DNA from: Archaeoglobaceae archaeon | Lineage (GTDB): Archaea > Halobacteriota > Archaeoglobi > Archaeoglobales > Archaeoglobaceae | Direction: 5' to 3' | NCBI GenBank assembly: GCA_027028145.1 | Contig: JALVJV010000010.1 | Location: 6,979-70,978, forward strand | Length of the DNA: 64,000 nucleotides | Shown: positions 1-64,000 of the stretch, one piece after another | How positions within the stretch are numbered: position 1 is the stretch's first letter | How the letters are laid out: every line of letters starts with the position of its first letter | Position numbers and translations under genes: made by a program | The notes under the pieces: model-generated | Told to the model about the DNA's origin: nothing | Seen by the model: only the letters and a program-made list of their open reading frames with translations | The model's database searches: none

Positions 1-590
1 CTCTTTTCATTCACCAATTCGTTATACTCCTTCTGAAGATCCTTAGACAGTTTGTAAGCTTCAACTTCAAGCTCTGTATATGGTTTTGATTTTATTTCCG
101 TTTTCAGTCTGCCTAAAACAACATCTGGTGGTGGAACTGATATATCGTCCTGCCTTCTACTTGCTGCAACCCTTAAACCTGCATCTCCACATATTAATCC
201 TGAGATTCTTCTGCTTCGATGTCTTGAGGATGTATCGTCATCATCGGGATTCCCTACGAAGTTAGAAGCAGCTACATGTAAACCCGCATCACTGAATATT
301 CCTACGCCGGAACTGCCGCCTGAACTTCTCGAAGAACTGCCTCCAGATTTACTACTTGATGAACGAGCATTTACAGCCGCAACGTGTAAACCAGCATCGC
401 TAAATCCACCAAGACCCGACGGAGCACCGCCAGATGGTTTTGATGTTGCATTTGCAGCGGCAACATGTAGTCCAGCGTCTGAGAATCCTCCAAGTCCGGA
501 TGGACTACTTGAGCTTGAAGGAGATGAACTTGATGATCTTGAAATCGAACTGTAATAACTCCTACTTGCAATTGTATCAATATTTACCAT
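1..590 (-). CDS. Partial CDS (first 196 codons; 3' end off-window): Ser/Gly-rich protein with four SDAGLHVAA-type repeats
   Basis: ATG at 590-588, with GGTGAT four nt upstream. I checked every codon down to position 3 and found no stop. It is absent from the ORF track because no stop lies in the window. Repeat units: GLGGFSDAGLHVAA twice, GVGIFSDAGLHVAA, SGLICGDAGLRVAA. Confidence 0.7.
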   Translation of the reverse strand, partial: MVNIDTIASRSYYSSISRSSSSSPSSSSSPSGLGGFSDAGLHVAAANATSKPSGGAPSGLGGFSDAGLHVAAVNARSSSSKSGGSSSRSSGGSSGVGIFSDAGLHVAASNFVGNPDDDDTSSRHRSRRISGLICGDAGLRVAASRRQDDISVPPPDVVLGRLKTEIKSKPYTELEVEAYKLSKDLQKEYNELVNEK

Positions 591-595
591 TTGAA

Positions 596-967
596 TCACC
601 CTTTACGGAATTTTTCAGCTGTAATAGCAAAATTGATCTCCTGCTTGCGGAAAGTCGGTAATTTTTCATAAAATTCCGTTTTTCTCAGCTTCTTTAGAGC
701 GTTGGTGTTAACTTCTCCGCTCTTTGTGAACGGTTTTTCACCGGTTAATTTCTCTATCTTTTTTGCATTCCTTTTCAACCATCTTTTCAACTCACCGGGA
801 CGTTTTATCGCCCTCTGAATCCATCTACGATTACTTTTCGATGTTCTTTCTTTTTTTGTGCTAGAAGGTTTATTTTTAGATCTTGATTTTCTTCCGCCTC
901 TTTTTCTTTCTACCCTCTTTTTTGTTTTTCTTCCTTTTCCTCTCCCTTTACTTTTTCCTCTTCCCAT
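596..967 (-). CDS. Very basic small protein (Lys/Arg/Gly-rich N-terminus), possible nucleic-acid-binding protein of the element
   Basis: 123-aa ORF starting MGRGKSKGRGKGRKTKKRVERKRGGRKSRSK. It abuts both neighbouring genes in the same train. Confidence 0.6.
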   Translation of the reverse strand: MGRGKSKGRGKGRKTKKRVERKRGGRKSRSKNKPSSTKKERTSKSNRRWIQRAIKRPGELKRWLKRNAKKIEKLTGEKPFTKSGEVNTNALKKLRKTEFYEKLPTFRKQEINFAITAEKFRKG

Positions 968-1216
968 TTAACCACCCCACATCAAAATTTTAGTGAATAA
1001 AACAAAGAGAGCAAGTTCGAACCAACATCTTAACGCCAAATCCTTCGTTTTCTCGAACTTCCAAAACTTTAGAAATGCCTCAACATCATCTATTCCTTCC
1101 TTCCGGCAAGTCTCCTCAAATTTCCTAAACTTAAATGCCAAGTTAACTCCAAGCACAAACCACACTCCAAGCACAAATATTCCCAAAAATAACGCTAAAT
1201 CACCCTGAATCTTCAT
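968..1216 (-). CDS. Small two-TM membrane protein (element)
   Basis: ORF 968-1261. The internal Met (MKIQGDLALFLGIFVLGVWFVLGV) at 1216 gives a short overlap with the upstream gene stop at 1200, so I prefer it. Two hydrophobic segments. Confidence 0.5.
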   Translation of the reverse strand: MKIQGDLALFLGIFVLGVWFVLGVNLAFKFRKFEETCRKEGIDDVEAFLKFWKFEKTKDLALRCWFELALFVLFTKILMWGG

Positions 1217-2147
1217 TTTTAGACTCCTCCTTCCTAAAGAATATTTGCATAAATTTCTCAAAATAAATATCAGGAACTCCGATTGGAAAGCCGATATCTA
1301 CCCAGACAAAAGTATCTCCTTTTTTCAAACCGTATTTCTCAGCTAATTTCTTAGGGAATCCAACAGCTTTAGCATATGTATTCTGACTGTGGCAATAATA
1401 GTTTGGATATATATTAAGTGGATGGGTAACATTGTCTGCGGGTATATATACTTCTTTATTATTAGATGATTGATCTATATCAATCTCTTCCTTGGCATCT
1501 CCCCACATTTTGAGTAATGTTTTAGCTTTCCATTCAAGCGCATTCCAACGTTTTTCTTCATATTTTTTATATATTTCATCTGGTATCCAAACATTAAATA
1601 CTTCTATATGATCTTTTTTAACAAATTGTTTAAATAATGGGTTAGTTTTAACTTTGTAGATTTTAGCAGAGCAACGATCTTCATCTATTGGTTCTACCGC
1701 TATTCTAAAGTTTACTTGTTTAAACACACTCTTAACTAAATCATCTATCGGAGATGTGAATATACAACTCGCAGATATGCTTCGTATGGCATTATAAAAC
1801 TCATACAATGCAACCAATGCTCTTCTTTCTTGACCCTTTGACATACTGTATGTTAAACCACTAAACCACATGCCTATGTCATCGCAGGTAAAAACTGGAA
1901 CTCTCTTTCTTCTTTTCACTGAATCAACAATGAAGCTTATTGTCGTGCTAGGATCAACAAATAAATAATTTAATGCCTTATCCCAATCACCGTAAATCTG
2001 TTTCATTATTTTTAATGCGAAAACGGTTTTTCCGGTGCCTTTCCCAGCTTCGGGACTGTAAATATAAAAATCTACAAACCTTTTTGCCCCTTTTGGATTT
2101 TGGTAAGCATATTTGATCATATCGACAACAGTCTTAATTACAGTCAT
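1200..2147 (-). CDS. P-loop NTPase of the element (packaging or transfer ATPase candidate)
   Basis: Walker A SPEAGKGTGKTV near the N-terminus and a Walker B-like VPVFTCDDIG. 315 aa. The C-terminal tail (KKLAEKYGLKKGDTFVWVDIG) looks AbrB-like. Confidence 0.7.
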   Translation of the reverse strand: MTVIKTVVDMIKYAYQNPKGAKRFVDFYIYSPEAGKGTGKTVFALKIMKQIYGDWDKALNYLFVDPSTTISFIVDSVKRRKRVPVFTCDDIGMWFSGLTYSMSKGQERRALVALYEFYNAIRSISASCIFTSPIDDLVKSVFKQVNFRIAVEPIDEDRCSAKIYKVKTNPLFKQFVKKDHIEVFNVWIPDEIYKKYEEKRWNALEWKAKTLLKMWGDAKEEIDIDQSSNNKEVYIPADNVTHPLNIYPNYYCHSQNTYAKAVGFPKKLAEKYGLKKGDTFVWVDIGFPIGVPDIYFEKFMQIFFRKEESKNEDSG

Positions 2148-2530
2148 TTTTCATCTTCCCCCCAGTAATACACGGGCATATCTATTCTCGAAATGTAACC
2201 TTCCTCAATCAAATCAGGCAAAATCTTAGAATAGTATAGATCATTCATCTTATTCTCCAACTCTACTGCCTCATCAAGCAACTCAGAATACTTGCAGACT
2301 ATCGCCTTTTTTAGCAAGTCTTTAAGTTCGCCTTCGTTTATGTATTCCTTCCTAACATAATCTGATCCGAAAATGAACTTACATAGGCTTATTATTTCGT
2401 TCAAGCAACTCGCCTTGTAAACCAATCCTGCAAAAAATGGTAAATTCTTAGAGATTATGCTAAATTTAAAGTCCAACTGCTCGAACTTCTCTCCGAATAC
2501 TTGTTTTACATCCTGCTCCAACCGATTCAC
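2144..2530 (-). CDS. Hypothetical protein (element)
   Basis: 128-aa ORF with 4-nt overlaps to both neighbours. No motif recognised. Confidence 0.5.
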   Translation of the reverse strand: MNRLEQDVKQVFGEKFEQLDFKFSIISKNLPFFAGLVYKASCLNEIISLCKFIFGSDYVRKEYINEGELKDLLKKAIVCKYSELLDEAVELENKMNDLYYSKILPDLIEEGYISRIDMPVYYWGEDEK

Positions 2531-3327
2531 TTAATCATCCCTCCCAGAAGCTTAATCAGAGTATTTACCTGAGTTTGCACCGTATGAACTGCCTGCGTTA
2601 TCTTACTGATGTAAACGAAGTTGATCAGCCCAAATACGCTCGCAAGAATGCTTATCACTACACAAACGAGCATCAGAATTTGCAGCATCCTAAAGAACTT
2701 CTGAGTGCCTATTGTTGCACCCATTAGCATAGTCTCCGTTAGTAATTGACCCATTGTGACGTCGTCAACAACCCTCAGAGTTCCAAAGCCATCTACACCA
2801 ACTCCTTTAACCTCGTTAAAGCTTACAGTCTTCGGAACACCCTCAATTATAACGTAAACCGGTATTTTCTTCTTTCCGAGTAAACCCTTCTTAGTTAAGA
2901 AATAGACGTCATTCCCATTCCCATCTATCGTTATTGTTTTATTTACAAGAGCTACTCCCTTCGCAATTAGTTTAGGTCTTTGCACACTTTCTCCTTTCTC
3001 GTTCTTTTCTTCCATTAGAACTTCATTAATTTCAATGTATTTACTCAAAGCTTTCACGAATTTGTCGAAAGGAAGAATATCCATGCCATAAGCATTGCAG
3101 AAATCAAAATAGCGTTGATAAATTTGCTCGACCGGAATATTTCCGTTACCTCTTTCTAAATTAGCTTGAAGGAATATTTCTAAGCTATTGTTCATTCTGG
3201 CTGTTCTCAGATATCCTCTTCCATCTTCGGCAATTATTACATTATCTTTTAGCTTGATTCCTTTTTTCGTGTATATTTGACCGTTCCCAATCACTAGCAA
3301 CTCTACTTTTTCCCCTTTAATTTTCAT
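2527..3327 (-). CDS. Hypothetical protein with C-terminal membrane anchor (element)
   Basis: 266-aa ORF with a hydrophobic stretch MLQILMLVCVVISILASVFGLINFVYI near the C-terminus. Confidence 0.55.
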   Translation of the reverse strand: MKIKGEKVELLVIGNGQIYTKKGIKLKDNVIIAEDGRGYLRTARMNNSLEIFLQANLERGNGNIPVEQIYQRYFDFCNAYGMDILPFDKFVKALSKYIEINEVLMEEKNEKGESVQRPKLIAKGVALVNKTITIDGNGNDVYFLTKKGLLGKKKIPVYVIIEGVPKTVSFNEVKGVGVDGFGTLRVVDDVTMGQLLTETMLMGATIGTQKFFRMLQILMLVCVVISILASVFGLINFVYISKITQAVHTVQTQVNTLIKLLGGMIK

Positions 3328-3331
3328 ATAA

Positions 3332-3745
3332 TCACCTCTTCTTCATAACCTTCTCGACTACTCCTTTTACAGAACCTACTATGTCGTCCTGCTGAACATC
3401 AGCAGGATAATTGAATGCGCGAGTAGCCCAAGCATAATTTGTAACCATAGCGGCAAAATTACCCATACCAAGCGTTGTAATGCTGTAAGCGCTAAGCACA
3501 TCTCTAACGACCTGCGCAGAATGATAAAAGCCCAAATTCTTTAGAAGGGCTACGACAATTGACTCTCTTCTGATAAAATTAACTCCTTCTTTACTAAGGA
3601 ACGCCCTTGTGATATCTGATGTTACTAAATCCGTTTCCGGTTTGTAGTATTTTTCTTGGAATTGGATGTGACTTACAGCATAATTAAGACTTAGAGGCTC
3701 AACCGAGCTTGTAACCTGATTTGTCACCGCTACCACCTCCAGCAA
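3332..3745 (-). CDS. Hypothetical protein (element); start uncertain
   Basis: 137-aa ORF. The annotated start overlaps the upstream gene by 47 nt, so the true start may lie downstream. Confidence 0.45.
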   Translation of the reverse strand: MLEVVAVTNQVTSSVEPLSLNYAVSHIQFQEKYYKPETDLVTSDITRAFLSKEGVNFIRRESIVVALLKNLGFYHSAQVVRDVLSAYSITTLGMGNFAAMVTNYAWATRAFNYPADVQQDDIVGSVKGVVEKVMKKR

Positions 3746-4022
3746 ACAACAACCCTACGAGTCCTCCAAATATCAAACTAAGCGACGTTATCGTGTCCAA
3801 AGGAGGAGTTAGGACGTTTTCCTCATATGTAAGCCACTCAAAGCTTTGTGATGTGTTATTGTAAACCGCCTGAACATGCGTTATTGTTACTCCCTGCAAA
3901 CTAACCAATCCCGTTAGTATAAGCAATATTCCACCCAAAGCTGCGTAACCTAACGATCTAAATCCAAAAATAGTGAATATCACTCCCATTATTGTTAAAA
4001 AAATGAAAATCGTTAGTTCCAT
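3699..4022 (-). CDS. Small hydrophobic multi-TM protein (candidate virion or membrane structural protein)
   Basis: 107 aa, almost entirely hydrophobic helices (MELTIFIFLTIMGVIFTIFGF..., GGILLILTGLVSL..., LSLIFGGLVGLLFAGGG). Confidence 0.55.
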   Translation of the reverse strand: MELTIFIFLTIMGVIFTIFGFRSLGYAALGGILLILTGLVSLQGVTITHVQAVYNNTSQSFEWLTYEENVLTPPLDTITSLSLIFGGLVGLLFAGGGSGDKSGYKLG

Positions 4023-4026
4023 GCCT

Positions 4027-4383
4027 TCACCTCAGCAATGCAAGCAGTATGCTCACTGCGAAGATCACGGGTAGAACTCCAATAACTAGTGCGGTCATCG
4101 GATCGCTTACATTTACGCTGTTTATCGTGTTGATCATGATTGGCAGCGCAACTCCGACTCCAAGTATTACCATTACAATTATGCCTTTAATCCAATCGAG
4201 CATGTTCACAGTTCCTTTAGTATCCTTGCAAAATGCTATCCAACTCTCCATTGTTGGCTTCAAACCCTTTTCAGCACACCATGCCATGAATTTAGGTGCA
4301 CTCTCCTTCGCCTTTTTGTATAATTCAACTCCCAGTGCTATTGCAAGTCCTATTATTATCCCAGCAATAATAATTTCAACCAA
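4027..4383 (-). CDS. Small hydrophobic multi-TM protein (candidate virion or membrane structural protein)
   Basis: 118 aa with N- and C-terminal TM helices. First gene of the long minus-strand operon. The antisense ORF 4049-4405 is its mirror image. Confidence 0.55.
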   Translation of the reverse strand: MVEIIIAGIIIGLAIALGVELYKKAKESAPKFMAWCAEKGLKPTMESWIAFCKDTKGTVNMLDWIKGIIVMVILGVGVALPIMINTINSVNVSDPMTALVIGVLPVIFAVSILLALLR

Positions 4384-4446
4384 CCCAATTTCACCTCCTT
4401 ACTAACTACAAACAATTATAATGTTTGATGAATATACTATATATTA

Positions 4447-4506
4447 TTCGGATACGATATCAAAACCGGTGGCAGTATTGATACCGAAATCTATATCGTA
4501 ACCGAA
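4447..4506. repeat. Inverted repeat in the element's intergenic control region
   Basis: TTCGGATACGATAT (4447-4460) and ATATCGTAACCGAA (4493-4506) are reverse complements at 13 of 14 positions. They lie between divergent gene starts at 4383 (-) and 4522 (+). Confidence 0.6.
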
Positions 4507-4521
4507 TGACATATTGCAGTA

Positions 4522-4701
4522 ATGCCAAAACATAGGTATATGAAGGAAGGGGATGTTGAGGGGAAAATAAGATTCAAACGCAGTTTGGTGAAATGTAAAG
4601 ATCGTTGCACAATAAATTTGCCCAAATTCGTTAGAAAAATGGGTGATGAGTGTTGGGTAACCATAGATACGATTGAAAAAAGAATTATAATCGAATTCTA
4701 A
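4522..4701 (+). CDS. Small ORF (59 aa), possible AbrB/SpoVT-like regulator of the element
   Basis: ATG 4522, TAA 4699-4701. Sequence MPKHRYMKEGDVEGKIRFKRSLVKCKDRCTINLPKFVRKMGDECWVTIDTIEKRIIIEF; the INLPKFVRKMGD...V.I....RIIIE pattern resembles looped-hinge-helix proteins. It is below the ORF-track length cutoff and is the only plus-strand gene in the element. Confidence 0.35.
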   Translation: MPKHRYMKEGDVEGKIRFKRSLVKCKDRCTINLPKFVRKMGDECWVTIDTIEKRIIIEF

Positions 4702-4933
4702 CGTAGATTTGGTTAATCTCCTCCCAGTTCTCGTCGAGAATTGTTATTTTACAACTCCTTTTATCGTCGTGGATAATTTTATACGACCTCTTTCCGAAGA
4801 TATTTTTCCTGTAAGCTCTTAAAATCCCCACTTCACCGCATTTCGGACACTTCACTATTATCGTGCTTCTCTTTGATCTTGCGTTAAGAACTTTAACGAG
4901 CATCTTCATCAACCTCAAACCCAAGAAAAGCAA
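4685..4933 (-). CDS. Small Zn-ribbon protein (element)
   Basis: CPKCGE ... a single distal C. 82-aa ORF; the true start may be an internal Met (4909 or 4903). Confidence 0.5.
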   Translation of the reverse strand: MLFLGLRLMKMLVKVLNARSKRSTIIVKCPKCGEVGILRAYRKNIFGKRSYKIIHDDKRSCKITILDENWEEINQIYVRIRL

Positions 4934-5120
4934 ATTCGGACTCGTAAGGACATTTCGTGCATTTAAGCTTAAAAACTAGACCCTCGATTTCTTCCCCATC
5001 GATAACCTTAGTTCCGGCATCAATCAATATGATGAGATTCCCTCCGCAACCTCTATGAATCCACTCCCCGTAAAAATCCTTTCCATCATACTGTATTGTA
5101 TCCACTCTCCCTTCGTTCAT
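4893..5120 (-). CDS. Small Cys-rich (Zn-binding) protein (element)
   Basis: HRGCGG ... CTKCPYE. 75 aa, 4-nt overlap with the integrase stop. Confidence 0.5.
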   Translation of the reverse strand: MNEGRVDTIQYDGKDFYGEWIHRGCGGNLIILIDAGTKVIDGEEIEGLVFKLKCTKCPYESEFAFLGFEVDEDAR

Positions 5121-6001
5121 TCTAATTCCTCCAAAAGAGGAAATTTCTCCACAACTCTACTATACCATTCATCCGCCTGCTTAGTCTTAGCCAAATAATG
5201 AGAAGAACCGACCGTAACGCTTGCCCTACCCTGTATAAAATCCGCCACCGATTCCGGAACTCCGTTTAAGATTAAGAAGTTGTAATTCCACTTTCTGATT
5301 GTGTTGGCTGAAACTCTGCTGTGCTTGACCTTCTCCTCGAAATAGTCATAATTTCTGCTTACTTTTTTCAATTCAAGCCAAGAAGGATAGTAAAGCCAAA
5401 ATGCTTTTTTCTTACCTTTGCTAACGAAACCTACCGGATACCTGCAAACCTTCTCGTTCACCTTGACGACATTAGCGAGATCGAAGGATTGAAGAGCCTC
5501 CACAATATGCTTAAGTCTAAGTCCGCTGTAAACTAACAGTAAAAAGATCAATTCAACTTCCTCGTCGTTTATTTTTCTGATGTGAGAATAATATGCTTCC
5601 TTCAGTTCCTCATCGCTGATGAATATCTCCCTCTGCTTATACTTCTTGATGAACGTCTTTTTTCTCCAACGCTCAAGAGGAACGCCGTTTATCGCCGTTA
5701 GTCCTTTTTCTTCCTCCAAGAAGGTAAAGAAGTTCCTTAATCCCTTTGCGAACTTGTCCCCTTTGACGTTTAAAATCAGTTCTTCAAGCTCATCTGGATA
5801 GAAAATGTCACTTATGTTTCTATCGATTGCAGAAATGTAGTCCCTAACTGTGCTTTCGCTTAGTTCTCCTTTCCTAACCTTTTTCTCTAAGAATTTTATA
5901 AATGTCTTTCGATGCTTATTATAGAGTTCCTTTAGTGAGGTCTTTTGTAAGCCCTGACGAGGCGAAGGTCCCCGGTTCGAATCCGGGCGAGCCCACTTCA
6001 A
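5117..6001 (-). CDS. int: Tyrosine recombinase, SSV-type integrase C-terminal (catalytic) part; ORF opens inside the att/tRNA fragment
   Basis: C-terminal ANTIRKW ... GRASVTVGSSHYLAKT fits the HxxR...Y catalytic region. The first codons (TTG, then KWARPDSNRGPSPRQG) are the antisense of a tRNA T-arm and acceptor. There is no in-frame ATG near the 5' end. Confidence 0.8.
   Translation of the reverse strand: MKWARPDSNRGPSPRQGLQKTSLKELYNKHRKTFIKFLEKKVRKGELSESTVRDYISAIDRNISDIFYPDELEELILNVKGDKFAKGLRNFFTFLEEEKGLTAINGVPLERWRKKTFIKKYKQREIFISDEELKEAYYSHIRKINDEEVELIFLLLVYSGLRLKHIVEALQSFDLANVVKVNEKVCRYPVGFVSKGKKKAFWLYYPSWLELKKVSRNYDYFEEKVKHSRVSANTIRKWNYNFLILNGVPESVADFIQGRASVTVGSSHYLAKTKQADEWYSRVVEKFPLLEELE
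5951..5995 (+). other. tRNA 3'-portion fragment (T-arm, acceptor 3' strand and discriminator A) = probable att site
   Basis: CCCGG TTCGAAT CCGGG CGAGCCC A, preceded by a variable-region-like segment. No matching 5' half is present, so this is not a complete tRNA gene. Confidence 0.75.
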
Positions 6002-6128
6002 ATTCTTCTCATATACCGCTACGAGTTCAATAACTTCAGAAGATGATGGTTGAGATGTATGCTACAGACACACCTTGAAAATATTAAAATAATCATCTAA
6101 CGCTCATAAATAGGCTAAGGTGAGATAA

Positions 6129-7448
6129 TTGAGCAACGCTGATGCATTTTATCCTCGAAAATTACTTACCCTCGAAATACTTAGAAGGAAAGACGATGAA
6201 GAGATATCCGAGGTAATTTCAAATCTGGAAAGCCCACTTAAACTTGCTTTAATCCTAATTGACGCTATTTTTTACGAGAATGGAGAACATCTAAAAGATT
6301 GGTCGAACACACTCGATGAAACAAAAAAAGTGGCATTCGGATTAGGTAGCGCAGAAAGATTGTTTATCGAGTTCTCCGATAAGTTAGCAAGATATGGTTT
6401 TTATCAATTTGCATTCCAGCAGTTCGTTCAGAGCTCCTTTAGAGCGAGACAGGGAAAAGCACTTGAAGAAATACTGAAAAAAATTTTGGCAATAGAAGAA
6501 ATGAGAATAACCCCAAGAATTCCGTCTTCAAAAAATGAAAAAATAGAGATTCTCAAAAATACACTTGGATCAAAATATAAGGCTAGGAACGTTATAGATA
6601 AACACGATATAGATATTTTAGCAGAGGTGAATGACAAAGTTGTTATATTACAAATTAGATCGAGAGATGACACTGGTGGCGCTACAGCAAAACCATCACT
6701 CGCCGAATTGTTAAGAAAGCTAAAAGATGAAGAGCTCTTAAGAGATGTTCTATACGTGATATTTATCTGGGTAAAACCAAATACAGAGCCACAGCAGAAA
6801 GTTACTCTTATAAATAAGCTTTTGTCAATGATAGATTTAGAAGATAAACCAGAAATAAAGGAGAAACTCAAGCAGAGTGGAGTTGCGCAGATAAAAGAAA
6901 AATTAAAAGTATGTATTGTCTACGGTGCAGAAGAGCTCATTAAAACTCTGTGGAGCGAATTAGGGGTGGAAGTTGATGAAAAATATAAAGATGTATTTGA
7001 GAAATATAAGAGATATTTGGAATTACTTTCGGCTTGGGACGATCTGTGGCTCGCATATGCAGTTGCAACATTTGAACTTGAAAATCTCGTTAAGTATGGG
7101 AAAACGAACATGAGTGTTTTATCTGATAAGTTACATAATACAAATTTTGATGAATATTTGAAGTCGTCTAAATGCTTGGAGAAGTATGAAGAGTGTAGTG
7201 CTGAAATTTCAAAAGAGATATCACCTATGATAAAGGACGAGGAGGACATAATTCCTTTCAATTCAGTTGGAGACAAGATGAATTACATAAGAGACATAAT
7301 CTTGCTGAGGATCGTCTATGAGCACATAGAAGAAATAGCGGATAGTATTGGAATCGATAATACTACTCGAAAACAAATTAGAAGATTACAACAAAAAGAA
7401 AAAAATAACCCAAAGCAAGCTGATATAACCCAATTCTTTCGAGATTAA
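6129..7448 (+). CDS. Hypothetical protein, candidate restriction endonuclease partner of the adjacent methyltransferase
   Basis: 439 aa, TTG start, 11 nt upstream of the MTase gene. A possible PD-(D/E)xK-like core is HDIDILAEVNDKVVILQIRSRDD. The call rests mainly on adjacency. Confidence 0.4.
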   Translation: MSNADAFYPRKLLTLEILRRKDDEEISEVISNLESPLKLALILIDAIFYENGEHLKDWSNTLDETKKVAFGLGSAERLFIEFSDKLARYGFYQFAFQQFVQSSFRARQGKALEEILKKILAIEEMRITPRIPSSKNEKIEILKNTLGSKYKARNVIDKHDIDILAEVNDKVVILQIRSRDDTGGATAKPSLAELLRKLKDEELLRDVLYVIFIWVKPNTEPQQKVTLINKLLSMIDLEDKPEIKEKLKQSGVAQIKEKLKVCIVYGAEELIKTLWSELGVEVDEKYKDVFEKYKRYLELLSAWDDLWLAYAVATFELENLVKYGKTNMSVLSDKLHNTNFDEYLKSSKCLEKYEECSAEISKEISPMIKDEEDIIPFNSVGDKMNYIRDIILLRIVYEHIEEIADSIGIDNTTRKQIRRLQQKEKNNPKQADITQFFRD

Positions 7449-7459
7449 GAGGTGATCAA

Positions 7460-8668
7460 ATGAGCAACGTCACCCTTGAAAAAAGAGTCGTAATATCATT
7501 CAGAGATATATATCCACGGCTAACAACCACATATGCCTCGCATGGTATGTATTATTATCCCGCAAGATTTATTCCACAGGTAGTTCGCTTCTTTATTGAC
7601 AAGTATACAAAAGAACAAGAGTGGATTATAGACCCATTTGCAGGTTCTGGGACGGTTGGTGTTGAAGCCCTAATGACTAATCGAAATGCTATTTGTATAG
7701 ACTTAAATCCAGTTATAGAACCACTTCTAAAGGCAAAAACTTATCTTCCAGATTGGTGTCCCGACCGGTATTTTAATTTAAAGGATGCTCCAATCTATAA
7801 GCCAAAATGGAGTAGAATTAAAGATTGGTATCCTCAAGAGTTCCTCGAAATACTGGAAAAAATGTGGGGGGTGTATTATGAAAATCCACATCCTCTTGTT
7901 CTGATAGCCCTATTTAAGGTGTCAAGAAGATTCTCATTTGCAGATGATCAAGTTCCAAAGATTTTCCGTTCAAAAAAGAAGAAATCCGAAATCGAAGAAA
8001 TGCTAAAAAAAGGAAATTACGAAAAGATGATACTGGAATTTTTCGAAAAAGCATTAAAGGACGTGTATAAAGCAAGTATGGAGTTCAAACGATATTATAG
8101 AGGAGGCACATGCATAGCAAAAGGCGGCATAGACATCGTAAACTATGAACTCGACAGGGAGGTTAACCATCTTCTAACTTCTCCACCGTATGGAATGGCA
8201 CATGAATACATCCGCTCTTTCAAATTAGAACTCGCATGGTTGGGATATGATGATAAGCAGATTAGAAATCTCGGTAAATTGGAAATCCCTTATCGTCCAG
8301 AGGAGACAATACCAAAAATAGATATACAATCCGATACATATGAAAAATTCTACAAGCGAATAGAAGAGAAGAATCCAAAGATCGTGAAAGTTTATGAGAA
8401 ATATTTCACTTCAGTTTTAGGCGTATTTGAAAGACTTGGAAAACGTATAATTGATTATATAGGTATTTTTGTAGGGAATGCGAGTTTTTCGGGGATAAGC
8501 CCACCCTATGACCAAATCTTTATAGAACATTTAGAAAATTGCGGTTTTGAACACATAACGACATATGTAGATGTAATAAAGAGCAGAAAACTCTTTAGAA
8601 AACGCAAAAATGCGTCCCCTAACGGCATTGAAACTGAAAGCCTTGTAATTCTGAAAGCAAAGAGATGA
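7460..8668 (+). CDS. DNA amino-methyltransferase (N6-adenine or N4-cytosine), alpha-type motif order
   Basis: SAM motif I DPFAGSGTVGVEA (about aa 58) and catalytic motif IV LLTSPPYG (about aa 238), with about 180 aa between them. Confidence 0.75.
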   Translation: MSNVTLEKRVVISFRDIYPRLTTTYASHGMYYYPARFIPQVVRFFIDKYTKEQEWIIDPFAGSGTVGVEALMTNRNAICIDLNPVIEPLLKAKTYLPDWCPDRYFNLKDAPIYKPKWSRIKDWYPQEFLEILEKMWGVYYENPHPLVLIALFKVSRRFSFADDQVPKIFRSKKKKSEIEEMLKKGNYEKMILEFFEKALKDVYKASMEFKRYYRGGTCIAKGGIDIVNYELDREVNHLLTSPPYGMAHEYIRSFKLELAWLGYDDKQIRNLGKLEIPYRPEETIPKIDIQSDTYEKFYKRIEEKNPKIVKVYEKYFTSVLGVFERLGKRIIDYIGIFVGNASFSGISPPYDQIFIEHLENCGFEHITTYVDVIKSRKLFRKRKNASPNGIETESLVILKAKR

Positions 8669-8923
8669 ATTTCTTTATATATACAATATAAGTTAAGTTC
8701 TAAAAACGATTATCAAAAGTGCACGAATTTTTGGCGAGTGAATAAATTTATACCTAAAGGTGAAGCGGAGGAGTATATTAAAGAGAAGAGAACGCTTTTG
8801 CGAGCGTTAAGAAACGTAAAAGATTAATGAACCAAATTCAATCTCCAAGCTTGTAAGTTTTCGGTATTTAAAAACGAATTAAAAAGCGAAAAGCTTAAAG
8901 AATAGCTTACAGAAGTGCTTTAG

Positions 8924-9616
8924 ATGACAGTTGTAGTTGAAACTACGGAAATTTACGCTCACGATTTTCATCTGGCCGTATTCGGATCGATTAGGCCGAT
9001 ATTATGTGCTCCAGAATACGTTAGAAGAATGAGAAGGCATTATTACTTTGATATTGAAAAAATCTTAAATTGGGATGAGGAAAAGAAAAATAAGCTCATA
9101 GATTTCTTAGTAGAAGTCGTTTCTGCTCCGAACTTTTATGATGAAGACTTTGAGTTTTGGCTTGAGGAAGTCGAAAGAAAGCTTCAAGAATTAAAGGTAT
9201 TTGAAGAATTTAACCGTCTTAAAGGTTATCTTGAGCGTATAGATCAAAAACAAAGGGAGAAAATCGTAGATATAGCTGTAAACAGAATTATGAGTAGCAT
9301 CGATACAATCTTAAGGGAGTTTGTCTATCAGATGCCGAGCGTTGATGAAAAATCGTTAAAGGAGTTGTTTGTTGTGGGATCGATGCTACGAGTTGTGAGA
9401 AGACTTTTGGAATACTATCGGAGATCGAGAGACAAGAAGATTCTAACCCTCGCTACGGTTTTAATCTTAAGATTTGCGGCCTATGTCAGGGGAAAGATAG
9501 GAATTAATGACTTAATGAGGGACATGAGTATAAGCGTCAGTCATCTTCGTGAGGGGATCCTATCGGATGATACATTTGGGGACATCGTATGCAATATGCA
9601 ACAGATACCAACATAG
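8924..9616 (+). CDS. Hypothetical helical protein
   Basis: 230-aa ORF overlapping the downstream PIN-like ORF by 28 nt. No motif recognised. Confidence 0.5.
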   Translation: MTVVVETTEIYAHDFHLAVFGSIRPILCAPEYVRRMRRHYYFDIEKILNWDEEKKNKLIDFLVEVVSAPNFYDEDFEFWLEEVERKLQELKVFEEFNRLKGYLERIDQKQREKIVDIAVNRIMSSIDTILREFVYQMPSVDEKSLKELFVVGSMLRVVRRLLEYYRRSRDKKILTLATVLILRFAAYVRGKIGINDLMRDMSISVSHLREGILSDDTFGDIVCNMQQIPT

Positions 9617-9984
9617 TTTTCGGAATTATCAATAAAGCCGATCGATTAAACCCTTATTCCGAGAAATTGATAAAATGTCTTTCAGGAAAGCTCTTTATTC
9701 TCTCTTCTGTGGCCCTTGAGCTATGTCAAAGGTTTCCGGAAAAGGTTTACGATGCCATAGTTCCGGTTTTAGAGTTTTATCGATCAGTCCTGTTGGAACC
9801 AATTCCAGAGTCCGAACTCGAAAAGCTTGAAGAGGAAAAATTGAAAGAGTTGATAAGAACACACCCGAGAATGGTGAATTTTTACAAGCTCGCCTTTGAG
9901 ATAGCTAAGAAAACCCGAATGGAACACGGGATCGAAGGAGCAATATTTGGTTTGATGGATTACTACAGTGAAATAAGCTCTTGA
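9589..9984 (+). CDS. PIN-like domain protein, N-terminal part (possibly interrupted gene)
   Basis: N-terminus MQYATDTNIVFGII is a typical PIN first acidic motif (DTN). The ORF lacks the distal PIN acidic motifs, which appear in the next ORF. Confidence 0.45.
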   Translation: MQYATDTNIVFGIINKADRLNPYSEKLIKCLSGKLFILSSVALELCQRFPEKVYDAIVPVLEFYRSVLLEPIPESELEKLEEEKLKELIRTHPRMVNFYKLAFEIAKKTRMEHGIEGAIFGLMDYYSEISS

Positions 9985-9994
9985 TAAATTAGAG

Positions 9995-10216
9995 TTGATC
10001 AAAGAAAAGACGGCCGATATTCGTTTTAAAGACGATCAGGATAGAGGAATATTCTACGATTTTGTTCTAAATTTTGAAGGAGTGACCGCTATTTTTATTA
10101 GTGATGATGAAGAATTCGTTAAAAAAGCGAACAGAGCTTTAGATTCTCTAAAGGGTTATTTGAGCGTCGAGGGTTTGGTTTTTAAAAGGTTGAATGAATT
10201 TCTAAAAAATTGCTAA
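9995..10216 (+). CDS. Possible C-terminal part of the same PIN-like domain, in another frame
   Basis: DDQDRGIFYDFVL and FISDDEEF resemble the third and fourth PIN acidic motifs. It starts (TTG) 10 nt after the previous stop, in a different frame. Confidence 0.35.
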   Translation: MIKEKTADIRFKDDQDRGIFYDFVLNFEGVTAIFISDDEEFVKKANRALDSLKGYLSVEGLVFKRLNEFLKNC

Positions 10217-10324
10217 AAACTTAACGATTAGCCTATTGGCTCTCAAGTTAAACTCGGCCATTGCAATCCACTCTGCTGTTTTAATAGGAATGTTATCGAT
10301 CATTCTGAAAATGGATTCGTCATG

Positions 10325-11422
10325 CTATTTCAAAACTCCCAACTCCGTTAACCTTTCCGGCAAATAGACATCGGTAACGTAATCCAAACCGTATTTCGCC
10401 AAAGCCTGCTGTTCCGACTTTCTACCCAACTCAAGCTGGAGCTTTATTTCCTTCTGCCAGAAATCGTCGCTGAACCTTGGATCGGACAGAATGGAGTTCA
10501 ATGCTCTCACGTCTTCATCGGTAAGCTTATCCGAGGGAAGCTTGTATTTAACTATGTCCGAAGGTCTAATTCCGACGAATTTTGCCGAAGGTGTGGCGAG
10601 ATATTCCGAAAGGTGAGCGGACTTTATCGATCCGTAAGCTATAGATGCAAATATCCTGTAACTCCAAGGATCACCGTCGGTGAAGACAACCACTGGCAGA
10701 TTTAACTCCGTATTGAGCCTTCTCAAAAGCCTTCGGGTGCTCCTCGCCGGCTGACCTTTTAAATGGACTATAATCGCGTTGAACTTCTCATCGAATCCGT
10801 TCTCCACAAGTCTATCACGCATACCTCCCGTTTCTATGGCTATTACGAAATCCGCATCGCATTCCAAGAACTCCAAGTTGTCGACGTTCGTCGGAATCTG
10901 ATAACCTCCCTCACCTACATCATCTTGACAGTGGATAACTCTCTCACCCCTTCTGGTCTTCTCCCTTATTCTGATAGGCCCAAGCACCGTCGCACCGTCT
11001 TCCTCTGGACGAACGTTGAAAGCTTCTCTCTGAAACCCCGTTAAAATCTCCAGATCTTCGATGAGCCTGTCGCTCTCAAGCTGTTCGTTGAACTTCGCGA
11101 TTCCCCAGTTTTCTGATATGTAGTATAGCTCTCTTAACGTTGAAGATTTGTTCTGCTTCATCTGCTCCTTCAGGAATCCGATAACGTAAACCATCCTCAA
11201 AAGCTGATAAGCCCCCTTAACGCTCTTTGCGGATCTCGTGGACTTCCTGCTTCCGTAAACCCAAACTTCGGATTCCTCGCTGAACTCGATGTTCTGCTTA
11301 GTTCTCGTTGTTATCTTTATTTCCGGAATCTTTCCCTCCTTCATCTGATTGTAGATTTCCTCGACAATGCTGAGAAGGGATCGAAGTGCGGACATCTTAA
11401 AATGCTTATCGAGGTATTTCAA
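10325..11422 (-). CDS. top6A: DNA topoisomerase VI subunit A (Spo11 family)
   Basis: [11 protein letters not shown] (catalytic Tyr region), Toprim [10 protein letters not shown] and [13 protein letters not shown]. 365 aa. Confidence 0.93.
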
Positions 11423-11470
11423 AATACTATCGATCGAAAAATAGTTTTAACCGAACTCGAACGGACGATC

Positions 11471-12457
11471 ATGAAGAAAAAGATCGTCGTTATTCCCGGT
11501 GACGGAATCGGAAAGGAGGTAATGGAGGCCGCGATGCTCGTTCTAAAGGAGCTCGATCTCCCGTTCGAATACATCTACATGGAAGCCGGAGATGAGTGCG
11601 CTAAGAAGTATGGAACTCCTTTGCCAGAAGAGACTCTTCAAGCATGCAAGGAAAGCGATGCGGTTCTTTTCGGAGCCGTTGGAGAGACAGCGGCTGACGT
11701 CATCGTGAAGCTGAGGTTCGAGCTCGAAACGTTCGCCAACGTCCGTCCCGCTAAGTCCTTTAGAGGTGTGAAAGCTCTATACGACAACGTCGACATCGTG
11801 ATCGTTAGGGAGAACACGGAATGCCTTTACAAGGGATTCGAGTTTGAATTCGATGGTGTGGCTGAAGCCGTTAGAATTATTACGAGGAAGGGCTCCGAAA
11901 GGATCGCAAGGTTCGCATTCGAGCTTGCGAGGAGGGAGGGACGGAAGAAGGTTACGGTTCTGCATAAGGCCAACGTCATGAAGAAAACTTGCGGATTGTT
12001 TAGAGATGTGTGTAGAGAGGTGGCAAAGGATTATCCGGATATCGAATACAACGAATACTACATCGACGCCGCGTGCATGTATTTGGTGATGGATCCGTGG
12101 AGGTTCGATGTTATTCTTACGACCAACATGTTCGGCGACATAGTAAGCGATCTCGCCGCCGGGCTTGTGGGTGGCTTGGGCTTAGCTCCTTCGGCAAACA
12201 TCGGCGAAAAGCACGCACTGTTCGAGCCAGTTCATGGTTCTGCTCCGGATATAGCGGGAAAGGGAATCGCAAATCCGACCGCAATGATACTATCAGCCTG
12301 CATGATGCTGAAGCATTTGGGATACGTCGAAGAAGCTATTAAGGTTGAGAGGGCTTTGGAGGAAGTTATAGCGGAAGGTAAGACGACTCCCGACTTGGGA
12401 GGAAATTTGAAGACGATGGAGATGGCCGAGGAGGTTGTCAAAAAGCTCAAAGCCTAA
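11471..12457 (+). CDS. leuB: 3-isopropylmalate (or homoisocitrate) dehydrogenase family enzyme
   Basis: MKKKIVVIPGDGIGKEV and NMFGDIVSDLAAGLVGGLGLAPSANIG. About 328 aa. The ORF-track start at 11402 would overlap top6A, so the internal Met at 11471 is preferred. Confidence 0.8.
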   Translation: MKKKIVVIPGDGIGKEVMEAAMLVLKELDLPFEYIYMEAGDECAKKYGTPLPEETLQACKESDAVLFGAVGETAADVIVKLRFELETFANVRPAKSFRGVKALYDNVDIVIVRENTECLYKGFEFEFDGVAEAVRIITRKGSERIARFAFELARREGRKKVTVLHKANVMKKTCGLFRDVCREVAKDYPDIEYNEYYIDAACMYLVMDPWRFDVILTTNMFGDIVSDLAAGLVGGLGLAPSANIGEKHALFEPVHGSAPDIAGKGIANPTAMILSACMMLKHLGYVEEAIKVERALEEVIAEGKTTPDLGGNLKTMEMAEEVVKKLKA

Positions 12458-12498
12458 TTTTTTCGCAATATTAAATTGCTAATAGAGGGCTTGAGAGT

Positions 12499-13299
12499 AT
12501 GAACATCTGGCAGTTCATAAAGAAGTATTACATCGATTCGATAGTTTACAAGACCGGATACAACCCCGTCAACACCGCAACTTGGGCTATAATTCTGATA
12601 GTTGCAGTTTACCTCCTCTACAAGTGGCTGGTTAAGAGGATAAGGATCGACGAGAGGTTCATATACGGAAACATTCCGTTCATAATCTTCGGTGCGAGCG
12701 TTAGGGTTGTTGAGGATGCGGGATTTCTAAAACCGCCGATAAGCTATCTTTTCATGACCCCTCTAATAGAGTTCCTAATCTTCGCGATCGCTTTGCCTAC
12801 GCTCATCTTAAGCATAAAACTGAGAAAGGACAGGTATTGGATTCACTACGGCTTAGCTGGAACGGTTTTGGCTGTAGCAACCCTCATCCTTCTGCTGGTA
12901 AATCTGAAGGTAAAAAACTGGTTCGTCTTTCCCACCGCTCTGGCTATGGCTTCGGCGTTCACCCTTGCCTACCACTTCGGAACGGCTAAATTTGCCAAAC
13001 ATATGCATAATAAGTTGAGCGAGATGGTCTTCTTCGCCCACATGCTCGACGCCTCGGCAACTTTCTTGGGCATCCAGTTCTTGGGATACTGGGAGCTTCA
13101 CGTGATTCCAAGGCTTCTGATATCGAACTTCGGACCTTGGATAATGATCCCCGCTAAGGTCATTCTGTTCTTGGGTATACTGTATGTTCTGGACAAAGAG
13201 GAGGACGAATCCCTCAAGAACTTCATAAAGTTCGTCCTAATCGTCTTGGGCTTGGGACCGGGCTTGAGAGATTCTCTGAGGATGACGTTTGGCGTTTGA
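12499..13299 (+). CDS. Polytopic membrane protein (recalls archaeal DUF63-type proteins)
   Basis: 266 aa with about 7 hydrophobic segments. The family assignment is from memory only. Confidence 0.5.
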   Translation: MNIWQFIKKYYIDSIVYKTGYNPVNTATWAIILIVAVYLLYKWLVKRIRIDERFIYGNIPFIIFGASVRVVEDAGFLKPPISYLFMTPLIEFLIFAIALPTLILSIKLRKDRYWIHYGLAGTVLAVATLILLLVNLKVKNWFVFPTALAMASAFTLAYHFGTAKFAKHMHNKLSEMVFFAHMLDASATFLGIQFLGYWELHVIPRLLISNFGPWIMIPAKVILFLGILYVLDKEEDESLKNFIKFVLIVLGLGPGLRDSLRMTFGV

Positions 13300-13321
13300 T
13301 ACGGACTAATACCGCCCACTA

Positions 13322-14092
13322 CTAAGCGACAAGTTCTTCAAGCTCCTCGGGAGCGGAAGCAAACCGTCTTAAGCATTCGAACTCCATGAAGTGCAGAGTT
13401 CTGGCTAAGACGACCAGTATGTGCAGGGGTTCACCGAAATCGACATATCTCAACTTTTTCAACCTATCGCATTTAACGAAAGGCTTCTCGCTTCCGGCTC
13501 TCGCAATTCCTACTGCAAAGAGATCTAAAATCGAATCTTCGGCTTTCTCCAAAATTTCAATAGCTTCGTTGATCGTCATGGGTTTCGGATGGAGGTCTAA
13601 GAACAAAACGGTATGAGCATCTATACTTAAATTCTGCTTTATTACATTTATCGGCGTTTTCGAAACCTTTCCGGCATAAGGATAGCTGACGGTAGCTGAT
13701 TTCCCGAATCTGTAGTTGTGCAATCCCGTTAAGCCGCAGATCGCATTTATTATGCTTGCTGAGTGGATTATCCTAACTTCAACTCCCGATTTCTCGGCTT
13801 CGAGCCTTAAAGCCGAATGGGTCGTTGCTATCATCGGATCGCCGGGCACCAAAATCGCGACATCTCTATCTCTGGCTTTTTCTATTATCCACTTGCAATT
13901 CTCTTCGAGATCGCTTCTGCTTAGTTCTCTGATTTCCTTACCAATGAAATTCCGAATTCTATCCAGATTTGTTCCCATCAGCTTCGACGTGTAAAATTCG
14001 ACGTATACCTCATCTGCTCTTCTCGCGAATTCGAGTCCCTTGCAAGAGATGTCCGTTTCATCCCACAGCCCCATGCCTATAAAGATGAGCAT
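13322..14092 (-). CDS. dph5: Diphthine synthase
   Basis: MLIFIGMGLWDETDISCKGLE..., VAILVPGDPMIATTH and tetrapyrrole-methylase-like motifs. The internal Met at 14092 is preferred over 14170. Confidence 0.88.
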   Translation of the reverse strand: MLIFIGMGLWDETDISCKGLEFARRADEVYVEFYTSKLMGTNLDRIRNFIGKEIRELSRSDLEENCKWIIEKARDRDVAILVPGDPMIATTHSALRLEAEKSGVEVRIIHSASIINAICGLTGLHNYRFGKSATVSYPYAGKVSKTPINVIKQNLSIDAHTVLFLDLHPKPMTINEAIEILEKAEDSILDLFAVGIARAGSEKPFVKCDRLKKLRYVDFGEPLHILVVLARTLHFMEFECLRRFASAPEELEELVA

Positions 14093-14209
14093 GACAAATC
14101 GTGGTTGGTTCGACTCTTTTATGTAACTGTTTGGCGTTGTGGTGTAGTTCAAAAGTGCTTTTTTAAGCACGAATAAATGAAAAGGGTAAAGAATGCTGGT
14201 AAGAGACGC

Positions 14210-15202
14210 TCAGACCATAGACTCGGCGATATCTATAACTTCGTCCTTGGGTAGTTTCGTCGATATCGTTATCGAGACGTTACCCTTGTAAAATCTTAGT
14301 ATGCTTATACCCAATACTTGAGAATACTCGGCCGTTATTCCGTTGATGTTTACCTTCGTAGCGTTGGGCAACGGCGTCTTTGGATAGCCAGTCGACTCAG
14401 CTATAACCAACTTCTGATCGTCTTTGGTGTAGTAAAGGGAAACCATCTCCCTGCCGTCGAATTTAAAGACGTAGGCGTAATCGAATTTAAATCCGGCGGT
14501 ATACTTCGGCACTGTTATCGTGAAGTTGACCCGCTTCTGAGCTTCTTCGAGGGTGAGCTTCTTAGGCGGCGTAAACAACTTTTGCTCTACCACCTTCGCC
14601 CCCTTAGGCGGTTTGAATTCGAAAAGGCTGTCCGAAATTCCGGTGTTGAACTTTACGTCCTTGTATTCCATCGTCAACTTGAGTTTTCCGTAGTCCGATT
14701 CAATCTTCAGAGGATACCAATACTCCTTGTCTATCCAAAGCTTCTCTTTTATGCAAAGCGTCTTGGTTTTGGGTATCGCCTCGATCACGTAGCAGTCCCT
14801 TCCGGAAACCTTTTCGCTTCCCAGCAGTTTCACGTTGGTATTATTCATGAGGTCTTCAATCAGCTCTCCGTAGTCGAACTTCGGCTTCTTTTTAGGTAAC
14901 TTCATTATCGTGACTTCGTTTCTCTTTTTGTCGTAAATCCACATTACCGTGTCGTTAGAAACTACGGTGTAGTTTTCACTGTCGCTCCAATACTTGTCCG
15001 GCTTCTTCATCGCGAATTTGGTAACCCTCACTATCTTTTTTCCGTTAACGTAAATCGTCGTCACCATCGTTCCTTCCATGTCCTTTACGGCTTTGTATTT
15101 TTCTTCCATCTTCTTCGCTATCTCCTTCGCACTCATTTGTGTGCATCCCACGATCAACGTTGCCGCAATCAGAAGAGTCAGAAACGCCCAAAGTCGTTTC
15201 AT
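14210..15202 (-). CDS. Secreted lipoprotein with LolA-like domain
   Basis: Signal peptide with lipobox-like LIVGC. 330 aa, beta-rich. Confidence 0.55.
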   Translation of the reverse strand: MKRLWAFLTLLIAATLIVGCTQMSAKEIAKKMEEKYKAVKDMEGTMVTTIYVNGKKIVRVTKFAMKKPDKYWSDSENYTVVSNDTVMWIYDKKRNEVTIMKLPKKKPKFDYGELIEDLMNNTNVKLLGSEKVSGRDCYVIEAIPKTKTLCIKEKLWIDKEYWYPLKIESDYGKLKLTMEYKDVKFNTGISDSLFEFKPPKGAKVVEQKLFTPPKKLTLEEAQKRVNFTITVPKYTAGFKFDYAYVFKFDGREMVSLYYTKDDQKLVIAESTGYPKTPLPNATKVNINGITAEYSQVLGISILRFYKGNVSITISTKLPKDEVIDIAESMV

Positions 15203-15386
15203 AAATCGTAAACCAAATTCGTATTATATAATCTTTTCTATTTTTCAGAATAACAATTATTAATTAAAATAAACATATTCAATTAATCAAAAATGACAAT
15301 TTCGAATTTTTATTTTAAATAAAATTCTTTATAACGAACCAGCGGATCAAACGATTTTTTAACCCCTTTGAGATTTCAGAACATCG

Positions 15387-16454
15387 ATGGACTTGATACA
15401 GCAGATCAAGAAACTTGAAGAGGAGATCAAGAAGACGCCATACAACAAAGCTACCGAACACCACATAGGTAGGCTAAAGGCTAAACTCGCCAAGCTAAGG
15501 GAAGAGCTTGAGAAGGCGAAAGCGAAGAGTAGCAAAACCCAGCAATTCGCGATAAAGAAAGAGGGCGATGCTACGGTAGTTTTGGTTGGTTTTCCTTCAG
15601 TCGGTAAGTCTACCTTACTCAATGCGTTAACCGGAGCCAAAAGCGAGGTTGCGGACTACGACTTCACGACTCTGAAGCCCGTTCCGGGGATGTTGGAGTA
15701 TAAGGGCGCTAAGATTCAGATAGTCGATGTTCCGGGTATAATCGAAGGAGCTTCGAAGGGAAGAGGGAGAGGAAGAGAGGTCTTGGCGATGGTAAGAACT
15801 GCGGACATGGTTCTGATAGTTACGGACGTTTTCAACCTCCATCAAGTGGATGTAATTAAGAAGGAGCTTTACGAAGCCGGTATCAGGCTCGACCAAAAGC
15901 CACCGGAAGTCATAATCAAAAAGAGGGATAGAGGTGGAATTAAGGTTACCTCGACTGTCCCGCTTTCGCTGGATGAGAAGACGATTGTTGAGATTCTGAA
16001 GGAGTATAGAATACACAACGCCGATGTTTTGATAAGGGAAGATATAACGATCGACAGGCTCATAGATGCCATCTTGCGCAACAGGGTATACATCCCCTCG
16101 CTGACTGTAGTCAACAAGATCGACCTGTATCAGCCGGAAGATCTGCCGAAGGATGCTATACCGATTTCGGCTGAGAAGAGGATAAATTTGGATTTGCTCG
16201 TTGAGAAGATCTACGAGAAATTGGAGTTCATTCGAATCTATCTGAAGCCGCCCGGTGGAAAGCCGGACTTCGACGAACCCCTTATAATGAGGAGAGGTGC
16301 TACGGTTGCCGATGTTTGTAAGAGATTGCATAGGGGGATGCTTGAGAACTTCCGATACGCTAAGGTTTGGGGTAAATCCGTGAAGTTCGACGGGCAGAGG
16401 GTCGGCTTAGATCACGTGCTCGAAGATGAGGACATTCTGACGATCTACGCTTAA
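15387..16454 (+). CDS. DRG/Rbg family GTP-binding protein (Obg-like, C-terminal TGS domain)
   Basis: G1 [10 protein letters not shown]3 DVPG, G4 NKID. 355 aa. Confidence 0.88.
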
Positions 16455-16864
16455 ATTTTGCCCAGCTTCCTCCTCAAAAATCGAGCAACTTCCTCTAAAT
16501 CCTCGTCACTCTCAAAGTAGAGGGTTTTTACCGCAAATATCGAAGGCTTCCTTAACTTCAGCCTGATAACCTTGTTTTCGTAATCCACTTCAAAATCTTC
16601 GACGTTAGAAAGGGGTGTTTTGAAAGGCTTGTAAACTATCTCGCCGTCGATGTAGTAGTATCTGATCTTTCCAAGCGTTATTATCGTGTATAGAAACACC
16701 ATCAGCGAGAAGAAAGAGAGAGATAGCAGGGTGAACCTAAGGTTTCCCGTGATTGAATACTTGTAAACCGCGTAGCACACTCCAACCACAAGCAGGATCA
16801 GACAGAATGACAGCCATTTTCTTTTTGCGATAGGATTGTTTACCGCCCTATACTTCCAGATCAC
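16451..16864 (-). CDS. Small membrane protein (two TM plus soluble C-terminal domain)
   Basis: 137-aa ORF with two hydrophobic helices, 4-nt overlap with the convergent GTPase gene end. Confidence 0.5.
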
Positions 16865-16941
16865 ACTCCAGCGTTTGCATGCTTATTTTTATAATTTTCC
16901 AAAAGCCGGCAAAAAATATTTATCTGTTCGTGCCTTTGCTA

Positions 16942-17787
16942 ATGCCGATGAAGGTTAAGGATGTCATGACGAAAGATGTCGTGTATGTGACCCTTCCGAA
17001 TAACAGGAGGTTCGTTCTCGAACTTTTCAAGAAGCACGGAATATCCGCAGTTCCGGTTTTAAAGGATGGAGAGGTTGTTGGAATAGTCACGAGAAAGGAC
17101 ATCCTTAGGAAGATAGAAGAGGATCAGTTGGCTTTGCTCATGACCCCCAATCCGGTTACGGTTGACGCCGACGATCCGATTGAGAAGGTCGTCGAAATTT
17201 TCATAAACAACCCGTTTCACAGACTTCCGGTTGTTAAGGATGGCAGGCTCGTTGGAATAGTTACCGTCAAGGATCTTATCAAGCTCATCGCGGAGTTGGG
17301 AATAGACAAGCCCGTTAGGGATTACGTGACGTATTCGGTAGTTTGCGTTTGGGATGAGACTCCTCTAAACATAGTTGGAGAGATAATGAGGCTCAGCAAC
17401 TCGGAGATTTGTCCGGTTATAGATTCGAATGCACAGCTCGTTGGAATAGTTGATGAGAAGATAATGCTAACCGAAACGCTGATCGAGGAGTTCATAGAGC
17501 AGACCCAGTATACATCTTCGAGCGACACCGACGACGCTTGGACTTGGGATGGAATTAGGGATTACACGGTCAAATACTTCGAAATAAGCGTCGTAAAGCT
17601 ACCGAAGGAGCCCGTGAAGGAATTTATGAAGGATCCGGTTTCGGTTTATCCGCAGACATCCGTAAGCAAGTGCGCGAAGCTCATGGTTAAGAACGACATA
17701 GATCACATGCCCGTTTTGGATACTCAAGACAGGCTCGTTGGAATCGTGAACGACAAAGACCTCATCAAAGTTTTGATTAAAGAATGA
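16942..17787 (+). CDS. CBS-domain protein (tandem CBS pairs)
   Basis: Repeated VKDVMTKDVV / ...HRLPVV.DG.LVGIVT..DL motifs. Start placed at Met 16942 because an A/T-rich TATA-like box (about 16908-16921) lies upstream. Confidence 0.8.
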   Translation: MPMKVKDVMTKDVVYVTLPNNRRFVLELFKKHGISAVPVLKDGEVVGIVTRKDILRKIEEDQLALLMTPNPVTVDADDPIEKVVEIFINNPFHRLPVVKDGRLVGIVTVKDLIKLIAELGIDKPVRDYVTYSVVCVWDETPLNIVGEIMRLSNSEICPVIDSNAQLVGIVDEKIMLTETLIEEFIEQTQYTSSSDTDDAWTWDGIRDYTVKYFEISVVKLPKEPVKEFMKDPVSVYPQTSVSKCAKLMVKNDIDHMPVLDTQDRLVGIVNDKDLIKVLIKE

Positions 17788-17793
17788 AAAATA

Positions 17794-18198
17794 TTATAGA
17801 ATTTGAAGTATCACCTCCCTCCTTCTCGGACGGGTATCGAAATTGATCACTACGATCTGTTGCCATGTTCCGACCAAAAGTTCCCCGTCTTTGAAGGGAA
17901 CGACTATGCTCGGACCTACTATTGCCGCTTTGACGTGGCTCGAACCGTTGTCGTCACCCCAAGTCTTGTGATGCTCGTAGTGTTCGCCATAGGGAGCTAT
18001 CTTATCCATAATGCGCGGAAAATCCTTCTTCAAGCCGGGCTCATACTCGATAGTGGTTACGGCGCCAGTCGATCCCTTTGCAAAAACCAAAACCGCACCT
18101 TCTTTCCTTCCGCTTTCCTTAACGAACTTTCTGACTTCGTCGGTTATGTCCTTCATATCTCCGTGTGCATCCAGATCCACATGCAAAATCCTGATCAT
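17794..18198 (-). CDS. YjbQ/UPF0047 family protein
   Basis: MIRILHVDL...GSTGAVTTIEYEPGL...HVKAAIVGPS...LLVGTWQQIVVINFD. Internal Met at 18198 preferred. Confidence 0.75.
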   Translation of the reverse strand: MIRILHVDLDAHGDMKDITDEVRKFVKESGRKEGAVLVFAKGSTGAVTTIEYEPGLKKDFPRIMDKIAPYGEHYEHHKTWGDDNGSSHVKAAIVGPSIVVPFKDGELLVGTWQQIVVINFDTRPRRREVILQIL

Positions 18199-18265
18199 AT
18201 CATGTCGTCGGTAGTAGCCAACAAAAGTTTTTAGGTTACGGCTGAAGAAATAACGGGGGATCCGA

Positions 18266-18973
18266 ATGAAGGTATTAGTTTGCGGAAAAGGAGGTTGCGG
18301 AAAGAGCACGATAGCGGCGATGTTGGCGAAGTATTTAGCAAACAACGGTTACAGAGTTCTTGTCGTTGACGCGGATGAATCCAACCCCGGACTGTATAGA
18401 ATGCTCGGATTGCAAAAGGCGAAAACTTTGGCAGAATACTTAGGAGGTAAAAAATCCGTAAAGAATGCAATTAAGGATAGCATAAGCCTACCCGAAAGTA
18501 TAGACGAAATTCCGAGTGAAATTTTGTCCGTTAAAGGTAAATTAGCCGTAATCAGTATTGGAAAAATTGAAGATGCCGGAGAGGGTTGCGCTTGTCCGTA
18601 TGCCTTTTTAGCAAAAGAATTCGTGAAAAAGCTAAAGCTGAAGGACGACGAGGTAGTCGTAGTTGATACGGAAGCCGGAGTAGAACATTTCGGTAGGGGA
18701 TTGGATTTATTCGTTGACGTAATAGTAAACGTTGCAGAACCGTCTATGGAATCCGTCGAACTTTCAAACAAAATTATGAAAATGGCCGAAAAGCTTAAAC
18801 TTAAACGTATACTCCTGCTGAACAAGGCATTGCCTAACATTACGGAAAAAATCAGGATCGAGCCGGATGTAGTAATTCCGTTTGATCAAACTCTGATCTA
18901 CGATAGCTTGGAGGGGAGAGAGGTGGAGGTCATGCCGCAGATCGAAGAGCTTTGGCAAAAGATAAAATCCTAA
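18266..18973 (+). CDS. cooC: CooC/MinD-type P-loop ATPase (Ni-insertion accessory protein-like)
   Basis: MKVLVCGKGGCGKSTIAAMLAKYL deviant Walker A, GEGCACP Cys motif, VVVDTEAG. Confidence 0.7.
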   Translation: MKVLVCGKGGCGKSTIAAMLAKYLANNGYRVLVVDADESNPGLYRMLGLQKAKTLAEYLGGKKSVKNAIKDSISLPESIDEIPSEILSVKGKLAVISIGKIEDAGEGCACPYAFLAKEFVKKLKLKDDEVVVVDTEAGVEHFGRGLDLFVDVIVNVAEPSMESVELSNKIMKMAEKLKLKRILLLNKALPNITEKIRIEPDVVIPFDQTLIYDSLEGREVEVMPQIEELWQKIKS

Positions 18974-18991
18974 GATTAATCAAAATTACCG

Positions 18992-19342
18992 ATGAACGTG
19001 TTATACAGGGAGTTCGGGCTAACTGCAAAGGATGCGGCTGAAATTACCGCGGATGTAGTCGAGATAATAAGAAGAAAGCTGAGCGACGAGGAGGCTATAG
19101 AATTCCTAAAAAGCAGATACGAAGGAAATAAGCTACACTTCGCAATACTGATGGTCGGCAGGCTAATAGGGATGTCGTTTGCTCTTCAAGATCCGGAGAA
19201 AGCGAAAGCGATAGTTGCGGACTTTGCAAGGTTGATAAAGATTTTGGAGGAGAAGGGAAGAGAGGAGCTCGTAAGGACACTCGAAAAAGAGATATTAGAG
19301 GAAGTATACGAGAGCGTTGAGAAATTGAAGAGCTATATGTAG
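18992..19342 (+). CDS. Hypothetical small helical protein
   Basis: 116-aa ORF immediately downstream of the cooC-like gene. Confidence 0.5.
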   Translation: MNVLYREFGLTAKDAAEITADVVEIIRRKLSDEEAIEFLKSRYEGNKLHFAILMVGRLIGMSFALQDPEKAKAIVADFARLIKILEEKGREELVRTLEKEILEEVYESVEKLKSYM

Positions 19343-19425
19343 GGATTCGACACATCCACACATATGCCGAAAACCGAGAGTGGGTAGCATAAAGCTTAAA
19401 TTCATTCGATTAAGAATTTACCTTA

Positions 19426-19500
19426 GGGCCCGTAGCTTAGCCAGGTCAGAGCGCCCGGCTCATAACCGGGCGGTCGAGGGTTCAAATCCCTCCGGGCCCA
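19426..19500 (+). tRNA. tRNA with CAU anticodon (elongator Met or Ile2)
   Basis: I folded the cloverleaf by hand: acceptor GGGCCCG/CGGGCCC, anticodon stem CCCGG/CCGGG, loop CTCATAA, T-arm GAGGG TTCAAAT CCCTC, discriminator A. 75 nt, no encoded CCA. Confidence 0.9.
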
Positions 19501-19648
19501 CTCCTACTAACCCGTGTTCTGCTAAAATGATATATTCTCTAAGCTTCGTTTCTACAAATTCCGATAGGTTGGGGATCAACTCCTTAGCTTTAGCTAAAAC
19601 GATCGATGTAATGTCTCGTTCTCTATTCAAGAAATAAAAAGATTCCAC
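19460..19648 (-). pseudogene. Antisense ORF running from downstream DNA into the tRNA 3' half; possible Int(N) remnant of a split SSV-type integrase
   Basis: GTG start at 19648, then 49 stop-free codons in AT-rich DNA. It then reads ...GVGPEGFEPSTARL (tRNA antisense) and stops in the anticodon region. The geometry mirrors the Int(C) fragment at 5117-6001. Confidence 0.3.
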
Positions 19649-20106
19649 CCTTCAAATAAAGTATTCCAAGGTAGAAAAGAATAATTTTCTTAAAAAGTAG
19701 AAATTGATTTTTACAAAGGTCGTATGGATGTCTTGACTCTCTCGGTTTTGTTTTTAATTATTATATAAATCTTTATGCTATCCAATGAGTTCATCTACCT
19801 TCTAATTTTGCCATTTTCTTTAATTTCAGTCTTATTTTCTATACAATACTTGTCCTAAATTAGTTCCCATAAGCATAAATTCAGATTGTTTAGCTCTGAG
19901 CAAAATCCAACCAAATCGTTCTTTATCGTAATTTGTGAGGGATTAATAGCGGTAAGAACTATTTTTAGAGACTGGTGGGATATACGAGATATCATATAAA
20001 CTGGTAGCCTCTTAATAGGATGTGGAGACCCAATACCTGTCATAACTAATAGTAGAGATGTATTATGAAGCTACTACATTTGAACAGAGTCTTACGGATG
20101 AGTATA

Positions 20107-20286
20107 ATTTCCATTCTCTTTCTCTTTATGAGATTCCAGACGACACATTGAGAGATTAGCAAAAGTCCCCAGAGTTAAGCCGAGGAAATAATGTTTCCGT
20201 TCTCTTTATGAGATTCTGGTGCCAAGTTGCTCAAGCCCGACAGCACAGACAAAATTATCGTTGTTTCCGTTCTCTCTATGAGATTC
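20107..20286 (-). CRISPR. CRISPR array 1: 3 repeats (24 nt; the distal one degenerate), 2 spacers (56 and 46 nt)
   Basis: Plus-strand repeats GTTTCCGTTCTCTTTATGAGATTC at 20193-20216 and 20263-20286 (the latter with one T-to-C change). A degenerate copy with a 6-nt duplication lies at 20107-20136. The functional strand is inferred from leader position and the GAAAC 3' end. Confidence 0.85.
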
Positions 20287-20400
20287 CGAACCTCAAATTG
20301 GAGATTTGACACCTTATCTTACTACTTCGACCTTCTTCTATAAAACTGTATTTGGTTGCTATCCCAATCTGACAGAGATATTTAAAGAGCAACTAATCTG
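20287..20400 (-). promoter_or_regulatory. CRISPR leader 1 (conserved proximal about 115 bp)
   Basis: Near-identical to 25533-25650 and to the reverse complement of 33085-33200. Contains TTGGTTGCT (20352-20360) / AGCAACTAA (20388-20396) and TATA-like boxes. Confidence 0.75.
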
Positions 20401-20664
20401 AGAACAATTCTCCATTCACTTAACAGAAACTCCAGAAGCCATGCACAAAATTATAAAAAGAGAGAAACCATTCAAATTTGAATAGAATTAGGATTATTGT
20501 AGTATATCGAAAATTAAATGTTGTTCAGGTTTAAATAAAATCCATCATAGCAGATTTTCTCAAAGGACACGAAATTAGAGATCTAACATATTATATAAGT
20601 TAAAATATTATAAAATATAAATAAAAATATACTCACTAAAATACATTATAAAAGTCTGAGTTGT

Positions 20665-21222
20665 TCAAGCTTGTCTACATATCCAAGCGAATCCACAATT
20701 TTTACACCTTCTGCTCTCTTTATATTCTGGAACCAATCCGATCTCGCAAATTTCTCGAATCTTATTTATTATATACTTCACGTATCTTTTTAGCCCGACG
20801 GTGAGCGGGAACTCCACCGTCTTGTCTTTATACTTGAGCACTACACTTGTAACCCTTCCAAAGTTCTCTTCAACAAGCAAAGCATAAGCTACGGCTTGAT
20901 AAAGATGAGATTTTAGAGTTCTTTTATTGAATTCAATACTCTTAAACTCTACGACCTTATAACCGTTAGGTGCCCTCACGATCGCATCAACATAGCCATA
21001 AATGCCGAGTTTTTCAGATTTTAAATAGACATTTGCCATCTCCTTGCCCCTATAAAACTTCTTATGCTCCTTTAAGCCTTCAATCATGCAATCCGTAACT
21101 TTCTCCTTAATACCCATAACCAAAACGAAGTATGGTATCCTAGGACAGAACAGATAGTATTTGATCATTCCAACCGGGATTTCAAATGAGTATGATTTCC
21201 TCATCTTCTTCAAGCTCCACAT
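20665..21222 (-). CDS. cas4: Cas4 (RecB-like nuclease with Cys cluster)
   Basis: N-terminal YYLFCPRIPYF and C-terminal CKNCGFAWIC Cys motifs. About 180 aa, adjacent to cas2. Confidence 0.85.
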   Translation of the reverse strand: MWSLKKMRKSYSFEIPVGMIKYYLFCPRIPYFVLVMGIKEKVTDCMIEGLKEHKKFYRGKEMANVYLKSEKLGIYGYVDAIVRAPNGYKVVEFKSIEFNKRTLKSHLYQAVAYALLVEENFGRVTSVVLKYKDKTVEFPLTVGLKRYVKYIINKIREICEIGLVPEYKESRRCKNCGFAWICRQA

Positions 21223-21460
21223 CGCCTATTATCTCCCTTAAAGCAAAATCAGCCCTGCACAAAACAAAGATTTGAATGTTTCCCTTACTGTTCCCCAAAA
21301 TCCTCTTAAGCCTTGAGATTAGCTCCTTTCTTTTAGCGGATGGCAAGTCTCCTAAAAATGCGCTCTTCTGGATTCTGCTGAGTCCAAATTGCTTGCAAGC
21401 TTTGGCAACTCTATTTCTTACTATGTCGTCCGTTATATCATAAATTACGAGCGTTATCAT
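21182..21460 (-). CDS. cas2: Cas2
   Basis: MITLVIYDITDD...RVAKACKQFGLSRIQKSAFLG. 92 aa, 4-nt overlap with cas1. Confidence 0.9.
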   Translation of the reverse strand: MITLVIYDITDDIVRNRVAKACKQFGLSRIQKSAFLGDLPSAKRKELISRLKRILGNSKGNIQIFVLCRADFALREIIGDVELEEDEEIILI

Positions 21461-22422
21461 CTCAGTATAAATGGAGTATACCTACCTTTTCCCAACAAAA
21501 ACCTCTCAATCCTCCTAGCTTGCAGTGTTATATGATAGTCTATCGGAAGCTTCCTGTTCTCAAACGTAACCTTCGTATTCAGCCTTTTTTCTATTTCAGA
21601 AATCAGGATTTTCCTACCCTCATAACTCATCTTTCCATCCTTCACATACTCGTCTTTAGCTACCTTAAATACCGCTCTATCTACGACTGGCTGTCTAAAT
21701 TCTTCCATCAAATCTACGACTAAAGCCGGTCTTTTTGGATTCTCTGCATGTAGAAATCCGGCATATGGATCCAGACAAGTCATCTCTACAGCCAGCCAAA
21801 CATGAGACATCAGAACGGCATAACCGTAGTTCAGCATGATGTTGATTGGATAATCTGGATCATCGTATCTCTTCTTCCTCTTATCAAAATCGTAAAATTC
21901 CGATATACCATCCCAATAAAGTTCAGCGGCTTTAGCTTCCTCTCTAATGATTTCATCTCTGTTAAAGCCATCCAGTTCGTCAATTCTGTTAGCTCTTTCC
22001 TTAATCTTGTAGCACAATTCCAAAACATCTTTTCTTCTCCTGTTCTTTGCCATCGACTTCAACAAATAATACTGATTCATGATCTTACCTCTTGCGAAAG
22101 ACTTTGCAAGAAACGCTCCTCTCTCATCTTCTTGAGCTTTATACTGCTCCTTTCTAACCCTAACGTTGGATTTCTTCATGAATGGCATGAATCTGCCCGC
22201 TGGAACGCCGTTGCTATTTAAAATAACTACATCGATGTTGTTTTGGAAAGCCAGCCTTAGAAATGCTGAAGACATGGAAACTCCCTTAGTTGCTATTATC
22301 ACGGCTTCAACGTCTCCCGCAGAGATTTCTCTCTCACTCTCACCATTCTTGATAGATATCATCCCGTTCTTCATACCCAAAAACACACCCCAACCGCTAG
22401 CTATCAGTTTCATTGCAAACAC
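21457..22422 (-). CDS. cas1: Cas1 integrase
   Basis: 321 aa. Alpha-helical C-terminal domain with NIMLNYGYAVL...GFLH....RPALVVDLMEEFR, typical of Cas1. Confidence 0.9.
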   Translation of the reverse strand: MFAMKLIASGWGVFLGMKNGMISIKNGESEREISAGDVEAVIIATKGVSMSSAFLRLAFQNNIDVVILNSNGVPAGRFMPFMKKSNVRVRKEQYKAQEDERGAFLAKSFARGKIMNQYYLLKSMAKNRRRKDVLELCYKIKERANRIDELDGFNRDEIIREEAKAAELYWDGISEFYDFDKRKKRYDDPDYPINIMLNYGYAVLMSHVWLAVEMTCLDPYAGFLHAENPKRPALVVDLMEEFRQPVVDRAVFKVAKDEYVKDGKMSYEGRKILISEIEKRLNTKVTFENRKLPIDYHITLQARRIERFLLGKGRYTPFILR

Positions 22423-23308
22423 CGTAAAAACAACAACTCTTAGGACAAGAATCCGGCTTTCCGGGATCTCTTCCCGAATTTATCAATTCTATCATCTCAT
22501 CTCTTAATTCCAAAAACCTCCTTCTGAGTTCATCTCCTATCAAGATGTGTTTAAGCTTGAAATTGACAAAACCGTTCTTAAACCTTAGATAAATTACGAA
22601 TCCGAAATTCACATCCGTCATTTCATCGGATTCTAACGCTAAAGCGTATCCTGCCAAGGCTATAGCGTTTTGATCTCTAATTTCTCCGCTCTTTAAGTCC
22701 GCTATGGCGTTATACGGAATGAAGAAATCCACCGATAGATTATCGGATAAACCAATTAGACTCCCATCCACCTTCCTTTCAACTATCGGCGGTAAAGCTT
22801 TTCCTACGATACAGTCGGCATCCGCATACGGATATTTAGCTAGAATTCTGTCAACTTGAGAGGCACACTGAATAACGATGTATTTGAAAAGCTTTTTGCA
22901 ATTCTCTCTGATTGAGTTACTTATATTCAATCTATCGCAGATATTGTCAGGTATATCGCTTGAAAACATCTCTTCTACGATTTCAGAGCCATTCACCGGT
23001 TTTTGGTAGATTATTCTCTTTATCTGATACAAAGCTTCCTTAATAACTTCGTGATAGGCTAAACCGATAAGCATATAGACGTTTGGCTTCGGCTTAAATC
23101 CTTCAACGTATTTTAGATAGATGTCCCTCATGGTCCTGCATATTCCACAGAAATCTGAGACAGATAGCTTAACACCATACTCTATCGGCTCAACTGGCGG
23201 GGAATCCCAATTGTAACCCCTCAACTCCTCAGAAATTCCAAACTTCTCAAGTTCCTTCCTCATAACCTTAATCCTTTTTTCAACTTCCAACGTATCTACG
23301 AAGAACAC
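22397..23308 (-). CDS. csa1: Csa1 (Cas4-like, subtype I-A adaptation-associated)
   Basis: LRGYNWDSPPVEP N-terminal motif, RecB-like IADLKSGE, C-terminal CPKSCCFYGVC. 303 aa, directly upstream of cas1. Confidence 0.75.
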   Translation of the reverse strand: MFFVDTLEVEKRIKVMRKELEKFGISEELRGYNWDSPPVEPIEYGVKLSVSDFCGICRTMRDIYLKYVEGFKPKPNVYMLIGLAYHEVIKEALYQIKRIIYQKPVNGSEIVEEMFSSDIPDNICDRLNISNSIRENCKKLFKYIVIQCASQVDRILAKYPYADADCIVGKALPPIVERKVDGSLIGLSDNLSVDFFIPYNAIADLKSGEIRDQNAIALAGYALALESDEMTDVNFGFVIYLRFKNGFVNFKLKHILIGDELRRRFLELRDEMIELINSGRDPGKPDSCPKSCCFYGVCNETDS

Positions 23309-23497
23309 AATACGATCTGGAATTTTTAGCTATATTAGAAATTCTTGTAAACTTCTGTAAGAATTCCAAAATTCTGAAAAATTTTCAGAACTTGAAATCT
23401 AATCTCTTTCCCTAAGGAATTCGAAATCGAAGTGGTGGTAAAACCGGATTCTGATGAGATTTAAAAAAGAGACGAAGGTTGCTTGCATTAATGAGCT

Positions 23498-23521
23498 ATT
23501 ACCGTTCTCTTCATGAGATTC
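23498..23521. repeat. Orphan degenerate CRISPR repeat
   Basis: ATTACCGTTCTCTTCATGAGATTC matches the array consensus at 21 of 24 positions. It lies in the csa1 / CARF-gene divergent intergenic region, 44 nt upstream of ATG 23565. Confidence 0.7.
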
Positions 23522-23564
23522 CGAGGCGTAAGGTATATGATTGTTGTGAGGTTAGATAAGTTAA

Positions 23565-24080
23565 ATGAAAGTTTGGGTTACTACGGTTGGTAAGAAACCC
23601 TTTGCTGTTTTGAATACGATATGGTACTTAGTAAGGAAAGGAGAGTATATTCCTGAGAGGGTCTATCTAATATGGAACGATTTTGTAGAAAAAGAAAAAG
23701 AGATCGTGAAAGAGTTAATTAGGGTGTTGCTCGAAAGTTATGGTATTCATCCAGAGATAATAGCTGATGAAAGTGTTAAAGTGGACGAAGACGATTTTCA
23801 CAATCTGATTAAGATGTTGGCGGAGATTAGAGATAAAGAACTTGCGGAGGGAAACGAGATAGCGGTGGATATGATGCCGGGAAGGAAGTTTATGTCCGCT
23901 CTTTCAATGTATTTAGGCGTTGCTGGCGAGTTGATAAAAAGGAAAAAGAATGTCCACAGAGTTTACTATCTACATTTAAGAGATCTAAGATTTGTAGATA
24001 AACCATTAGTCTTAATACCGTTTAGCGTTCAGAAGTGTTACGAAATGAGGAGGGAGCTCGATGCTCGTGCAAAGAGCTGA
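23565..24080 (+). CDS. Stand-alone minimal CARF-like protein (171 aa)
   Basis: MKVWVTTVGKKPFAVLNTIWYL...RVYLIWND and VDMMPGRKFMSALSMYLG parallel the LGTSPxVVTE / GGRKxM signature of the protein at 34121-34681. Confidence 0.65.
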   Translation: MKVWVTTVGKKPFAVLNTIWYLVRKGEYIPERVYLIWNDFVEKEKEIVKELIRVLLESYGIHPEIIADESVKVDEDDFHNLIKMLAEIRDKELAEGNEIAVDMMPGRKFMSALSMYLGVAGELIKRKKNVHRVYYLHLRDLRFVDKPLVLIPFSVQKCYEMRRELDARAKS

Positions 24081-25083
24081 TTTAATGGTGCTCCTAAACT
24101 ACATTTACGAAGAAGATCCGTGCTTTGAAATAAAAACGAACTTAAGTCTTGATGGTAGAAAAGATGCTCCACTTGCAACGGTTGAATTGAAGGACAGCTA
24201 TGCTCAAGTTGAAACTATCGACGAGAGCACATATGATGAGCTGACATGTAAACATGGGGACTTCTTTCCCAAATACTCGAATTACTTAAATGCTTTAGTT
24301 GCATCTGGTGTTCTGAAGATTAAAGATATAGATGACATTTTCAGCAAGATCGTTAACGAATTTAAGAAGGGATTATACGAGGGAAGACTAAGGCCGTTGT
24401 ATGTTTCTTTTGACACGAACTGTTTTATAAATAGGATAAGCTACCAGCTTGAGAAGTATGCTAAGGAAAAGAATGCTAAGCTTGGAGCGTTAGTTGTGGC
24501 GGAGGGAGTCAAAAGAGAGTTGTTTAAAGAAAAACCTGGCAAATACAAGGAAGAAGAGCTTAGAGTCATTGAAAGGGTGGATAATAGATTTAAGGAATTT
24601 TTGAATCAACCTAAAGTGGAAGAGAGGATTAAGAAGATCAGCAAAGCTGAATACGATAGGTTTAGAAGTATAGTTAGATTTGAAGAGATTCCTTCCGGCG
24701 TAGGAGACAACGAAATAGCTGAAGCTTTGGGTGATTTTTTGAGAAGTAGAAATTGTGATGTGTGGTTAATGACGTTTGACAAAACAATGTATGAGATTTC
24801 CGTTGGGTTTGGAATTTATCCAATATTGTTGAAGTTTCCGTATAGAAAAGAGAGGCTAAAGCTGAAAACCGACTGGGACTGTGTCTGCCATTTGATATAC
24901 ACCACTGCGATAATATTCGGTTTCGTGAATGTAGAGGGTATAATGATGTATGGAATTTGGAAGGGCAAAAATCCAGATGACTGGAATAAAGAAATGGTTA
25001 AGCTTAAGCTGAATAAAGATACTAAACAGCTTAGGATGGACTTGGAAGTGTTGAGCAAGATTAGAAAGATAATAAATTTTTAA
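24061..25083 (+). CDS. PIN-domain protein with extra N- and C-terminal domains (340 aa), CRISPR-associated by context
   Basis: PIN acidic motifs in order: VSFDTNCFINR, VAEGVKREL, GDNEIAEAL, LMTFDKT. Overlaps the CARF-like gene by 20 nt. Confidence 0.65.
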   Translation: MLVQRADLMVLLNYIYEEDPCFEIKTNLSLDGRKDAPLATVELKDSYAQVETIDESTYDELTCKHGDFFPKYSNYLNALVASGVLKIKDIDDIFSKIVNEFKKGLYEGRLRPLYVSFDTNCFINRISYQLEKYAKEKNAKLGALVVAEGVKRELFKEKPGKYKEEELRVIERVDNRFKEFLNQPKVEERIKKISKAEYDRFRSIVRFEEIPSGVGDNEIAEALGDFLRSRNCDVWLMTFDKTMYEISVGFGIYPILLKFPYRKERLKLKTDWDCVCHLIYTTAIIFGFVNVEGIMMYGIWKGKNPDDWNKEMVKLKLNKDTKQLRMDLEVLSKIRKIINF

Positions 25084-25147
25084 TAATAATTGTTTATCGT
25101 TGCTTAATCTATTTGGTATTTTAAAAGGGTTTTGTAAAGTGGAGTTT

Positions 25148-25532
25148 GTTTCCATTCTTTTTATGAGATTCCGAGATTTTGTCGGAAGTTATGAACGGCA
25201 CGGCTGTTGTTGTGGAAAAGTTTCTGTTCTCTTTATGAGATTCACAGCGTTTGAGGGAAATTGCGGAAGCTGAGGGAACTACTATTGCGTTTCTGTTCTC
25301 TTTATGAGATTCGCTATTGCATGTCGTGATATCGGAGGAATTGAACGAAGCTCTCAGTTTCTGTTCTCTCTATGAGATTCATAGATAACATAGTAAAGTC
25401 GGCAAAGCTGACGGATGAGGAAAGTTTCTGTTCTCCTTATGAGATTCTAAGAATAACTCTACCCGTAGCTTCAAACGGAGCGGAAGTCTATATCAGAAGA
25501 AAAACCTAGTTTCTGTTCTCCTTATGAGATTC
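25148..25532 (-). CRISPR. CRISPR array 2: 6 repeats (24 nt), 5 spacers (48, 45, 44, 43, 61 nt)
   Basis: Plus-strand repeats GTTTCTGTTCTCTTTATGAGATTC at 25220, 25289, 25357, 25424 and 25509, with minor variants. A degenerate distal copy lies at 25148-25171. The leader is on the high-coordinate side. Confidence 0.92.
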
Positions 25533-25650
25533 CGAACCTCAAATTGAAGATTTGGCACCTTATTTCGCTTGTTTGATCTCCTCCTATAAAATCATATTGG
25601 TTGCTACCCTATTCAGACGAGGGTATTTAAAGAGCAACCAATCCAAAACC
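25533..25650 (-). promoter_or_regulatory. CRISPR leader 2 (conserved proximal part, followed by about 400 bp of AT-rich DNA)
   Basis: Shares sequence with leaders 1 and 3. Inverted repeat TTGGTTGCT (25597-25605) / AGCAACCAA (25633-25641). TATA-like CCTATAAAA (25583-25591, antisense TTTTATAGG) lies about 50 nt from repeat 1. Confidence 0.75.
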
Positions 25651-26061
25651 TTTTGTTCTCTTGGCTATTTGAAGTAAATCCGGTTAAATTACAAAAATTG
25701 ATTACCTTATAATGCTCCAATCATCAAAATATTATGAAGTATAATGTAGTAACGATAATAGCACGATGTAACTTAAATATAAAATTTTATAGTCGGGATT
25801 AGCAATTCTTTAGCTTAGAATTCCGTGATAAATCATATTAATCAAATTTAAATAATATTTAATTAATATATTTTTTAGAATTAAAATAAATTATAATTTA
25901 GTATAATTTGAATTAGTTTAGAGATCGTGTTGGAAAAGTGGATAGGCATGCTAATTATCTCTTAAAATTTTGAAACCAACTGGATTTTTTGTAGAGCTAA
26001 CTTAATGAGCGATCTATGAAAAAGCAGTAAAAGTTTAAGATATAAAGTTAAATCTTAGATT

Positions 26062-26584
26062 ATGAGAATTTGAATAACAACCATTGGAAAGAGTCCTTTT
26101 TGCAGTAATAAATCCAATATAGATGGTTTGCAGAAAAGAAGAATACATACCAGAATATGAAGATATTAAGCACACTATGGAGAGTGGTGTTCATAAACCT
26201 GAAATGATAGCTGATGAGAGTGTAAGAGTTCGTGAGGATGATTTTAAGCAGTTTATGGATGTTCTAAGGGATATTTGTGATAAGGAATTGAATGAAGGTA
26301 ATGAGATTGCGGTAGATATGACTCTAGAAAGAAAGTTCATGTCTGCGTTATCTATGGGCTTAGGAAGTTTGGAAGGAACAATGTGATGAACGAGTGACTT
26401 GATATATACAATGGCTACAATTTTTGGTTTTATCAGTATCTCCAGAATAACACGTCTTTGGAATTTGGAAGGGCATGAACCATGATGATTGGAATCATGA
26501 AAGAGATCTGATAGAATGATCAAGAAAGATCTGAGCATTTTAAAGGAGATTGAAGATATAGTTAACAGGATTCATCATTCTTAG
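26062..26584 (+). pseudogene. Decayed paralog of the CARF-like/PIN gene pair (in-frame stops, frameshifts, about 1 kb internal deletion)
   Basis: Nucleotide-level similarity to 23565 through about 23900 and to about 24890-25083. The fourth codon is TGA where the intact copy has TGG. Track ORF 26123-26386 is its largest surviving open piece. Confidence 0.75.
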
Positions 26585-26617
26585 CTTTCGTGAAAGTTTT
26601 TCTACTTCCACGAAGTT

Positions 26618-27607
26618 TTACTCTAATATTTCTAACCAGCCTGGAAGCCATTTATAAGATCTACTGTTCTTTGGAGATCTTTCGTAATCTACGATTACTC
26701 TTCTGGTTTTTGGAAAGTCAGTTCCAAACTTTCTGCTAAGTCTGAGTTTTTTAGCTACTTCAAGTCTTTCATCTTTCGTTAAAAGAGATCCAACTGTTTT
26801 CCAGAGCCATCCAGTTGAAAAACCTATCCTAAAGAGAACTTTTCCAGAATCGAGCTTACCTTCGATTTCATCTATAAATCTAAGGATTTTATCAAATCTT
26901 CCATCATTCCTCTTCTCGAAGAATTCTTTATCTATGGACAACACGAACCTTGAGAACTCCAGAAGCTTGTCCTTCCAGTCTTCCAACTCTTTGAATTCCT
27001 TGCTATTAACTCCTACACCCATCTCCAATTTCGTGTTAGGTTTCAGTGATTCAGTATATATCTTTAGAGTTCTTCCACCTCCTAACGTCTTTTCTTCCAA
27101 AGATTGGCCATTTCTCTCGGTTAGGATGACAGTCTCATATATTCCAAGATTTTCGATCTCAACTGGTTCGCTGTCTCTAACTAGGAAAAATCTCATTAAA
27201 TCTCCCTTATTTGAGGTAAAAAACTCTCTTTCCACTTTTTTAAGTTCTTCTATGCTTCTAACCTTTGATCCCTTATCTCTTAGGTATTTCCACAACAATG
27301 CCGTTCTTACAGCACCTTTCAGAGACGAACCAGGAATGTATGGCTTTCCCAAAATCTTGATATGCTCAAGTATATCCCTATCTGGTTTACAGAACGCATC
27401 AACTTCATATTTATAATAGTTAGAAGCAGTTCGTGGATCAAACCTTCCAGCTTCTATCATCTTTCTAATCCTTTCGTTCTCACTCCAAGCCTTCTCGTAA
27501 TCAATCACCCTAACTTTACCATTTCTATAGAGGTAATCAATCCTTGTGAGTTTGTCTCCTGAACCGATGTGGATGGGAGAAATTACACGGAGAATCAATT
27601 CCACCAC
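26618..27607 (-). CDS. csm5: Csm5 (type III-A RAMP)
   Basis: ISPIHIGSGDKLTRIDY and PYIPGSSLKGAVRTALL. 329 aa, last gene of the csm operon. Confidence 0.8.
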   Translation of the reverse strand: MVELILRVISPIHIGSGDKLTRIDYLYRNGKVRVIDYEKAWSENERIRKMIEAGRFDPRTASNYYKYEVDAFCKPDRDILEHIKILGKPYIPGSSLKGAVRTALLWKYLRDKGSKVRSIEELKKVEREFFTSNKGDLMRFFLVRDSEPVEIENLGIYETVILTERNGQSLEEKTLGGGRTLKIYTESLKPNTKLEMGVGVNSKEFKELEDWKDKLLEFSRFVLSIDKEFFEKRNDGRFDKILRFIDEIEGKLDSGKVLFRIGFSTGWLWKTVGSLLTKDERLEVAKKLRLSRKFGTDFPKTRRVIVDYERSPKNSRSYKWLPGWLEILE

Positions 27608-28491
27608 CCCATTGGTAAAGTCAAAGCTAGATAATTCCTGTAAATTTTAACACCATCAACCTGATCTTCTAAAATTCTACCTTCCATCCCTTTTGGAAGG
27701 ACAGAACCCTCCCCAAGAACTCTAACTCTCCTCTTTCTGCTACTGTCTGTCCATCCACCCTTTTCAAGGAGAGAGTAGTAAGTATTCTTTAAGATTTCTA
27801 CTTCTGATCTTTCTGGTAAACATAGAGATAGCAGTAGATTCCATTTACCTGAGATTTTCCAAGAATAACTCTCCGCTTTAACTCCGAATTTCCCGTAACC
27901 GATCGACCTTCCACCTCCAAGTCCTTCCTTTCCTAAGATTTTTACAAAATAGTCTATGTTTACGTCGCCCGAGTACAGAAAATATAGTCCAGAATTCTTT
28001 TTAAATTTTAATGCATGAATAGCAAAGATTTGAGTTTGTTCGTTTATTCGATGCTTAGCGTTTCTCACGATTTTGATCTCATCATAAAATTTAGGAATAT
28101 TATCTTTAGCTATAAAATCTCCATATCTCTTTTCCTTCTTTTCATGTTCACGCTTTATAACATCAAGTGTAGCTTCCTGATCCTTTAATAGCTCTTCTTC
28201 TATCCAGCTTTTCTTCTTCCATATTCTCAGTAGCTCTCTGTCATTTTCAATCTCTCTTGGAGGTCTAATAGGTTTTGGAAAGAAAAGTTTGTTTTCGTAG
28301 AATGGAAAAGCGGATGAAAACCTTGGATCACTTTCGCAAAAATCTTTCAGAGCTTCTACTCCCTCCAGTTCAACTATAACGTTGGCTACTGCTGCAAATA
28401 TGGTGTCGGATCTGGGAAAATTTCCTTCTACATCGGGTTTAAACTTAAGCGGAGCCTCAAAGTACATTCTGTATATTCTCAGTTTCATCAA
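27595..28491 (-). CDS. csm4: Csm4 (type III-A RAMP, Cas10 partner)
   Basis: N-terminal PRSDTIFAAVANV and GLGGGRSIGYGKF glycine-rich loop. 298 aa. Confidence 0.8.
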   Translation of the reverse strand: MMKLRIYRMYFEAPLKFKPDVEGNFPRSDTIFAAVANVIVELEGVEALKDFCESDPRFSSAFPFYENKLFFPKPIRPPREIENDRELLRIWKKKSWIEEELLKDQEATLDVIKREHEKKEKRYGDFIAKDNIPKFYDEIKIVRNAKHRINEQTQIFAIHALKFKKNSGLYFLYSGDVNIDYFVKILGKEGLGGGRSIGYGKFGVKAESYSWKISGKWNLLLSLCLPERSEVEILKNTYYSLLEKGGWTDSSRKRRVRVLGEGSVLPKGMEGRILEDQVDGVKIYRNYLALTLPMGWWN

Positions 28492-29258
28492 ATCTTCGCC
28501 TCCTTAAGTTCGCCCTCAAAAATCTTTATCGGTTTACCATCTTTAACAAAGTAATCTAGCGGAAGAATCTCAATCTTAAGGTTCTCGAATTTGACCTTTC
28601 CGTAACCTCTCGTTCCGCAACCTCCAAGGTAGTCCTCTTCGAGCAACTTCATACCCTTTATTATCAATCCTAGCCTCTTTTTTAACGGATTTGGAAGGTT
28701 TTCGAGGTTTTTAATATCACTGAGCTTGGATCCATCCATATCTGCATCGAAGATCCTATATACTATTTCCACATCAAATACCGTTCCAGGTAAAACTCTC
28801 TCAGTGTCTCTCAACCCGTATTCAACTCGTGATGTTATCCTATTTATAGCATTCTCATACTTTATCTCTGTATAGCCAGCCTTTCTTGCCTTTTTATCAC
28901 TCAGCTCTTCGTTGATCTTGCAGTCTCTAAATATTACCCTCGTTGGCCCCTCATTCGTCTTACGTTCTCCTGCTCTCCCAAACACTACACATAAGTCGCA
29001 TGCGTCCTTCCCTTTTTCGCATTCATGTCTTCCAAGCTTATCATCTATCGGTAATCCTTCAGCAAGTTCAAGCAAACTCCTAATCTTTCCTTTTAGTGAA
29101 GAGCCGGGTATGTATGGTTTTCCGTCAGATCCCTTTATTACTGGATTGTCGGTGGCTCCGATTGCTATACCACCAGTTCCTCCTCCTATGTGAAGTCCAG
29201 TCAAAACTCTTAAGTTACAGCTAATCTTAACAAAGCCTAAAAACCTCATAACGACCAC
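28488..29258 (-). CDS. csm3: Csm3 (type III-A backbone RAMP / target RNase)
   Basis: LHIGGGTGG..GATDNPVIK and PYIPGSSLKGKIRSLLE. 256 aa. Confidence 0.85.
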   Translation of the reverse strand: MVVMRFLGFVKISCNLRVLTGLHIGGGTGGIAIGATDNPVIKGSDGKPYIPGSSLKGKIRSLLELAEGLPIDDKLGRHECEKGKDACDLCVVFGRAGERKTNEGPTRVIFRDCKINEELSDKKARKAGYTEIKYENAINRITSRVEYGLRDTERVLPGTVFDVEIVYRIFDADMDGSKLSDIKNLENLPNPLKKRLGLIIKGMKLLEEDYLGGCGTRGYGKVKFENLKIEILPLDYFVKDGKPIKIFEGELKEAKI

Positions 29259-29611
29259 CCCTCATATTCCCTCTCCTGTGCCTTGTAATAACGAGCATAA
29301 GCAACAACAGCTTCGAGGAAGTTCAGCAACTTTTCTCTTGCAATTTCGAATTCTTCACTGCCAACTGGACCTCTCTTTCTCACCTCATCAACAAGCTTAT
29401 CGATAAAATTTACGAGGGCTATAAGTTCTCTATGTCTCGCTGCCTGATACTTCAGTCGTGGCTTTACCATCGCAAGGTCTGGACTCTTTAGAACAGTTTC
29501 ATATATCATTCTGACCTGTCTTTCCTTTTCGTAAATTCTCCTCCCAAACCTCTCAGCTTCCCTTTCAAGTGTTACCGGATCGTCCAAAATCTTACCAAAC
29601 TCCACTCTCAT
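29246..29611 (-). CDS. csm2: Csm2 (type III-A small subunit)
   Basis: 121-aa helical protein located immediately after cas10 (III-A gene order). Contains RLKYQAARH. Confidence 0.7.
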   Translation of the reverse strand: MRVEFGKILDDPVTLEREAERFGRRIYEKERQVRMIYETVLKSPDLAMVKPRLKYQAARHRELIALVNFIDKLVDEVRKRGPVGSEEFEIAREKLLNFLEAVVAYARYYKAQEREYEGWSL

Positions 29612-31956
29612 TCTTTCACCTCCGAACGAGTTAACAGCTCAACCCATCTGAGAGCTACAAGCAAGTAAGAAAAATCGTTAGAATCAAAAGCTTCATCCAA
29701 GGCTTCGTCAAGTTTTCGTAAATCTGCATCCTTATATCTCTCCATAAACCTCGCTATAACGTATTTTACCTTCCATCTTCGCCTATACTTACCATCCGAA
29801 TTTAAGCAACCAAGTAAAGCAAATACTATCGATCTCGAAAGCTTTCCGTTGTTGATCTGATTGAAAAGTAGGTTCTTCAATTTTCTTGTCTTGTTAAGAA
29901 CTTCGAATTTTAATTTCTCATTGAATATCGATATTGCCGATTTTCCTTCAAGGGTTTTCGCATCTTCGAGCGCTTCAAGGGTTGTAAAGTATGATTTATA
30001 CACGGGAAACTTCTTCTTAGTTATTGTGACAGCAGCAGAGATCGTTAGATTAGGATTAGCTGTAAAAATAGCATATTCTTCCTTTATCTTAGTTGCGAGA
30101 TCAATTATTTGATCCCAAGGGCCTAAAACAAATAGATCATCCCCTCCACTGAAAACCACATACACTTGCGGGTTTTCTGCATAGTTGTTCTCAGTGAAGA
30201 AATAACCTCTTCTGCAGATTTCATTCACGCAAAAGCCAAAGAAAATCTCAAGCAGAGAACTTAATGTCGCATACCTCGCTGGTGTAATTCTACCTACTTT
30301 CAAATCTTTTTCGTCAACATTCAGTTTCTTTACCCACCACCTTTTAACACCTCTACTGAAAATTTTACCCATATCATCTCCGTCCATTTTGAGAATACCC
30401 AAATATTTAGCACCCTTAGAAGCATCTGCAAGTCTATCCACACTCGTATCTCTAACGTGGACGTTAAAGAACCTGAAGCCACAACCAACTCCAAACTTCA
30501 GAAATTCGTCTTCAAGAAAGTTCACATCGTTTACAGTAAAAACATAGTCTGCATCTCTTAGGTTTTCTGGTAAATTTTCAAGTTTAAAACCTATATCAAA
30601 TATGCAGACATCACCAGACCCGTTCTCATAAATTCCCACGTAAATCTTTGCCTTTTTTCCGGCTCTTTCAGACTCTTCGGCAATTCTTGTCACGTTTATG
30701 AGTTTCTTTGAAAGATCGTATATCCTCTTACACCTACTACAGACCTTTAATTTTTCTTCTTCCTCTCCTTCACCAATTTCAACTGGCTTCTCTACAAAAA
30801 ATGAATTACAAACATCGCAGATGTTCTTGCCCCTATCAGGGAAGAATATCTCATTGTAATTTTCGAGGAGGATTTCCGAATATTTTCTAAATTTTCTAAT
30901 CTCTATAGCTTTCTCTGCATCTTCTACAATCTTCTCGAAATCTCTTGTTTCATTATAACTCCTCTCCACCCAAGCAAGGGTTATGTATAATCCGTAGTTT
31001 ATCAGCTCTTTGTTCATTTCCTTCGCTAAATTCGAAAGCTTACTCTTTATCTCATCGTTTACCGGGGCAATTATAGTGAAATTCCCTGCCGTAGCTGATA
31101 ATATTTGAGTGGGTGGAATACCAAGTTCTTTGCATATCTTAAGTGCAGCGGCAAGATTTAAAAGCTCCAGAAAGAACGACCTACCTTTCAAAAATCTTAG
31201 AGCTTTCTTCAATGAAATTTTCGCTATAAAATTCTGAAGACCAGATATGTCACCTCTCACGAGTAGGAACTTTTCTCTGTTTACAAGCATCGTGCACGCA
31301 AACATCGAAGAGAGTCTAAGATGTTCATAAAGCGAAGTATCTGGAATTGGAATCCTACCATTCCTTCTTTCATACGTATCCGCTGGAACGAAGAATGCGT
31401 ATCTTTTCAGGAGATGAAGAAGCGTGAATACTAACTTTTCGAAGTTCATTTTTGAGTTGAAGACTTTTCTTAGATCTTCTACGAGCTCGGAGTAAAATCT
31501 GTAGTCTACTCCTACCTCCTCTATCGACTTTGGACGAAGGTAATATGGTTCAAGCGTTAGTTCTCTCACATAGAAGTAACTTTCAGTCGATTCTCCCTTG
31601 CCTATATCTACTGTTGAGAGAATACTAAGAATTGGTCTTTCTCTTCTATCTTTGGATGCCCACTCATTGAGATGTTTCTTATCAATGCTTTCTCTCTCAA
31701 TTCCTGCAGAGACACTATCTGCTTCACATACAATTTCTGCATACTCTTTGAGATCATCTCTTACCTCTGCAAGCGTATTTAACTCTGCACTTTTATGATG
31801 TCCATACGCTATCTCCGCCAAATCATCATCGAACTCCTTCAGAAGATCTCTGGTAAGATGGGGATGCTTACCTCTTTCCCCCAACCTTTCAGCTATCTTA
31901 CCAATGTCATGAAGGAGAGCCGCTATAATTGTCTTCTGTTCTAGGCTTAAATTCAT
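29608..31956 (-). CDS. cas10: Cas10/Csm1 with HD nuclease and GGDD cyclase motifs
   Basis: N-terminal LLHDIGK...GHH (HD), Zn-finger CDVCN...CSRCK, Palm VVFSGGDDLFVLG. 782 aa. Confidence 0.92.
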   Translation of the reverse strand: MNLSLEQKTIIAALLHDIGKIAERLGERGKHPHLTRDLLKEFDDDLAEIAYGHHKSAELNTLAEVRDDLKEYAEIVCEADSVSAGIERESIDKKHLNEWASKDRRERPILSILSTVDIGKGESTESYFYVRELTLEPYYLRPKSIEEVGVDYRFYSELVEDLRKVFNSKMNFEKLVFTLLHLLKRYAFFVPADTYERRNGRIPIPDTSLYEHLRLSSMFACTMLVNREKFLLVRGDISGLQNFIAKISLKKALRFLKGRSFFLELLNLAAALKICKELGIPPTQILSATAGNFTIIAPVNDEIKSKLSNLAKEMNKELINYGLYITLAWVERSYNETRDFEKIVEDAEKAIEIRKFRKYSEILLENYNEIFFPDRGKNICDVCNSFFVEKPVEIGEGEEEEKLKVCSRCKRIYDLSKKLINVTRIAEESERAGKKAKIYVGIYENGSGDVCIFDIGFKLENLPENLRDADYVFTVNDVNFLEDEFLKFGVGCGFRFFNVHVRDTSVDRLADASKGAKYLGILKMDGDDMGKIFSRGVKRWWVKKLNVDEKDLKVGRITPARYATLSSLLEIFFGFCVNEICRRGYFFTENNYAENPQVYVVFSGGDDLFVLGPWDQIIDLATKIKEEYAIFTANPNLTISAAVTITKKKFPVYKSYFTTLEALEDAKTLEGKSAISIFNEKLKFEVLNKTRKLKNLLFNQINNGKLSRSIVFALLGCLNSDGKYRRRWKVKYVIARFMERYKDADLRKLDEALDEAFDSNDFSYLLVALRWVELLTRSEVKE

Positions 31957-31968
31957 CTATAGTACCTC

Positions 31969-32628
31969 CTAAGTGCTCCATCTGGCTTTACACAATCTGC
32001 CTAAAAAGGTAAGCCTGTATCTCTTCACTCTACCGTTTGTCGAAACCTCCAAAAGACCGTATTCTTTCAGCTCTCTTAGATACTGAGAAGCTGTTTTCTT
32101 GCTAATTCCCAACTTCTTAGAAATCTCCGCAGAGCTATCGCCATCCTCCAAAACTCTTATGACCTCCTTTTTAACATTTGAAAGCTGGTCGAATTGAGCT
32201 AAATTATAGGGAATCTCAGTTAGTTCAGCTCCATTCTTAAGTTCTTGGACGTATATAACCTTACATCCAGCTATGAAAGCTGCGCAAGATGTGGCTATGG
32301 ACTGAACCTTGGTTCCACCAGTAACGCTCACATAAACATCCCCTTGGGCTTTCTCCCTTTCAAGGATCTTCAAAGCTTCGACACAGCATTCCTCAAAGTT
32401 GAAGGGATCCACGATCCTAATTTCAACTTCAGCACCAAATTCTTCAAGCTTATTCTTAATATCTTCAGCAACCTCAACGGGATTTGGTTTCCCTTCTATT
32501 GCCTTATCTCCAAACACATCCTTTGCAGGTTTCCCAGCTATCAAAATTACCCTATCAAATCCGATCTTTCTTGCGGATATCAGAATAGGTTCAGCGGTGC
32601 CGCCAACAGTTGCGACAAGCACCTTCAC
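31969..32628 (-). CDS. CARF plus winged-HTH regulator (Csa3-like)
   Basis: MKVLVATVGGTAEPI..., VSVTGGTKVQS (CARF-like), C-terminal ISKKLGISKKTASQYLRELKEYGLLEV (HTH). 219 aa, GTG start. Confidence 0.65.
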   Translation of the reverse strand: MKVLVATVGGTAEPILISARKIGFDRVILIAGKPAKDVFGDKAIEGKPNPVEVAEDIKNKLEEFGAEVEIRIVDPFNFEECCVEALKILEREKAQGDVYVSVTGGTKVQSIATSCAAFIAGCKVIYVQELKNGAELTEIPYNLAQFDQLSNVKKEVIRVLEDGDSSAEISKKLGISKKTASQYLRELKEYGLLEVSTNGRVKRYRLTFLGRLCKARWST

Positions 32629-33084
32629 GCTAAAGTTTGTAACTTACAACATATATATTGCTTGTGTTTCATTATCTGAAAATTTCTCAGAAGTCTGAAA
32701 ATTCATCAGTGTCCTAAAAATTGACATCCGGTAAAAAATTTAAATGATCGAATTGGTTTCACCTTACAATTAGGATAGAAGACAGATCGCACTTAATACC
32801 CCTATCATCTACAAAAATTCCAAATATGTCTTAATTTTATAATATATTTTATTGGATTATATTAAATGCTAATTTATTAATTTTTCTATGCATATAGTTT
32901 ACTATAAAGGAGATTAACCGATTTCGAGCGAAACAAATGCTTAATATTTTTATAAAATGGAGAACGTATTTTTTACACCATAATAGACTATTCACCTCTA
33001 TTTCAATCAATTACTGAGCGAATTAAGTCTGCTATAAAAATGTATGAATTCATGGCTGTGTTTATAGCGTGAAAAAGACCGTCT

Positions 33085-33200
33085 CCCCAGATTGGTTGCT
33101 CTTTATATACTCTTGGCAGATCGAGGTAGCAACCAATATGGTTTTATAGAAGGAGATCAAACAAGTAAAATAAGGTGTTGAATCTCCAATTTGAGGTGCG
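33085..33200 (+). promoter_or_regulatory. CRISPR leader 3 (conserved proximal part)
   Basis: Reverse-complement homolog of leaders 1 and 2. TTGGTTGCT (33092-33100) / AGCAACCAA (33128-33136). TTTTATAGA box at about 33142-33150. Confidence 0.75.
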
Positions 33201-33285
33201 GAATCTCATAAAGAGAACGGAAACTCTTACAGTTCTTATGCTTATGCCTAATTGTTCAGCAGAATCTCATAAAGAGAATCGATAG
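33201..33285 (+). CRISPR. CRISPR array 3: 2 repeats, 1 spacer (37 nt)
   Basis: GAATCTCATAAAGAGAACGGAAAC (33201-33224) and degenerate GAATCTCATAAAGAGAATCGATAG (33262-33285). Confidence 0.75.
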
Positions 33286-33356
33286 AAAACTTTATTTTAG
33301 CATTAAATATATAATACTAATAATAAAATTTAAATGAAATTGACCACTATCTATAA

Positions 33357-33773
33357 TCAACCCTGCACGATTTTAACGTCCAAATTCTTGAAGTGATTGT
33401 CGAAGGTGTAGATTTCCTTAACGTCGATCTCCTTCATCTTCAGATAGGCTAAAGCATCGTTTATGCTAACGTTTTTCTCTTTAGCAATTAATAAGGCTTT
33501 TAGATAATCCTCTTGCGAAACGGATAAGATTCTGACATTATCGGCAAGTAGCATATTTTCAACGAACTTCAAAGCTGTTGAAAGGTTTGCTTTGGCTTCG
33601 AGGATGTTCGCAACCTCGCTCAAGTGGACTACCGTAGTTACGACTTCTTCACCCTTCTCAACCCTGAGCAGTATTCTCTTGGCAATTTCCTTTCTCTTGA
33701 GCACATTTTCACTCACCTCTTTTTTCGGTTTTACTATAGCGTAAAGAAACACGTTGGCATCTATAAATCTCAT
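33357..33773 (-). CDS. vapC: PIN-domain toxin (VapC-like)
   Basis: MRFIDANVFLYAI..., distal TFDNHF. 138 aa, 4-nt overlap with the upstream antitoxin gene. Confidence 0.8.
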   Translation of the reverse strand: MRFIDANVFLYAIVKPKKEVSENVLKRKEIAKRILLRVEKGEEVVTTVVHLSEVANILEAKANLSTALKFVENMLLADNVRILSVSQEDYLKALLIAKEKNVSINDALAYLKMKEIDVKEIYTFDNHFKNLDVKIVQG

Positions 33774-33991
33774 TCGAACACCTCTTTAAGAATCTCTTCA
33801 ATATCTTCCTCAATATCGGCTTCGATTACGTCGAAGAACTGCGAGAGCTTTGGTTTTCTCTTCGGCAGGATCTCTATCCTGTCCTCAAACTCTATCAAGA
33901 CAACTTCGTTACCCCACCTCTCCCTCCACCCCTTAGGTAAAACTATCCTTCCCTGACTATCTACCCTCCTTACTTCCACAATCATTAACAA
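33770..33991 (-). CDS. vapB: AbrB/SpoVT-type antitoxin (VapB-like)
   Basis: VDSQGRIVLPKGWRERWG looped-hinge motif. 73 aa. Confidence 0.75.
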   Translation of the reverse strand: MLMIVEVRRVDSQGRIVLPKGWRERWGNEVVLIEFEDRIEILPKRKPKLSQFFDVIEADIEEDIEEILKEVFE

Positions 33992-34120
33992 TCACCATTA
34001 ATCATTCTCATAACCAACTTTTTAAAACTATCCCATTTTGTGAGTGTTTTTCTTATTATAGCCAGTTCAGCATTCTAAGAGGATATTCTGAGAAAAACGA
34101 TTTTTACCTGTGGTTATGAA

Positions 34121-34681
34121 GTGTTCTTTATGGTTACACTTGTAGCGTCCTTGGGGACGAGTCCGATGGTTGTAACCGAAACTATCGACGAGCTAAAGAA
34201 GAGAGGAACGACTGTTGATAGGGTGATAGTTTTGACGACTAAGAATCCGAGGGTAGAGGCATCTTATTACGCCTTAGCACTCGACTTTAAGTGGAACTAC
34301 GAAAACGTCGAATTAAAAAAGGTGGAACTACCGTTTGATGACATAAAATCGCAGAAAGATCACGACGAATTCGTTAGAATAGCTAAAGAGGTTATCAAAA
34401 AGGAGATGGATGCTGGTAGAGAAGTAGTGGTATCCGTAGCCGGTGGAAGAAAGACGATGGGTGTTGGAATATACAAGGCGGGGTTGGAGGTTGGTGTTAA
34501 GGAGTTTTATCACGTCATAGCTGAAGAGGTCGCAGGAACTTCCGACTTCCTGAAGAATTTAATGACATACGACCTAAAGTCCATTTACGAAGGTAAGATG
34601 GAAGCTCCAGAGAGCTTAAAGAAGCTGATAACTTGGGAGATGCATCGTCCCGATCTGACAATACATTTGATAAGAGTTTAA
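34121..34681 (+). CDS. Stand-alone CARF protein (Cas_NE0113-like signature)
   Basis: LVASLGTSPMVVTETIDEL and VSVAGGRKTMGVGI. About 183 aa; the likely true start is Met 34130. Confidence 0.7.
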   Translation: MFFMVTLVASLGTSPMVVTETIDELKKRGTTVDRVIVLTTKNPRVEASYYALALDFKWNYENVELKKVELPFDDIKSQKDHDEFVRIAKEVIKKEMDAGREVVVSVAGGRKTMGVGIYKAGLEVGVKEFYHVIAEEVAGTSDFLKNLMTYDLKSIYEGKMEAPESLKKLITWEMHRPDLTIHLIRV

Positions 34682-34767
34682 AATATTATAACTATAATTT
34701 TTCATATTGATGATCCAATTGGATTATCAGTTCGATGCTATCCGAATCGGCTAACCTACTCTTGAGA

Positions 34768-36081
34768 TCACCTCGGATCCTGCAACCAACTCACTATATC
34801 CTTTCTTGCCAATTCAACATCATACCTTAGCAGAATTCTATCTTCCTCTCTTCTGACCCTCGTAATCTCTTTCAAAAATCCGCTATGAGCGAAGAAGTTT
34901 CTTTTTGGATCACTGGATTTCTTGGGCTTCTGATCGTTTCCAATTGCGTAAAGATCCAACAGCAACTTCTCCCCACTCAATTCCTCAGCTCTTTCTTCGA
35001 TTCCTCTGATGTCTCTCTCCAAAAATCTCGCGTTTACATCCAATCCCAAATTCTCGTAGAGCTCCTTAAACGTCTTAAGAATGCTATTAAGCTCTGGTTC
35101 ATCGATCCTTTCCCTCCAAAAATCAATTATGCTTGAGAGCAACGCAAGTGCGAAGAACGTATTCACGACATTCGTTCCGTTCAATACATTTCTCTTCACG
35201 ATCAGCTTATTTCCTTCCGCGATTATCTTTCTCGACTCTTCGAGCTCTTCAAGGATGTTCAGAAGTTTACTCTCCTTATCTCTGGTATCGATGTCCAAGT
35301 TCAGAATTTCGGGATGATAGAACACGAGCGGAACGTTATACTTTACCGCATTGAAAGCCATCTTAAGCGTTTTCAGATCTTTTGAAAGTTCGTCGAAGAA
35401 TTCTCCATACTTTCTTTGTAACTCTATTCTTTTGTCCCTATCTACACAGATGTCTTTAGGATTTAACTTAGGCAGGCTGAAGAATGCTTTCACATCGAAA
35501 TCGTGTAACTCAACGTTAACCTCCTGACCTTCAACGAAGATCGGTGGAACGTAAGCCAGCTTCAGCGATATTCCACTCTCGCCTTGCAAGATATACCTAA
35601 GCTTCCTGTAAGTTACGTATTTCCTCAAAGCTTCGAGCATGCTTGTGGTGTAGATGTTCTGCCCTGTTGAAACGTCTGCATAAATTTCGTCGATGTTACG
35701 CCTTACGAGCTCCTTGAAGATGTATATTATCGTGTTTTCTACGGAACCTTCAAAGTGTGCAGTGTATTTTCCAGAGTAAATTCCAACCGATGGAATCATC
35801 AAAACATCTGCCTCGACACCGTCCAATAATTCAAGAATTCTCTCCCTAAACGTCTCCCTATCTTTCAGCAACTCAACAGCCCTATCAGTGTCACTTTCAA
35901 TCTTTGTAATCAGACTATCAGGCACCAAAAGGATAATTTCCGCATCTTTACCGCAATCTTTCAACCATTCGTAAATTGCAAGGGATGACAGGCATTCTTT
36001 ATACTCTTTTCCATCAATAACGTATCTGAGAGTCTTGTATCCTTTAGGATCTCCCAAGACCTGAAGTATTGCAGTAGTCAT
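34768..36081 (-). CDS. csx1: Csx1-family CARF-HEPN protein
   Basis: N-terminal Rossmann-like CARF and C-terminal KRNFFAHSG (R-x4-H HEPN motif). 437 aa, co-oriented with cas6. Confidence 0.8.
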   Translation of the reverse strand: MTTAILQVLGDPKGYKTLRYVIDGKEYKECLSSLAIYEWLKDCGKDAEIILLVPDSLITKIESDTDRAVELLKDRETFRERILELLDGVEADVLMIPSVGIYSGKYTAHFEGSVENTIIYIFKELVRRNIDEIYADVSTGQNIYTTSMLEALRKYVTYRKLRYILQGESGISLKLAYVPPIFVEGQEVNVELHDFDVKAFFSLPKLNPKDICVDRDKRIELQRKYGEFFDELSKDLKTLKMAFNAVKYNVPLVFYHPEILNLDIDTRDKESKLLNILEELEESRKIIAEGNKLIVKRNVLNGTNVVNTFFALALLSSIIDFWRERIDEPELNSILKTFKELYENLGLDVNARFLERDIRGIEERAEELSGEKLLLDLYAIGNDQKPKKSSDPKRNFFAHSGFLKEITRVRREEDRILLRYDVELARKDIVSWLQDPR

Positions 36082-36087
36082 ATCAAG

Positions 36088-36888
36088 CTACTTTGTTTTA
36101 TCGTATTTAAGAACTCTTATCTTTCCCAAGCCAGATGTTCTTCCGCCACCTACATTCGAATATTCACCAAAGCTGAGCAGTCTCGATGTGATTCTCGCAA
36201 ATTCCTCGTTGTATGTATCATTTGGGATTGAGAAGTTCACCTCTCCAACGAAACCTACTGACCACAAACCCTTTTTCAGTAATACCTTCTCCGTTCTGAT
36301 ATTGCAACCGGATACGGCAATCCCCCACTCATCGAGCCACTCTCTATACTCCCTTGGCAAGCTTGAAACGTATGCCTCATAGAGTCTCGTCAAACTTCTA
36401 AAGAGAAGTTGCGGAAGCGGTAATGGGACAAATCTGTAATCTAAATTTGGGATTCTAAAATAGCATGGTGTTAGAAACTTTATTCTGAACTTTCTAATTT
36501 CTTCATCTTCAAAATCATCAATGTATCTTACTTCTATTCCATCCAATTCATTGAGCATACCGACAAAGGGTATTCGGTCGATGCTCGTTAAGTATTCCTT
36601 TAAAGCTTCTCCAATCTCCTCAACAAATACTGAGATCGTAAAAGAATACTTTTCACCTTCTACAATCTTTTCAATTGAGTAATTGTTATCCTTAAAGACC
36701 GGAGAAGTTGCGAAAGGTGCTAATCCCTTGCTAGAGTGAAGTTCCTTAGCTAAGATTCTGTTTATCTTTCTTAAAACCCAGTAGAGAAATCCCCTAACGT
36801 AAGCCCCAGAATACATCCAAAAATATTTCGATTCCGACGCTATGAAATCAATAGTGAAGTAGACTATCATCCCAACTACTGTAAACAA
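36088..36888 (-). CDS. cas6: Cas6 crRNA endoribonuclease
   Basis: C-terminal glycine-rich loop SNVGGGRTSGLGKI. About 260 aa with a duplicated RAMP-like layout. Confidence 0.8.
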   Translation of the reverse strand: MFTVVGMIVYFTIDFIASESKYFWMYSGAYVRGFLYWVLRKINRILAKELHSSKGLAPFATSPVFKDNNYSIEKIVEGEKYSFTISVFVEEIGEALKEYLTSIDRIPFVGMLNELDGIEVRYIDDFEDEEIRKFRIKFLTPCYFRIPNLDYRFVPLPLPQLLFRSLTRLYEAYVSSLPREYREWLDEWGIAVSGCNIRTEKVLLKKGLWSVGFVGEVNFSIPNDTYNEEFARITSRLLSFGEYSNVGGGRTSGLGKIRVLKYDKTK

Positions 36889-37087
36889 TCAAAACTTAAA
36901 AAACTATCTTGAAAGTAGTTTCGAAGATCATCAATTAAAGTATATAACCTTATGAAATAATATTCAATTTTATAGCAAAACTTAGCTTAGTCGTGATATT
37001 ACATTAATGCATAAATATTTAAATTATTCTATCAACAGTATTGCATCATTACCCTTAGCTTCATTTGTTTTGAATGTAAAGTGAGCT

Positions 37088-37480
37088 TTAATCCCTCAAC
37101 GGATCGACCCTTACAACCCCTTCAACCTCGTCGAAAAGACGGTCGGTTGACAAAATTCTTTCTCCCTCCAAAATCGTATGAGCTAAATGAATAGAATCGA
37201 AGATATTCAGTTTGGGATATTTGGCTAAGAGCTCTGTCGATTTAATCAAAACGTCCTCCGTCAGTGGTAGAATTTTCAGTCCGAGAGGTTTAATTCTCTC
37301 CATCACCTTAACAGCCTCGTTTCTTCCTTCCTCTCGAAATAGGACAATCTGACACTCCACAATTGTGATAGCTGATGTTTTCAACTCTACATCGATCTTC
37401 GAAAGCTTACGCTTGACGATTTCTTTGAGCCAGTCCCTCTCCTTAATCTGTGAGAGAACGATGTCGGTGTCAAGATACAC
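37088..37480 (-). CDS. vapC: PIN-domain toxin (VapC-like)
   Basis: MYLDTDIVLS..., IFDSIHLAHT. 130 aa, overlaps the upstream RHH gene. Confidence 0.8.
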   Translation of the reverse strand: MYLDTDIVLSQIKERDWLKEIVKRKLSKIDVELKTSAITIVECQIVLFREEGRNEAVKVMERIKPLGLKILPLTEDVLIKSTELLAKYPKLNIFDSIHLAHTILEGERILSTDRLFDEVEGVVRVDPLRD

Positions 37481-37727
37481 CCTTTTCCCTCCTTTCGAGT
37501 CTCTCCTTGATCATCTCATAAGCGTAATCCTCTGCCAGCTTGTGGATTCCCTTTTCGAAGAGAACGACAAGACGTGCTCCGTATCTGAGTGCTTCAGACC
37601 TAGATGAAAATTTCTTTTTCTTAACGAGCTCGTCTATTTCCCTAACAAGCTCCTTCGGAAGCGATACTGGAACTACAACCCTCTCCTCTGCCATTAGTTC
37701 TATTCTTATACCATTGTATATAACCAT
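37470..37727 (-). CDS. vapB: Ribbon-helix-helix (CopG-like) antitoxin
   Basis: VPVSLPKELVREIDELVKKKKFSSRSEALRYGARLVV. 85 aa. Confidence 0.75.
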   Translation of the reverse strand: MVIYNGIRIELMAEERVVVPVSLPKELVREIDELVKKKKFSSRSEALRYGARLVVLFEKGIHKLAEDYAYEMIKERLERREKGVS

Positions 37728-37815
37728 GATGTTTGCAAACTTAAAATTTCACAATCTTAGCATGAAGATCTCGGGCGCTTCAGTCTAGCTTATATAACAC
37801 CCACATAAAAATCAC

Positions 37816-37969
37816 ATGAGTCTACTTTACTTTCCAAGGAAAGCAGGAGAATATCGAGAAGGCTAAGAGGTATTGCAGAATGCTCGTGGACATGGGCTAC
37901 ATCCCAATAGCCCCTCACATCTACTTTTCCCAGTTCATGGACGATCACAATCCTGAAAAAGCGGAATAG
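37816..37969 (+). pseudogene. Frameshifted remnant of a small phage/plasmid-type gene
   Basis: MSLLYFPRKAGE, then a frame change to NIEKAKRYCRMLVDMGYIPIAPHIYFSQFMDDHNPEKAE. The motif resembles a family I recall as DUF4406-like. Truncated. Confidence 0.3.
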
Positions 37970-38136
37970 ATCTTGTTCTAATAGCTTTTGCGTCAATTCT
38001 TAAACCCGCACGTGCTTCTAGGATTAGCTCCATGAGAGTCGGCATGATTGCAAAGATAGTTTCTTAATATAAATTAAAAATTTGGATAATGTTCGGCACA
38101 AGGTTTTTATATCGTCGCAATTAGATTCTATCGATT

Positions 38137-38240
38137 CCCGCCTTAGCTCAGTCTGGCAGAGCGCGGGCCTGTAGTTTGCCGGCCCCCAGTGGCTGGGGGC
38201 AGAGAGCCCGGGGTCCCCGGTTCAAATCCGGGAGGCGGGA
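38137..38240 (+). tRNA. tRNA-Tyr(GUA) with a 30-nt intron at the canonical 37/38 position
   Basis: C1-G72 acceptor CCCGCCT/AGGCGGG and anticodon stem CGGGC/GCCCG. The loop is CTGTAG, then the intron (38175-38204, TTTGCCGGCCCCCAGTGGCTGGGGGCAGAG), then A. T-arm CCCGG TTCAAAT CCGGG. Confidence 0.85.
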
Positions 38241-38335
38241 CTAATTCCTTTGATTCAATCCCTTCTTTTACCTTCACTTATCTTGGTGTCGATTTCGATA
38301 CGAAAACTAATAAAAAATTGGAATGATCCTCTAAA

Positions 38336-39772
38336 TTACCTTTTGGTCATGATTCCTCTGATTATTCCGGTGTATTCCTTAAGCGGCTTACTCATCTTCA
38401 GTCCTTCTCCTTCTCCGATTTCCAAAACTCTGATCGATCTTTCGTGGTTTCCGAATCTGTTCTTCACTACCGAAATCGTCTTTACGAGCTCCCCTTCGAT
38501 TTCCATAAACCTTCCGCAGATCAGGTAATCTGCATACGGACTTAATCCCAAGCCCGTGAGACGGAACACGCCTAAGGCTTCCGCGACCTCGTCTATGCAG
38601 ATGAACACCGATCCCATATCTCTGAGCTGAACTCTTATCATCCTCAAGGTCTTCGATAGCTCTTCTGGTGTCAGCGCGATGTCGGAGAGGTAGTTGATCG
38701 GATCTATCGCCACGATCTTGGGCTTTAGCATCTTAACGTCGTTCATGATCATGCTGTAAAACTTACCCAAACTTATCTCGGTTGAAACTTCTCTGATCAC
38801 GAGGTTCTTCGGTTCGTAGCCGAACAGAGTCTTGAGTCTGTGCATCAGAAGTTCTTTAGTCTCGTCGAAGGTGTAGAGTATTCCCACATCCCCTCTGATG
38901 TCGTTCTCCTTAAGTATCTGAAGGCAGATGTTCGTCTTTCCGACTCCGCTCTTCCCGGCGATTATTACGCTCGCTCCTTCGTAAATTCCGCCGCCGAGCA
39001 TTAGATCCAACTCTCTGTTGCCCGTTGAGAGCAACTTTCTGTCTTCTATTGCTTTCCTCTCGCTGATCATCGGAACGATCGGATACACCACGATACCTCT
39101 CCGAGTTATGTCGAAGTAGTGCCTTCCCAAATGTGCATCCCCACCTCTGTATTTCAAAACGTGCAGAACTCTGAGCACCTCTCCGTCTTTCCTCTCTATC
39201 CTCTCCAAGACGAATTCACCGCTTGTAACGTAGCTGATGATGTCTTTTCCGAATTCTGCGGTCATGTCGCAAGACATGAGTGTAGTGGCCTTTATGGAGT
39301 TAAGGAAGCACGCAATCGAAACTAAAATCCTCCTCGAAATTATCGGATCCTTCGTAAGATCCCTCAACGCCCCGATTCCGTCTATAAAAACCCTGTCGAT
39401 TGCTTCCATTTCCTTTATCTTCGTAATTGACTCGACGAAGCTCGCGATCTCCGCAGTCGTGTCGAAGTCGTAGAACATTATGTTGCTACCGATTACGTCC
39501 AACTCCCTAACCTTGTCGATTACGTGAAGTCCTTCCAAATCCCACCCGAAATCCTCAGCTTGTAGCTTTATCTCTTCAGCCGTCTCATCAAAAGATATGT
39601 AGGCGCACTTTTCTCCTCGCCTTAAACCCTCCATCAAGAACTGAAGTCCGAAAATAGTTTTACCACTTCCAGGCGTTCCTTTAATTAAGTAAGCCCAACC
39701 CTTTCTTAAACCACCCTTCAGGACTTCATCGAATCCCGGAATCCCGGTTGGAACTTTTTCCATGACTTTCAC
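38336..39772 (-). CDS. KaiC-like double RecA-domain ATPase
   Basis: Two Walker A sites (IKGTPGSGKT, IAGKSGVGKT) and GIPGFDEVLKGG. 478 aa. Confidence 0.85.
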   Translation of the reverse strand: MKVMEKVPTGIPGFDEVLKGGLRKGWAYLIKGTPGSGKTIFGLQFLMEGLRRGEKCAYISFDETAEEIKLQAEDFGWDLEGLHVIDKVRELDVIGSNIMFYDFDTTAEIASFVESITKIKEMEAIDRVFIDGIGALRDLTKDPIISRRILVSIACFLNSIKATTLMSCDMTAEFGKDIISYVTSGEFVLERIERKDGEVLRVLHVLKYRGGDAHLGRHYFDITRRGIVVYPIVPMISERKAIEDRKLLSTGNRELDLMLGGGIYEGASVIIAGKSGVGKTNICLQILKENDIRGDVGILYTFDETKELLMHRLKTLFGYEPKNLVIREVSTEISLGKFYSMIMNDVKMLKPKIVAIDPINYLSDIALTPEELSKTLRMIRVQLRDMGSVFICIDEVAEALGVFRLTGLGLSPYADYLICGRFMEIEGELVKTISVVKNRFGNHERSIRVLEIGEGEGLKMSKPLKEYTGIIRGIMTKR

Positions 39773-40024
39773 CTTATTACAATTATTATTCCAATTATGA
39801 TCAAAGCTGTTGATAGTAAAGCGATGCTACTTAAAATTTTTGGTGTGACTTTTTTATTAAAAAATTCAAAGAAAGAACTGCGAGATCGTCTCGGTTTAAC
39901 AAAGGATATATAACTTTAATTCCGATGAAAAAACGTCGTCAATACTTTTAACACACATCGCAACTTTGCTACCGCATTTCGGCTCAGAAGGATAAATTTA
40001 AAAGCACAAAATCGTCGTAACGCT

Positions 40025-40174
40025 ATGCAAGTAAAATTGATCGTAGACGGTAAGGAAATTCCGCTAAACCGCTATGTTCAATCCGTGTTCGGCAGTGTTA
40101 TCTTGGCTTTGATTTCAACGCTGAAAGGGGTTGATGAGGGTTGGAAGGTCGTAAGGATAGAGATCAAAAGGTAA
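40025..40174 (+). CDS. Small ORF (49 aa), function unknown
   Basis: ATG 40025 to TAA 40172-40174: MQVKLIVDGKEIPLNRYVQSVFGSVILALISTLKGVDEGWKVVRIEIKR. Below the track cutoff. It overlaps the annotated hisC start. Confidence 0.3.
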   Translation: MQVKLIVDGKEIPLNRYVQSVFGSVILALISTLKGVDEGWKVVRIEIKR

Positions 40175-41247
40175 CGGATAAGCTCAGAGAGAACGTGAAA
40201 AGAATTCCCGAATACGTTCCGGGTAAAAGCGTAGATGAAGTGAAAAGGTTGTTCGGGCTAAAGAAGGTCGTAAAGTTGGCTTCGAACGAAAATCCATACG
40301 GAGCGAGTCCGAAAGCGTTAGAGATCTTAAGGAGATTCGATAAACTTCACGTATATCCGAGTCCCAACGAAGTCGAAGAGCTAATCGAAAGGATATCAGA
40401 ATACTTGGGAGTTGAAGAGGAGAGAATCGTAATCGGAGCGGGAATCGACGGAATACTCGAAAACGTTTTTAAGATGTTCGTAGATCCGTCGGATGAAGTT
40501 ATAATTCCGATTCCGTCGTTTCCTTACTACCACACGCTGGCATCTGTGATGAACGCCAAGGAAATCCGAGTTAAAAGAAAAGGGGATTTCAGAATTGACG
40601 AAGAATCGATAATTGGCTCCGTAACCGACAGAACGAAAATAGTAATCGTGTGTTCTCCGAACAACCCTACGGGAAACGTTGAAGATGTGGATGCCGTTAG
40701 GGCGATAGTGGAAAGCTGTAACGCATTGGTTTTCATAGATGAGGCTTATGCGGAGTTTGCAAGCAGAGATCTGATGGAGCTGTCCGAATACGAGAACGTA
40801 GTCGTTGCGAGAACCTTCTCGAAGGCGTTCGGACTTGCGAACTTGAGGATAGGATACGCAGTGATGAGCACGGAACTTAAAAAAGCATACATGAAAGTTA
40901 CGACGCCGTTTCCTGTTTCGTCGATTGCCATCTTAGCGGCGATTGCATCGCTCGAAGATCTGGAGCACATGAAATCCTGCGTTGAAAAGATAAGAGCTGA
41001 GAGGGAAAGGCTCTACCATGAACTGAAAAACAGAGTCAGGGTTTATCCTTCCGAAGCGAACTTTCTCTTCTTCGAATCGCATATGAAATCTTCAGAGCTT
41101 GCCGAGGAGTTGATGAAGAGGGGAGTTATAGTTAGGGACTGCTCGAAGTTCGTAGGATGCAGTCCGTTTAGCGTAAGGGTTAGCGTTGGAAGGAGAGAGG
41201 AGAACGACGAATTTCTGAGAGCTTTGGATGATGTCCTAAGGGGTTGA
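40141..41247 (+). CDS. hisC: Histidinol-phosphate aminotransferase
   Basis: IPEYVPGKS, LASNENPYG and SKAFGLANLRIGY (PLP-Lys). The start is uncertain: TTG 40141 or GTG 40195. Confidence 0.88.
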   Translation: MEGRKDRDQKVTDKLRENVKRIPEYVPGKSVDEVKRLFGLKKVVKLASNENPYGASPKALEILRRFDKLHVYPSPNEVEELIERISEYLGVEEERIVIGAGIDGILENVFKMFVDPSDEVIIPIPSFPYYHTLASVMNAKEIRVKRKGDFRIDEESIIGSVTDRTKIVIVCSPNNPTGNVEDVDAVRAIVESCNALVFIDEAYAEFASRDLMELSEYENVVVARTFSKAFGLANLRIGYAVMSTELKKAYMKVTTPFPVSSIAILAAIASLEDLEHMKSCVEKIRAERERLYHELKNRVRVYPSEANFLFFESHMKSSELAEELMKRGVIVRDCSKFVGCSPFSVRVSVGRREENDEFLRALDDVLRG

Positions 41248-41317
41248 TATCGGATCAGCCGTATGTCAGAACGGAGCTAACAACAGTTATATATCTACTC
41301 CCCGAAATCATTGTGAT

Positions 41318-42211
41318 ATGACGAATGCGATTCCCAAGAAACTGTTGAAGGATCTTAAGGGATATGCAATCGTGGGCAGGCATTCAGCCGTAAAAACCTG
41401 CTTCTGGCTTAAGAAATCGCTGAAGAATGAAGGATTCTGCTACAAGCAGAAGTTTTACGGTATCCAATCACACCGTTGCCTTCAGATGACTCCCGCTTTG
41501 ATGTGCAATCAGCACTGCGTTTACTGTTGGCGCCCCCTCGAACTGCTTACGAAGGTTGAGGGCTGGGATTCTCCGGAGTTCATAGTTGAGGAATCGATAA
41601 AAGCACAGAGGAAACTTTTGAGCGGATTTTGGGGGAATCCGGATGTCGATAGGAAGAAGCTTGAAGAGGCATACGATCCTAATCAGGCGGCGATAAGCCT
41701 CATCGGTGAGCCGACTCTGTATCCGTATTTGCCGGAACTCGTCGAGGAGTTCAAAAAACGTGGATTCACGACTTTTGTAGTTTCGAACGGAACGAATCCG
41801 GAGATGATCGAGAAAGTAGAGCCGACCCAGTTATACATCAGCCTAACGGCTTACGATGAGAACAGCCATCTCAGGCTTAATAGGCCTATAAAGAGCTTCT
41901 GGGATAGGATAAATCAATCTCTGAAGATCTTAAGCGAGAAGGATTGCAGAACGGTGATCAGGTTAACGCTCATTAGGGGTTACAACATGTATCCCGAGAA
42001 GTTCGCTCCGCTCATCGAGAAAGCTTCCCCGATGTTCGTCGAAGCCAAAGCCTACATGTATTTAGGCTATTCGAGGCTTAGACTTCCGCCGGATGCTATG
42101 CCGGAGCATGAAGACGTTAAGATGTTTGCCGAGGAACTCGCAAAACTTACGGGCTACGAGATAGTCAACGAATCTGCAGTGAGTAGGGTCGTTCTGCTAA
42201 GGAAACCCTAA
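41318..42211 (+). CDS. taw1: tRNA 4-demethylwyosine synthase (Taw1/TYW1, radical SAM)
   Basis: CNQHCVYCWRP radical-SAM cluster and N-terminal KTCFWLKKS / CYKQKFYGI Cys motifs. 297 aa. Confidence 0.85.
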   Translation: MTNAIPKKLLKDLKGYAIVGRHSAVKTCFWLKKSLKNEGFCYKQKFYGIQSHRCLQMTPALMCNQHCVYCWRPLELLTKVEGWDSPEFIVEESIKAQRKLLSGFWGNPDVDRKKLEEAYDPNQAAISLIGEPTLYPYLPELVEEFKKRGFTTFVVSNGTNPEMIEKVEPTQLYISLTAYDENSHLRLNRPIKSFWDRINQSLKILSEKDCRTVIRLTLIRGYNMYPEKFAPLIEKASPMFVEAKAYMYLGYSRLRLPPDAMPEHEDVKMFAEELAKLTGYEIVNESAVSRVVLLRKP

Positions 42212-42237
42212 AATACAACCTGATAAATTAAGGAGTA

Positions 42238-43194
42238 ATGCTTAACCGAATAAAATTCGATGAGATCGTCAAAGCTCTAAAAGAGAAAAACGCTAAGATC
42301 GTCGGCATTCAACTGCCGGACGGTTTGAAGTATAAGTGCGATGAGATCGCGAAGTGCTTCGAGTCGCACGGCTTTAAGGTTATAATTTCGGGCTCCGGCT
42401 GTTACGGGGCATGCGATATCGATTTGGATCTGCTTAAGGAGGTCGACATTCTTATCCACTTCGCCCACACACCTATTTTCGAATTCGAGAACGTTATCTA
42501 CGTTCCGTATTTCGTGGAATACGATCTTGAAGATTTAAAGCACTTGAAGATCGAAGAAAAGAGTTTAGCCCTCATAGCGTCGGTTCAATACGCATGGAAG
42601 CTTGAGGATGTGAAGAGGGTTCTGGAGGAGAGAGGCTACAGGGTCGAACTTAAAAAAGGTAGCGGTAGGGTCAAGATGCCCGGGCAGGTGTTGGGTTGCA
42701 ACTACACGGTGCTCAGGGATTCCAAAGCCGAAGCCGTTCTGTTCATAGGCGACGGACTTTTCCACCCGATAGGAGCTAAGATATACACGGGCAAGAAGGT
42801 TTACAGGTTTAGCCCGCTCGACAAGGAATTTGAGGAAGTTGAGGTCGAAGATTTCTTGAAGAGGAGGATGCTGAGCGTTTCGAAGGCGATGGAGGCTGAT
42901 AAGGGTGCAATACTGGTCAGCAAGAAGGTCGGGCAGAAGAGACTTAGTTTAGCCTTAAGGCTTAAGGAGGAAGCGGATAAGGTTGGAAAACGCGTCGATG
43001 TAATTTACTTGGATGAAATTACGCCGGAAAAACTTTCGAACTTCTTATACGGATACTACGTAAATACAGCCTGTCCGAGGATAAGCTACGACGACTTCGA
43101 ACTGTTCAAGGTTCCCATTCTAACTCCGCAGGAATTCGAAATTCTGCTCGGGCTGAGAAGCTGGGAAAAATATGAGATGGACGAGATCATCTGA
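42238..43194 (+). CDS. dph2: Diphthamide biosynthesis enzyme Dph2
   Basis: About 318 aa with a three-domain layout: GIQLPDGLK, YGACDI, NTACPRI. Confidence 0.82.
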   Translation: MLNRIKFDEIVKALKEKNAKIVGIQLPDGLKYKCDEIAKCFESHGFKVIISGSGCYGACDIDLDLLKEVDILIHFAHTPIFEFENVIYVPYFVEYDLEDLKHLKIEEKSLALIASVQYAWKLEDVKRVLEERGYRVELKKGSGRVKMPGQVLGCNYTVLRDSKAEAVLFIGDGLFHPIGAKIYTGKKVYRFSPLDKEFEEVEVEDFLKRRMLSVSKAMEADKGAILVSKKVGQKRLSLALRLKEEADKVGKRVDVIYLDEITPEKLSNFLYGYYVNTACPRISYDDFELFKVPILTPQEFEILLGLRSWEKYEMDEII

Positions 43195-44041
43195 TTTTCC
43201 TCCAGATTAAAGCGATGGCTAAAGCGATCGTGCAAGCGGTAATTTCGAAACCGGGCGCTTTCGTCTTGGTATAGGGGATCGGCTCCGGTGTCCTCACGAA
43301 TTCGCTGACCTCGAACTTAACCTTCTTTTCGGTTGTTTCCTTCGGAATCGTTTTCGTCGGAGCTAAATTCAGGTATTCAATCCAAGTTTTCAGCAGAGAT
43401 CCGTTTCTCCAAGCCTCAAGCTTCACCACGTAGTTGTAATCCTTCGGAACGGTCAGATTACTTTCGATGATTGCCGTCTTTCCCTTATGTATGTCCGTTC
43501 TCAGCCAGCTTTCATCCGCCAATACGTTCGATTCCGCTTGAATCGCTTTTACGTGGAAAGTTGTATCGTTGTAATCTTCCAAGGACTGAACGTAGAACCT
43601 GACTCTAACATTCACCTTCCCATCGTTTACACCCACAACCTGAAAATCTACATCCTTCAAAGTCACCTTAAGTCGTTTGTCTTTCGGAATTAAATTATCT
43701 AAACCAGATAGGGACATAATCCTCGCATCGGCGATCTTATTGTCTTTTACGATCAAAAACTTCAGTCTGTAGCTTCTATCTTTTTCGAACGATAACGTAG
43801 CGTCGATCTCGTTTAATCCTTCAGTCCGTCTTTCCGGGATCTTAACTTCATACCTACGGAGCAGTAAGTTCGTCCCCCTATCGTAAACGTAGATGCGCAA
43901 GGTGGCGTTTTTGACGATTTCAGATCTGTAGACCGTGACTATGAATTCCAGCGTTGCGTGACTATCGTTAACGTCCTTAACCATCATATCTATATTTTTA
44001 ATATATAAATTCCGGAGCTTTCTTTCCGTAAGCGACGGCAA
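43187..44041 (-). CDS. PGF-CTERM-anchored surface protein; N-terminal signal anchor appears to lie in another frame
   Basis: C-terminus KAPGFEITACTIALAIALIWRKIR. The ORF as drawn starts at TTG and has no signal peptide. Confidence 0.6.
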   Translation of the reverse strand: MPSLTERKLRNLYIKNIDMMVKDVNDSHATLEFIVTVYRSEIVKNATLRIYVYDRGTNLLLRRYEVKIPERRTEGLNEIDATLSFEKDRSYRLKFLIVKDNKIADARIMSLSGLDNLIPKDKRLKVTLKDVDFQVVGVNDGKVNVRVRFYVQSLEDYNDTTFHVKAIQAESNVLADESWLRTDIHKGKTAIIESNLTVPKDYNYVVKLEAWRNGSLLKTWIEYLNLAPTKTIPKETTEKKVKFEVSEFVRTPEPIPYTKTKAPGFEITACTIALAIALIWRKIR

Positions 44042-44111
44042 GAACGAGAGCGACAGCTACCAGCATCGCAACGATCGCTAAACCCAACACTACCCTCCTA
44101 TCACTTTTCAT
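43998..44111 (-). other. 37-codon ORF encoding a signal-anchor-like peptide, offset by one frame from the downstream PGF-CTERM ORF
   Basis: ATG 44111-44109: MKSDRRVVLGLAIVAMLVAVALVLAVAYGKKAPEFIY stop. It overlaps the 5' end of ORF 43187-44041. Confidence 0.55.
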
Positions 44112-44221
44112 GATGGATTTCGGAATTTTATTTAAATTTTTTGTATTTATTTTATACCTTTTTTGTGCCACCCTACACAGTTCGGCAAAGTAATTTATAC
44201 GTCGCAGTTTATCGAAATCAG

Positions 44222-44755
44222 ATGATCGACGGAGTTAGGGTATTCTACGAGCGAGCCGGCGAAAGGGGTGCTTTGCTGTGCCCACCCCATCCCCAATACG
44301 GCGGAAGCATGTTCGACGTCAGACTTGAGAGGATCAGCAGAAAGCTCGTCATGAACAAAATCTCGACGCTCAGATTCGACTACAGAAGCGTCGAAACAGC
44401 TTTGAAGGACGCCGAAGTTTGCTTCGGTTGGTTGAAGAGCGAACATGAAGCAGTGGCCGTGATCGGTTACTCTTTTGGTAGCGTTATCGCATCCAACGTC
44501 TGCGGTGACGTTTTAGTTTTAATTTCTCCTCTAAGGCGTATAGACGGGTTCGAGCTTAGGGACTGCGAAGTTCCGAAGCTGATCGTTATTGCAAAGAGGG
44601 ATCAAATCGTGAGTCTTAACGAGTCAATGGAGATCGCGAGATCGCTTTCCGAACCGAAGGAGATCGCTATTTTGGATACCGATCATTTTTACTTCGGAAA
44701 GTTCGACGTTCTTGCTGAAAAAGTTTCGGAGTTCGTAGTGAAGCATCTGCGTTGA
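44222..44755 (+). CDS. Alpha/beta hydrolase (short COG2945-like type)
   Basis: CPPHPQYGGSMFD and nucleophile elbow GYSFGS. Internal Met 44222 preferred. Confidence 0.7.
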   Translation: MIDGVRVFYERAGERGALLCPPHPQYGGSMFDVRLERISRKLVMNKISTLRFDYRSVETALKDAEVCFGWLKSEHEAVAVIGYSFGSVIASNVCGDVLVLISPLRRIDGFELRDCEVPKLIVIAKRDQIVSLNESMEIARSLSEPKEIAILDTDHFYFGKFDVLAEKVSEFVVKHLR

Positions 44756-44879
44756 ATAGCGGTATATTGGTATCCATTATATTTTAAAGCCAAAAATATA
44801 TAACAGCCACAATTATAATGGGGTGAAAAGGTGGTGTATCCGCAATCGTTATAAACATAGATGAAGACAATAACTCCGA

Positions 44880-44952
44880 GCGCCGGTGGTGTAGCCTGGT
44901 AACACAGGGGCTTGCCGAGCCCCTGCCCCGGGTTCAAATCCCGGCCGGCGCA
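44880..44952 (+). tRNA. tRNA-Gly(GCC)
   Basis: Acceptor GCGCCGG/CCGGCGC, anticodon loop TTGCCGA, T-arm CCGGG TTCAAAT CCCGG, discriminator A. Confidence 0.92.
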
Positions 44953-45040
44953 CTTTTATCTAACAACTCGTAAAGCAGACATAGGCCTACAATTTTCGAC
45001 TCGTTGAGGATGGCAACGCGGACGAAATAAACCGCATAAT

Positions 45041-46210
45041 CTAAACCCTCTTCTTAAACTCCTCCGGCAGTTTTAGTATGCTCGCCAACCCGATTAAGTT
45101 TTCCTTCGAGAGGGTTCCGTCCGCTACCTCTTTCAGAACCTTCTTGGCGTTGAACGCTATGCCCAAGCCGGCATTTTCGATCATAATTCTGTCGTTAGCT
45201 CCATCTCCCACAGCCACTATGTTTTCCCTACTGATACCCTCTCTCTTTGCGAGCTCTTCGATTATTCGGGCTTTCTCTTTGGCATCGATTATCCTTCCCT
45301 TAATTCTGCCCGTCAGTTTTCCATCCTTAATTTCAAGCTCGTTGCCGAACGCGTAATCCAAGCCCAACTCCTTCTTTAACTTCTCCGTGAAATACGTGAA
45401 CCCACCGCTGACCAAAGCGATCTTATATCCCGCTCTCTTCAAAGCTTGAATTAACTCCTTCGCACCCTCCGTAAGTTCGATCTGATTGTAGATCTTTTCG
45501 AGAACTTCCACCGGTAATCCTTTAAGCAGTTTAACGCGTTCGATCAAAGCCTGCTTGTAGTCCAGCTTACCTTCCATAGCCTTCCTCGTAATCTCCTTCA
45601 CTTCTCTCTCAACACCGGCCGCCTTAGCGAGTTCGTCAATTATCTCCGCATCGACTATCGTGGAGTCCATGTCGAATACGATCAATCGCTTCTCCCGCTT
45701 AAAGATCGAGTAGGGCTGGATCACTATGTCCAAGCCGTAACTCTCCACTTCCTCTTTGAGTTGCTTCTTAATTTCATCCGGATTCGCGTTACCGATGTCT
45801 ACGACAAATTCTATCGAGATCAGCTTGTCTCTTGCCGTAAGCGTAGTTTTCTCGATGTTTACGTTGTGCTCAAGTAGGATTTTGGTGATATCCCTGACGA
45901 TTCCAACCCTGTCTTTTCCCAAAACAGTTATGACATACAGGTTCTTCTCCTTCTGCTTCGGCTTAACGAAAGGAGTTAAATGAACGTTCACTCCAAGCTC
46001 TTTTCCCTTCTCCTCAAGCTGTCTTTTAAGATCCTCGATAGAAACGGCACATTTTTCAACATCTCCGATGATGAACATAACGAATACGCCTTGGAGAACG
46101 TTCTGCTCGATATCTACGATGTTCACATTGTTCTTCGCAAGGACATCGGATATACCGTGAATTATTCCCGGCTTATCCAAGCCGTAGACCGATATGGCGA
46201 CGAGTTTCAC
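45041..46210 (-). CDS. serB: Phosphoserine phosphatase with two N-terminal ACT domains
   Basis: HAD motif I LIVFDMDSTIV, motif III/IV GDGANDRIM, duplicated ACT-like N-terminus. 389 aa. Confidence 0.88.
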   Translation of the reverse strand: MKLVAISVYGLDKPGIIHGISDVLAKNNVNIVDIEQNVLQGVFVMFIIGDVEKCAVSIEDLKRQLEEKGKELGVNVHLTPFVKPKQKEKNLYVITVLGKDRVGIVRDITKILLEHNVNIEKTTLTARDKLISIEFVVDIGNANPDEIKKQLKEEVESYGLDIVIQPYSIFKREKRLIVFDMDSTIVDAEIIDELAKAAGVEREVKEITRKAMEGKLDYKQALIERVKLLKGLPVEVLEKIYNQIELTEGAKELIQALKRAGYKIALVSGGFTYFTEKLKKELGLDYAFGNELEIKDGKLTGRIKGRIIDAKEKARIIEELAKREGISRENIVAVGDGANDRIMIENAGLGIAFNAKKVLKEVADGTLSKENLIGLASILKLPEEFKKRV

Positions 46211-46282
46211 ATAAAAAAGTCTATCGGTTCGATTATAATGTTAACGGCAAAGCTTATTACCGAGTGAATCGAATTATTAATA

Positions 46283-46750
46283 ATGCTATTCTTTAAGCCT
46301 AACGTCGAAAAGATGAAGGAAAGGGGAGATGTCGAAGGTTTGATTAAGGCTTTGAGACATAAGGACGTTTCCGTCAGGAAAAAAGCCGCAAAGGCTTTGG
46401 GAGATTTGAATGCTAAGGATGCCGTCGATGCTTTGATTGAAGCTCTCAAAGATGAGGACGTTGACGTGAGGATTGAAGTTGCAAGGGCTTTGGGAAAGGT
46501 TAAAGATCTCAAAGCCGTAGATGCCCTGCTTGAGGTAGTAAGGAAAGACGAAAGTTTGGATGTCAGAATAGAGGCGGCAAAAGCCTTGAAAGAGATAGGA
46601 TACTCCAAAGCTACCGAATTGATGGTGAATTTAATTTCACAGTCGCTTAAGGTTCCAAAAGAGATCGCCGAAAAGATCGTAAGCGAGAGTAGAATTACCG
46701 AAATTATGCTTGATAAGAAAAAGCTCTTAGATAAATTTTTAAAGAAGTGA
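46283..46750 (+). CDS. HEAT-repeat (PBS-lyase-type) protein
   Basis: Repeated D..VR..AA.ALG......AV.ALI.ALKDED units. 155 aa. Confidence 0.75.
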   Translation: MLFFKPNVEKMKERGDVEGLIKALRHKDVSVRKKAAKALGDLNAKDAVDALIEALKDEDVDVRIEVARALGKVKDLKAVDALLEVVRKDESLDVRIEAAKALKEIGYSKATELMVNLISQSLKVPKEIAEKIVSESRITEIMLDKKKLLDKFLKK

Positions 46751-46900
46751 ACATATCAAACACTATTTTCAATTTTTAGTTGTTGTTTATAGTTAGTTTA
46801 TAGCTAAAAGTTATTTTTTATACAAAATATTTATTCTAAATATAAATTGAAGTTAATGTTAACATACTTATCATGATGAAAATGAAAAATTTTATATAGT

Positions 46901-47392
46901 TTGTTTCAAAGATGGGGGATTGTGAGGGTGGTCAGCTTGTTGAGGAGTAGGATGGCAGTATCACCAGTGGTCGGCGTCATACTGATGGTCGCCGCTACTA
47001 TCGTTATCGCGGCTATCGTCATGGGATTCTTGGGTGGATTTAAACCGCCTCAGAAACCTTTAGATATTGAGTTGGGAAACGCTCAAGCATACTACAACGA
47101 TAGTAACTGGACTGTTACATTTACAATCGCTGGTTCTGAGGCAAATGTATTAAGCAAAAATAATATAGAATACACAATTATAAATTCGACTGGAGTATCG
47201 TTGACGCAACACGTAACGGTAGACCTTATAGATCACAGCATTCTCAAAATAGTTGGTAGTAATAAAAAAGATAATACACACTACTATTATGTCAACGACA
47301 ATCATCCAAAGCTGAGAGTTGTAATCAAATACAAGCCAAATGGACAGATACTCTTTGATAGTGTAATTATTGCATACAACGCTACAAGTTAA
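46901..47392 (+). CDS. Archaeal type IV pilin-like protein (class III signal peptide)
   Basis: RSRMAVSPVVGVILMVAATIVIAAIVMGFLGG is a typical (K/R)..SPV(I/V)G hydrophobic N-terminus. The exact start is uncertain. AT-rich flanks. Confidence 0.7.
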   Translation: MFQRWGIVRVVSLLRSRMAVSPVVGVILMVAATIVIAAIVMGFLGGFKPPQKPLDIELGNAQAYYNDSNWTVTFTIAGSEANVLSKNNIEYTIINSTGVSLTQHVTVDLIDHSILKIVGSNKKDNTHYYYVNDNHPKLRVVIKYKPNGQILFDSVIIAYNATS

Positions 47393-47632
47393 TTTAATTA
47401 AATTAATTTAATTAAACATTTTTAATATTTTATTTATATTGAATGGCAAAAGTAGTGGTAAATGTCATTCATCGGTTATAATAATATTTTAGCTATGAAA
47501 TAAATTTGACAAGTTTTAGCTACGAATATCGAAAACGTTAAAAATACTTGCCGGAAGAGGCTAAAACCCAATATTTTGTTTATCTTGCGATTTAGGTTAA
47601 ACGACAACTTACGCGGGGAAGGTGTTCTAAAG

Positions 47633-49678
47633 ATGAAACGCTATAGGGTGGGCATCGACATTGGCGGAACTTTCACCGATCTGGTTTACTTTGACGAGGA
47701 ATCCAAGAAATTCTCCGTAGTTAAGGTTCCAACAACACCGAAGAAGCCGGCTGAAGGAGCGCTCAACGCCATAGAGACAGCTAAAATTGGATTCGAAGAC
47801 ATCTACATGCTCGTCCACGCAACGACGCTCGGAACGAATATGTTTCTCGGTCAAGAAGGTCTGCATCCGCCAAAGCTGGCTTTGATAACCACCAAAGGAT
47901 TCAGAGATGTCGTGGAGATCGGTAGGCAGAAGAGAGCAGACCTCTACAATCTTTTCTTCGAAAAGCCGAAGCCGATAGTGCGTAGAAGGGACAGATACGA
48001 AGTGGAGGAGAGGATAAATGCAAGAGGAGAGATCATAACGCCGCTCAACGAAGAAGAGCTACGTAAGATCGCCGGAGAGATCCGAAATAAAGGCTACGAG
48101 GTCGTAGTGGTGTCTTTTTTGCACAGCTACAGGAATCCGATCTACGAGATCAGAGCTAAAGAGATAATCGAAGAGGAGTGTCCAAACATCGAAGTAATAA
48201 CATCACACGAAATCGACCCCGAATACAAGGAGTATGAAAGAACGAGCACGACGATCGTCAACGCATTTCTTAAGCCGATGATGTCCAAGTATCTGACCGC
48301 CCTTTTGGATGCACTAAAAGGCAGGGGATTCGAAGGCAGGTTCTTCGTAATGCAGAGCAGTGGCGGAATCGCTAAAATCGAATATGCGATCAAAAAGCCG
48401 GCGGCGTTTGTAGAGTCGGGACCAGCGGCCGGAGCGGTTGCCTTTGCCTACTACTCCAAGATCACGGGAGATTCGAACGTCATCGGATTCGACATGGGCG
48501 GAACGACGGCTAAAGCCTCTACCGTCATCGATCACGAGCCGTCGATAACTACCGAATACGAAATCGGAGGTAAAGTTCACGCCGGAAGGCTTGTAAAAGG
48601 CTCGGGATACCCCGTCAGATTTCCGTTCATCGATTTGGCTGAAGTCAGTGCTGGCGGTGGAACTGTAGCTTGGATCGACGAAGGAGGAGCTTTGAGGATC
48701 GGTCCTATAAGTGCCGGAGCGGATCCCGGACCGGTTTGCTACGGAAGGGGAAATACGAAGCCGACGATAACCGATGCGAACCTAGTTTTGGGCAGATTGG
48801 GAGAGAGGCTCGGCGGTGGCATATTGACGCTCAAAAAGGATCTGGCTAGGGATGCATTATCTAAGCTTGCGGATCAGCTTGGAATGAGCTTGGAGGAAAC
48901 GGCATTCGGAATAGTAAAGCTTGCAAACACCGTGATGGCTAAAGCTTTAAGAATAGTTACAGTAGAGAGAGGCTACGATCCGAGGGACTTTACGATGTTC
49001 GTCTTTGGTGGTGCCGGAGGTTTGCACGGTGTTGAGCTTGCAGAGGAGCTAAACGTTAAGTCCGTGCTGATCCCACCCTATGCCGGAGTGTTTTCAGCCT
49101 TAGGGCTTCTGCTTTCCGACTACAGATCGGACAAGGTTAGGAGTGTAATAAGGTTGGTAGAGGAAATAGACGAGGACGAAATTGAGAGAACGTTCGCGGA
49201 GCTTGCTGATGAGGCGGTTAGGGAAGTCAGTATCGAGAATGCTGAAATAAAGGTGATCAGGCAGATTGATATGCGTTATAAGGGGCAGGCTTACGAAATC
49301 ACGGTTCCTTGGATGAATAACATTGAAGGGTGCGTAAAAGCTTTCCATGAGAAGCACGAAGCTCTCTACGGATTCAGCTCTCCAGATGAGTCGGTAGAGA
49401 TCGTCAATTTGAGAGTTACGGCTGTAGGCGTCATGTCCAAGCCGGAGGTAAAAGCTGAGAAAGAAATCGAGCACGAACCTAAGCCGGAACATCATAGAGA
49501 AGTCTATTTCGGCGATGGTTGGATGAACACGCCGATATATGCTCGTAATAAGCTAAAAGCTGGAGCTAAGATTGAGGGACCGGCTGTGATTGAGGATTAC
49601 GACACTACGATAGTCATCCCTCCGAACTATACCGCCTTTGTTGATGGATACTCTAACATAAGGATCGTGGGGGATTAG
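47633..49678 (+). CDS. hyuA: Hydantoinase/oxoprolinase family, A (beta) subunit
   Basis: MKRYRVGIDIGGTFTD and FDMGGTTAKAS. About 681 aa. Internal Met 47633 preferred. Confidence 0.88.
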   Translation: MKRYRVGIDIGGTFTDLVYFDEESKKFSVVKVPTTPKKPAEGALNAIETAKIGFEDIYMLVHATTLGTNMFLGQEGLHPPKLALITTKGFRDVVEIGRQKRADLYNLFFEKPKPIVRRRDRYEVEERINARGEIITPLNEEELRKIAGEIRNKGYEVVVVSFLHSYRNPIYEIRAKEIIEEECPNIEVITSHEIDPEYKEYERTSTTIVNAFLKPMMSKYLTALLDALKGRGFEGRFFVMQSSGGIAKIEYAIKKPAAFVESGPAAGAVAFAYYSKITGDSNVIGFDMGGTTAKASTVIDHEPSITTEYEIGGKVHAGRLVKGSGYPVRFPFIDLAEVSAGGGTVAWIDEGGALRIGPISAGADPGPVCYGRGNTKPTITDANLVLGRLGERLGGGILTLKKDLARDALSKLADQLGMSLEETAFGIVKLANTVMAKALRIVTVERGYDPRDFTMFVFGGAGGLHGVELAEELNVKSVLIPPYAGVFSALGLLLSDYRSDKVRSVIRLVEEIDEDEIERTFAELADEAVREVSIENAEIKVIRQIDMRYKGQAYEITVPWMNNIEGCVKAFHEKHEALYGFSSPDESVEIVNLRVTAVGVMSKPEVKAEKEIEHEPKPEHHREVYFGDGWMNTPIYARNKLKAGAKIEGPAVIEDYDTTIVIPPNYTAFVDGYSNIRIVGD

Positions 49679-49679
49679 A

Positions 49680-51392
49680 ATGGATGCCGTAACGATTGAG
49701 ATCGTAAGGAACTCCACGGAGTATATCGCTGAGGAGATGGGCATAGTTCTGAGAAATACGGCCTACTCTCCAAACATAAGGGACAGAATGGATTGCAGTT
49801 GCGCCGTTTTGTCTGCCAAAGGAGAGCTTGTTGCTCAGGCTGAGCACATCCCAGTTCATTTGGGCAGTATGGCTGTTGGAGCGAAAAACGTAGTGGAATA
49901 CATCGAAAGAGAGGGCGTAGAGGTTGAAGAAGGCGATGTGATAATCGTAAACGATCCGTATATAGCCGGAACGCATCTAAACGACATAACTCTGCTCAAG
50001 CCGATATTCTACAGCGGCAGAATGCTCGGTTTCGTTGCGAATAAAGCCCATCACGTCGATGTCGGTGGAAGCGTTCCGGGGAGCATAGGCATCAACGCGA
50101 AGGAGCTTGTTGAGGAGGGCATAGTTATTCCACCCACGAAGCTTGTTAAGAGGGGCAAGCTCGACAACGAAATCTTGAGGCTGATAGCTTCGAACGTCAG
50201 AGTTCCCAAGTGCACAATTGGAGATTTGAAAGCTCAGATCGCCTCGCTGAACGTCGGAACTAAGAGGATTGTAGAGTTGGTGGAGAAATACGGCTACGAA
50301 TGCGTCGTTGAAGCTTGGAATAGAAGCTTGGAATACACGGAGAAATACCTAAAGGCTAAGGTAGATCGGATTCCGGATTGCGAAAGCGAAGCAGTAGATT
50401 ACCTCGAATTCGGCGATGAGCTGATCAACATAAACGCTAAGATCGAAATAAAGGGCAACAGACTTAAGGTTGATTTTACGGGGACTCATAAGCAGATCGA
50501 CGCTCCGCTGAATGCCGTCTTCGGAGTAACCGTAGCTTCAACTTCATTCGCATTGAAGGCCGTCTTAGATCCCGATCTACCCATGAACTACGGCTTCTTT
50601 AGGGCTGTTGAAATCTACGCTCCAGAGGGGACGATAGTTCATCCGATAAAGCCGGCTCCAGTTTCAGCGGGCAACGTCGAAACTTCTCAGCGTATCGTAG
50701 ATGTTCTTCTGAAAGCGCTATCGGAGATATTTCCGGATAGGGTGCCAGCCGCTTCGCACGGAAGCATGAACAACGTGGTTATCGGCAGTCAAACTTGGGC
50801 TTTCTACGAAACGCTTGGAGGTGGAATGGGAGCTCGGCCGAGTAAAGATGGAGTAGACGGCGTGCACACGAACATGACAAACACGATGAATACACCGATA
50901 GAGGTCATCGAAAACGAATATCCGATGCTCGTGCTCGAATACTCTCTGCGAGACGATTCCGGAGGAGCCGGAAAGTTCAGAGGTGGGCTGGGCATAAGAA
51001 GGGTCTACAAGGTTCTATCCAACGCCGTTCTATCGATTACGGCTGAGAGGGTGAAACTCAGACCTTGGGGACTTAAGGGAGGTATGGACGGAGCTTCTGG
51101 AGAGCACTACGTGATAAAAGCCGACGGAGAGAAGATTAAGCTTTCTGGTAAGGATACGGTTACGTTGAGCGAGGGAGATGTGGTCGTCATAAACACTCCC
51201 GGCGGAGGTGGTTACGGCAAGCCGGAGGAGAGGGATCCGTATTTGGTTTTAGAGGACGTTAAGGACGGTAAGGTTTCGCTGTCCTCTGCGTATGAGCAAT
51301 ATCTGGTTAAAATAGTTGAGAAGGGTGGGGAGCTTTTTGTAGATTTTGAGGAAACCGAAAGGGTGAGAGGGTATGGCTCGAAGGGTGATTGA
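49680..51392 (+). CDS. hyuB: Hydantoinase B/oxoprolinase family subunit
   Basis: DPYIAGTHLND, GNVETSQR, GGGGYG. 570 aa, starts 2 nt after hyuA. Confidence 0.88.
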   Translation: MDAVTIEIVRNSTEYIAEEMGIVLRNTAYSPNIRDRMDCSCAVLSAKGELVAQAEHIPVHLGSMAVGAKNVVEYIEREGVEVEEGDVIIVNDPYIAGTHLNDITLLKPIFYSGRMLGFVANKAHHVDVGGSVPGSIGINAKELVEEGIVIPPTKLVKRGKLDNEILRLIASNVRVPKCTIGDLKAQIASLNVGTKRIVELVEKYGYECVVEAWNRSLEYTEKYLKAKVDRIPDCESEAVDYLEFGDELININAKIEIKGNRLKVDFTGTHKQIDAPLNAVFGVTVASTSFALKAVLDPDLPMNYGFFRAVEIYAPEGTIVHPIKPAPVSAGNVETSQRIVDVLLKALSEIFPDRVPAASHGSMNNVVIGSQTWAFYETLGGGMGARPSKDGVDGVHTNMTNTMNTPIEVIENEYPMLVLEYSLRDDSGGAGKFRGGLGIRRVYKVLSNAVLSITAERVKLRPWGLKGGMDGASGEHYVIKADGEKIKLSGKDTVTLSEGDVVVINTPGGGGYGKPEERDPYLVLEDVKDGKVSLSSAYEQYLVKIVEKGGELFVDFEETERVRGYGSKGD

Positions 51393-51606
51393 GGAGATCG
51401 ATAGCCATCTGAGATTCAGAAGACCGCTGGACTTGGCGTTGACGATAGCTTTCGTAATCTTCTACATCTTGATCTTCGCAGTGTATGCGGTGAACAGAGT
51501 GGAGCCGATGGTTCTCGGACTGAGCTTTGCCTACTTCTATTCGCTGGTTTTGTGGGTTGTGGGCATGGCGATCGTAGTAGCATCTGCTAAGTTGGTGTGG
51601 AGGTGA
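51373..51606 (+). CDS. Small two-TM protein (accessory subunit-like, upstream of symporter)
   Basis: 77 aa with two hydrophobic helices, immediately upstream of the SSS transporter. Confidence 0.55.
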   Translation: MARRVIEEIDSHLRFRRPLDLALTIAFVIFYILIFAVYAVNRVEPMVLGLSFAYFYSLVLWVVGMAIVVASAKLVWR

Positions 51607-51611
51607 ACTGA

Positions 51612-53156
51612 GTGGAGGCTTGGGTAGCTACGACGGCGATAATAGTCTTTTACTGTGTTCTGTGCATCGGTATCGGTTACGTAGCCGGCAGAAGCTTTCA
51701 GAAGAATTTAGAGGACTTCTTCGTTTTGAGCAGAAAAGCCGGGCTTATAGTGGTGTTTCTTGCCATAGCTTCCACGTATCACAGCGCTTTCGCGTTTCTC
51801 ACGAGCGTTGCCGTGTATGCATCTACCGGCATATCCTTCTGGATTGCCGCGATGGCATGGGTGATAATGGCCGGTGTTTGGGGATATCTCTACGGAAAGA
51901 GAGTTTTCCTGCTCGGTAAGGCTAAAGGCTTCATTACACCCGCAGATCTTCTTTCGGACTACTATGAAAGCGAAGCGATCAGGCTTATCACGGCCATAGT
52001 TCAAGCACTGTTCGTAATCACATACATCGTCGTTCAGGCTATTGGGCTGGGTATCATACTGTCTATAGGCAGTGGAGGGCACATACCATACCAAGAGGCT
52101 TCGCTGATTCTGATGCTGATCGCCGCTATCTACGTAATAATCGGCGGTCTAAGAGCGGCATACTGGACAGATGTCCTGCAAGGAGTTTGGATGTATATCG
52201 GCGTCTGGATCGCCGGAATACTAATAACTTTCAAGTTCTTTCCGCATGGAATTCCACAGCTCATGCGGGCTGTCAGTGAAGTCAATCCGAAGCTGTTGGT
52301 CATGACTTGGAAGCCGGAGATGTTGCTGAGCTGTATAATGGTCTACGGCGTCGGACTTATGCTCCTTCCGCATCTCTGGATCAAGTATTATGCGGCGAGG
52401 GATACTTGGACGATCAAGTGGTCAAGCGTAGGAACAGTTGCCTATCTGAGTAGCTACTACATACCGACAGCCTTCGTTGGATTGGCTGCGGCTGTGCTAA
52501 ACGCAAAGGGAATTCCGGGAGTCGTAAAGCCGGGGTTTATCTCGGAGCTTGTTAAGAGCTTCGGTTCGAGAGATGCCGTCATGGCATACATGATCTACAA
52601 CTTTACGCACCCTGTCTTAGCCGGATTCCTGTTGGCTGGTGCCGCCGCGGCGGCTATGTCAACGCTCGACTCGTTCCTCGGCTCCACGTCGCTGATTCTG
52701 ACGAGAGACGTATATCAGAGATACGTAAGATCGAACGCAAGCGAAAAGGAACTCGTTCTCGTGAGCAGGATCTTGCTTCTGACTTGGGCGTTCGTCGGAT
52801 GGTTCCTCGCAATTCTAAAGCCGGGACTGATATTCGACATAACAGCCATAGCGTGCGCCGGAGGTTTGCAGTTCCTACCAGCGATAGTTCAGGCTATTTA
52901 TCCGACAAAGAGAGCGTGGATCAACAAGCAGGGAGCGTTGAGCGGTATAATCGTCGGATCCCTCGTAACCATACTGCTGGCAAAGCAGATCGGCGGAAAG
53001 CTTGGATTTCCGATAGTCTACCATCCGGCGATGGCTGGAACGATCGGACTTGCATTTAACGTGGTTGTTGCGTTGATCGTTAGTGCCGTAACTTCGCCAC
53101 CGCCTGAAGAGAAGAGACTCGAATACTACGAAATACTGAAGGAAGCCGTAGAGTAA
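51612..53156 (+). CDS. Sodium:solute symporter (SSS) family transporter
   Basis: About 13 TM segments and GGLRAAYWTDVLQG. 514 aa. Confidence 0.85.
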   Translation: MEAWVATTAIIVFYCVLCIGIGYVAGRSFQKNLEDFFVLSRKAGLIVVFLAIASTYHSAFAFLTSVAVYASTGISFWIAAMAWVIMAGVWGYLYGKRVFLLGKAKGFITPADLLSDYYESEAIRLITAIVQALFVITYIVVQAIGLGIILSIGSGGHIPYQEASLILMLIAAIYVIIGGLRAAYWTDVLQGVWMYIGVWIAGILITFKFFPHGIPQLMRAVSEVNPKLLVMTWKPEMLLSCIMVYGVGLMLLPHLWIKYYAARDTWTIKWSSVGTVAYLSSYYIPTAFVGLAAAVLNAKGIPGVVKPGFISELVKSFGSRDAVMAYMIYNFTHPVLAGFLLAGAAAAAMSTLDSFLGSTSLILTRDVYQRYVRSNASEKELVLVSRILLLTWAFVGWFLAILKPGLIFDITAIACAGGLQFLPAIVQAIYPTKRAWINKQGALSGIIVGSLVTILLAKQIGGKLGFPIVYHPAMAGTIGLAFNVVVALIVSAVTSPPPEEKRLEYYEILKEAVE

Positions 53157-53251
53157 GATAAAATTTTTATTTATTAAATTTATTTTAACAATTTTGATTT
53201 TAAAATATGAATTGTAAAATTATTCCAATCAAAATAAAAATGTAACGAAAA

Positions 53252-56200
53252 TTAGCTTTCGGCTCTCTTTATTCCGATTTCGACCTTCATTCCTTCGATG
53301 TCCCACTCTTTGATGTAGCCTTCTCTCGGCTTACCAAATTCGAGTTTCACGGAGCGAGTTTCGTGCTTTATGTAATCCACCCAACCTTCCACGAGCTTAG
53401 GATCGATGTCTACAACGCTCTCTATGAACTCCTCAACATTAAGATCGAGCTCCTTTCTCATCTCCTGTATCCTTCTCACGACTTCTCTCGCAAAAGCTTC
53501 CCTCTTCAACTCCTCATCCAACACCGTGTAGACGTAAACGACTCCTTTCGAGAATTCGGAATACTCGTAGCCTTCGGGAATCTTGTATTCCACGATCAGA
53601 GCCTCATCTACGCCGAACTTCATACCGTCGAACTCTATCTCACCCTTGCTCAGAATATCGGCTATTTCGTCCTTACTCAAGCCTTCGACGAACTTGGCGA
53701 AGTCCTTAATCCTTCCCTTGAGCTTCGGACCCAATGCCTTGTAGTTCGGCTTGACAACCACATCCTTTTCAAACTCCTTGACTACTTCAACTTCCTTGAC
53801 GTTGCACTGAGTCTTGATTATGTCCTCAAGCTTTCTTACGGCTTTCTCAACGTCTTCATCTTTAGCCTCGATTACGACCTTTCTCAACGGCCATCTCAGC
53901 TTTCTCTTAGCCTTCTGCCTCGCGTTGCTGACGGCTTCGAATATCTCCCTGACAACATCCATGCACCTTTCAAGCTCCTCATCGATCAAACTCTCATCCG
54001 GCTCCGGATAATTCTCGAAGAATATCGACTCCTCCGCTTGCTTGAACTCCTTTATGAAGTGCTGGTAGATCCATTCAGCCAAGAACGGAGCGAATGGAGC
54101 GATTATCTTAGCTGTCTTCTCGACGATCCTAAGGATGGTCGTGTAAGTTGCCAACTTTGCCGGAGAATCCTTCTCCTCCCAAACCTTCGGTCTTATAAGC
54201 TGGATATACCACCTGCTGAAATCTTCGACGACGAAATCGAAGAAAGCCCTCACAACCTTATGGAGGTGGTAGTTCTCCATAGCTTCAACCGCAAGCTTGT
54301 TAAAGCTTTCGAGTCTCGAAAGGATCCATCTGTCTTCTACGCTCAAATCGACTTCGCTGAGAGGCATCTCCCTATAATTGTCGAGGCTCATGTATGTGTA
54401 GGCGAATCTGACTGCGTTCCAGTAGATGTTGAGCATCCTTAGAACGTTCCTCGCATCCTCCCAGCTGAAACGTAGATCCTCCCAAAGGGCCGATGAGAGA
54501 ACGTAAAGTCTGAATCCGTCAACGCCTATTCTTTCCACCACTTCCTCCGGCTCGACAACGTTGCCCAAGCTCTTGCTCATCTTCCTACCCTGCTCATCGA
54601 GCGTGAATCCGTGCATTAGCACGGTTTTGTATGGTGCCTGCCCAAACGCTATTACGCTCGCACCAAGTTGAGAGTAGAACCATCCTCTCGTCTGATCGTG
54701 CCCTTCGGTTATGAAATCCGCCGGCCAAATCCTTCTGAATTCGTCTTCGCTCATTTCAAACGGAAACTTCAGCGTCCCCCAGCTTGCGACACCGCTGTCG
54801 AACCATACGTCGAAGACGTCCTTGACTCTGCGCATAGTTCCTCCGCATTCGCATTCGAAGGTAACCTCGTCAATCTTCGGACGGTGAAGATCCAAATCGT
54901 TCTCCCAAGGAACCTCCTTTATGCTACCTACAACCTTCCACTTCCCGCACTTCTCGCAAATCCAAACCGGAATCGGGATTCCCCAGTAACGCTGTCTGCT
55001 TATGCACCAATCCTTAGCGTTGCTTACCCAATCCTTGAACCTCGAAGCTCCGGCCCATTCGGGAACCCATCTAACCTTGTCGATTTCTTCGAGCATCTTA
55101 TCCTTAAGCTTCGACACAGCCAAAAACCACTGCTCGGTCGCACGGTAAATAATCGGCGTCTTGCATCTCCAGCAGTGCCCGTATCTGTGGATAATCTTCT
55201 CTTCGGCTAAAAGCAAACCCTTACGCTTTAGATCTTCTATTATGACCCTGTTGGCATCAAATACGTGCAATCCGGCATACTTCCCGGCTTTATCAGTATA
55301 AACGCCTCTATCGTCAACCGGATTGAATACCTCCAAACCCACTTGAATACCCAGCTCGTAATCCTCCAAACCGTGTCCGGGTGCTACGTGAACGCAACCG
55401 GTGTTTTCCGCCGTAACGAAGTCAGCCGTATAAACAGCGTGCTTCCAATTGCTCTGAATCGGCACCTCATCCGCGAGTGGATGCTCATACTCAAGACCCA
55501 CCAAATCTTCGCCCAAATAAGTCTCGACGATCTCCCACTGTTCGTAACCGCCCTTTCTGAGCACGTCATCGGCTAAATCCTTAGCAAGGATCAGATATTC
55601 GATTTTCCCATCCTTCAAAGCCTTGAATTTGGCGTATTCGAGAGAAGGATGAACTGCAACGGCCATGTTAGCCGGCAGAGTCCAAGGCGTCGTCGTCCAG
55701 ATTACTATATACGTATCCTCCCGACCCTTAACCGGGAACTTGACGTAAATTGACGTATCCTCCTTATCCTTATATTCGACTTCGGCATCGGCCAAAGCCG
55801 TCTCGCATCTCGGACACCAGTTCACGACCCTCAGCTTCCTCTCAAGCAACCCCTGCTCGTGGGCACGTTTTATCGTCCACCATGCGGAATCGATGTATTC
55901 GGCTTTTATCGTCATATACGGATTCTCCCAGTCCATCCAAACTCCCAAGGCTTTGAACTGCTCAGTCATCATGTCCTTATTCTTCAACGCGTATTCCATA
56001 CACTTAGCAACGAACCTATCGATCCCGTAGCTCTCGATGTCCCTCTTCGTTTTAAAGCCGAGCTCCTGCTCAACCTTAACCTCGATCGGCAATCCGTGCA
56101 TATCCCAGCCCGGAGTGTCAGCGACTCTGTAACCGCGCATTCGCTTGTATCTTAGAATGGTATCCTTTATGACCTTGTTCCAAGCCGTTCCCAAGTGAAT

Positions 56201-56344
56201 TCTTCCGGTGGTGTAAGGAGGGCCGTCGACGAAGAAGAACTTTTTATATCCTCTACTCTTAACCTTCTGATAGATTTGATGAGCATTCCAGAACTCCGCG
56301 ATCTCTCTTTCTACATCTTTGGGTGAGTATATACTCGGAAACAT
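53252..56344 (-). CDS. ileS: Isoleucyl-tRNA synthetase
   Basis: PYTTGRIHLGTAW (HIGH), KMSKS, CP1 editing domain, Zn-binding CPRC/CEKC. Internal Met 56344 preferred over 56404. Confidence 0.95.
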   Translation of the reverse strand: MFPSIYSPKDVEREIAEFWNAHQIYQKVKSRGYKKFFFVDGPPYTTGRIHLGTAWNKVIKDTILRYKRMRGYRVADTPGWDMHGLPIEVKVEQELGFKTKRDIESYGIDRFVAKCMEYALKNKDMMTEQFKALGVWMDWENPYMTIKAEYIDSAWWTIKRAHEQGLLERKLRVVNWCPRCETALADAEVEYKDKEDTSIYVKFPVKGREDTYIVIWTTTPWTLPANMAVAVHPSLEYAKFKALKDGKIEYLILAKDLADDVLRKGGYEQWEIVETYLGEDLVGLEYEHPLADEVPIQSNWKHAVYTADFVTAENTGCVHVAPGHGLEDYELGIQVGLEVFNPVDDRGVYTDKAGKYAGLHVFDANRVIIEDLKRKGLLLAEEKIIHRYGHCWRCKTPIIYRATEQWFLAVSKLKDKMLEEIDKVRWVPEWAGASRFKDWVSNAKDWCISRQRYWGIPIPVWICEKCGKWKVVGSIKEVPWENDLDLHRPKIDEVTFECECGGTMRRVKDVFDVWFDSGVASWGTLKFPFEMSEDEFRRIWPADFITEGHDQTRGWFYSQLGASVIAFGQAPYKTVLMHGFTLDEQGRKMSKSLGNVVEPEEVVERIGVDGFRLYVLSSALWEDLRFSWEDARNVLRMLNIYWNAVRFAYTYMSLDNYREMPLSEVDLSVEDRWILSRLESFNKLAVEAMENYHLHKVVRAFFDFVVEDFSRWYIQLIRPKVWEEKDSPAKLATYTTILRIVEKTAKIIAPFAPFLAEWIYQHFIKEFKQAEESIFFENYPEPDESLIDEELERCMDVVREIFEAVSNARQKAKRKLRWPLRKVVIEAKDEDVEKAVRKLEDIIKTQCNVKEVEVVKEFEKDVVVKPNYKALGPKLKGRIKDFAKFVEGLSKDEIADILSKGEIEFDGMKFGVDEALIVEYKIPEGYEYSEFSKGVVYVYTVLDEELKREAFAREVVRRIQEMRKELDLNVEEFIESVVDIDPKLVEGWVDYIKHETRSVKLEFGKPREGYIKEWDIEGMKVEIGIKRAES

Positions 56345-56533
56345 GCTTTTTAAGCTTCGGCAGACGATTAAAATACTTATCGAATAAGACGATCTATCCG
56401 TCAAAGTTTTCTGGGAGAGACCCCGAACCGAACGGGCGACTTTGGGTCAGCGGGTTCGAGTTCTTCATCGCTAATGCTCAGCGTAGAGCGACCATCATCA
56501 TCAAAACTATTAGTCCGCCGGGGATAATAAACT

Positions 56534-56598
56534 TTGAGGATGATGAGACCGCCAGAACCTGAGCTAACGCAATGATGACCGTGGAACCCTCTGATCAA
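56534..56598 (+). ncRNA. C/D box sRNA (2'-O-methylation guide)
   Basis: C ATGATGA (56540-46), 12-nt guide GACCGCCAGAAC, D' CTGA (56559-62), 9-nt spacer, C' ATGATGA (56572-78), 12-nt guide CCGTGGAACCCT, D CTGA (56591-94). Confidence 0.8.
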
Positions 56599-57043
56599 CG
56601 AACCGCCTTATCTTAACCTTCAGCAGGGATAGATAGCCTAACTCGATCGATGCAACTCTGTTGAACTTCACCCTGTCGACATCGATCTTATCGCACAGAT
56701 ACGTCACACAAGCTCCCTCCCTCGCTCTAAGCCTGCACCCATTTTCACCGCAGAAGAAGCACAGATCGTCCCTGTATCTCTCCTTCGGCAGATCCACTCC
56801 GAGCAGTAAGTTTATTACCAGAGTCGTTTCGTCGTATACATCTTCGACCCACCTCTTACAGCAACTTCCCGTTTCCAATGCACATCGCCTGCATGTCTCC
56901 GTAATTCCGACCGAACGCATAAACTCCCAAGTTCCGTCTATCGCCTCGTTCAGCTTGCGCAGTTCATCCTTCCATTTTCTACTCAAGCTTTCTCCGAACA
57001 GATCGTAGATCTTCTCAGCGAAAGAGATCTTGCGTTCGATCAC
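56564..57043 (-). CDS. YkgJ/UPF0153-type Cys-rich (Fe-S or Zn) protein
   Basis: CRRCALETGSCCKRW (CxxCx5CC) and CFFCGENGCRLR. 159 aa. The 3' end overlaps the plus-strand C/D sRNA. Confidence 0.7.
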   Translation of the reverse strand: MIERKISFAEKIYDLFGESLSRKWKDELRKLNEAIDGTWEFMRSVGITETCRRCALETGSCCKRWVEDVYDETTLVINLLLGVDLPKERYRDDLCFFCGENGCRLRAREGACVTYLCDKIDVDRVKFNRVASIELGYLSLLKVKIRRFVDQRVPRSSLR

Positions 57044-57076
57044 AATGTTAAAAAGGGATCGAGCATATATAACTGC

Positions 57077-57562
57077 ATGGAAGTTCGAACTGGCAGAAGG
57101 TTCGAATTCGAAGCCTTCAAGAGTTGCATTTCTAAAAAGACCAAATTCGTCGTATCGATTTTATACACAACCTTCGCCCTCTTCGGAGCAGTTTACGTAA
57201 GAACGCTGATTTCAAAATACGGATTGAGTTGTTACTCTATTTACTGGATCGCTTACTTCATATACGTGCTCTTCATCTATCCTATCGTTTTGCTCTACTT
57301 CAAAACGAGACCCAAAACTTACAAGGTGACGATGGCTGGAATCATCATCGACGGGCAGAAGATCAAGTGGAGGAACTTCAAAAGGATATCGATCGAAGAT
57401 GACCGCATAGTTCTCGAAAAAACGTTCGGGGATTCGCTCGTAATTCCGATAGAGCTGAAGGACGATATATTAAAGTTCGCTCCGAGGGAATTGGTCAGAA
57501 CGGGACTCTCTCATCACCGATCAGCAAGGAGGTCCGTCATCATCCCATCTAATCTATCCTGA
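57077..57562 (+). CDS. Membrane protein (two TM plus small soluble domain)
   Basis: 161-aa ORF. The C-terminal about 20 codons overlap the minus-strand C/D sRNA and the pyk stop, so the true end may differ functionally. Confidence 0.5.
   Translation: MEVRTGRRFEFEAFKSCISKKTKFVVSILYTTFALFGAVYVRTLISKYGLSCYSIYWIAYFIYVLFIYPIVLLYFKTRPKTYKVTMAGIIIDGQKIKWRNFKRISIEDDRIVLEKTFGDSLVIPIELKDDILKFAPRELVRTGLSHHRSARRSVIIPSNLS
57493..57546 (-). ncRNA. C/D box sRNA (2'-O-methylation guide), immediately 3' of pyruvate kinase
   Basis: Minus strand: C ATGATGA (57543-37), 12-nt CGGACCTCCTTG, D' CTGA (57524-21), 3-nt spacer, C' GTGATGA (57517-11), 12-nt GAGAGTCCCGTT, D CTGA (57498-95). GG/CC terminal pairing. Confidence 0.85.
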
Positions 57563-58946
57563 GTATCCTTATAGTATTTGTCCCGACTTCCGCTGGCTTG
57601 CTCTCCGTGATCATCACCGTGTCGCCTGATTCTATCAACCCCAGATCTCTCAGAAATTCTACGACATCGCCCTCGTCGAAACCACCTTCGATCAAAAACG
57701 GCTGAACGCCGTATGAAAACATAAGCCCGCTACAAGTTTTTTCGTTGTCGCTGAATGCAAGTATCCACTGCTTCGGCTTGAACCTCGAAATGAGTCTTGG
57801 CGTTCTACCCGTCTTTGTCGGAGTTACTATGAACTTCACATCGACTATCTTCAAAGCTTCTACTATTCCGACTGAGATCGCATCCTTTATCGTTCCGCCC
57901 CTTCTTATCTCATCGATATCCAAAGTCGGTTTCAGGTAAGATTCGGTCGTTTTTGCTATCTTCACCATCATTCTAACCGATTCCACCGGATACTTGCCGA
58001 CCGCCGTTTCCTCGGAAAGCATCACCGCATCGCTTCCGTCCAAAATCGCATTAGCAACGTCCGTCACCTCAGCCCTCGTGGGCATCTTGTCGATCGTCAT
58101 CGATTCGAGCATCTGCGTTGCCGTAATTGCGGGCTTTCCTTCGTAGTTAGCCTTCCTGATCAGCTTTTTCTGAATTATAGGGAGTTTCTCAATCGGAATT
58201 TCGACGCCCAAATCACCTCTTGCAATCATTATGCCGTCAGAAGACTCCAGAATCTCGTCGAAGTTCTTGACTGCATCGACCCTCTCTATCTTAGCTATTA
58301 CGAACATCTCCGAACGCTTTCGAATGAACCTCTTGACCTTGATTATGTCGTAAGCGGAACCTACGAAGGAAACCCCGACGGCATCGAAACCCAAATCGAT
58401 CATGAACTTCAGGATCTCGAAATCCCTTTCGGTTAGAGCTTCTAACGGGAGATCGGCTTTCGGAACGTTTATTCCCTTTCTGCTGAAGAGTTTACCCCCA
58501 ACCAAAACCCTGCAGATCACGTCCCCGTTTTCGACGTCTTCGACCTTCAGTTTGATGTATCCGTCGTTAAGGTAGATCACATCCCCCTTGCTCACTATCT
58601 TCGGAAAATCCTTGAACTCAACCGGAATTTCGGAGTCGTTTCCTTCAACATCTCTCGTAGTAAGCACGACTCTCTGACCTTTGTTCAGGATTACCGGCTC
58701 CTTCTCAAGCTTTCCGATCCTTATCTTCACTCCGGGCAGATCGCCCAAAATCGCAACCCTTCTCTCAAGCCTTTCGGAAACCGATCTTATCCTCTCTAAA
58801 ACCTTCTCGTGCTCTTCGAAAGTTCCGTGGGCGAAGTTTATTCTCGCAATGCCAACTCCAGACCTTATAAGCTTTCTCAAAACTTCCTTAGAATTTGATG
58901 AAGGGCCTATGGTTGCGATTATCTTGGTCTTGTGACCGGGAAGCAT
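57549..58946 (-). CDS. pyk: Pyruvate kinase
   Basis: KIIATIGPSS, NFAHG, MIARGDLGVEIP, TQMLESM. 465 aa. Confidence 0.93.
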   Translation of the reverse strand: MLPGHKTKIIATIGPSSNSKEVLRKLIRSGVGIARINFAHGTFEEHEKVLERIRSVSERLERRVAILGDLPGVKIRIGKLEKEPVILNKGQRVVLTTRDVEGNDSEIPVEFKDFPKIVSKGDVIYLNDGYIKLKVEDVENGDVICRVLVGGKLFSRKGINVPKADLPLEALTERDFEILKFMIDLGFDAVGVSFVGSAYDIIKVKRFIRKRSEMFVIAKIERVDAVKNFDEILESSDGIMIARGDLGVEIPIEKLPIIQKKLIRKANYEGKPAITATQMLESMTIDKMPTRAEVTDVANAILDGSDAVMLSEETAVGKYPVESVRMMVKIAKTTESYLKPTLDIDEIRRGGTIKDAISVGIVEALKIVDVKFIVTPTKTGRTPRLISRFKPKQWILAFSDNEKTCSGLMFSYGVQPFLIEGGFDEGDVVEFLRDLGLIESGDTVMITESKPAEVGTNTIRILRID

Positions 58947-58978
58947 TATCTAATTTTGAAGATTTCAAAAATTAAAAG

Positions 58979-59758
58979 TTATCTGAAGTATCTCAGATCT
59001 TCGTCGCTCTTCCACTGTTGCATTGCCGCCTCCTGCATCTCCTTGATCTGGGCGATCAGCTTCTCCATCTCCTTGGCTCTTTCATCCAGCGCTTCAACGC
59101 TTACCTTGAGGTTCAGCATCTTCATTAACACTTCAAGCACGGCTTTCGCACTCTTCGGATCGACCATGTAGCCGGATGTGACTCCCATAAGACATGCCGC
59201 TTCTATGCCTTCAAGCTGTGAAACGCCCAAAAGCAAACCGGAAGCTCCTATTATTCCACCGCTCGGCTCCCCTCTCTCAATCTTTACTCCGTAACTCTTA
59301 AGCTCCTCCACAAGCTTTAGACTGTTCGCCGCTCCGATTACGTAGGGCTCTTCTACGAGCTTGCCGACTCCGTAGCCTCCGAGCGTATATATCCTCACCG
59401 CTCCGAACCTCTTTGCTACTTCTATGTATGCGTTTACCAATTCGAAGTGTCCCTCGCCGTTCATGCTCTGAAAGTCGCCGACGAGTATCAGCAAGTCCGG
59501 AGATTCTCCATCGGATTTGTAAGCGTAAACCTCGTTTTTCGGCAGTCTTATAGTTCCGTCCTCGTTCACCATGACTTGAGGCGGGAAGTGGTGCGAATAT
59601 ATCTCCACCACCTTTTCAGCCTTCAGTTCCTTAACGAGGTGATCCGCCACGAGCTTTCCTACATGCCCTATACCGGGCAGACCTTCGATGAATATCGGTT
59701 TTTCCAAGCCCACATCTTCGGGCTGTTTCAAAAATCTGACGTCAACCCTCTTCAGCAT
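58979..59758 (-). CDS. PAC2-family proteasome assembly chaperone-like protein
   Basis: [20 protein letters not shown]. 259 aa, in the conserved aIF2alpha-nop10 neighbourhood. Confidence 0.75.
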
Positions 59759-59942
59759 GATGCCACCTCCCTATATTGAAAAAGCCCACCTCCTTTCTGA
59801 GCTTCCTCCTATACTTACCGTAGGGATCCTCTGGAGAGAATTTCGGCGGAATGGGCATGTAAGTTTTGTTTCCGCATTTCGGACAAACGTCTTTGAGAGT
59901 GTATGTTCCGCACTTCGGACACTTTCTCATTCTGACCTTCAT
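59742..59942 (-). CDS. nop10: H/ACA RNP protein Nop10
   Basis: [20 protein letters not shown]...[15 protein letters not shown]. Confidence 0.9.
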
Positions 59943-60748
59943 GCCGCCTCCCTCACGAAGTTACCGTAACCGCCGAGCTTCTTGATAGTCCTTAGAACCC
60001 TATTGACAGCATCCTTAAGCGTCTTCTCAGCAACTTTGTAGTCTTCGGCTTCGATAACTATCCTATACTTCGGAGCACCGATGTATTCGATTTCTATCTT
60101 CACACCGTTCTTCGCGGCTTTGTAAGCTTCCATCAGAGCTTTCTTTATCCTTTCGATTCCATCCGGAGCCAAACTTTTAAGCTCGAAGTATCCCCTAACC
60201 TTAACCCTCGGAGGCTTAACGTTTTCCCTCGCGATCTCAGCTATCGCTTTTGCGAGTTCCTCACCAACTATGGGAACGAGAACCTCGTAACCCTCAAATG
60301 CCGCCTCTTCAAAAGCTTCGTAAACTGTATCATACTCTTTGATCAGCTTTTTACCGACCTTAACGAGTTCCTCGTGACTCAAACCCACTTTTTCTCCGGC
60401 GATCTCAAGCCACTTGAACGCTCTAAGCTCGCTTTTCCACTGTTGCAACTTCTCCTTCTTCTGCCTCTCCGTAACGTCTTTAATCGACAGATCTATGTGT
60501 CCCCTCTTCGGATTCACGCTCAAAACCTTGCAAACGACCTTCTGCCCCTTCTTGACGTGATCTCGGATATCCTTAACCCAACCCGGAGCGACTTCGCTGA
60601 TGTGAACCATTCCCTCTTTATCCTCATACTCATCCAAAGAAACGAAAGCACCGAAATCGAGAACCCTCGTAACCGTTCCGATGACTATCTCACCGGGTGA
60701 GGGATAACCGTCCCTCTTTATTATCAACTTTTGTTGCTCCTCGCTCAT
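59939..60748 (-). CDS. eif2a: Translation initiation factor aIF2 alpha subunit
   Basis: S1 domain [32 protein letters not shown]. Internal Met 60748 preferred. Confidence 0.9.
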
Positions 60749-60882
60749 CCCAACTTCATCTCCTCGATGGAATTTAAACCTTGTCATGCGACGTTGCCGA
60801 GCGGGATGCACCAAGATACACGAAAACGCCCCAAGATTATGCGGACTCTGAAAGGTTTTAAAATCGATCGTGAGATTTCGGC

Positions 60883-62238
60883 ATGATGAACGGAGACGTC
60901 CAGAAGATCATAGAGGAAGCTCTATCGCTTGTAGTTCCGAGTGAAGAGGAGATGAGGAAGGCTAAGGATGCCGAGACCGAGCTCAGAAGGAGACTCGATG
61001 AAGTTTTAAAGAACTACCCCCACCTCGAATACAGGTTTTTGGGGAGCTACGCGAGGAACACTTGGCTAAAAGGAAATTTAGAGATAGACGTCTTCATACT
61101 CTTTCCCGAAGAGACTCCCAAGGAGGAACTCGAGAGAGTCGGTTTGGAAATCGGAAAGGCTGTGGTGGATGAATACGAGCTCAGATACGCCGCCCATCCA
61201 TACGTTCACGGGATCGTTAAGGGCGTCGAAGTTGATGTAGTTCCGTGCTACAAGCTTAAATCGGCTGAGAAGATAAAATCCGCAGTGGACAGAACGCCTT
61301 TCCATCACGACTGGCTTAAGGACAGAATAAGGGGAAAGGAGAACGACGTTAGGTTGCTGAAGAAGTTTTTGAAAGTAGCCGGAATATACGGTGCGGAGTA
61401 TAAGGTCAGGGGATTCTCCGGATACCTCTGCGAGCTTTTGATCGTTTTCTACGGCTCATTCTTGGAGGTCATAAGGAACGCAACCGAGTGGACGAGAAAC
61501 ACGGTTATAGATGTTCCGGCCGGTAAGGTTTACAGAAGGAAGGGGGAATTCTTCGTCATCGACCCCGTCGATCCGAAAAGAAACGTCGCGGCGAATCTGA
61601 GCTTGGATAACCTTGCTAAGTTCGTCCAGCTTTGCAGGGAGTTCCTGAAGAAACCCTCCCTTGACTATTTCGTCGAGAAAGAGCCTGAAATTCCGAGCGA
61701 TGAAATCATCGCAGAGGAGATAGAATCGAGAGGAACGGGGTTGTGTGCCGTGGTGTTCGAGAAGCCGAACATAGTTGAAGACAACCTGTATCCCCAGCTT
61801 GAGAAAGCTTGCAGAAGGATCAACGATTTTCTCAGAAGGGAGAACTTCCTACCTCTCAGAGCGGGATACTTCGCAGACGAAAGCAAGTGTGTGTTGATGT
61901 TCGAAACCCAAGTAAGAGAACTCTCAAAGATAAGAAGGCACGAGGGGCCACCTTTCGAAGAGGAAGAGCACGTTGAAAGATTTCTTAGGAAGGAAAGAAA
62001 GTATAAACCGTTCATAGAGGGCGGAAAGTTTTGGGTTTACGTGGAAAGAAAGAATTGGAAGGTTGAAGATGCTATTTCCGATTTGATAAGAAGAGAGTGG
62101 AGATCAATGGGAAAAAACGTCGGAGAGATGTTGAAAGAAGGATTTGAAGTTTTAACCGGCAAGGATGTCTTGAAAGTCGAAGGTAGAGGGTTCAGAAAGT
62201 TTCTGGTCGATTTCCTCTGTCTTCAGACCAGCGGTTGA
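60883..62238 (+). CDS. cca: CCA-adding enzyme (archaeal class I tRNA nucleotidyltransferase)
   Basis: GSYARNTWLKGNLEIDVFILF and RTPFHHDWL. 451 aa. Confidence 0.9.
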   Translation: MMNGDVQKIIEEALSLVVPSEEEMRKAKDAETELRRRLDEVLKNYPHLEYRFLGSYARNTWLKGNLEIDVFILFPEETPKEELERVGLEIGKAVVDEYELRYAAHPYVHGIVKGVEVDVVPCYKLKSAEKIKSAVDRTPFHHDWLKDRIRGKENDVRLLKKFLKVAGIYGAEYKVRGFSGYLCELLIVFYGSFLEVIRNATEWTRNTVIDVPAGKVYRRKGEFFVIDPVDPKRNVAANLSLDNLAKFVQLCREFLKKPSLDYFVEKEPEIPSDEIIAEEIESRGTGLCAVVFEKPNIVEDNLYPQLEKACRRINDFLRRENFLPLRAGYFADESKCVLMFETQVRELSKIRRHEGPPFEEEEHVERFLRKERKYKPFIEGGKFWVYVERKNWKVEDAISDLIRREWRSMGKNVGEMLKEGFEVLTGKDVLKVEGRGFRKFLVDFLCLQTSG

Positions 62239-62239
62239 A

Positions 62240-62509
62240 TTAAACCTTTATAAGTAGTATTGCCATCGACACTCCAATCACCGCTGGGATTATCCTTTTG
62301 ATAACTACCTTCGGTTTTTCCTTCTTTAAAACGCCTTCAACTGTGAATGCGACTGTAATTCCTATAACCGTAGAGAGCCAGCCAACGAATCCCCTTGGCA
62401 AATCAACTTTTATTAAAAAGAGAGACGTCGTTCCGGCGACCACTCCGGCAATCAGAGCCATGGATGTAAAGAACAACGATCTACCAAGCCTTTCCTTCAC
62501 CGCTACCAT
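62240..62509 (-). CDS. Small membrane protein
   Basis: The ORF-track N-terminus (MARVQIPARA...) is tRNA antisense. The internal Met (MVAVKERLG...) at 62509 gives an 89-aa protein with three hydrophobic segments. Confidence 0.5.
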   Translation of the reverse strand: MVAVKERLGRSLFFTSMALIAGVVAGTTSLFLIKVDLPRGFVGWLSTVIGITVAFTVEGVLKKEKPKVVIKRIIPAVIGVSMAILLIKV

Positions 62510-62575
62510 CTCCCAAGCTTCGGAAAAAGGAGCTCGATTTAAAGTTTGCTCTCGTTGAAAGAGCAAAAAGAAGAG

Positions 62576-62648
62576 TGCGCGGGCCGGGATTTGAACCCGG
62601 GCCAACGCCTCGGAAGGGCGTTGTCCTACCGGGCTAGACTACCCGCGC
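62576..62648 (-). tRNA. tRNA-Gly(UCC)
   Basis: The reverse complement folds as GCGCGGG TA GTCT AGCCCGGTA GGAC A ACGCC CTTCCGA GGCGT TGGC CCGGG TTCAAAT CCCGG CCCGCGC A. Confidence 0.92.
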
Positions 62649-62726
62649 TCATTCGATATAACCTATCCGATGCTTAAAAACATTTCGCATGGTAAATTTT
62701 ATTTTACGAGATAATTAAATGCCGGC

Positions 62727-63350
62727 ATGAGCATCGTCGGTTGGGATGCCAGTCACGGGGAGTTCACAATCGAGGATTACTACTACTTCTCAAAGCTCAG
62801 GAAGTTCGCCGAGAAGGAGGATATCGAAATATACGAGATAAAAAACTTCAGTAAGCTCGGAGAATACGACGTGATCGTATTCAATTATCCGGAGAAGGAT
62901 TTCAGGAGTCAGGAGGTAACCAGAATCAAAAGATGGCTCAAAGCAGGTAAGAGGGTAATCTTCGCCGCATACTACAGCAACATGGACGGCGTTGCGGAGA
63001 GGATAAACAAGGTTCTTGCCAAGATGGACGTGCCGGTGAGGATAAACAACGACGTTGTAATGGATCCCGAGAACAACTACGGCGACATACTCTTTCCCAA
63101 AGGAAAATACAAGGAGCACACCGTGGTTATGCCTTGCTCCGCTTCCGTTACGGCTAAGGACGGCGTAGTGGTTTCATCGTTCGAGACGGCTAAGTGTCAC
63201 CCCACCGGACTTGAAAATCCAGCTTTCGGCGTTAAGCTTAACATGGGCGGCGAGCTGATAGTGCTCGGAACCTGCGTCTTCTGGGACAACTTTGCAATTG
63301 AGGTCGAAGATAACAGGGTCCTGGCCTTGGATCTGCTGAAGGTGTTTTAA
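62727..63350 (+). CDS. Hypothetical soluble protein
   Basis: 207-aa ORF. No motif recognised with confidence. Confidence 0.55.
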   Translation: MSIVGWDASHGEFTIEDYYYFSKLRKFAEKEDIEIYEIKNFSKLGEYDVIVFNYPEKDFRSQEVTRIKRWLKAGKRVIFAAYYSNMDGVAERINKVLAKMDVPVRINNDVVMDPENNYGDILFPKGKYKEHTVVMPCSASVTAKDGVVVSSFETAKCHPTGLENPAFGVKLNMGGELIVLGTCVFWDNFAIEVEDNRVLALDLLKVF

Positions 63351-63794
63351 TCGGAATATAAAAATTTTTAAATATTATTTAGATATATTTTATTATTATT
63401 CGTAAAATACTATGCAAGCAACAGTCGTCCATACACTGAGGAAGCAAGGTAATACCAGATACTTTGTGAAAACAAAAATTAGATATGTTTGGTCCTTTTA
63501 ATGGGGAAAAACCTTAGGAAGATACCTATCTCGATTGAGTGTAGTCTCTTTTGGTTACTTACATTATAAGTTTATTTTTATTTGATAATTTATCCTGCTT
63601 TCTCTATTATACATGATTCAACACAATTCAACACATCCGCACTGCATTGTAGCGGGAGTGGTGGGATTTATTTAGCAGGAAAAGATCAACCGCTAACGAA
63701 AGTGGCGTGGATAGAAGCGAACGTAACGCTGAAAATAGCCAAGGCGATGCTTAAGTCAAAAGGTATTTTGAAGGTTCAAGTTAATTCGGAAAAT

Positions 63795-63911
63795 ATGGAA
63801 CAGGTAATAGAAGCGATATATGAGAAAGGAGTATTCAAACCCCTTAAAAAAGTAGACTTAAAGGAAGGGGAAAGAGTAAAGATAAGAATTGGGTCTTATA
63901 AAGGCGAGTGA
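63795..63911 (+). CDS. DUF104/AF2212-like mini-protein (antitoxin-like, 38 aa)
   Basis: [32 protein letters not shown] is a classic signature of this archaeal family. The longer track ORF (63582) is probably an upstream extension. Confidence 0.7.
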
Positions 63912-64000
63912 CATCTTATATCTCGCCGAGTTAGCTGGAGTTGCTAGTGCTGGTGTAGGTGCAGCGGCGCTCGTAGCGGCTGGTATAGGCGTATTAGCCT
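63889..64000 (+). CDS. Possible partial CDS running off the right edge (Gly/Ala-rich hydrophobic N-terminus)
   Basis: TTG at 63889 overlaps the DUF104-like gene end. It reads [37 protein letters not shown] with no stop before the window end. Confidence 0.25.

Follow-up and report, generated by a model that had tools for sequence, protein, structure and literature searches.

A probable fusellovirus-like provirus in a tRNA-Val gene of an Archaeoglobaceae archaeon

Having analysed a 64,000-nt stretch of archaeal DNA (hereafter the window), we conclude that its positions 1–6032 are probably the right-hand half of a temperate spindle-shaped, fusellovirus-like provirus, integrated into tRNA-Val(GAC) in an archaeon of the family Archaeoglobaceae. 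On the best reading, it would represent a new lineage of fusellovirus-like virus, a spindle type not yet described for the class Archaeoglobi. A preliminary description of the same DNA had suspected a poorly sampled lineage, and this holds: the relatives are only Archaeoglobaceae proviruses and metagenome contigs. Its statement that no capsid or replication homologs could be recognised has to be given up, since a B251/DnaA-like ATPase, a VP2-family protein and a remote VP1/VP21-type capsid homolog were detected.

Insertion site and extent of the element

The window comes from a deep-sea Archaeoglobaceae archaeon and belongs to a contig designated C10. It carries an 83-bp attachment site, attR (5950–6032, plus strand), in which the 46 nt at the 3' end of tRNA-Val(GAC) are joined by 37 nt lying downstream. 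An exact copy (100%) is present on contig C16 of the same genome (C16:63972–64054), where it overlaps the intact tRNA-Val(GAC) gene (C16:63944–64017) and is followed by 82 residues of an integrase, Int(N). The C-terminal 277 residues, Int(C), are encoded at 5117–6001 on the minus strand and belong to a split SSV-type ('suicidal') tyrosine integrase (3.4e-48 to PF16795, archaeal phage integrase; 1.4e-45 to phrog_5127). The first 17 codons of Int(C) are the att/tRNA sequence read antisense, with the tRNA 3' half at 5951–5995. Because the att site lies inside the reading frame of the SSV-type integrase, integration split the gene, leaving Int(N) beside the tRNA and Int(C) in the window. Rejoining the two parts in silico gave an in-frame, open 359-aa SSV-type integrase ORF. 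The integrase shares 42% identity with that encoded by Archaeoglobus profundus pleomorphic provirus 1 and 35% with the TPV1 enzyme. The congeneric genome G058 has an empty site, with an uninterrupted 83-bp attB (2 mismatches) and, about 200 bp past tRNA and att, a homolog of the window from 10324 onward. In genome G060, a decayed remnant at the same tRNA-Val connects the tail of C16 with the head of C10. The 83-bp repeat, the joined ORF and the empty site fully support the earlier proposal of an integrated element with a tRNA-derived att site and an SSV-type integrase. The intact tRNA, the direct repeat and Int(N), which had been expected leftwards on the same contig, were all found, but on C16; the repeat placed at 5951–5995 is real, with a length of 83 bp rather than 45 bp.

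The element extends from C16:64055 to the end of C16 and, after an assembly break caused by repeats, over C10:1–12928, a total of at least 14.5 kb; the two contigs are separated by a gap. Its GC content is about 33–45% per 500 nt, mostly under the genome average of about 45%. Of the 13 packed minus-strand genes first described in the window, 12 are clear ORFs (3–6001), packed or overlapping, and a 57-aa ORF (4491–4664) brings the number to 13, but a plus-strand ORF at 4522–4701 interrupts the series.

Virion-type proteins, the ATPase and competing readings

The best capsid candidate is an 80-aa two-helix protein encoded at C10:4819–5061, about 2.2 kb to the left of the window. Profile searches in both directions support it as a remote homolog of the SSV1 VP1/His1 VP21 capsid protein. 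A profile from 7 close homologs, run against 1.84 billion proteins, retrieved 51 at E <= 1e-3; these are 69–174 aa long (mostly 73–97 aa) and have the common motif KGQxTIxGL...P...LIP...Y.RP, with matches to phrog_11172 ('virion structural protein') in 10 of 48 and to Pfam His1_capsid in 6 of 48. With the widened profile, SSV1 VP1 reached 42 bits, the VP1 proteins of ASV1 and SMF1 35–37 bits and VP21 of His1 30 bits, whereas the best decoy among 11,501 genome ORFs stopped at 15.9 bits; the composition of short hydrophobic proteins can inflate such scores. The hhalign values were 95.4% for VP1, 94.2% for VP3 and 91.9% for VP21. In the reverse search, an HMM built from 7 known capsid proteins only ranked the 80-aa ORF first among the 11,501 genome ORFs (E 0.0035; next ORF, 0.12). 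AF2 modelled the protein confidently as a two-helix hairpin (pLDDT 89), and Foldseek against PDB and BFVD returned no significant match. The curated models PF06281 (VP1_VP3), PF25665 (His1_capsid) and phrog_11172 had zero direct matches in the genome even at E <= 10, so the capsid link runs through intermediate sequences, and the proteins concerned are short and hydrophobic. Capsid-type genes were found in 8 of 96 Archaeoglobi genomes at E < 1e-10.

Two small hydrophobic proteins in the window had been regarded as capsid-like, and the likeness stands for one of them only. This is a 118-aa membrane protein (4027–4383, minus strand; 3 predicted TM segments) in which an N-terminal part precedes a two-helix hairpin at the C-terminus, a layout like that of the VP1 precursor; it is a weak paralog of the 80-aa family. 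Its family reached 93.4% against the capsid profile A4 by hhalign, and the A4 HMM gave 18–21 bits compared with 15.9 for the best decoy of the 11,501 genome ORFs (E 5e-4 in the genome search); it fell outside the top 45 matches of the HMM from known capsid proteins only. The other, a 107-aa protein (3699–4022, minus strand) with 3 predicted TM segments, two N-x-S/T sequons and 41% identity to its A. profundus counterpart, is unrelated to the capsid profiles (0.7%, hhalign) and is presumably a virion or membrane component.

The protein at 596–967 (minus strand) is as basic as first described, with 46 Lys and Arg among 123 residues, and combines a Lys/Arg-rich tail with a VP2-family DNA-binding domain (residues 48–115). 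It matched PF25632 (Fusello_VP2_Capsid) at 2.8e-7 and 31.3 bits (cut-off 27), phrog_15706 at 1.4e-9 and, by hhalign, fusellovirus VP2 at 98.8%; tblastn matches included STIV, SSV1 VP2, the ASV1 VP2-like protein and Thermus phages.

The previously noted P-loop NTPase (1200–2147, minus strand), a 315-aa AAA+ ATPase with the Walker-A motif GKGTGKT, belongs to the B251 ('DnaA-like') family of fuselloviruses (phrog_5484, 2.3e-27). Its tblastn matches comprised 43 archaeal virus records (fusello-, bicauda- and guttaviruses and thalassapleoviruses), and in hhalign it reached 99.9% with B251 and 99.3% with the ATPase of thalassapleoviruses. A 128-aa acidic protein (2144–2530, minus strand), for which no family match was found, is always encoded directly upstream, in A. 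profundus and genome G011 as well as in a capsid-less, plasmid-like integrated element on contig C15 of the same genome. As the ATPase occurs in this C15 element and in pleomorphic viruses, it is no proof of a spindle virus.

The C15 element, where the same gene lies upstream of a related ATPase, lends some weight to an integrative plasmid or a plasmid–virus hybrid or satellite with a few virus-derived genes and no particles of its own, comparable to pSSVx of Sulfolobus, which we nevertheless consider unlikely. The sole plasmid match of the ATPase in PLSDB is likewise in its favour, namely the 5,705-bp Sulfolobus islandicus plasmid NC_010011, which we take to be pSSVx. Beyond this record, however, the two proteins searched against PLSDB gave no match (zero for the 895-aa glycoprotein described below), and the plasmid-typical replication proteins primase, MCM and Rep were not found in the sequenced parts. 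The element also carries a full membrane/secreted structural-type gene set (two hairpin proteins, the VP2-like protein, an 840-aa protein and the 895-aa glycoprotein), and at least four relatives keep this set as one conserved block.

Less probable still is a relative of the Thalassapleoviridae, enveloped and pleomorphic instead of spindle-shaped. In tblastn the ATPase aligns with those of thalassapleoviruses over 85–87% of its length, further than with B251, the nearest integrase is that of the A. profundus pleomorphic provirus, the genes follow each other in a similar way (a protein, one of about 120 aa, the ATPase, one of about 90 aa), and the single virus described from Archaeoglobi belongs to the pleomorphic type (PMC10919331). 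Against this, tblastn of all element proteins to three thalassapleovirus genomes matched the integrase, ATPase and RelE only, and hhalign to thalassapleovirus proteins other than VP4 matched only the ATPase. Homologs of the VP4-like fusion protein and the VP3-like membrane protein of the pleolipovirus module are missing. VP2 and the hairpin protein of capsid type indicate a relationship on the fusellovirus side.

Remaining genes, relatives and a possible life cycle

The Ser/Gly-rich repeat protein that had been seen to run off the window is the 840-aa protein, of which the N-terminal 199 residues are encoded at 1–599 (minus strand) and the rest at C10:5058–6978. Its four GxGxFSDAGLHVAA repeats in Ser/Gly linkers are followed by a coiled coil, a proline-rich region and a C-terminus of poly-Lys/Arg, and over 764 aa it is 33% identical to an 854-aa protein encoded by the A. 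profundus provirus; TPV1 gp21 shares its position and size, with a marginal match (E 0.009). The element further encodes a RelE/ParE toxin–antitoxin pair and a secreted 895-aa protein anchored at its C-terminus. This protein contains 36 N-glycosylation sequons and a LamG-type DUF2341 domain; its C-terminal half is conserved among relatives and its N-terminal half variable.

Among the other minus-strand genes, the 97-aa product of 968–1261 is predicted to have two TM segments (44% identity in A. profundus). The 266-aa protein at 2527–3327 (59% identity in A. profundus, 34% in G011) has a winged-helix-like middle part, with sub-threshold matches at residues 50–110, and a C-terminal TM helix; its AF2 model is poor (pLDDT 59). 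It occupies the position of B277 in fuselloviruses and gp18 in TPV1, to both of which it is unrelated by hhalign. A 137-aa soluble protein (3332–3745) is kept across the provirus group (67% in A. profundus, 47% in G011), and profile searches and hhalign gave no family match. Zn-ribbon proteins had been reported, and CxxC motifs are present at both 4685–4933 and 4893–5120. The former, a basic 82-aa protein, is probably a regulator, with weak matches only (phrog_33343, 6e-5; PSV ORF131-like, 0.0017, under its cut-off; an SSV1 zinc-finger ORF by tblastn, E 0.002). For the latter (75 aa), Pfam and PHROG profile searches gave no family match; the A. profundus provirus has a protein in the corresponding place with 86% identity over 50 aa. 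On the plus strand, the 59-aa ORF at 4522–4701, facing the long minus-strand operon, recurs at the same place and with a conserved sequence in metagenome relatives and the A. profundus provirus, and is possibly a small DNA-binding regulator. An AbrB-type fold for it was unsupported by hhalign against TPV1 gp28 (0.4%) and by Pfam. From its position between this divergent ORF and the operon, the only sizeable intergenic gap (4384–4521) is presumed to be a promoter or control region.

Syntenic proviruses are present in A. profundus DSM 5631, in G011 and on metagenome contigs from hydrothermal vents. The A. profundus provirus (CP001857.1, about 1,417,066–1,429,119) is syntenic gene for gene with protein identities of 33–86%, including 59% for the ATPase, 68% for the 80-aa capsid-type protein and 82% for a 94-aa protein. 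It differs in its integrase (29% identity only, other tRNA target), in the N-terminal half of the glycoprotein and in the VP2-domain protein, which was undetected by BLAST and has other very basic proteins in its place. Neither a tRNA gene nor a direct repeat of at least 25 nt was found in or beside this provirus; the strain as a whole has five SSV-type integrases by the count of Badel et al. (2020, PMC7253208). A defective or domesticated remnant that has lost excision and particle formation would agree with this missing site, with the decayed G060 copy and with the inactivation of the integrase gene by SSV-type integration (PMC7253208), but it is very improbable given the identical att copies, the in-frame rejoining of Int(N) and Int(C), the open state of all conserved genes and a GC content still mostly under the genome average.

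For a temperate spindle-shaped provirus, excision would restore the integrase gene and yield a circular dsDNA genome. The ATPase and the small protein encoded upstream may act in replication initiation or genome handling, and the VP2-like protein would condense the DNA. The hairpin proteins would insert into the host membrane, probably once a short leader ending in K-G is removed, and would form a lemon-shaped capsid, to be released through budding in the way described for SSV1. The 895-aa glycoprotein may be a terminal fibre or adhesin that sets host recognition, and the toxin–antitoxin pair could ensure stable carriage of the element.

Comparison with known archaeal viruses

With the Thalassapleoviridae (AvPV1, ApPV1, GahPV1 and ThalV2) the element shares the host class, the ATPase over nearly its full length, the closest integrase (42%) and, for some members, a RelE toxin. 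In contrast, their VP3/VP4 pleolipovirus morphogenetic module is absent from the element, and they have neither the hairpin capsid protein nor VP2.

TPV1 and PAV1, unclassified spindle-shaped viruses of Thermococcales, share its habitat. In the element, small membrane proteins are followed by proteins of about 140 aa, about 270 aa (with a TM helix) and about 130 aa, the ATPase, a protein of about 850 aa and a lectin-like glycoprotein, a series strikingly similar to TPV1 gp15–gp22; the TPV1/PAV1 series reads small membrane proteins, about 150 aa, a membrane protein of about 285 aa, about 146 aa, ATPase, about 884 aa and lectin-fold (concanavalin/LamG) glycoproteins. TPV1 gp15 and PAV1 ORF121, at the matching position and the capsid proteins of these viruses, gave E 0.01–0.09 against the capsid profile in a database of about 100 sequences. 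Beyond the integrase, TPV1/PAV1 proteins showed no significant sequence or profile similarity to the element (tblastn, hhalign), and the MCM helicase of TPV1 is absent from it.

Fuselloviridae (SSV1, ASV1, Sulfolobales Mexican fusellovirus 1) infect Sulfolobales, whereas the element resides in a marine hyperthermophilic euryarchaeon; their capsid-type genes are adjacent, whereas those of the element are about 6 kb apart. By hhalign, no relation of the core proteins A82, C84, B277, C155/C102, C166 and VP4 to element proteins was detected. Like fuselloviruses with VP4, the element has a large glycosylated, membrane-anchored protein. Common to both are an SSV-type integrase with the att site in its gene, a tRNA target, the B251 'DnaA-like' ATPase, the VP2 DNA-binding protein, a two-helix hairpin capsid-type protein and a local gene series made up of a protein of about 270 aa, one of about 150 aa, the DnaA-like ATPase and the integrase.

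Site-specific integration at tRNA-Val and extent of the provirus

The source genome, an Archaeoglobaceae assembly of 1.52 Mb in 24 contigs with about 45% G+C, holds 12 clear minus-strand ORFs, packed or overlapping, and one small plus-strand ORF in window 1-6001. The window spans positions 6979-70978 of one of these contigs, C10. G+C content in this stretch is 33-45%, compared with 43-51% in the host genes past window 10,500. Most features of the preliminary description were found in place, except that the small plus-strand ORF interrupts its minus-strand run. The tRNA 3' half lies on the plus strand at window 5951-5995, and BLAST against the whole genome returned an exact 83-bp copy of the att region on a second contig, C16 (63972-64054). 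This copy overlaps an intact tRNA-Val(GAC) at attL (C16:63944-64017; ARAGORN; Rfam 67 bits), and the att begins a few bases ahead of the anticodon. Beside it on C16 we found a 95-codon minus-strand ORF, Int(N), which runs into the tRNA with the residues "...VAVYEKNLKWARPDSNRGPSPRQG"; VAVYEKNLKWARPDSNRGPSPRQG also begins the integrase fragment Int(C) at window 6001. In silico joining of both element-side flanks produced a single open integrase of 359 aa with no stop, whose catalytic domain matched PF16795 (3.4e-48, profile positions 2-161 of 161) and phrog_5127 (1.4e-45). The element has the catalytic domain, an att inside the ORF that splits it into Int(N) and Int(C), and a tRNA 3' target left intact, as SSV-type integrases do. 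The arrangement shares the split-gene geometry of the SSV-type "suicidal" integrases described for pT26-2 (PMC7253208). An SSV-type integrase at a tRNA-derived att site had been proposed from the window and was confirmed by the PF16795 match, the exact repeat and the joined ORF; the intact tRNA, direct repeat and Int(N) expected to the left were all located, on C16. Judged from the sequence, the element was integrated site-specifically by its predicted split SSV-type integrase, and the insertion is recent, with its ORFs intact.

The element comprises C16:64055-65588, a gap and positions 1-12928 of C10 (JALVJV010000010.1, the contig of the window), at least 14.5 kb in total. No overlap was found between the C16 end and the C10 start. 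Both broken contig ends are 84-91% identical to stretches on four other contigs (C21, C13, C12 and C23): the start of C21 is 87% identical to the C16 end, and about 250 nt of non-coding sequence upstream of the toxin-antitoxin pair (C10:3-247) is repeated at 84-92% identity on the other three (C13:3748-3992, C12:29835-30017 and C23:2030-2081). We attribute the splitting of the provirus over two contigs to these repeats, since other contigs share them. A search of the element with Rfam returned the tRNA only, with no match for the C10:3-247 repeat.

Two congeneric genomes were informative about the site. G058 (same genus, about 94% nucleotide identity) carries the tRNA-Val and the same 83 bp with two mismatches at an empty site; sequence homologous to window 10324 onward, which is the gene for topoisomerase VI A, sets in about 200 bp past the att. 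In G060, a decayed remnant of a related element occupies the same tRNA-Val (~9400-10900 of the locus taken from contig C203), in the order Int(N), part of the adjacent 190-aa PD-(D/E)XK-like gene, a RelE toxin-antitoxin pair that is the counterpart of the pair at C10:187-838, and the same host junction; Int(C) and structural genes are missing from it. Because this remnant links both parts, the C16 tail and the C10 head were assigned to one element.

Immediately outside attR lies a 4.3-kb low-GC island (window 6033-10316). It encodes an N6/N4 DNA methyltransferase (PF01555, 3.5e-13) and proteins of 439 aa (without assignment) and 230 aa, and it carries a PIN-like gene that is split over two frames. 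The island is missing at the same site in G058 and G060, and host sequence resumes at window 10317-10324. It may be a separate (defence) island, or an older remnant or tandem element.

Like that of Archaeoglobus profundus DSM 5631, the source genome bears several SSV-type integration scars. A second integrated element occupies tRNA-Gln(CTG) at C15:50-8700, with Int(N) at 68-283 and a direct repeat of the tRNA-Gln 3' half at ~8654-8697 (about 44 nt as read off the sequence). Its ATPase homolog is 269 aa long and has an HTH at the C-terminus; the small upstream gene is present twice, and there are also a gene for a 654-aa protein and a serine-recombinase-like gene, the latter adjoining a truncated Int(C). 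The element lacks structural genes and looks plasmid-like. Two more Int(N)-like fragments lie beside tRNA-Ser(CGA) (C19:7198-7380, 62% identical) and tRNA-Asp (C11:30303-30516, 43-49% identical).

Gene content and the predicted hairpin capsid protein

Three proteins received firm Pfam/PHROGs assignments: the integrase, a 315-aa P-loop protein and a 123-aa basic protein. The P-loop protein is a fusellovirus "DnaA-like" ATPase of the B251 family (phrog_5484, 2.3e-27), with hhalign probabilities of 99.9% to B251 (E 3.5e-31) and 99.3% to the thalassapleovirus ATPase; its alignment with the thalassapleoviruses spans 85-87% of its length. A tblastn search of 50,697 phage and archaeal virus records recovered this ATPase in 43, all of them archaeal viruses, namely fusello-, bicauda- and guttaviruses and three thalassapleoviruses of Archaeoglobi. 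For comparison with integrative plasmids of the pT26-2/pTN3 type, whose core genes encode large membrane proteins and an MCM or the pT26-2 replication protein, two proteins of the element were used as tblastn queries against 72,556 plasmids: the ATPase matched a single 5,705-bp Sulfolobus islandicus plasmid and an 895-aa protein matched none. A PDB sequence search with the ATPase profile gave no match, and no related locus was confirmed when its alignment was searched against genome contigs and viral contigs. The 123-aa protein contains a VP2 domain (PF25632, 31.3 bits vs a cut-off of 27; hhalign to VP2 98.8%), which tblastn also found in SSV1, ASV1, STIV and Thermus phages.

The operon extends leftwards beyond the window, where it encodes the remainder of an 840-aa repeat protein, an 80-aa protein (C10:4819-5061) and the 895-aa protein. 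The last of these carries a signal sequence and C-terminal anchors, together with a DUF2341 (LamG-type) domain and 36 N-x-S/T sequons. Beyond the 895-aa gene come genes for a couple of small membrane proteins, for two further small proteins that are basic or acidic, and for a RelE/ParE pair. The 895-aa protein and a 266-aa protein had no tblastn match in the phage records, and the AlphaFold2 model of the latter (pLDDT 59) was too poor for structure search. An AbrB-type fold considered for ORF 4522-4701 was unsupported by Pfam and hhalign. None of 50 CRISPR spacers extracted from the source genome (arrays with one repeat type) matched the provirus or its relatives.

The 80-aa protein was compared with known capsid proteins through profiles. 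The first small alignments gave hhalign probabilities to fusellovirus VP1 of 56% for the 80-aa protein and 22% for the window 4027-4383 product. A profile seeded with seven close homologs of the 80-aa protein was searched against 1.84 billion representative proteins and returned 51 matches at E ≤ 1e-3, all 69-174 aa and mostly 73-97 aa long. The family shares the pattern KGQxTIxGL, helix, P, loop, LIP, helix, Y.RP; 10 of its 48 aligned members matched phrog_11172 "virion structural protein" (best 3.8e-7) and six matched Pfam His1_capsid (best 5e-5). The widened family profile, A4, scored SSV1 VP1 at 42 bits, ASV1 and SMF1 VP1 at 35-37, His1 VP21 at 30 and VP3 proteins at 15-28, vs 15.9 bits for the best of 11,501 whole-genome decoy ORFs. 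The other membrane proteins of the element, of the Thermococcales spindle-shaped virus TPV1 and of thalassapleoviruses gave no A4 score. By hhalign, A4 matched VP1 at 95.4%, VP3 at 94.2% and VP21 at 91.9%. The narrow seven-sequence profile placed SSV1 VP1 above all decoys (E 0.007 vs 0.13), and in the reverse direction an HMM built from nothing but seven known capsid proteins put the 80-aa ORF at the top of all ORFs of the genome (E 0.0035, vs 0.12 for the runner-up). AlphaFold2 modelled the protein as a two-helix hairpin (pLDDT 89).

The curated models PF06281 (VP1/VP3), PF25665 and phrog_11172 had no match in the whole genome at E ≤ 10. Foldseek of the hairpin model against PDB and BFVD gave nothing below E 0.7, and was uninformative because two-helix hairpins are not discriminated. 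Homology to VP1 and VP21 is visible only at the superfamily level, through profiles. [quoted passage not shown] The two hydrophobic window proteins earlier likened to capsid proteins fared differently: the product of 4027-4383 is a weaker capsid-family relative (hhalign 93.4%; 18-21 bits, barely above decoys) with an N-terminal extension as in the VP1 precursor, and that of 3699-4022 is unrelated to the capsid profiles. The initial view that the element has no recognisable capsid or replication homologs was overturned by the B251-family ATPase, the VP2 domain and the VP1/VP21-type capsid homolog.

Proposed working and capsid maturation

The ATPase, VP2 and hairpin capsid protein of the element form a predicted set of fusellovirus type, alongside which it encodes an anchored protein bearing many predicted glycosylation sites. 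Excision would restore the integrase gene and release a circular genome. The ATPase would act in replication or genome handling, and its presence in the capsid-less C15 element favours replication rather than packaging. The VP2-like protein may condense the DNA, the hairpin proteins would build a lemon-shaped capsid at the membrane, and the large glycoprotein, whose N-terminal half is variable and C-terminal half conserved among relatives, would mediate adsorption.

In 39 of the 48 aligned capsid-family members, a [KR]-[GA]-Q motif that resembles an archaellin/pilin signal directly precedes the first hydrophobic helix, and in 37 of these 39 the distance of the G/A from the N-terminus is 3-23 residues. 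Of the 48, 23 fit the archaeal class III signal motif. Some members, such as that of G011, a genome with a divergent relative, have a 70-aa pro-region ahead of the same motif. SSV1 VP1 is cut in a comparable K-G|E context. On a further reading, which we regard as unlikely, the proviruses would not only be a family-level new spindle-shaped lineage and the second virus type known for Archaeoglobi, but their capsid protein would also be matured by the host prepilin (class III signal) peptidase. If true, this would tie spindle-virus capsid assembly to the host pilin-processing machinery.

Relatives and comparison with known viruses

A related provirus of A. profundus DSM 5631 is about 12 kb long and collinear gene for gene, with an ATPase homolog 59% identical. 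More collinear copies were found on vent metagenome contigs, and a more divergent one in G011; there, a 454-aa ORF, in which a radical-SAM-like CxxxCxxC motif was recognised by eye, lies between the VP2-like and the large structural gene (11261-12625 of the locus taken from G011:C33). Of 96 Archaeoglobi genomes, 8 have capsid-type genes at E < 1e-10, and A. profundus has them at two places. The second A. profundus locus (C1:1368364-1368834), where two capsid-type genes (E 1e-4 and 2e-26) adjoin each other in the manner of fusellovirus VP1 and VP3, suggests a further provirus of the group. The 2025 ICTV archaeal taxonomy update contains no spindle-shaped virus of class Archaeoglobi (PMC12451623); earlier surveys may list the A. 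profundus relative. The provirus group is probably a new lineage, at family level, within a known kind of virus, and viruses with an SSV1/His1-type capsid protein would also inhabit Archaeoglobaceae. Since the cultivable type strain A. profundus DSM 5631 is a carrier, isolating a spindle-shaped virus from a sulfate-reducing deep-sea hyperthermophile is a concrete prospect.

Each protein family of the element was compared by hhalign with its counterparts in fuselloviruses, TPV1/PAV1, His1 and thalassapleoviruses, and no relationship emerged beyond those of the ATPase, VP2 and the capsid proteins. Fuselloviridae share the B251 ATPase with the element; their VP1/VP3 model PF06281 is unmatched in the source genome, and the fusellovirus core proteins A82, C84, B277, C155/C102, C166 and VP4/C792 gave hhalign probabilities of at most 6% against 13 element families and nothing by tblastn. 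In contrast to Thalassapleoviridae, no homolog of the VP4-like fusion spike or the VP3-like small membrane protein was found in the element: tblastn against three thalassapleovirus genomes, including VP4, matched the integrase, ATPase and RelE only, and hhalign, run against the ATPase group and the VP3-like, 460-aa and 120-aa groups, matched the ATPase only. The integrase is 42% identical to that of ApPV1, the A. profundus pleomorphic provirus 1, vs 29% to its own syntenic relative in A. profundus, which means that unrelated virus groups have exchanged integrase genes.

Gene order gave further likenesses, at positions without sequence or profile similarity. The small membrane proteins, ~137-aa protein, 266-aa protein with a TM helix, 128-aa protein, ATPase, ~840-aa protein and lectin-fold glycoprotein mirror the order of TPV1 gp15-gp22 and PAV1 ORF121-ORF676, and the triad of ~270 aa, ~150 aa and DnaA-like ATPase beside the integrase mirrors ASV1, SMF1 and SSV1. 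The group also bridges three virus sets that share little sequence: fusellovirus hallmark genes occur in it together with a gene order like that of TPV1/PAV1, and it has its ATPase and integrase in common with thalassapleoviruses. It should be useful for reconstructing module exchange between spindle-shaped and pleomorphic archaeal viruses.

Follow-up and report, generated by a model that had tools for sequence, protein, structure and literature searches.

A putative two-gene form of the Crf6 (CARF_m1) CARF–PIN family beside a type III-A CRISPR operon in an archaeal genome

When a small CARF gene overlaps a gene for a PIN-domain protein in the vicinity of a type III-A CRISPR operon, as is the case within the 64,000-nucleotide stretch of archaeal DNA analyzed here (the whole stretch is called “the window” below), several questions arise at once: are the two genes the separated halves of a single sensor–effector protein, does the first product hold the second one in check, or do they act independently of each other; and is a cyclic oligoadenylate (cOA) made by Cas10 the signal that is being sensed? 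The coordinates of all of the features bearing on these questions are collected in Table 1.

Table 1. Features of the locus and its surroundings (positions are those of the window)
Feature	Position	Strand	Details
Orphan CRISPR repeat	23499-23524	undefined	40 nt 5' of CARF start; 88% identical to array repeat
CARF gene	23565-24080	+	171 aa, ATG start (ORF list)
CARF motif I (codons)	23586-23600	+	V8-G9-K10-K11-P12, within VTTVGKKPFAV
CARF motif II	23874-23888	+	M104-P105-G106-R107-K108, within MPGRKFMS
Shine-Dalgarno-like GGAGG	24049-24053	+	within CARF gene 3' end; 7 nt 5' of ATG at 24061
CARF stop codon	24078-24080	+	from the sequence
PIN-module gene	24061-25083	+	340 aa, ATG start (ORF list)
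N-terminal alpha/beta domain	24061-24384	+	about residues 1-108; N13 nearly invariant
PIN nuclease core	24388-24840	+	about residues 110-260
Acidic tetrad codons	24412-24414; 24517-24519; 24706-24708; 24778-24780	+	D118; E153; D216; D240
C-terminal domain	24844-25080	+	about residues 262-340; conserved G298-x-W-x-G302-K303...DW..E
DNA repeat	24951-24994; 26459-26502		intact pair vs decayed copy
Decayed second copy of the pair	26078-26560	+	directly beside csm5
csm5-csm4-csm3-csm2-cas10 (type III-A)	26618-31956	-	PADLOC Csm5, Csm4, Csm3, Csm2, Cas10, E 1e-11 to 4e-124
cas10	29608-31956	-	HD at residue 16; GGDD at residue 604 (cyclase motif intact)
VapC-size PIN genes	33357-33773; 37088-37480
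Separate CARF gene	34121-34681		186 aa; canonical LGTSP and GGRK (GGRKTM); conserved in L006/L007
Canonical csx1	34768-36081

The two genes and their products

The two open reading frames lie in different frames and share 20 nt, exactly as claimed in a preliminary description of the locus made from the DNA letters and their translations. The GGAGG within the CARF gene is predicted to couple the translation of the PIN-module gene to that of the CARF gene, and a comparable GGAG(G) is found 5–10 nt upstream of the PIN-module ATG at all 10 of the junctions compared, which agrees with the coupling proposed in that description. Full-length homologues without stops are available for both proteins down to about 20–40% identity, which places both genes far beyond chance. 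The sigma-70 promoter and terminator scan was uninformative, the locus being archaeal.

The 171-aa protein is matched by the PADLOC model CARF_m1--CARF_PIN (PDLC01973) at profile positions 1–154 of 465 (E 4.5e-55), as well as by the stand-alone CARF_m1 models PDLC01972 (E 4e-29) and PDLC01971 (E 6e-24), while its sequence matches in the PDB are the Crn1 proteins Sso2081 and Sis0455 (E 1e-5 to 8e-7). The only Pfam match of this protein, Cas_APE2256, was weak and under the cut-off (E 0.006); Pfam and NCBIfam gave only sub-threshold or irrelevant matches for both window proteins, and PHROGs gave none. The AF2 model is confident at residues 1–104, and its C-terminal third, motif II included, has a pLDDT below 50; every significant match of this model in a Foldseek search of the PDB (the top 21) is a CARF protein, with Cdn1, Cam1, Csm6, Sso2081, Can2, SiRe_0806, Card1, Csa3, and Cad1 being among them. 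The CARF-like character claimed for the protein is thus borne out by both kinds of search: the protein is a CARF domain, and its model has a Rossmann-like alpha/beta fold. The word “PIN” is absent from the text of the Cdn1 paper, i.e., the top fold match of the CARF model is not described there as a PIN enzyme. The apparently strong E-values of TAL effectors against the CARF profile and protein P0031 were rejected as an artefact, because they are summed from weak repeat matches without a single significant stretch.

Motif II, pointed out earlier together with the GGRK of the neighboring CARF at 34121, is present in both proteins, and its G-R-K is invariant among the relatives, whether close or distant and whether split or fused, aligning with G104-R105-K106 of Crn1. 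The Ser/Thr ligand contact of motif I, in contrast, is absent from the window CARF, which has K10-K11 where Crn1 has Thr10-Ser11; these two residues lie at the phosphate/catalytic site of Sso2081, in which mutation of Ser11 cuts cleavage by about 80% and Tyr133, sited on a helical insert, helps bind the catalytic-site phosphate (PMC10018336). The motifs of the Crf6/CARF_m1 family read V-G-x-S-P and D-M-T-P-G-R-K, with Ser11 found in 13 of the 18 close relatives and in most of the distant ones; the window CARF (S11K) is joined by a subclade at 85–89% identity in having Lys or Arg there, and additionally has Met for the near-invariant Thr104 (T104M). The relative P0019, at 94% identity, has S11 and T104. 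As both substitutions fall on near-invariant ligand-site positions, this particular copy may bind or turn over its ligand differently or less well.

The same PADLOC model covers the 340-aa protein at positions 172–456 of 465 (E 5.1e-43). No Pfam PIN match was obtained for the window protein itself, whereas among 114 diverse members of its family PIN_4 is matched in 43 (best E 2.6e-8) and PIN_12 in 17, so that its PIN membership follows, as far as sequence goes, by transitivity only. HMMER searches of the PDB sequences with either the protein or the profile returned nothing meaningful. The AF2 model (pLDDT 80, pTM 0.81) has SiRe_0806 with and without cA4 (9jxx/9jxw) as its top Foldseek match (E 3e-6, probability 1.0), a protein reached by the fold search alone, followed by the PIN domains 1o4w (AF0591 PIN) and 3ix7 (probability 1.00, TM (target) 0.57–0.58), and PINA (5yww/5f4h) is also among the matches. 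Hence, the claim of a PIN core stands, and the protein is a PIN nuclease core flanked on either side by a conserved domain. A separate Foldseek search against viral structures gave no match at E <= 1e-3. The acidic tetrad proposed for it (FDTN, VAEGVKRE, GDNE, and TFDK) needs one refinement: D118, D216, and D240 are invariant among the 114 diverse stand-alone members, and the conserved glutamate is E153 (at least 90% conserved, as is T119), while E148 of VAEGVKRE varies. Judging by the conservation of these acidic residues, the site is predicted to be catalytically competent. The flanking domains, which could not be assigned in the preliminary description, turned out to be parts of a conserved family module that is present in the fused proteins as well: the N-terminal domain follows the CARF there and precedes the PIN core, and PIN-module profile positions 2–330 correspond to residues about 175–510 of the fused proteins.

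Split and fused forms across the family

Since a single fused-family PADLOC model covers both proteins (positions 1–154 and 172–456), the pair is a gene-split member of the CARF+PIN family CARF_m1, termed Crf6 in the 2025 Cas classification, and not a system foreign to the existing catalogues; the preliminary description had not recognized it as a characterized system. With the model of the Sulfolobales CARF_PIN proteins (PDLC01068), the 171-aa and 340-aa proteins give E-values of 2.6e-32 and 3.9e-24, respectively. Crf6 is catalogued as a single-polypeptide CARF+PIN CRISPR accessory family that is biochemically untested, and the CARF-PIN families Crf6, Crf10, and Crf11 are among the type III accessory families to which the current classification assigns no biochemical mechanism. 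The window pair resembles its fused counterparts in that both halves are homologous and collinear, with the D-E-D-D tetrad and the succession of N-domain, PIN, and C-domain retained; it differs from the one-polypeptide form in being divided between two overlapping genes, the first of which has its own stop codon and contains a ribosome-binding site, and in missing the linker of about 15 residues by which the fused form is joined.

How unusual is such a split? In 13 of the 14 sampled lineages having upstream sequence, the gene that directly precedes the PIN module is of the CARF_m1 type, as checked by HMM (the genomic-context sample consists of 12 exact-protein look-ups, and a profile scan of genome contigs with alignment A1 yielded 5 loci only), which answers favorably the question of co-occurrence that the preliminary description had raised. 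The spacing at the split junctions differs among the lineages, with a gap of 2 nt at one extreme and an overlap of 20 nt at the other. Among 148 representatives of the PIN-module relatives, 111 are stand-alone proteins of 290–400 aa and about 16 are fused or longer (at least 448 aa), with a CARF_m1 N-terminus being HMM-detectable in 14 of these; the fused members make up about 11% of the family and are spread over no fewer than 6 distinct positions of a rough NJ tree. The two-gene form is, therefore, the commoner one. The divergence of the CARF half is correlated with that of the PIN half (r = 0.80 over 153 lineage pairs), and the CARF gene is almost never seen without a PIN module directly downstream, being fused to it in several lineages. 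The fused protein P0075 from another archaeon (GCA_000371805.1; 496 aa, PDLC01973 family) is 52% identical over its residues 1–164 to the full-length window CARF and 32% identical over residues 289–476 to the window PIN module, and it is encoded directly after cas10-csm2-csm3-csm4-csm5, i.e., beside csm5, as the window pair is.

Taken together, the locus and the survey indicate that the Crf6 module usually consists of two translationally coupled proteins, which has consequences for annotation: CARF proteins of about 165 aa are small enough to pass as ring nucleases, and their partners of 330–380 aa, being devoid of a Pfam domain, are overlooked as effectors. For the experimenter, having the sensor and the nuclease as two proteins, each open to its own purification, titration, and mutation, means that the link from cOA binding to nuclease activation is directly testable, while the repeated fusion or fission of sensor and effector offers a natural series on the value of covalent linkage.

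As to proteins of solved structure, SiRe_0806 of Sulfolobus islandicus (9JXW apo, 9JXX with cA4) is matched in Foldseek by both the PIN and the CARF models, from which we infer that it is itself a CARF+PIN protein; its identity to the window proteins in the structural alignment is 14–16%, and HMMER finds no such match at the level of PDB sequences. Presumably, it is a member of the Sulfolobales CARF-PIN cluster PDLC01068; a literature search found no paper describing its structure. SiRe_0806 and the members of that cluster (Msed_1167 and ST0035; Shah et al. 2018) are single-chain and shorter, at about 373–418 aa, and for ST0035 weak cA4 cross-linking and no induced RNase were reported in 2018, in the sole test published for a CARF-PIN protein.

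Genomic setting and a proposed mode of action

The Cas10 of the type III-A locus has, as stated earlier, an intact GGDD, and the csm/cas10 operon is the presumed source of the cOA signal. Between the intact pair and this operon there is a decayed second copy of the pair, composed of a CARF remnant (with a stop codon, a frameshift, and an internal deletion) joined to the last ~70 codons of a PIN module; it is recognized by the CARF HMM with an E of 7e-30, shares the DNA repeat listed in Table 1 with the intact pair, and is nearer to the L001/L006 clade than to the window's intact pair. Split pairs were found in or beside CRISPR loci in 5 of the 9 lineages with long flanks (those sited in type III or CRISPR loci, other than the window pair, being L006/L007, L016, L021, and L013), whereas no cas genes were found within 8–10 kb in the remaining 4, and Crf6 is described in the 2025 classification as typically not CRISPR-associated. 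In one of these cas-free lineages, a Mokosh-like MkoA helicase is encoded after the pair.

The reading that we favor, and consider fairly probable, is that the pair is a gene-split Crf6 whose CARF2:PIN2 complex cuts RNA when its CARF binds cA4 made by Cas10. One transcript would give rise, by coupled translation, to the 171-aa sensor and the 340-aa effector, which would associate without a covalent link, probably as CARF2:PIN2, to form a counterpart of the fused homodimer. Upon the Csm complex meeting invader RNA, the Cas10 cyclase would make a cyclic oligoadenylate, most likely cA4; its binding by the CARF dimer would cause a rearrangement that activates (rather than releases) the metal-dependent PIN site formed by D118, E153, D216, and D240, and the activated PIN would then cleave RNA non-specifically, so that cell and virus alike are slowed, with the window's Csx1 acting in parallel. 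Among the possible ligands, cA4 is favored because it is contained in the SiRe_0806 structure, because ST0035 cross-linked to it, if weakly, and because the window CARF most resembles the cA4-specific Crn1.

The logic of such a device is shared with Csx1/Csm6 (CARF-HEPN) proteins, including the window's own Csx1, for which the sensing of Cas10-made cOA by a CARF dimer that switches on a non-specific RNase is established (PMC9704534). The difference lies in the nuclease and in its attachment: Csx1/Csm6 carry a metal-independent HEPN domain on one chain, whereas the window pair has a PIN, i.e., a metal-dependent fold, and its sensor and nuclease are on separate polypeptides.

Competing explanations

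The separation of the sensor from the nuclease also allows for an opposite polarity, in which the PIN protein would be a toxin with constitutive activity, inhibited stoichiometrically by the mini-CARF and freed by cOA or another nucleotide signal, or else by degradation or titration of the CARF. The layout is indeed that of VapBC, with a small upstream gene overlapping a downstream PIN-domain gene and coupled translation; a split into sensor and effector would permit release, and the two-gene form dominates in the family; many of the pairs are sited outside of CRISPR loci, as free-standing toxin–antitoxin or abortive-infection modules are; and VapC/MazE-PIN modules stud the cas locus of both the window and L006. 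Yet, the fused relatives, scattered as they are in the tree, cannot dissociate, although they have the same domains and the same csm5-adjacent position, and covalent fusions of this kind set the CARF-PIN family apart from VapBC pairs. Furthermore, the antitoxin of VapBC is a DNA-binding protein, whereas the upstream product in the window is a predicted nucleotide-sensing CARF without a VapB-type DNA-binding domain, and the VapBC toxin is a compact PIN of about 130 aa, as opposed to a 340-aa protein that carries two further conserved domains. We therefore consider inhibition rather unlikely, and the same tentative standing is given to its extended version, in which the free mini-CARF would be a cOA-releasable inhibitor of the PIN toxin and, in most of the relatives, also a cOA-degrading timer, the pair acting as a type III plug-in where Cas10 is available and as a stand-alone abortive-infection unit where cas genes are not. 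Were the CARF a releasable inhibitor after all, the pair would bridge CRISPR signaling and toxin–antitoxin systems, no CARF sensor before it would have been shown to act in trans on a nuclease from a gene of its own, and Crf6 would be mainly a two-protein system.

The preliminary description had also offered a different way out, namely that the mini-CARF is a Crn1-like ring nuclease and the PIN protein is not under its control; by degrading cA4, the ring nuclease would reset the signaling. Crn1 proteins are, after all, the nearest solved proteins to the window CARF by sequence, are of similar size, and have the G-R-K of motif II in common with it; the Crn1-type Ser11 is retained in most of the relatives; Crf6 is marked “s,e,r” in the 2025 table, meaning that ring-nuclease activity is predicted; and a CARF of under 250 aa beside a type III locus is what ring-nuclease pipelines would select. 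What makes this the weaker reading is that fusions exist, that the two genes are coupled, and that a better Crn1-type candidate is encoded at 34121–34681: Crn1 is neither paired with nor fused to a nuclease module, while the CARF in question hardly ever occurs without one, and it is precisely the window copy that has Lys in place of the Ser11 so costly to lose in Sso2081. Ring-nuclease activity would, moreover, be compatible with a sensor role, as in the self-limiting Csm6. Two independent functions are accordingly judged improbable, and the cA4-activated complex of both proteins remains the preferred reading.

Even less probable, and markedly so, is that the pair senses a signal not made by Cas10 (some other nucleotide, or else the end of an RNA, as for the CARF of RtcR) and is a mere neighbor of the CRISPR locus. 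The cas-free surroundings of 4 of the 9 long-flank lineages, the typical lack of CRISPR association noted for Crf6, and the weak binding of cA4 by ST0035 would fit such a scenario, but the CRISPR-sited pairs of the other 5 lineages, the fused homologue immediately after csm5, the decayed second copy abutting csm5 in the window, and the fact that the nearest solved structure is a cA4 complex all speak against it.

Finally, although the open reading frames overlap in different frames and fused relatives exist, an origin of the split in a frameshift mutation (or a pseudogene), a sequencing error, or a programmed frameshift within a fused CARF-PIN gene is effectively refuted, as the layout of 171 and 340 aa is repeated on an independent assembly (L005), the two-gene form is found in every close relative as well as in distant lineages with differing junctions, each of which has its own stop, GGAG site, and ATG, and conservation of the second protein begins at its very first residue: the gene split is genuine.

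Identity of the two proteins

The two ORFs had been placed exactly by the preliminary description, and all of the motifs it quoted are found in the sequence of the pair; the frames differ, with an overlap of 20 nt, and the junction reads ...GAGGAGGGAGCTCGATG..., GGAGG (24049-24053) being followed 7 nt further on by the ATG (24061) of the PIN-module gene. Cas10 of the adjoining operon does carry the cyclase motif GGDD at residue 604, as well as HD at residue 16. Curated general libraries are nearly blind to both proteins, as Pfam returned Cas_APE2256 (E 0.006) for the mini-CARF and no relevant match for the 340-aa protein, and NCBIfam matched neither. What is decisive for the identity of the pair is the defence-system library PADLOC: its model PDLC01973 “CARF_m1--CARF_PIN” spans 465 positions, of which 1-154 match the 171-aa protein (E 4.5e-55) and 172-456 the 340-aa protein (E 5.1e-43), and its Sulfolobales “CARF_PIN” model, PDLC01068, matched both as well. 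Since PDLC01973 covers both proteins, the pair represents the halves of what the catalogues treat as a family of single CARF+PIN polypeptides, and the earlier view of it as an unrecognised system has to be abandoned. The 2025 CRISPR-Cas classification update lists this family as Crf6 (legacy CARF_m1; CARF+PIN; predicted roles: sensor, effector, ring nuclease), the sole citation of the entry being a 2020 computational survey. A CARF+PIN cluster (Msed_1167) also appears in Shah et al. 2018, where ST0035, “a CARF-PIN toxin”, is reported to have shown weak cross-linking to cA4 and no induction of RNase activity. Small CARFs were already known, because stand-alone CARF_m1 proteins have their own PADLOC models (PDLC01971, PDLC01972); for the CARF-less PIN-module partner and for the operon as a unit no prior description was found, although the 2020 survey may mention it.

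The folds proposed for both proteins hold up structurally. An AF2 model of the PIN module, based on 16 homologues (pLDDT 80, pTM 0.81), found its best PDB matches in S. islandicus SiRe_0806 (9jxw, apo, and 9jxx, “in complex with cA4”; E 3e-6 to 3e-4, probability 1.0), with the PIN-containing PINA helicase also among them, and matched the plain PIN domains 1o4w and 3ix7 at probability 1.0 (TM on target 0.57-0.58). The CARF model, reliable over residues 1-104 but of low confidence after them, nevertheless has CARF proteins alone among its top 21 structural matches, Sso2081/Crn1 and SiRe_0806 included; by sequence, two Crn1 ring nucleases, Sso2081 and Sis0455, come nearest among the solved proteins (E 8e-7 to 2e-5).

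Across 114 diverse stand-alone PIN-module proteins (18-60% identity to the window protein), the aspartates D118, D216 and D240 never vary, and T119, E153, N13 (N-domain), R189 and G298/G302/K303 (C-domain) are conserved in at least 90%; Pfam PIN_4 matches 43 and PIN_12 17 of these proteins, and neither matches the window protein. The acidic tetrad is therefore D118-E153-D216-D240, the glutamate quoted within VAEGVKRE being E153 and not E148, which is variable. The flanking domains that the preliminary description could not assign (N-terminal, ~110 aa; C-terminal, ~80 aa) can now be placed as conserved parts of the family module, both being kept in the fused proteins (PIN-module profile positions 2-330 corresponding to residues ~175-510).

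Two-gene and fused architectures

The two-gene split is real. Among 17 close homologues of the 340-aa protein, two are shorter entries covering 67-77% of the query and the others are full length (319-375 aa); for the 171-aa protein, each of 19 homologues measures 154-191 aa, and the identical pair is present in an independent assembly (L005). When the gene neighbourhoods of relatives, close as well as distant, were sampled and checked with HMMs built from the CARF and PIN-module alignments, a CARF_m1-type gene directly preceded that for the PIN module in 13 of the 14 lineages with upstream sequence (the window and loci L001, L006, L009, L011, L013, L014, L016, L017, L018, L019, L020, truncated where its contig ends, and L021), thereby bearing out the co-occurrence on which the original proposal had counted; the sole exception, L012, has a rearranged 5' end of its PIN gene. 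Junction overlaps are 20, 20, 20, 8, 4, 4, 1, 1, 0 and -2 nt, GGAG(G) lies 5-10 nt 5' of the ATG in every compared junction, and the pairwise divergences of the two halves are correlated (r = 0.80, 18 lineages).

A profile search run exhaustively over 1.84 billion representatives (E <= 0.001) yielded 331 relatives, of the best 148 of which 111 are of stand-alone size (290-400 aa), 21 are shorter (probably fragments) and 16 are at least 448 aa long, 14 of the latter having an HMM-detected N-terminal CARF_m1 domain; in P0088, a divergent CARF-like N-terminus was recognised by eye only. Judging by these size counts, the two-gene form is the majority architecture, and as the fused proteins fall at no fewer than six separate places of a rough NJ tree, fusion or fission must have been repeated. 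Domain fission and fusion are common. The fused homologue P0075 (496 aa) shows 52% identity to the window CARF over the whole CARF length and 32% to the PIN module over residues 289-476, and its gene directly follows cas10-csm2-csm3-csm4-csm5 (GCA_000371805.1).

Ligand site and proposed mechanism

The best-supported reading, in which we infer complex, ligand, substrate and direction (activation versus release) alike, is that the mini-CARF and the PIN-module protein rebuild the fused effector without a covalent link: the CARF, as a dimer, would bind the Cas10 product and, once ligand-bound, would activate the PIN nuclease. The ligand would most likely be cA4, as the SiRe_0806 structure contains it, ST0035 was cross-linked to it and the CARF resembles cA4-specific Crn1, and the substrate would most likely be RNA, going by general PIN-domain knowledge and the Crf6 annotation in the 2025 classification. 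The pair would share the CARF-gated RNase logic of Csx1/Csm6, although its nuclease is a PIN; it is homologous to Crf6, but departs from the single-chain architecture catalogued for that family, whereas gene layout is its sole likeness to VapBC. Such a split pair helps annotation and makes an attractive target for biochemistry.

The alternative reading of the mini-CARF as the locus's ring nuclease has been weakened. Within the family, Ser11 of the Crn1 type is retained by most members and G-R-K by all, which makes self-limiting ring-nuclease activity of the sensor plausible family-wide; however, the 186-aa stand-alone CARF of the island (Pfam Cas_NE0113, E 8e-25), with its canonical Crn1-type LGTSP and GGRK and a homologue in the equivalent place in L006/L007, is likely the dedicated ring nuclease. 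The family motifs V-G-x-S-P and D-M/I-T-P-G-R-K appear in the window CARF itself as V-G-K-K-P and D-M-M-P-G-R-K, so that Lys11 (codon 23595-23597) and Met104 (23874-23876) stand at two near-invariant positions of the predicted ligand site, Ser11 and Thr104. S11K is common to a small subclade (P0020-P0022), T104M is confined to the window sequence, and P0019, 94% identical to the window CARF, keeps both family residues; the window copy may therefore bind or cleave its ligand differently, or may alternatively be at the onset of decay, as its neighbour at 26078-26560.

The CRISPR-cas island and the neighbourhoods of relatives

The pair sits inside the CRISPR-cas island of the window, in which cas4, cas1 and csa1, like the genes from csm5 to cas10, run on the minus strand.

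Features of the island, in order along the window
Feature	Position	Strand	Remark
Array 1 and leader	20114-20398		~3 repeats
cas4, cas1, csa1			
Orphan CRISPR repeat	23499-23524		
Mini-CARF gene	23565-24080	+	171-aa ORF
PIN-module gene	24061-25083	+	340-aa ORF
Array 2 and leader	25148-25643		~6 repeats
Decayed second copy of the pair	26078-26560	+	
csm5-csm4-csm3-csm2-cas10			
Csa3-like CARF-HTH			
VapC	33357-33773	-	
186-aa CARF	34121-34681	+	
Csx1			CARF-HEPN
cas6			
Second VapC	37088-37480	-	

G+C within 20001-38000 is 0.35-0.41, against 0.41-0.50 in the flanks on either side, which is consistent with horizontal acquisition. Both arrays are short, with repeats of ~24 nt, GTTTCTGTTCTCTTTATGAGATTC, and each is followed by a leader-like stretch of ~110 nt (81% identical between arrays); the repeat reading ...GAAAC on the minus strand suggests the right-hand leader as transcription origin. 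The orphan repeat, 88% identical to the array repeat and with the CARF start codon 40 nt downstream, could be an array relic or a processing or regulatory site. In the decayed copy, which abuts csm5, a CARF remnant (frameshift, in-frame stop and ~25-codon deletion) is joined straight to the last ~70 PIN-module codons, the entire PIN core being gone; being nearer to the L001/L006 clade than to the intact pair, it is an older resident copy and no recent duplicate.

As for the relatives, the intact pair of L006/L007 lies one toxin-antitoxin module from csm5 in the same relative order as in the window, L016 and L021 have type III genes (Csx19, RAMPs, cas6, cas2), L013 has Csx1 and type I-D-like genes, and no cas genes occur within 8-10 kb in L001, L014, L017 and L018. 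With five of the nine long-flank lineages CRISPR-adjacent, the data are consistent with a signalling module often, yet not always, attached to type III systems. VapC-type PIN genes are interspersed among the cas genes in the window and, with MazE-type antitoxins, in L006 (8449-8802, 11521-12140, 18937-19612). Upstream of the pair in CRISPR-less L001 (5447-9362) are genes for a DHH/DHHA1 phosphoesterase, a CPxCG zinc-finger protein, a weak nucleotidyltransferase-like protein and CofD. A variant operon in L018 (7147-11830) runs from a 284-aa CARF_m1 protein with a ~115-aa extra C-terminal extension through the PIN module to an MkoA-like (Mokosh) helicase of 903 aa and a protein with a PLD domain. 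L021, a type III locus with a split CARF/PIN pair of its own, also encodes a Cam1-like protein of 251 aa (CARF-TM), whose gene overlaps that of a 375-aa protein without a family match (3397-5272).
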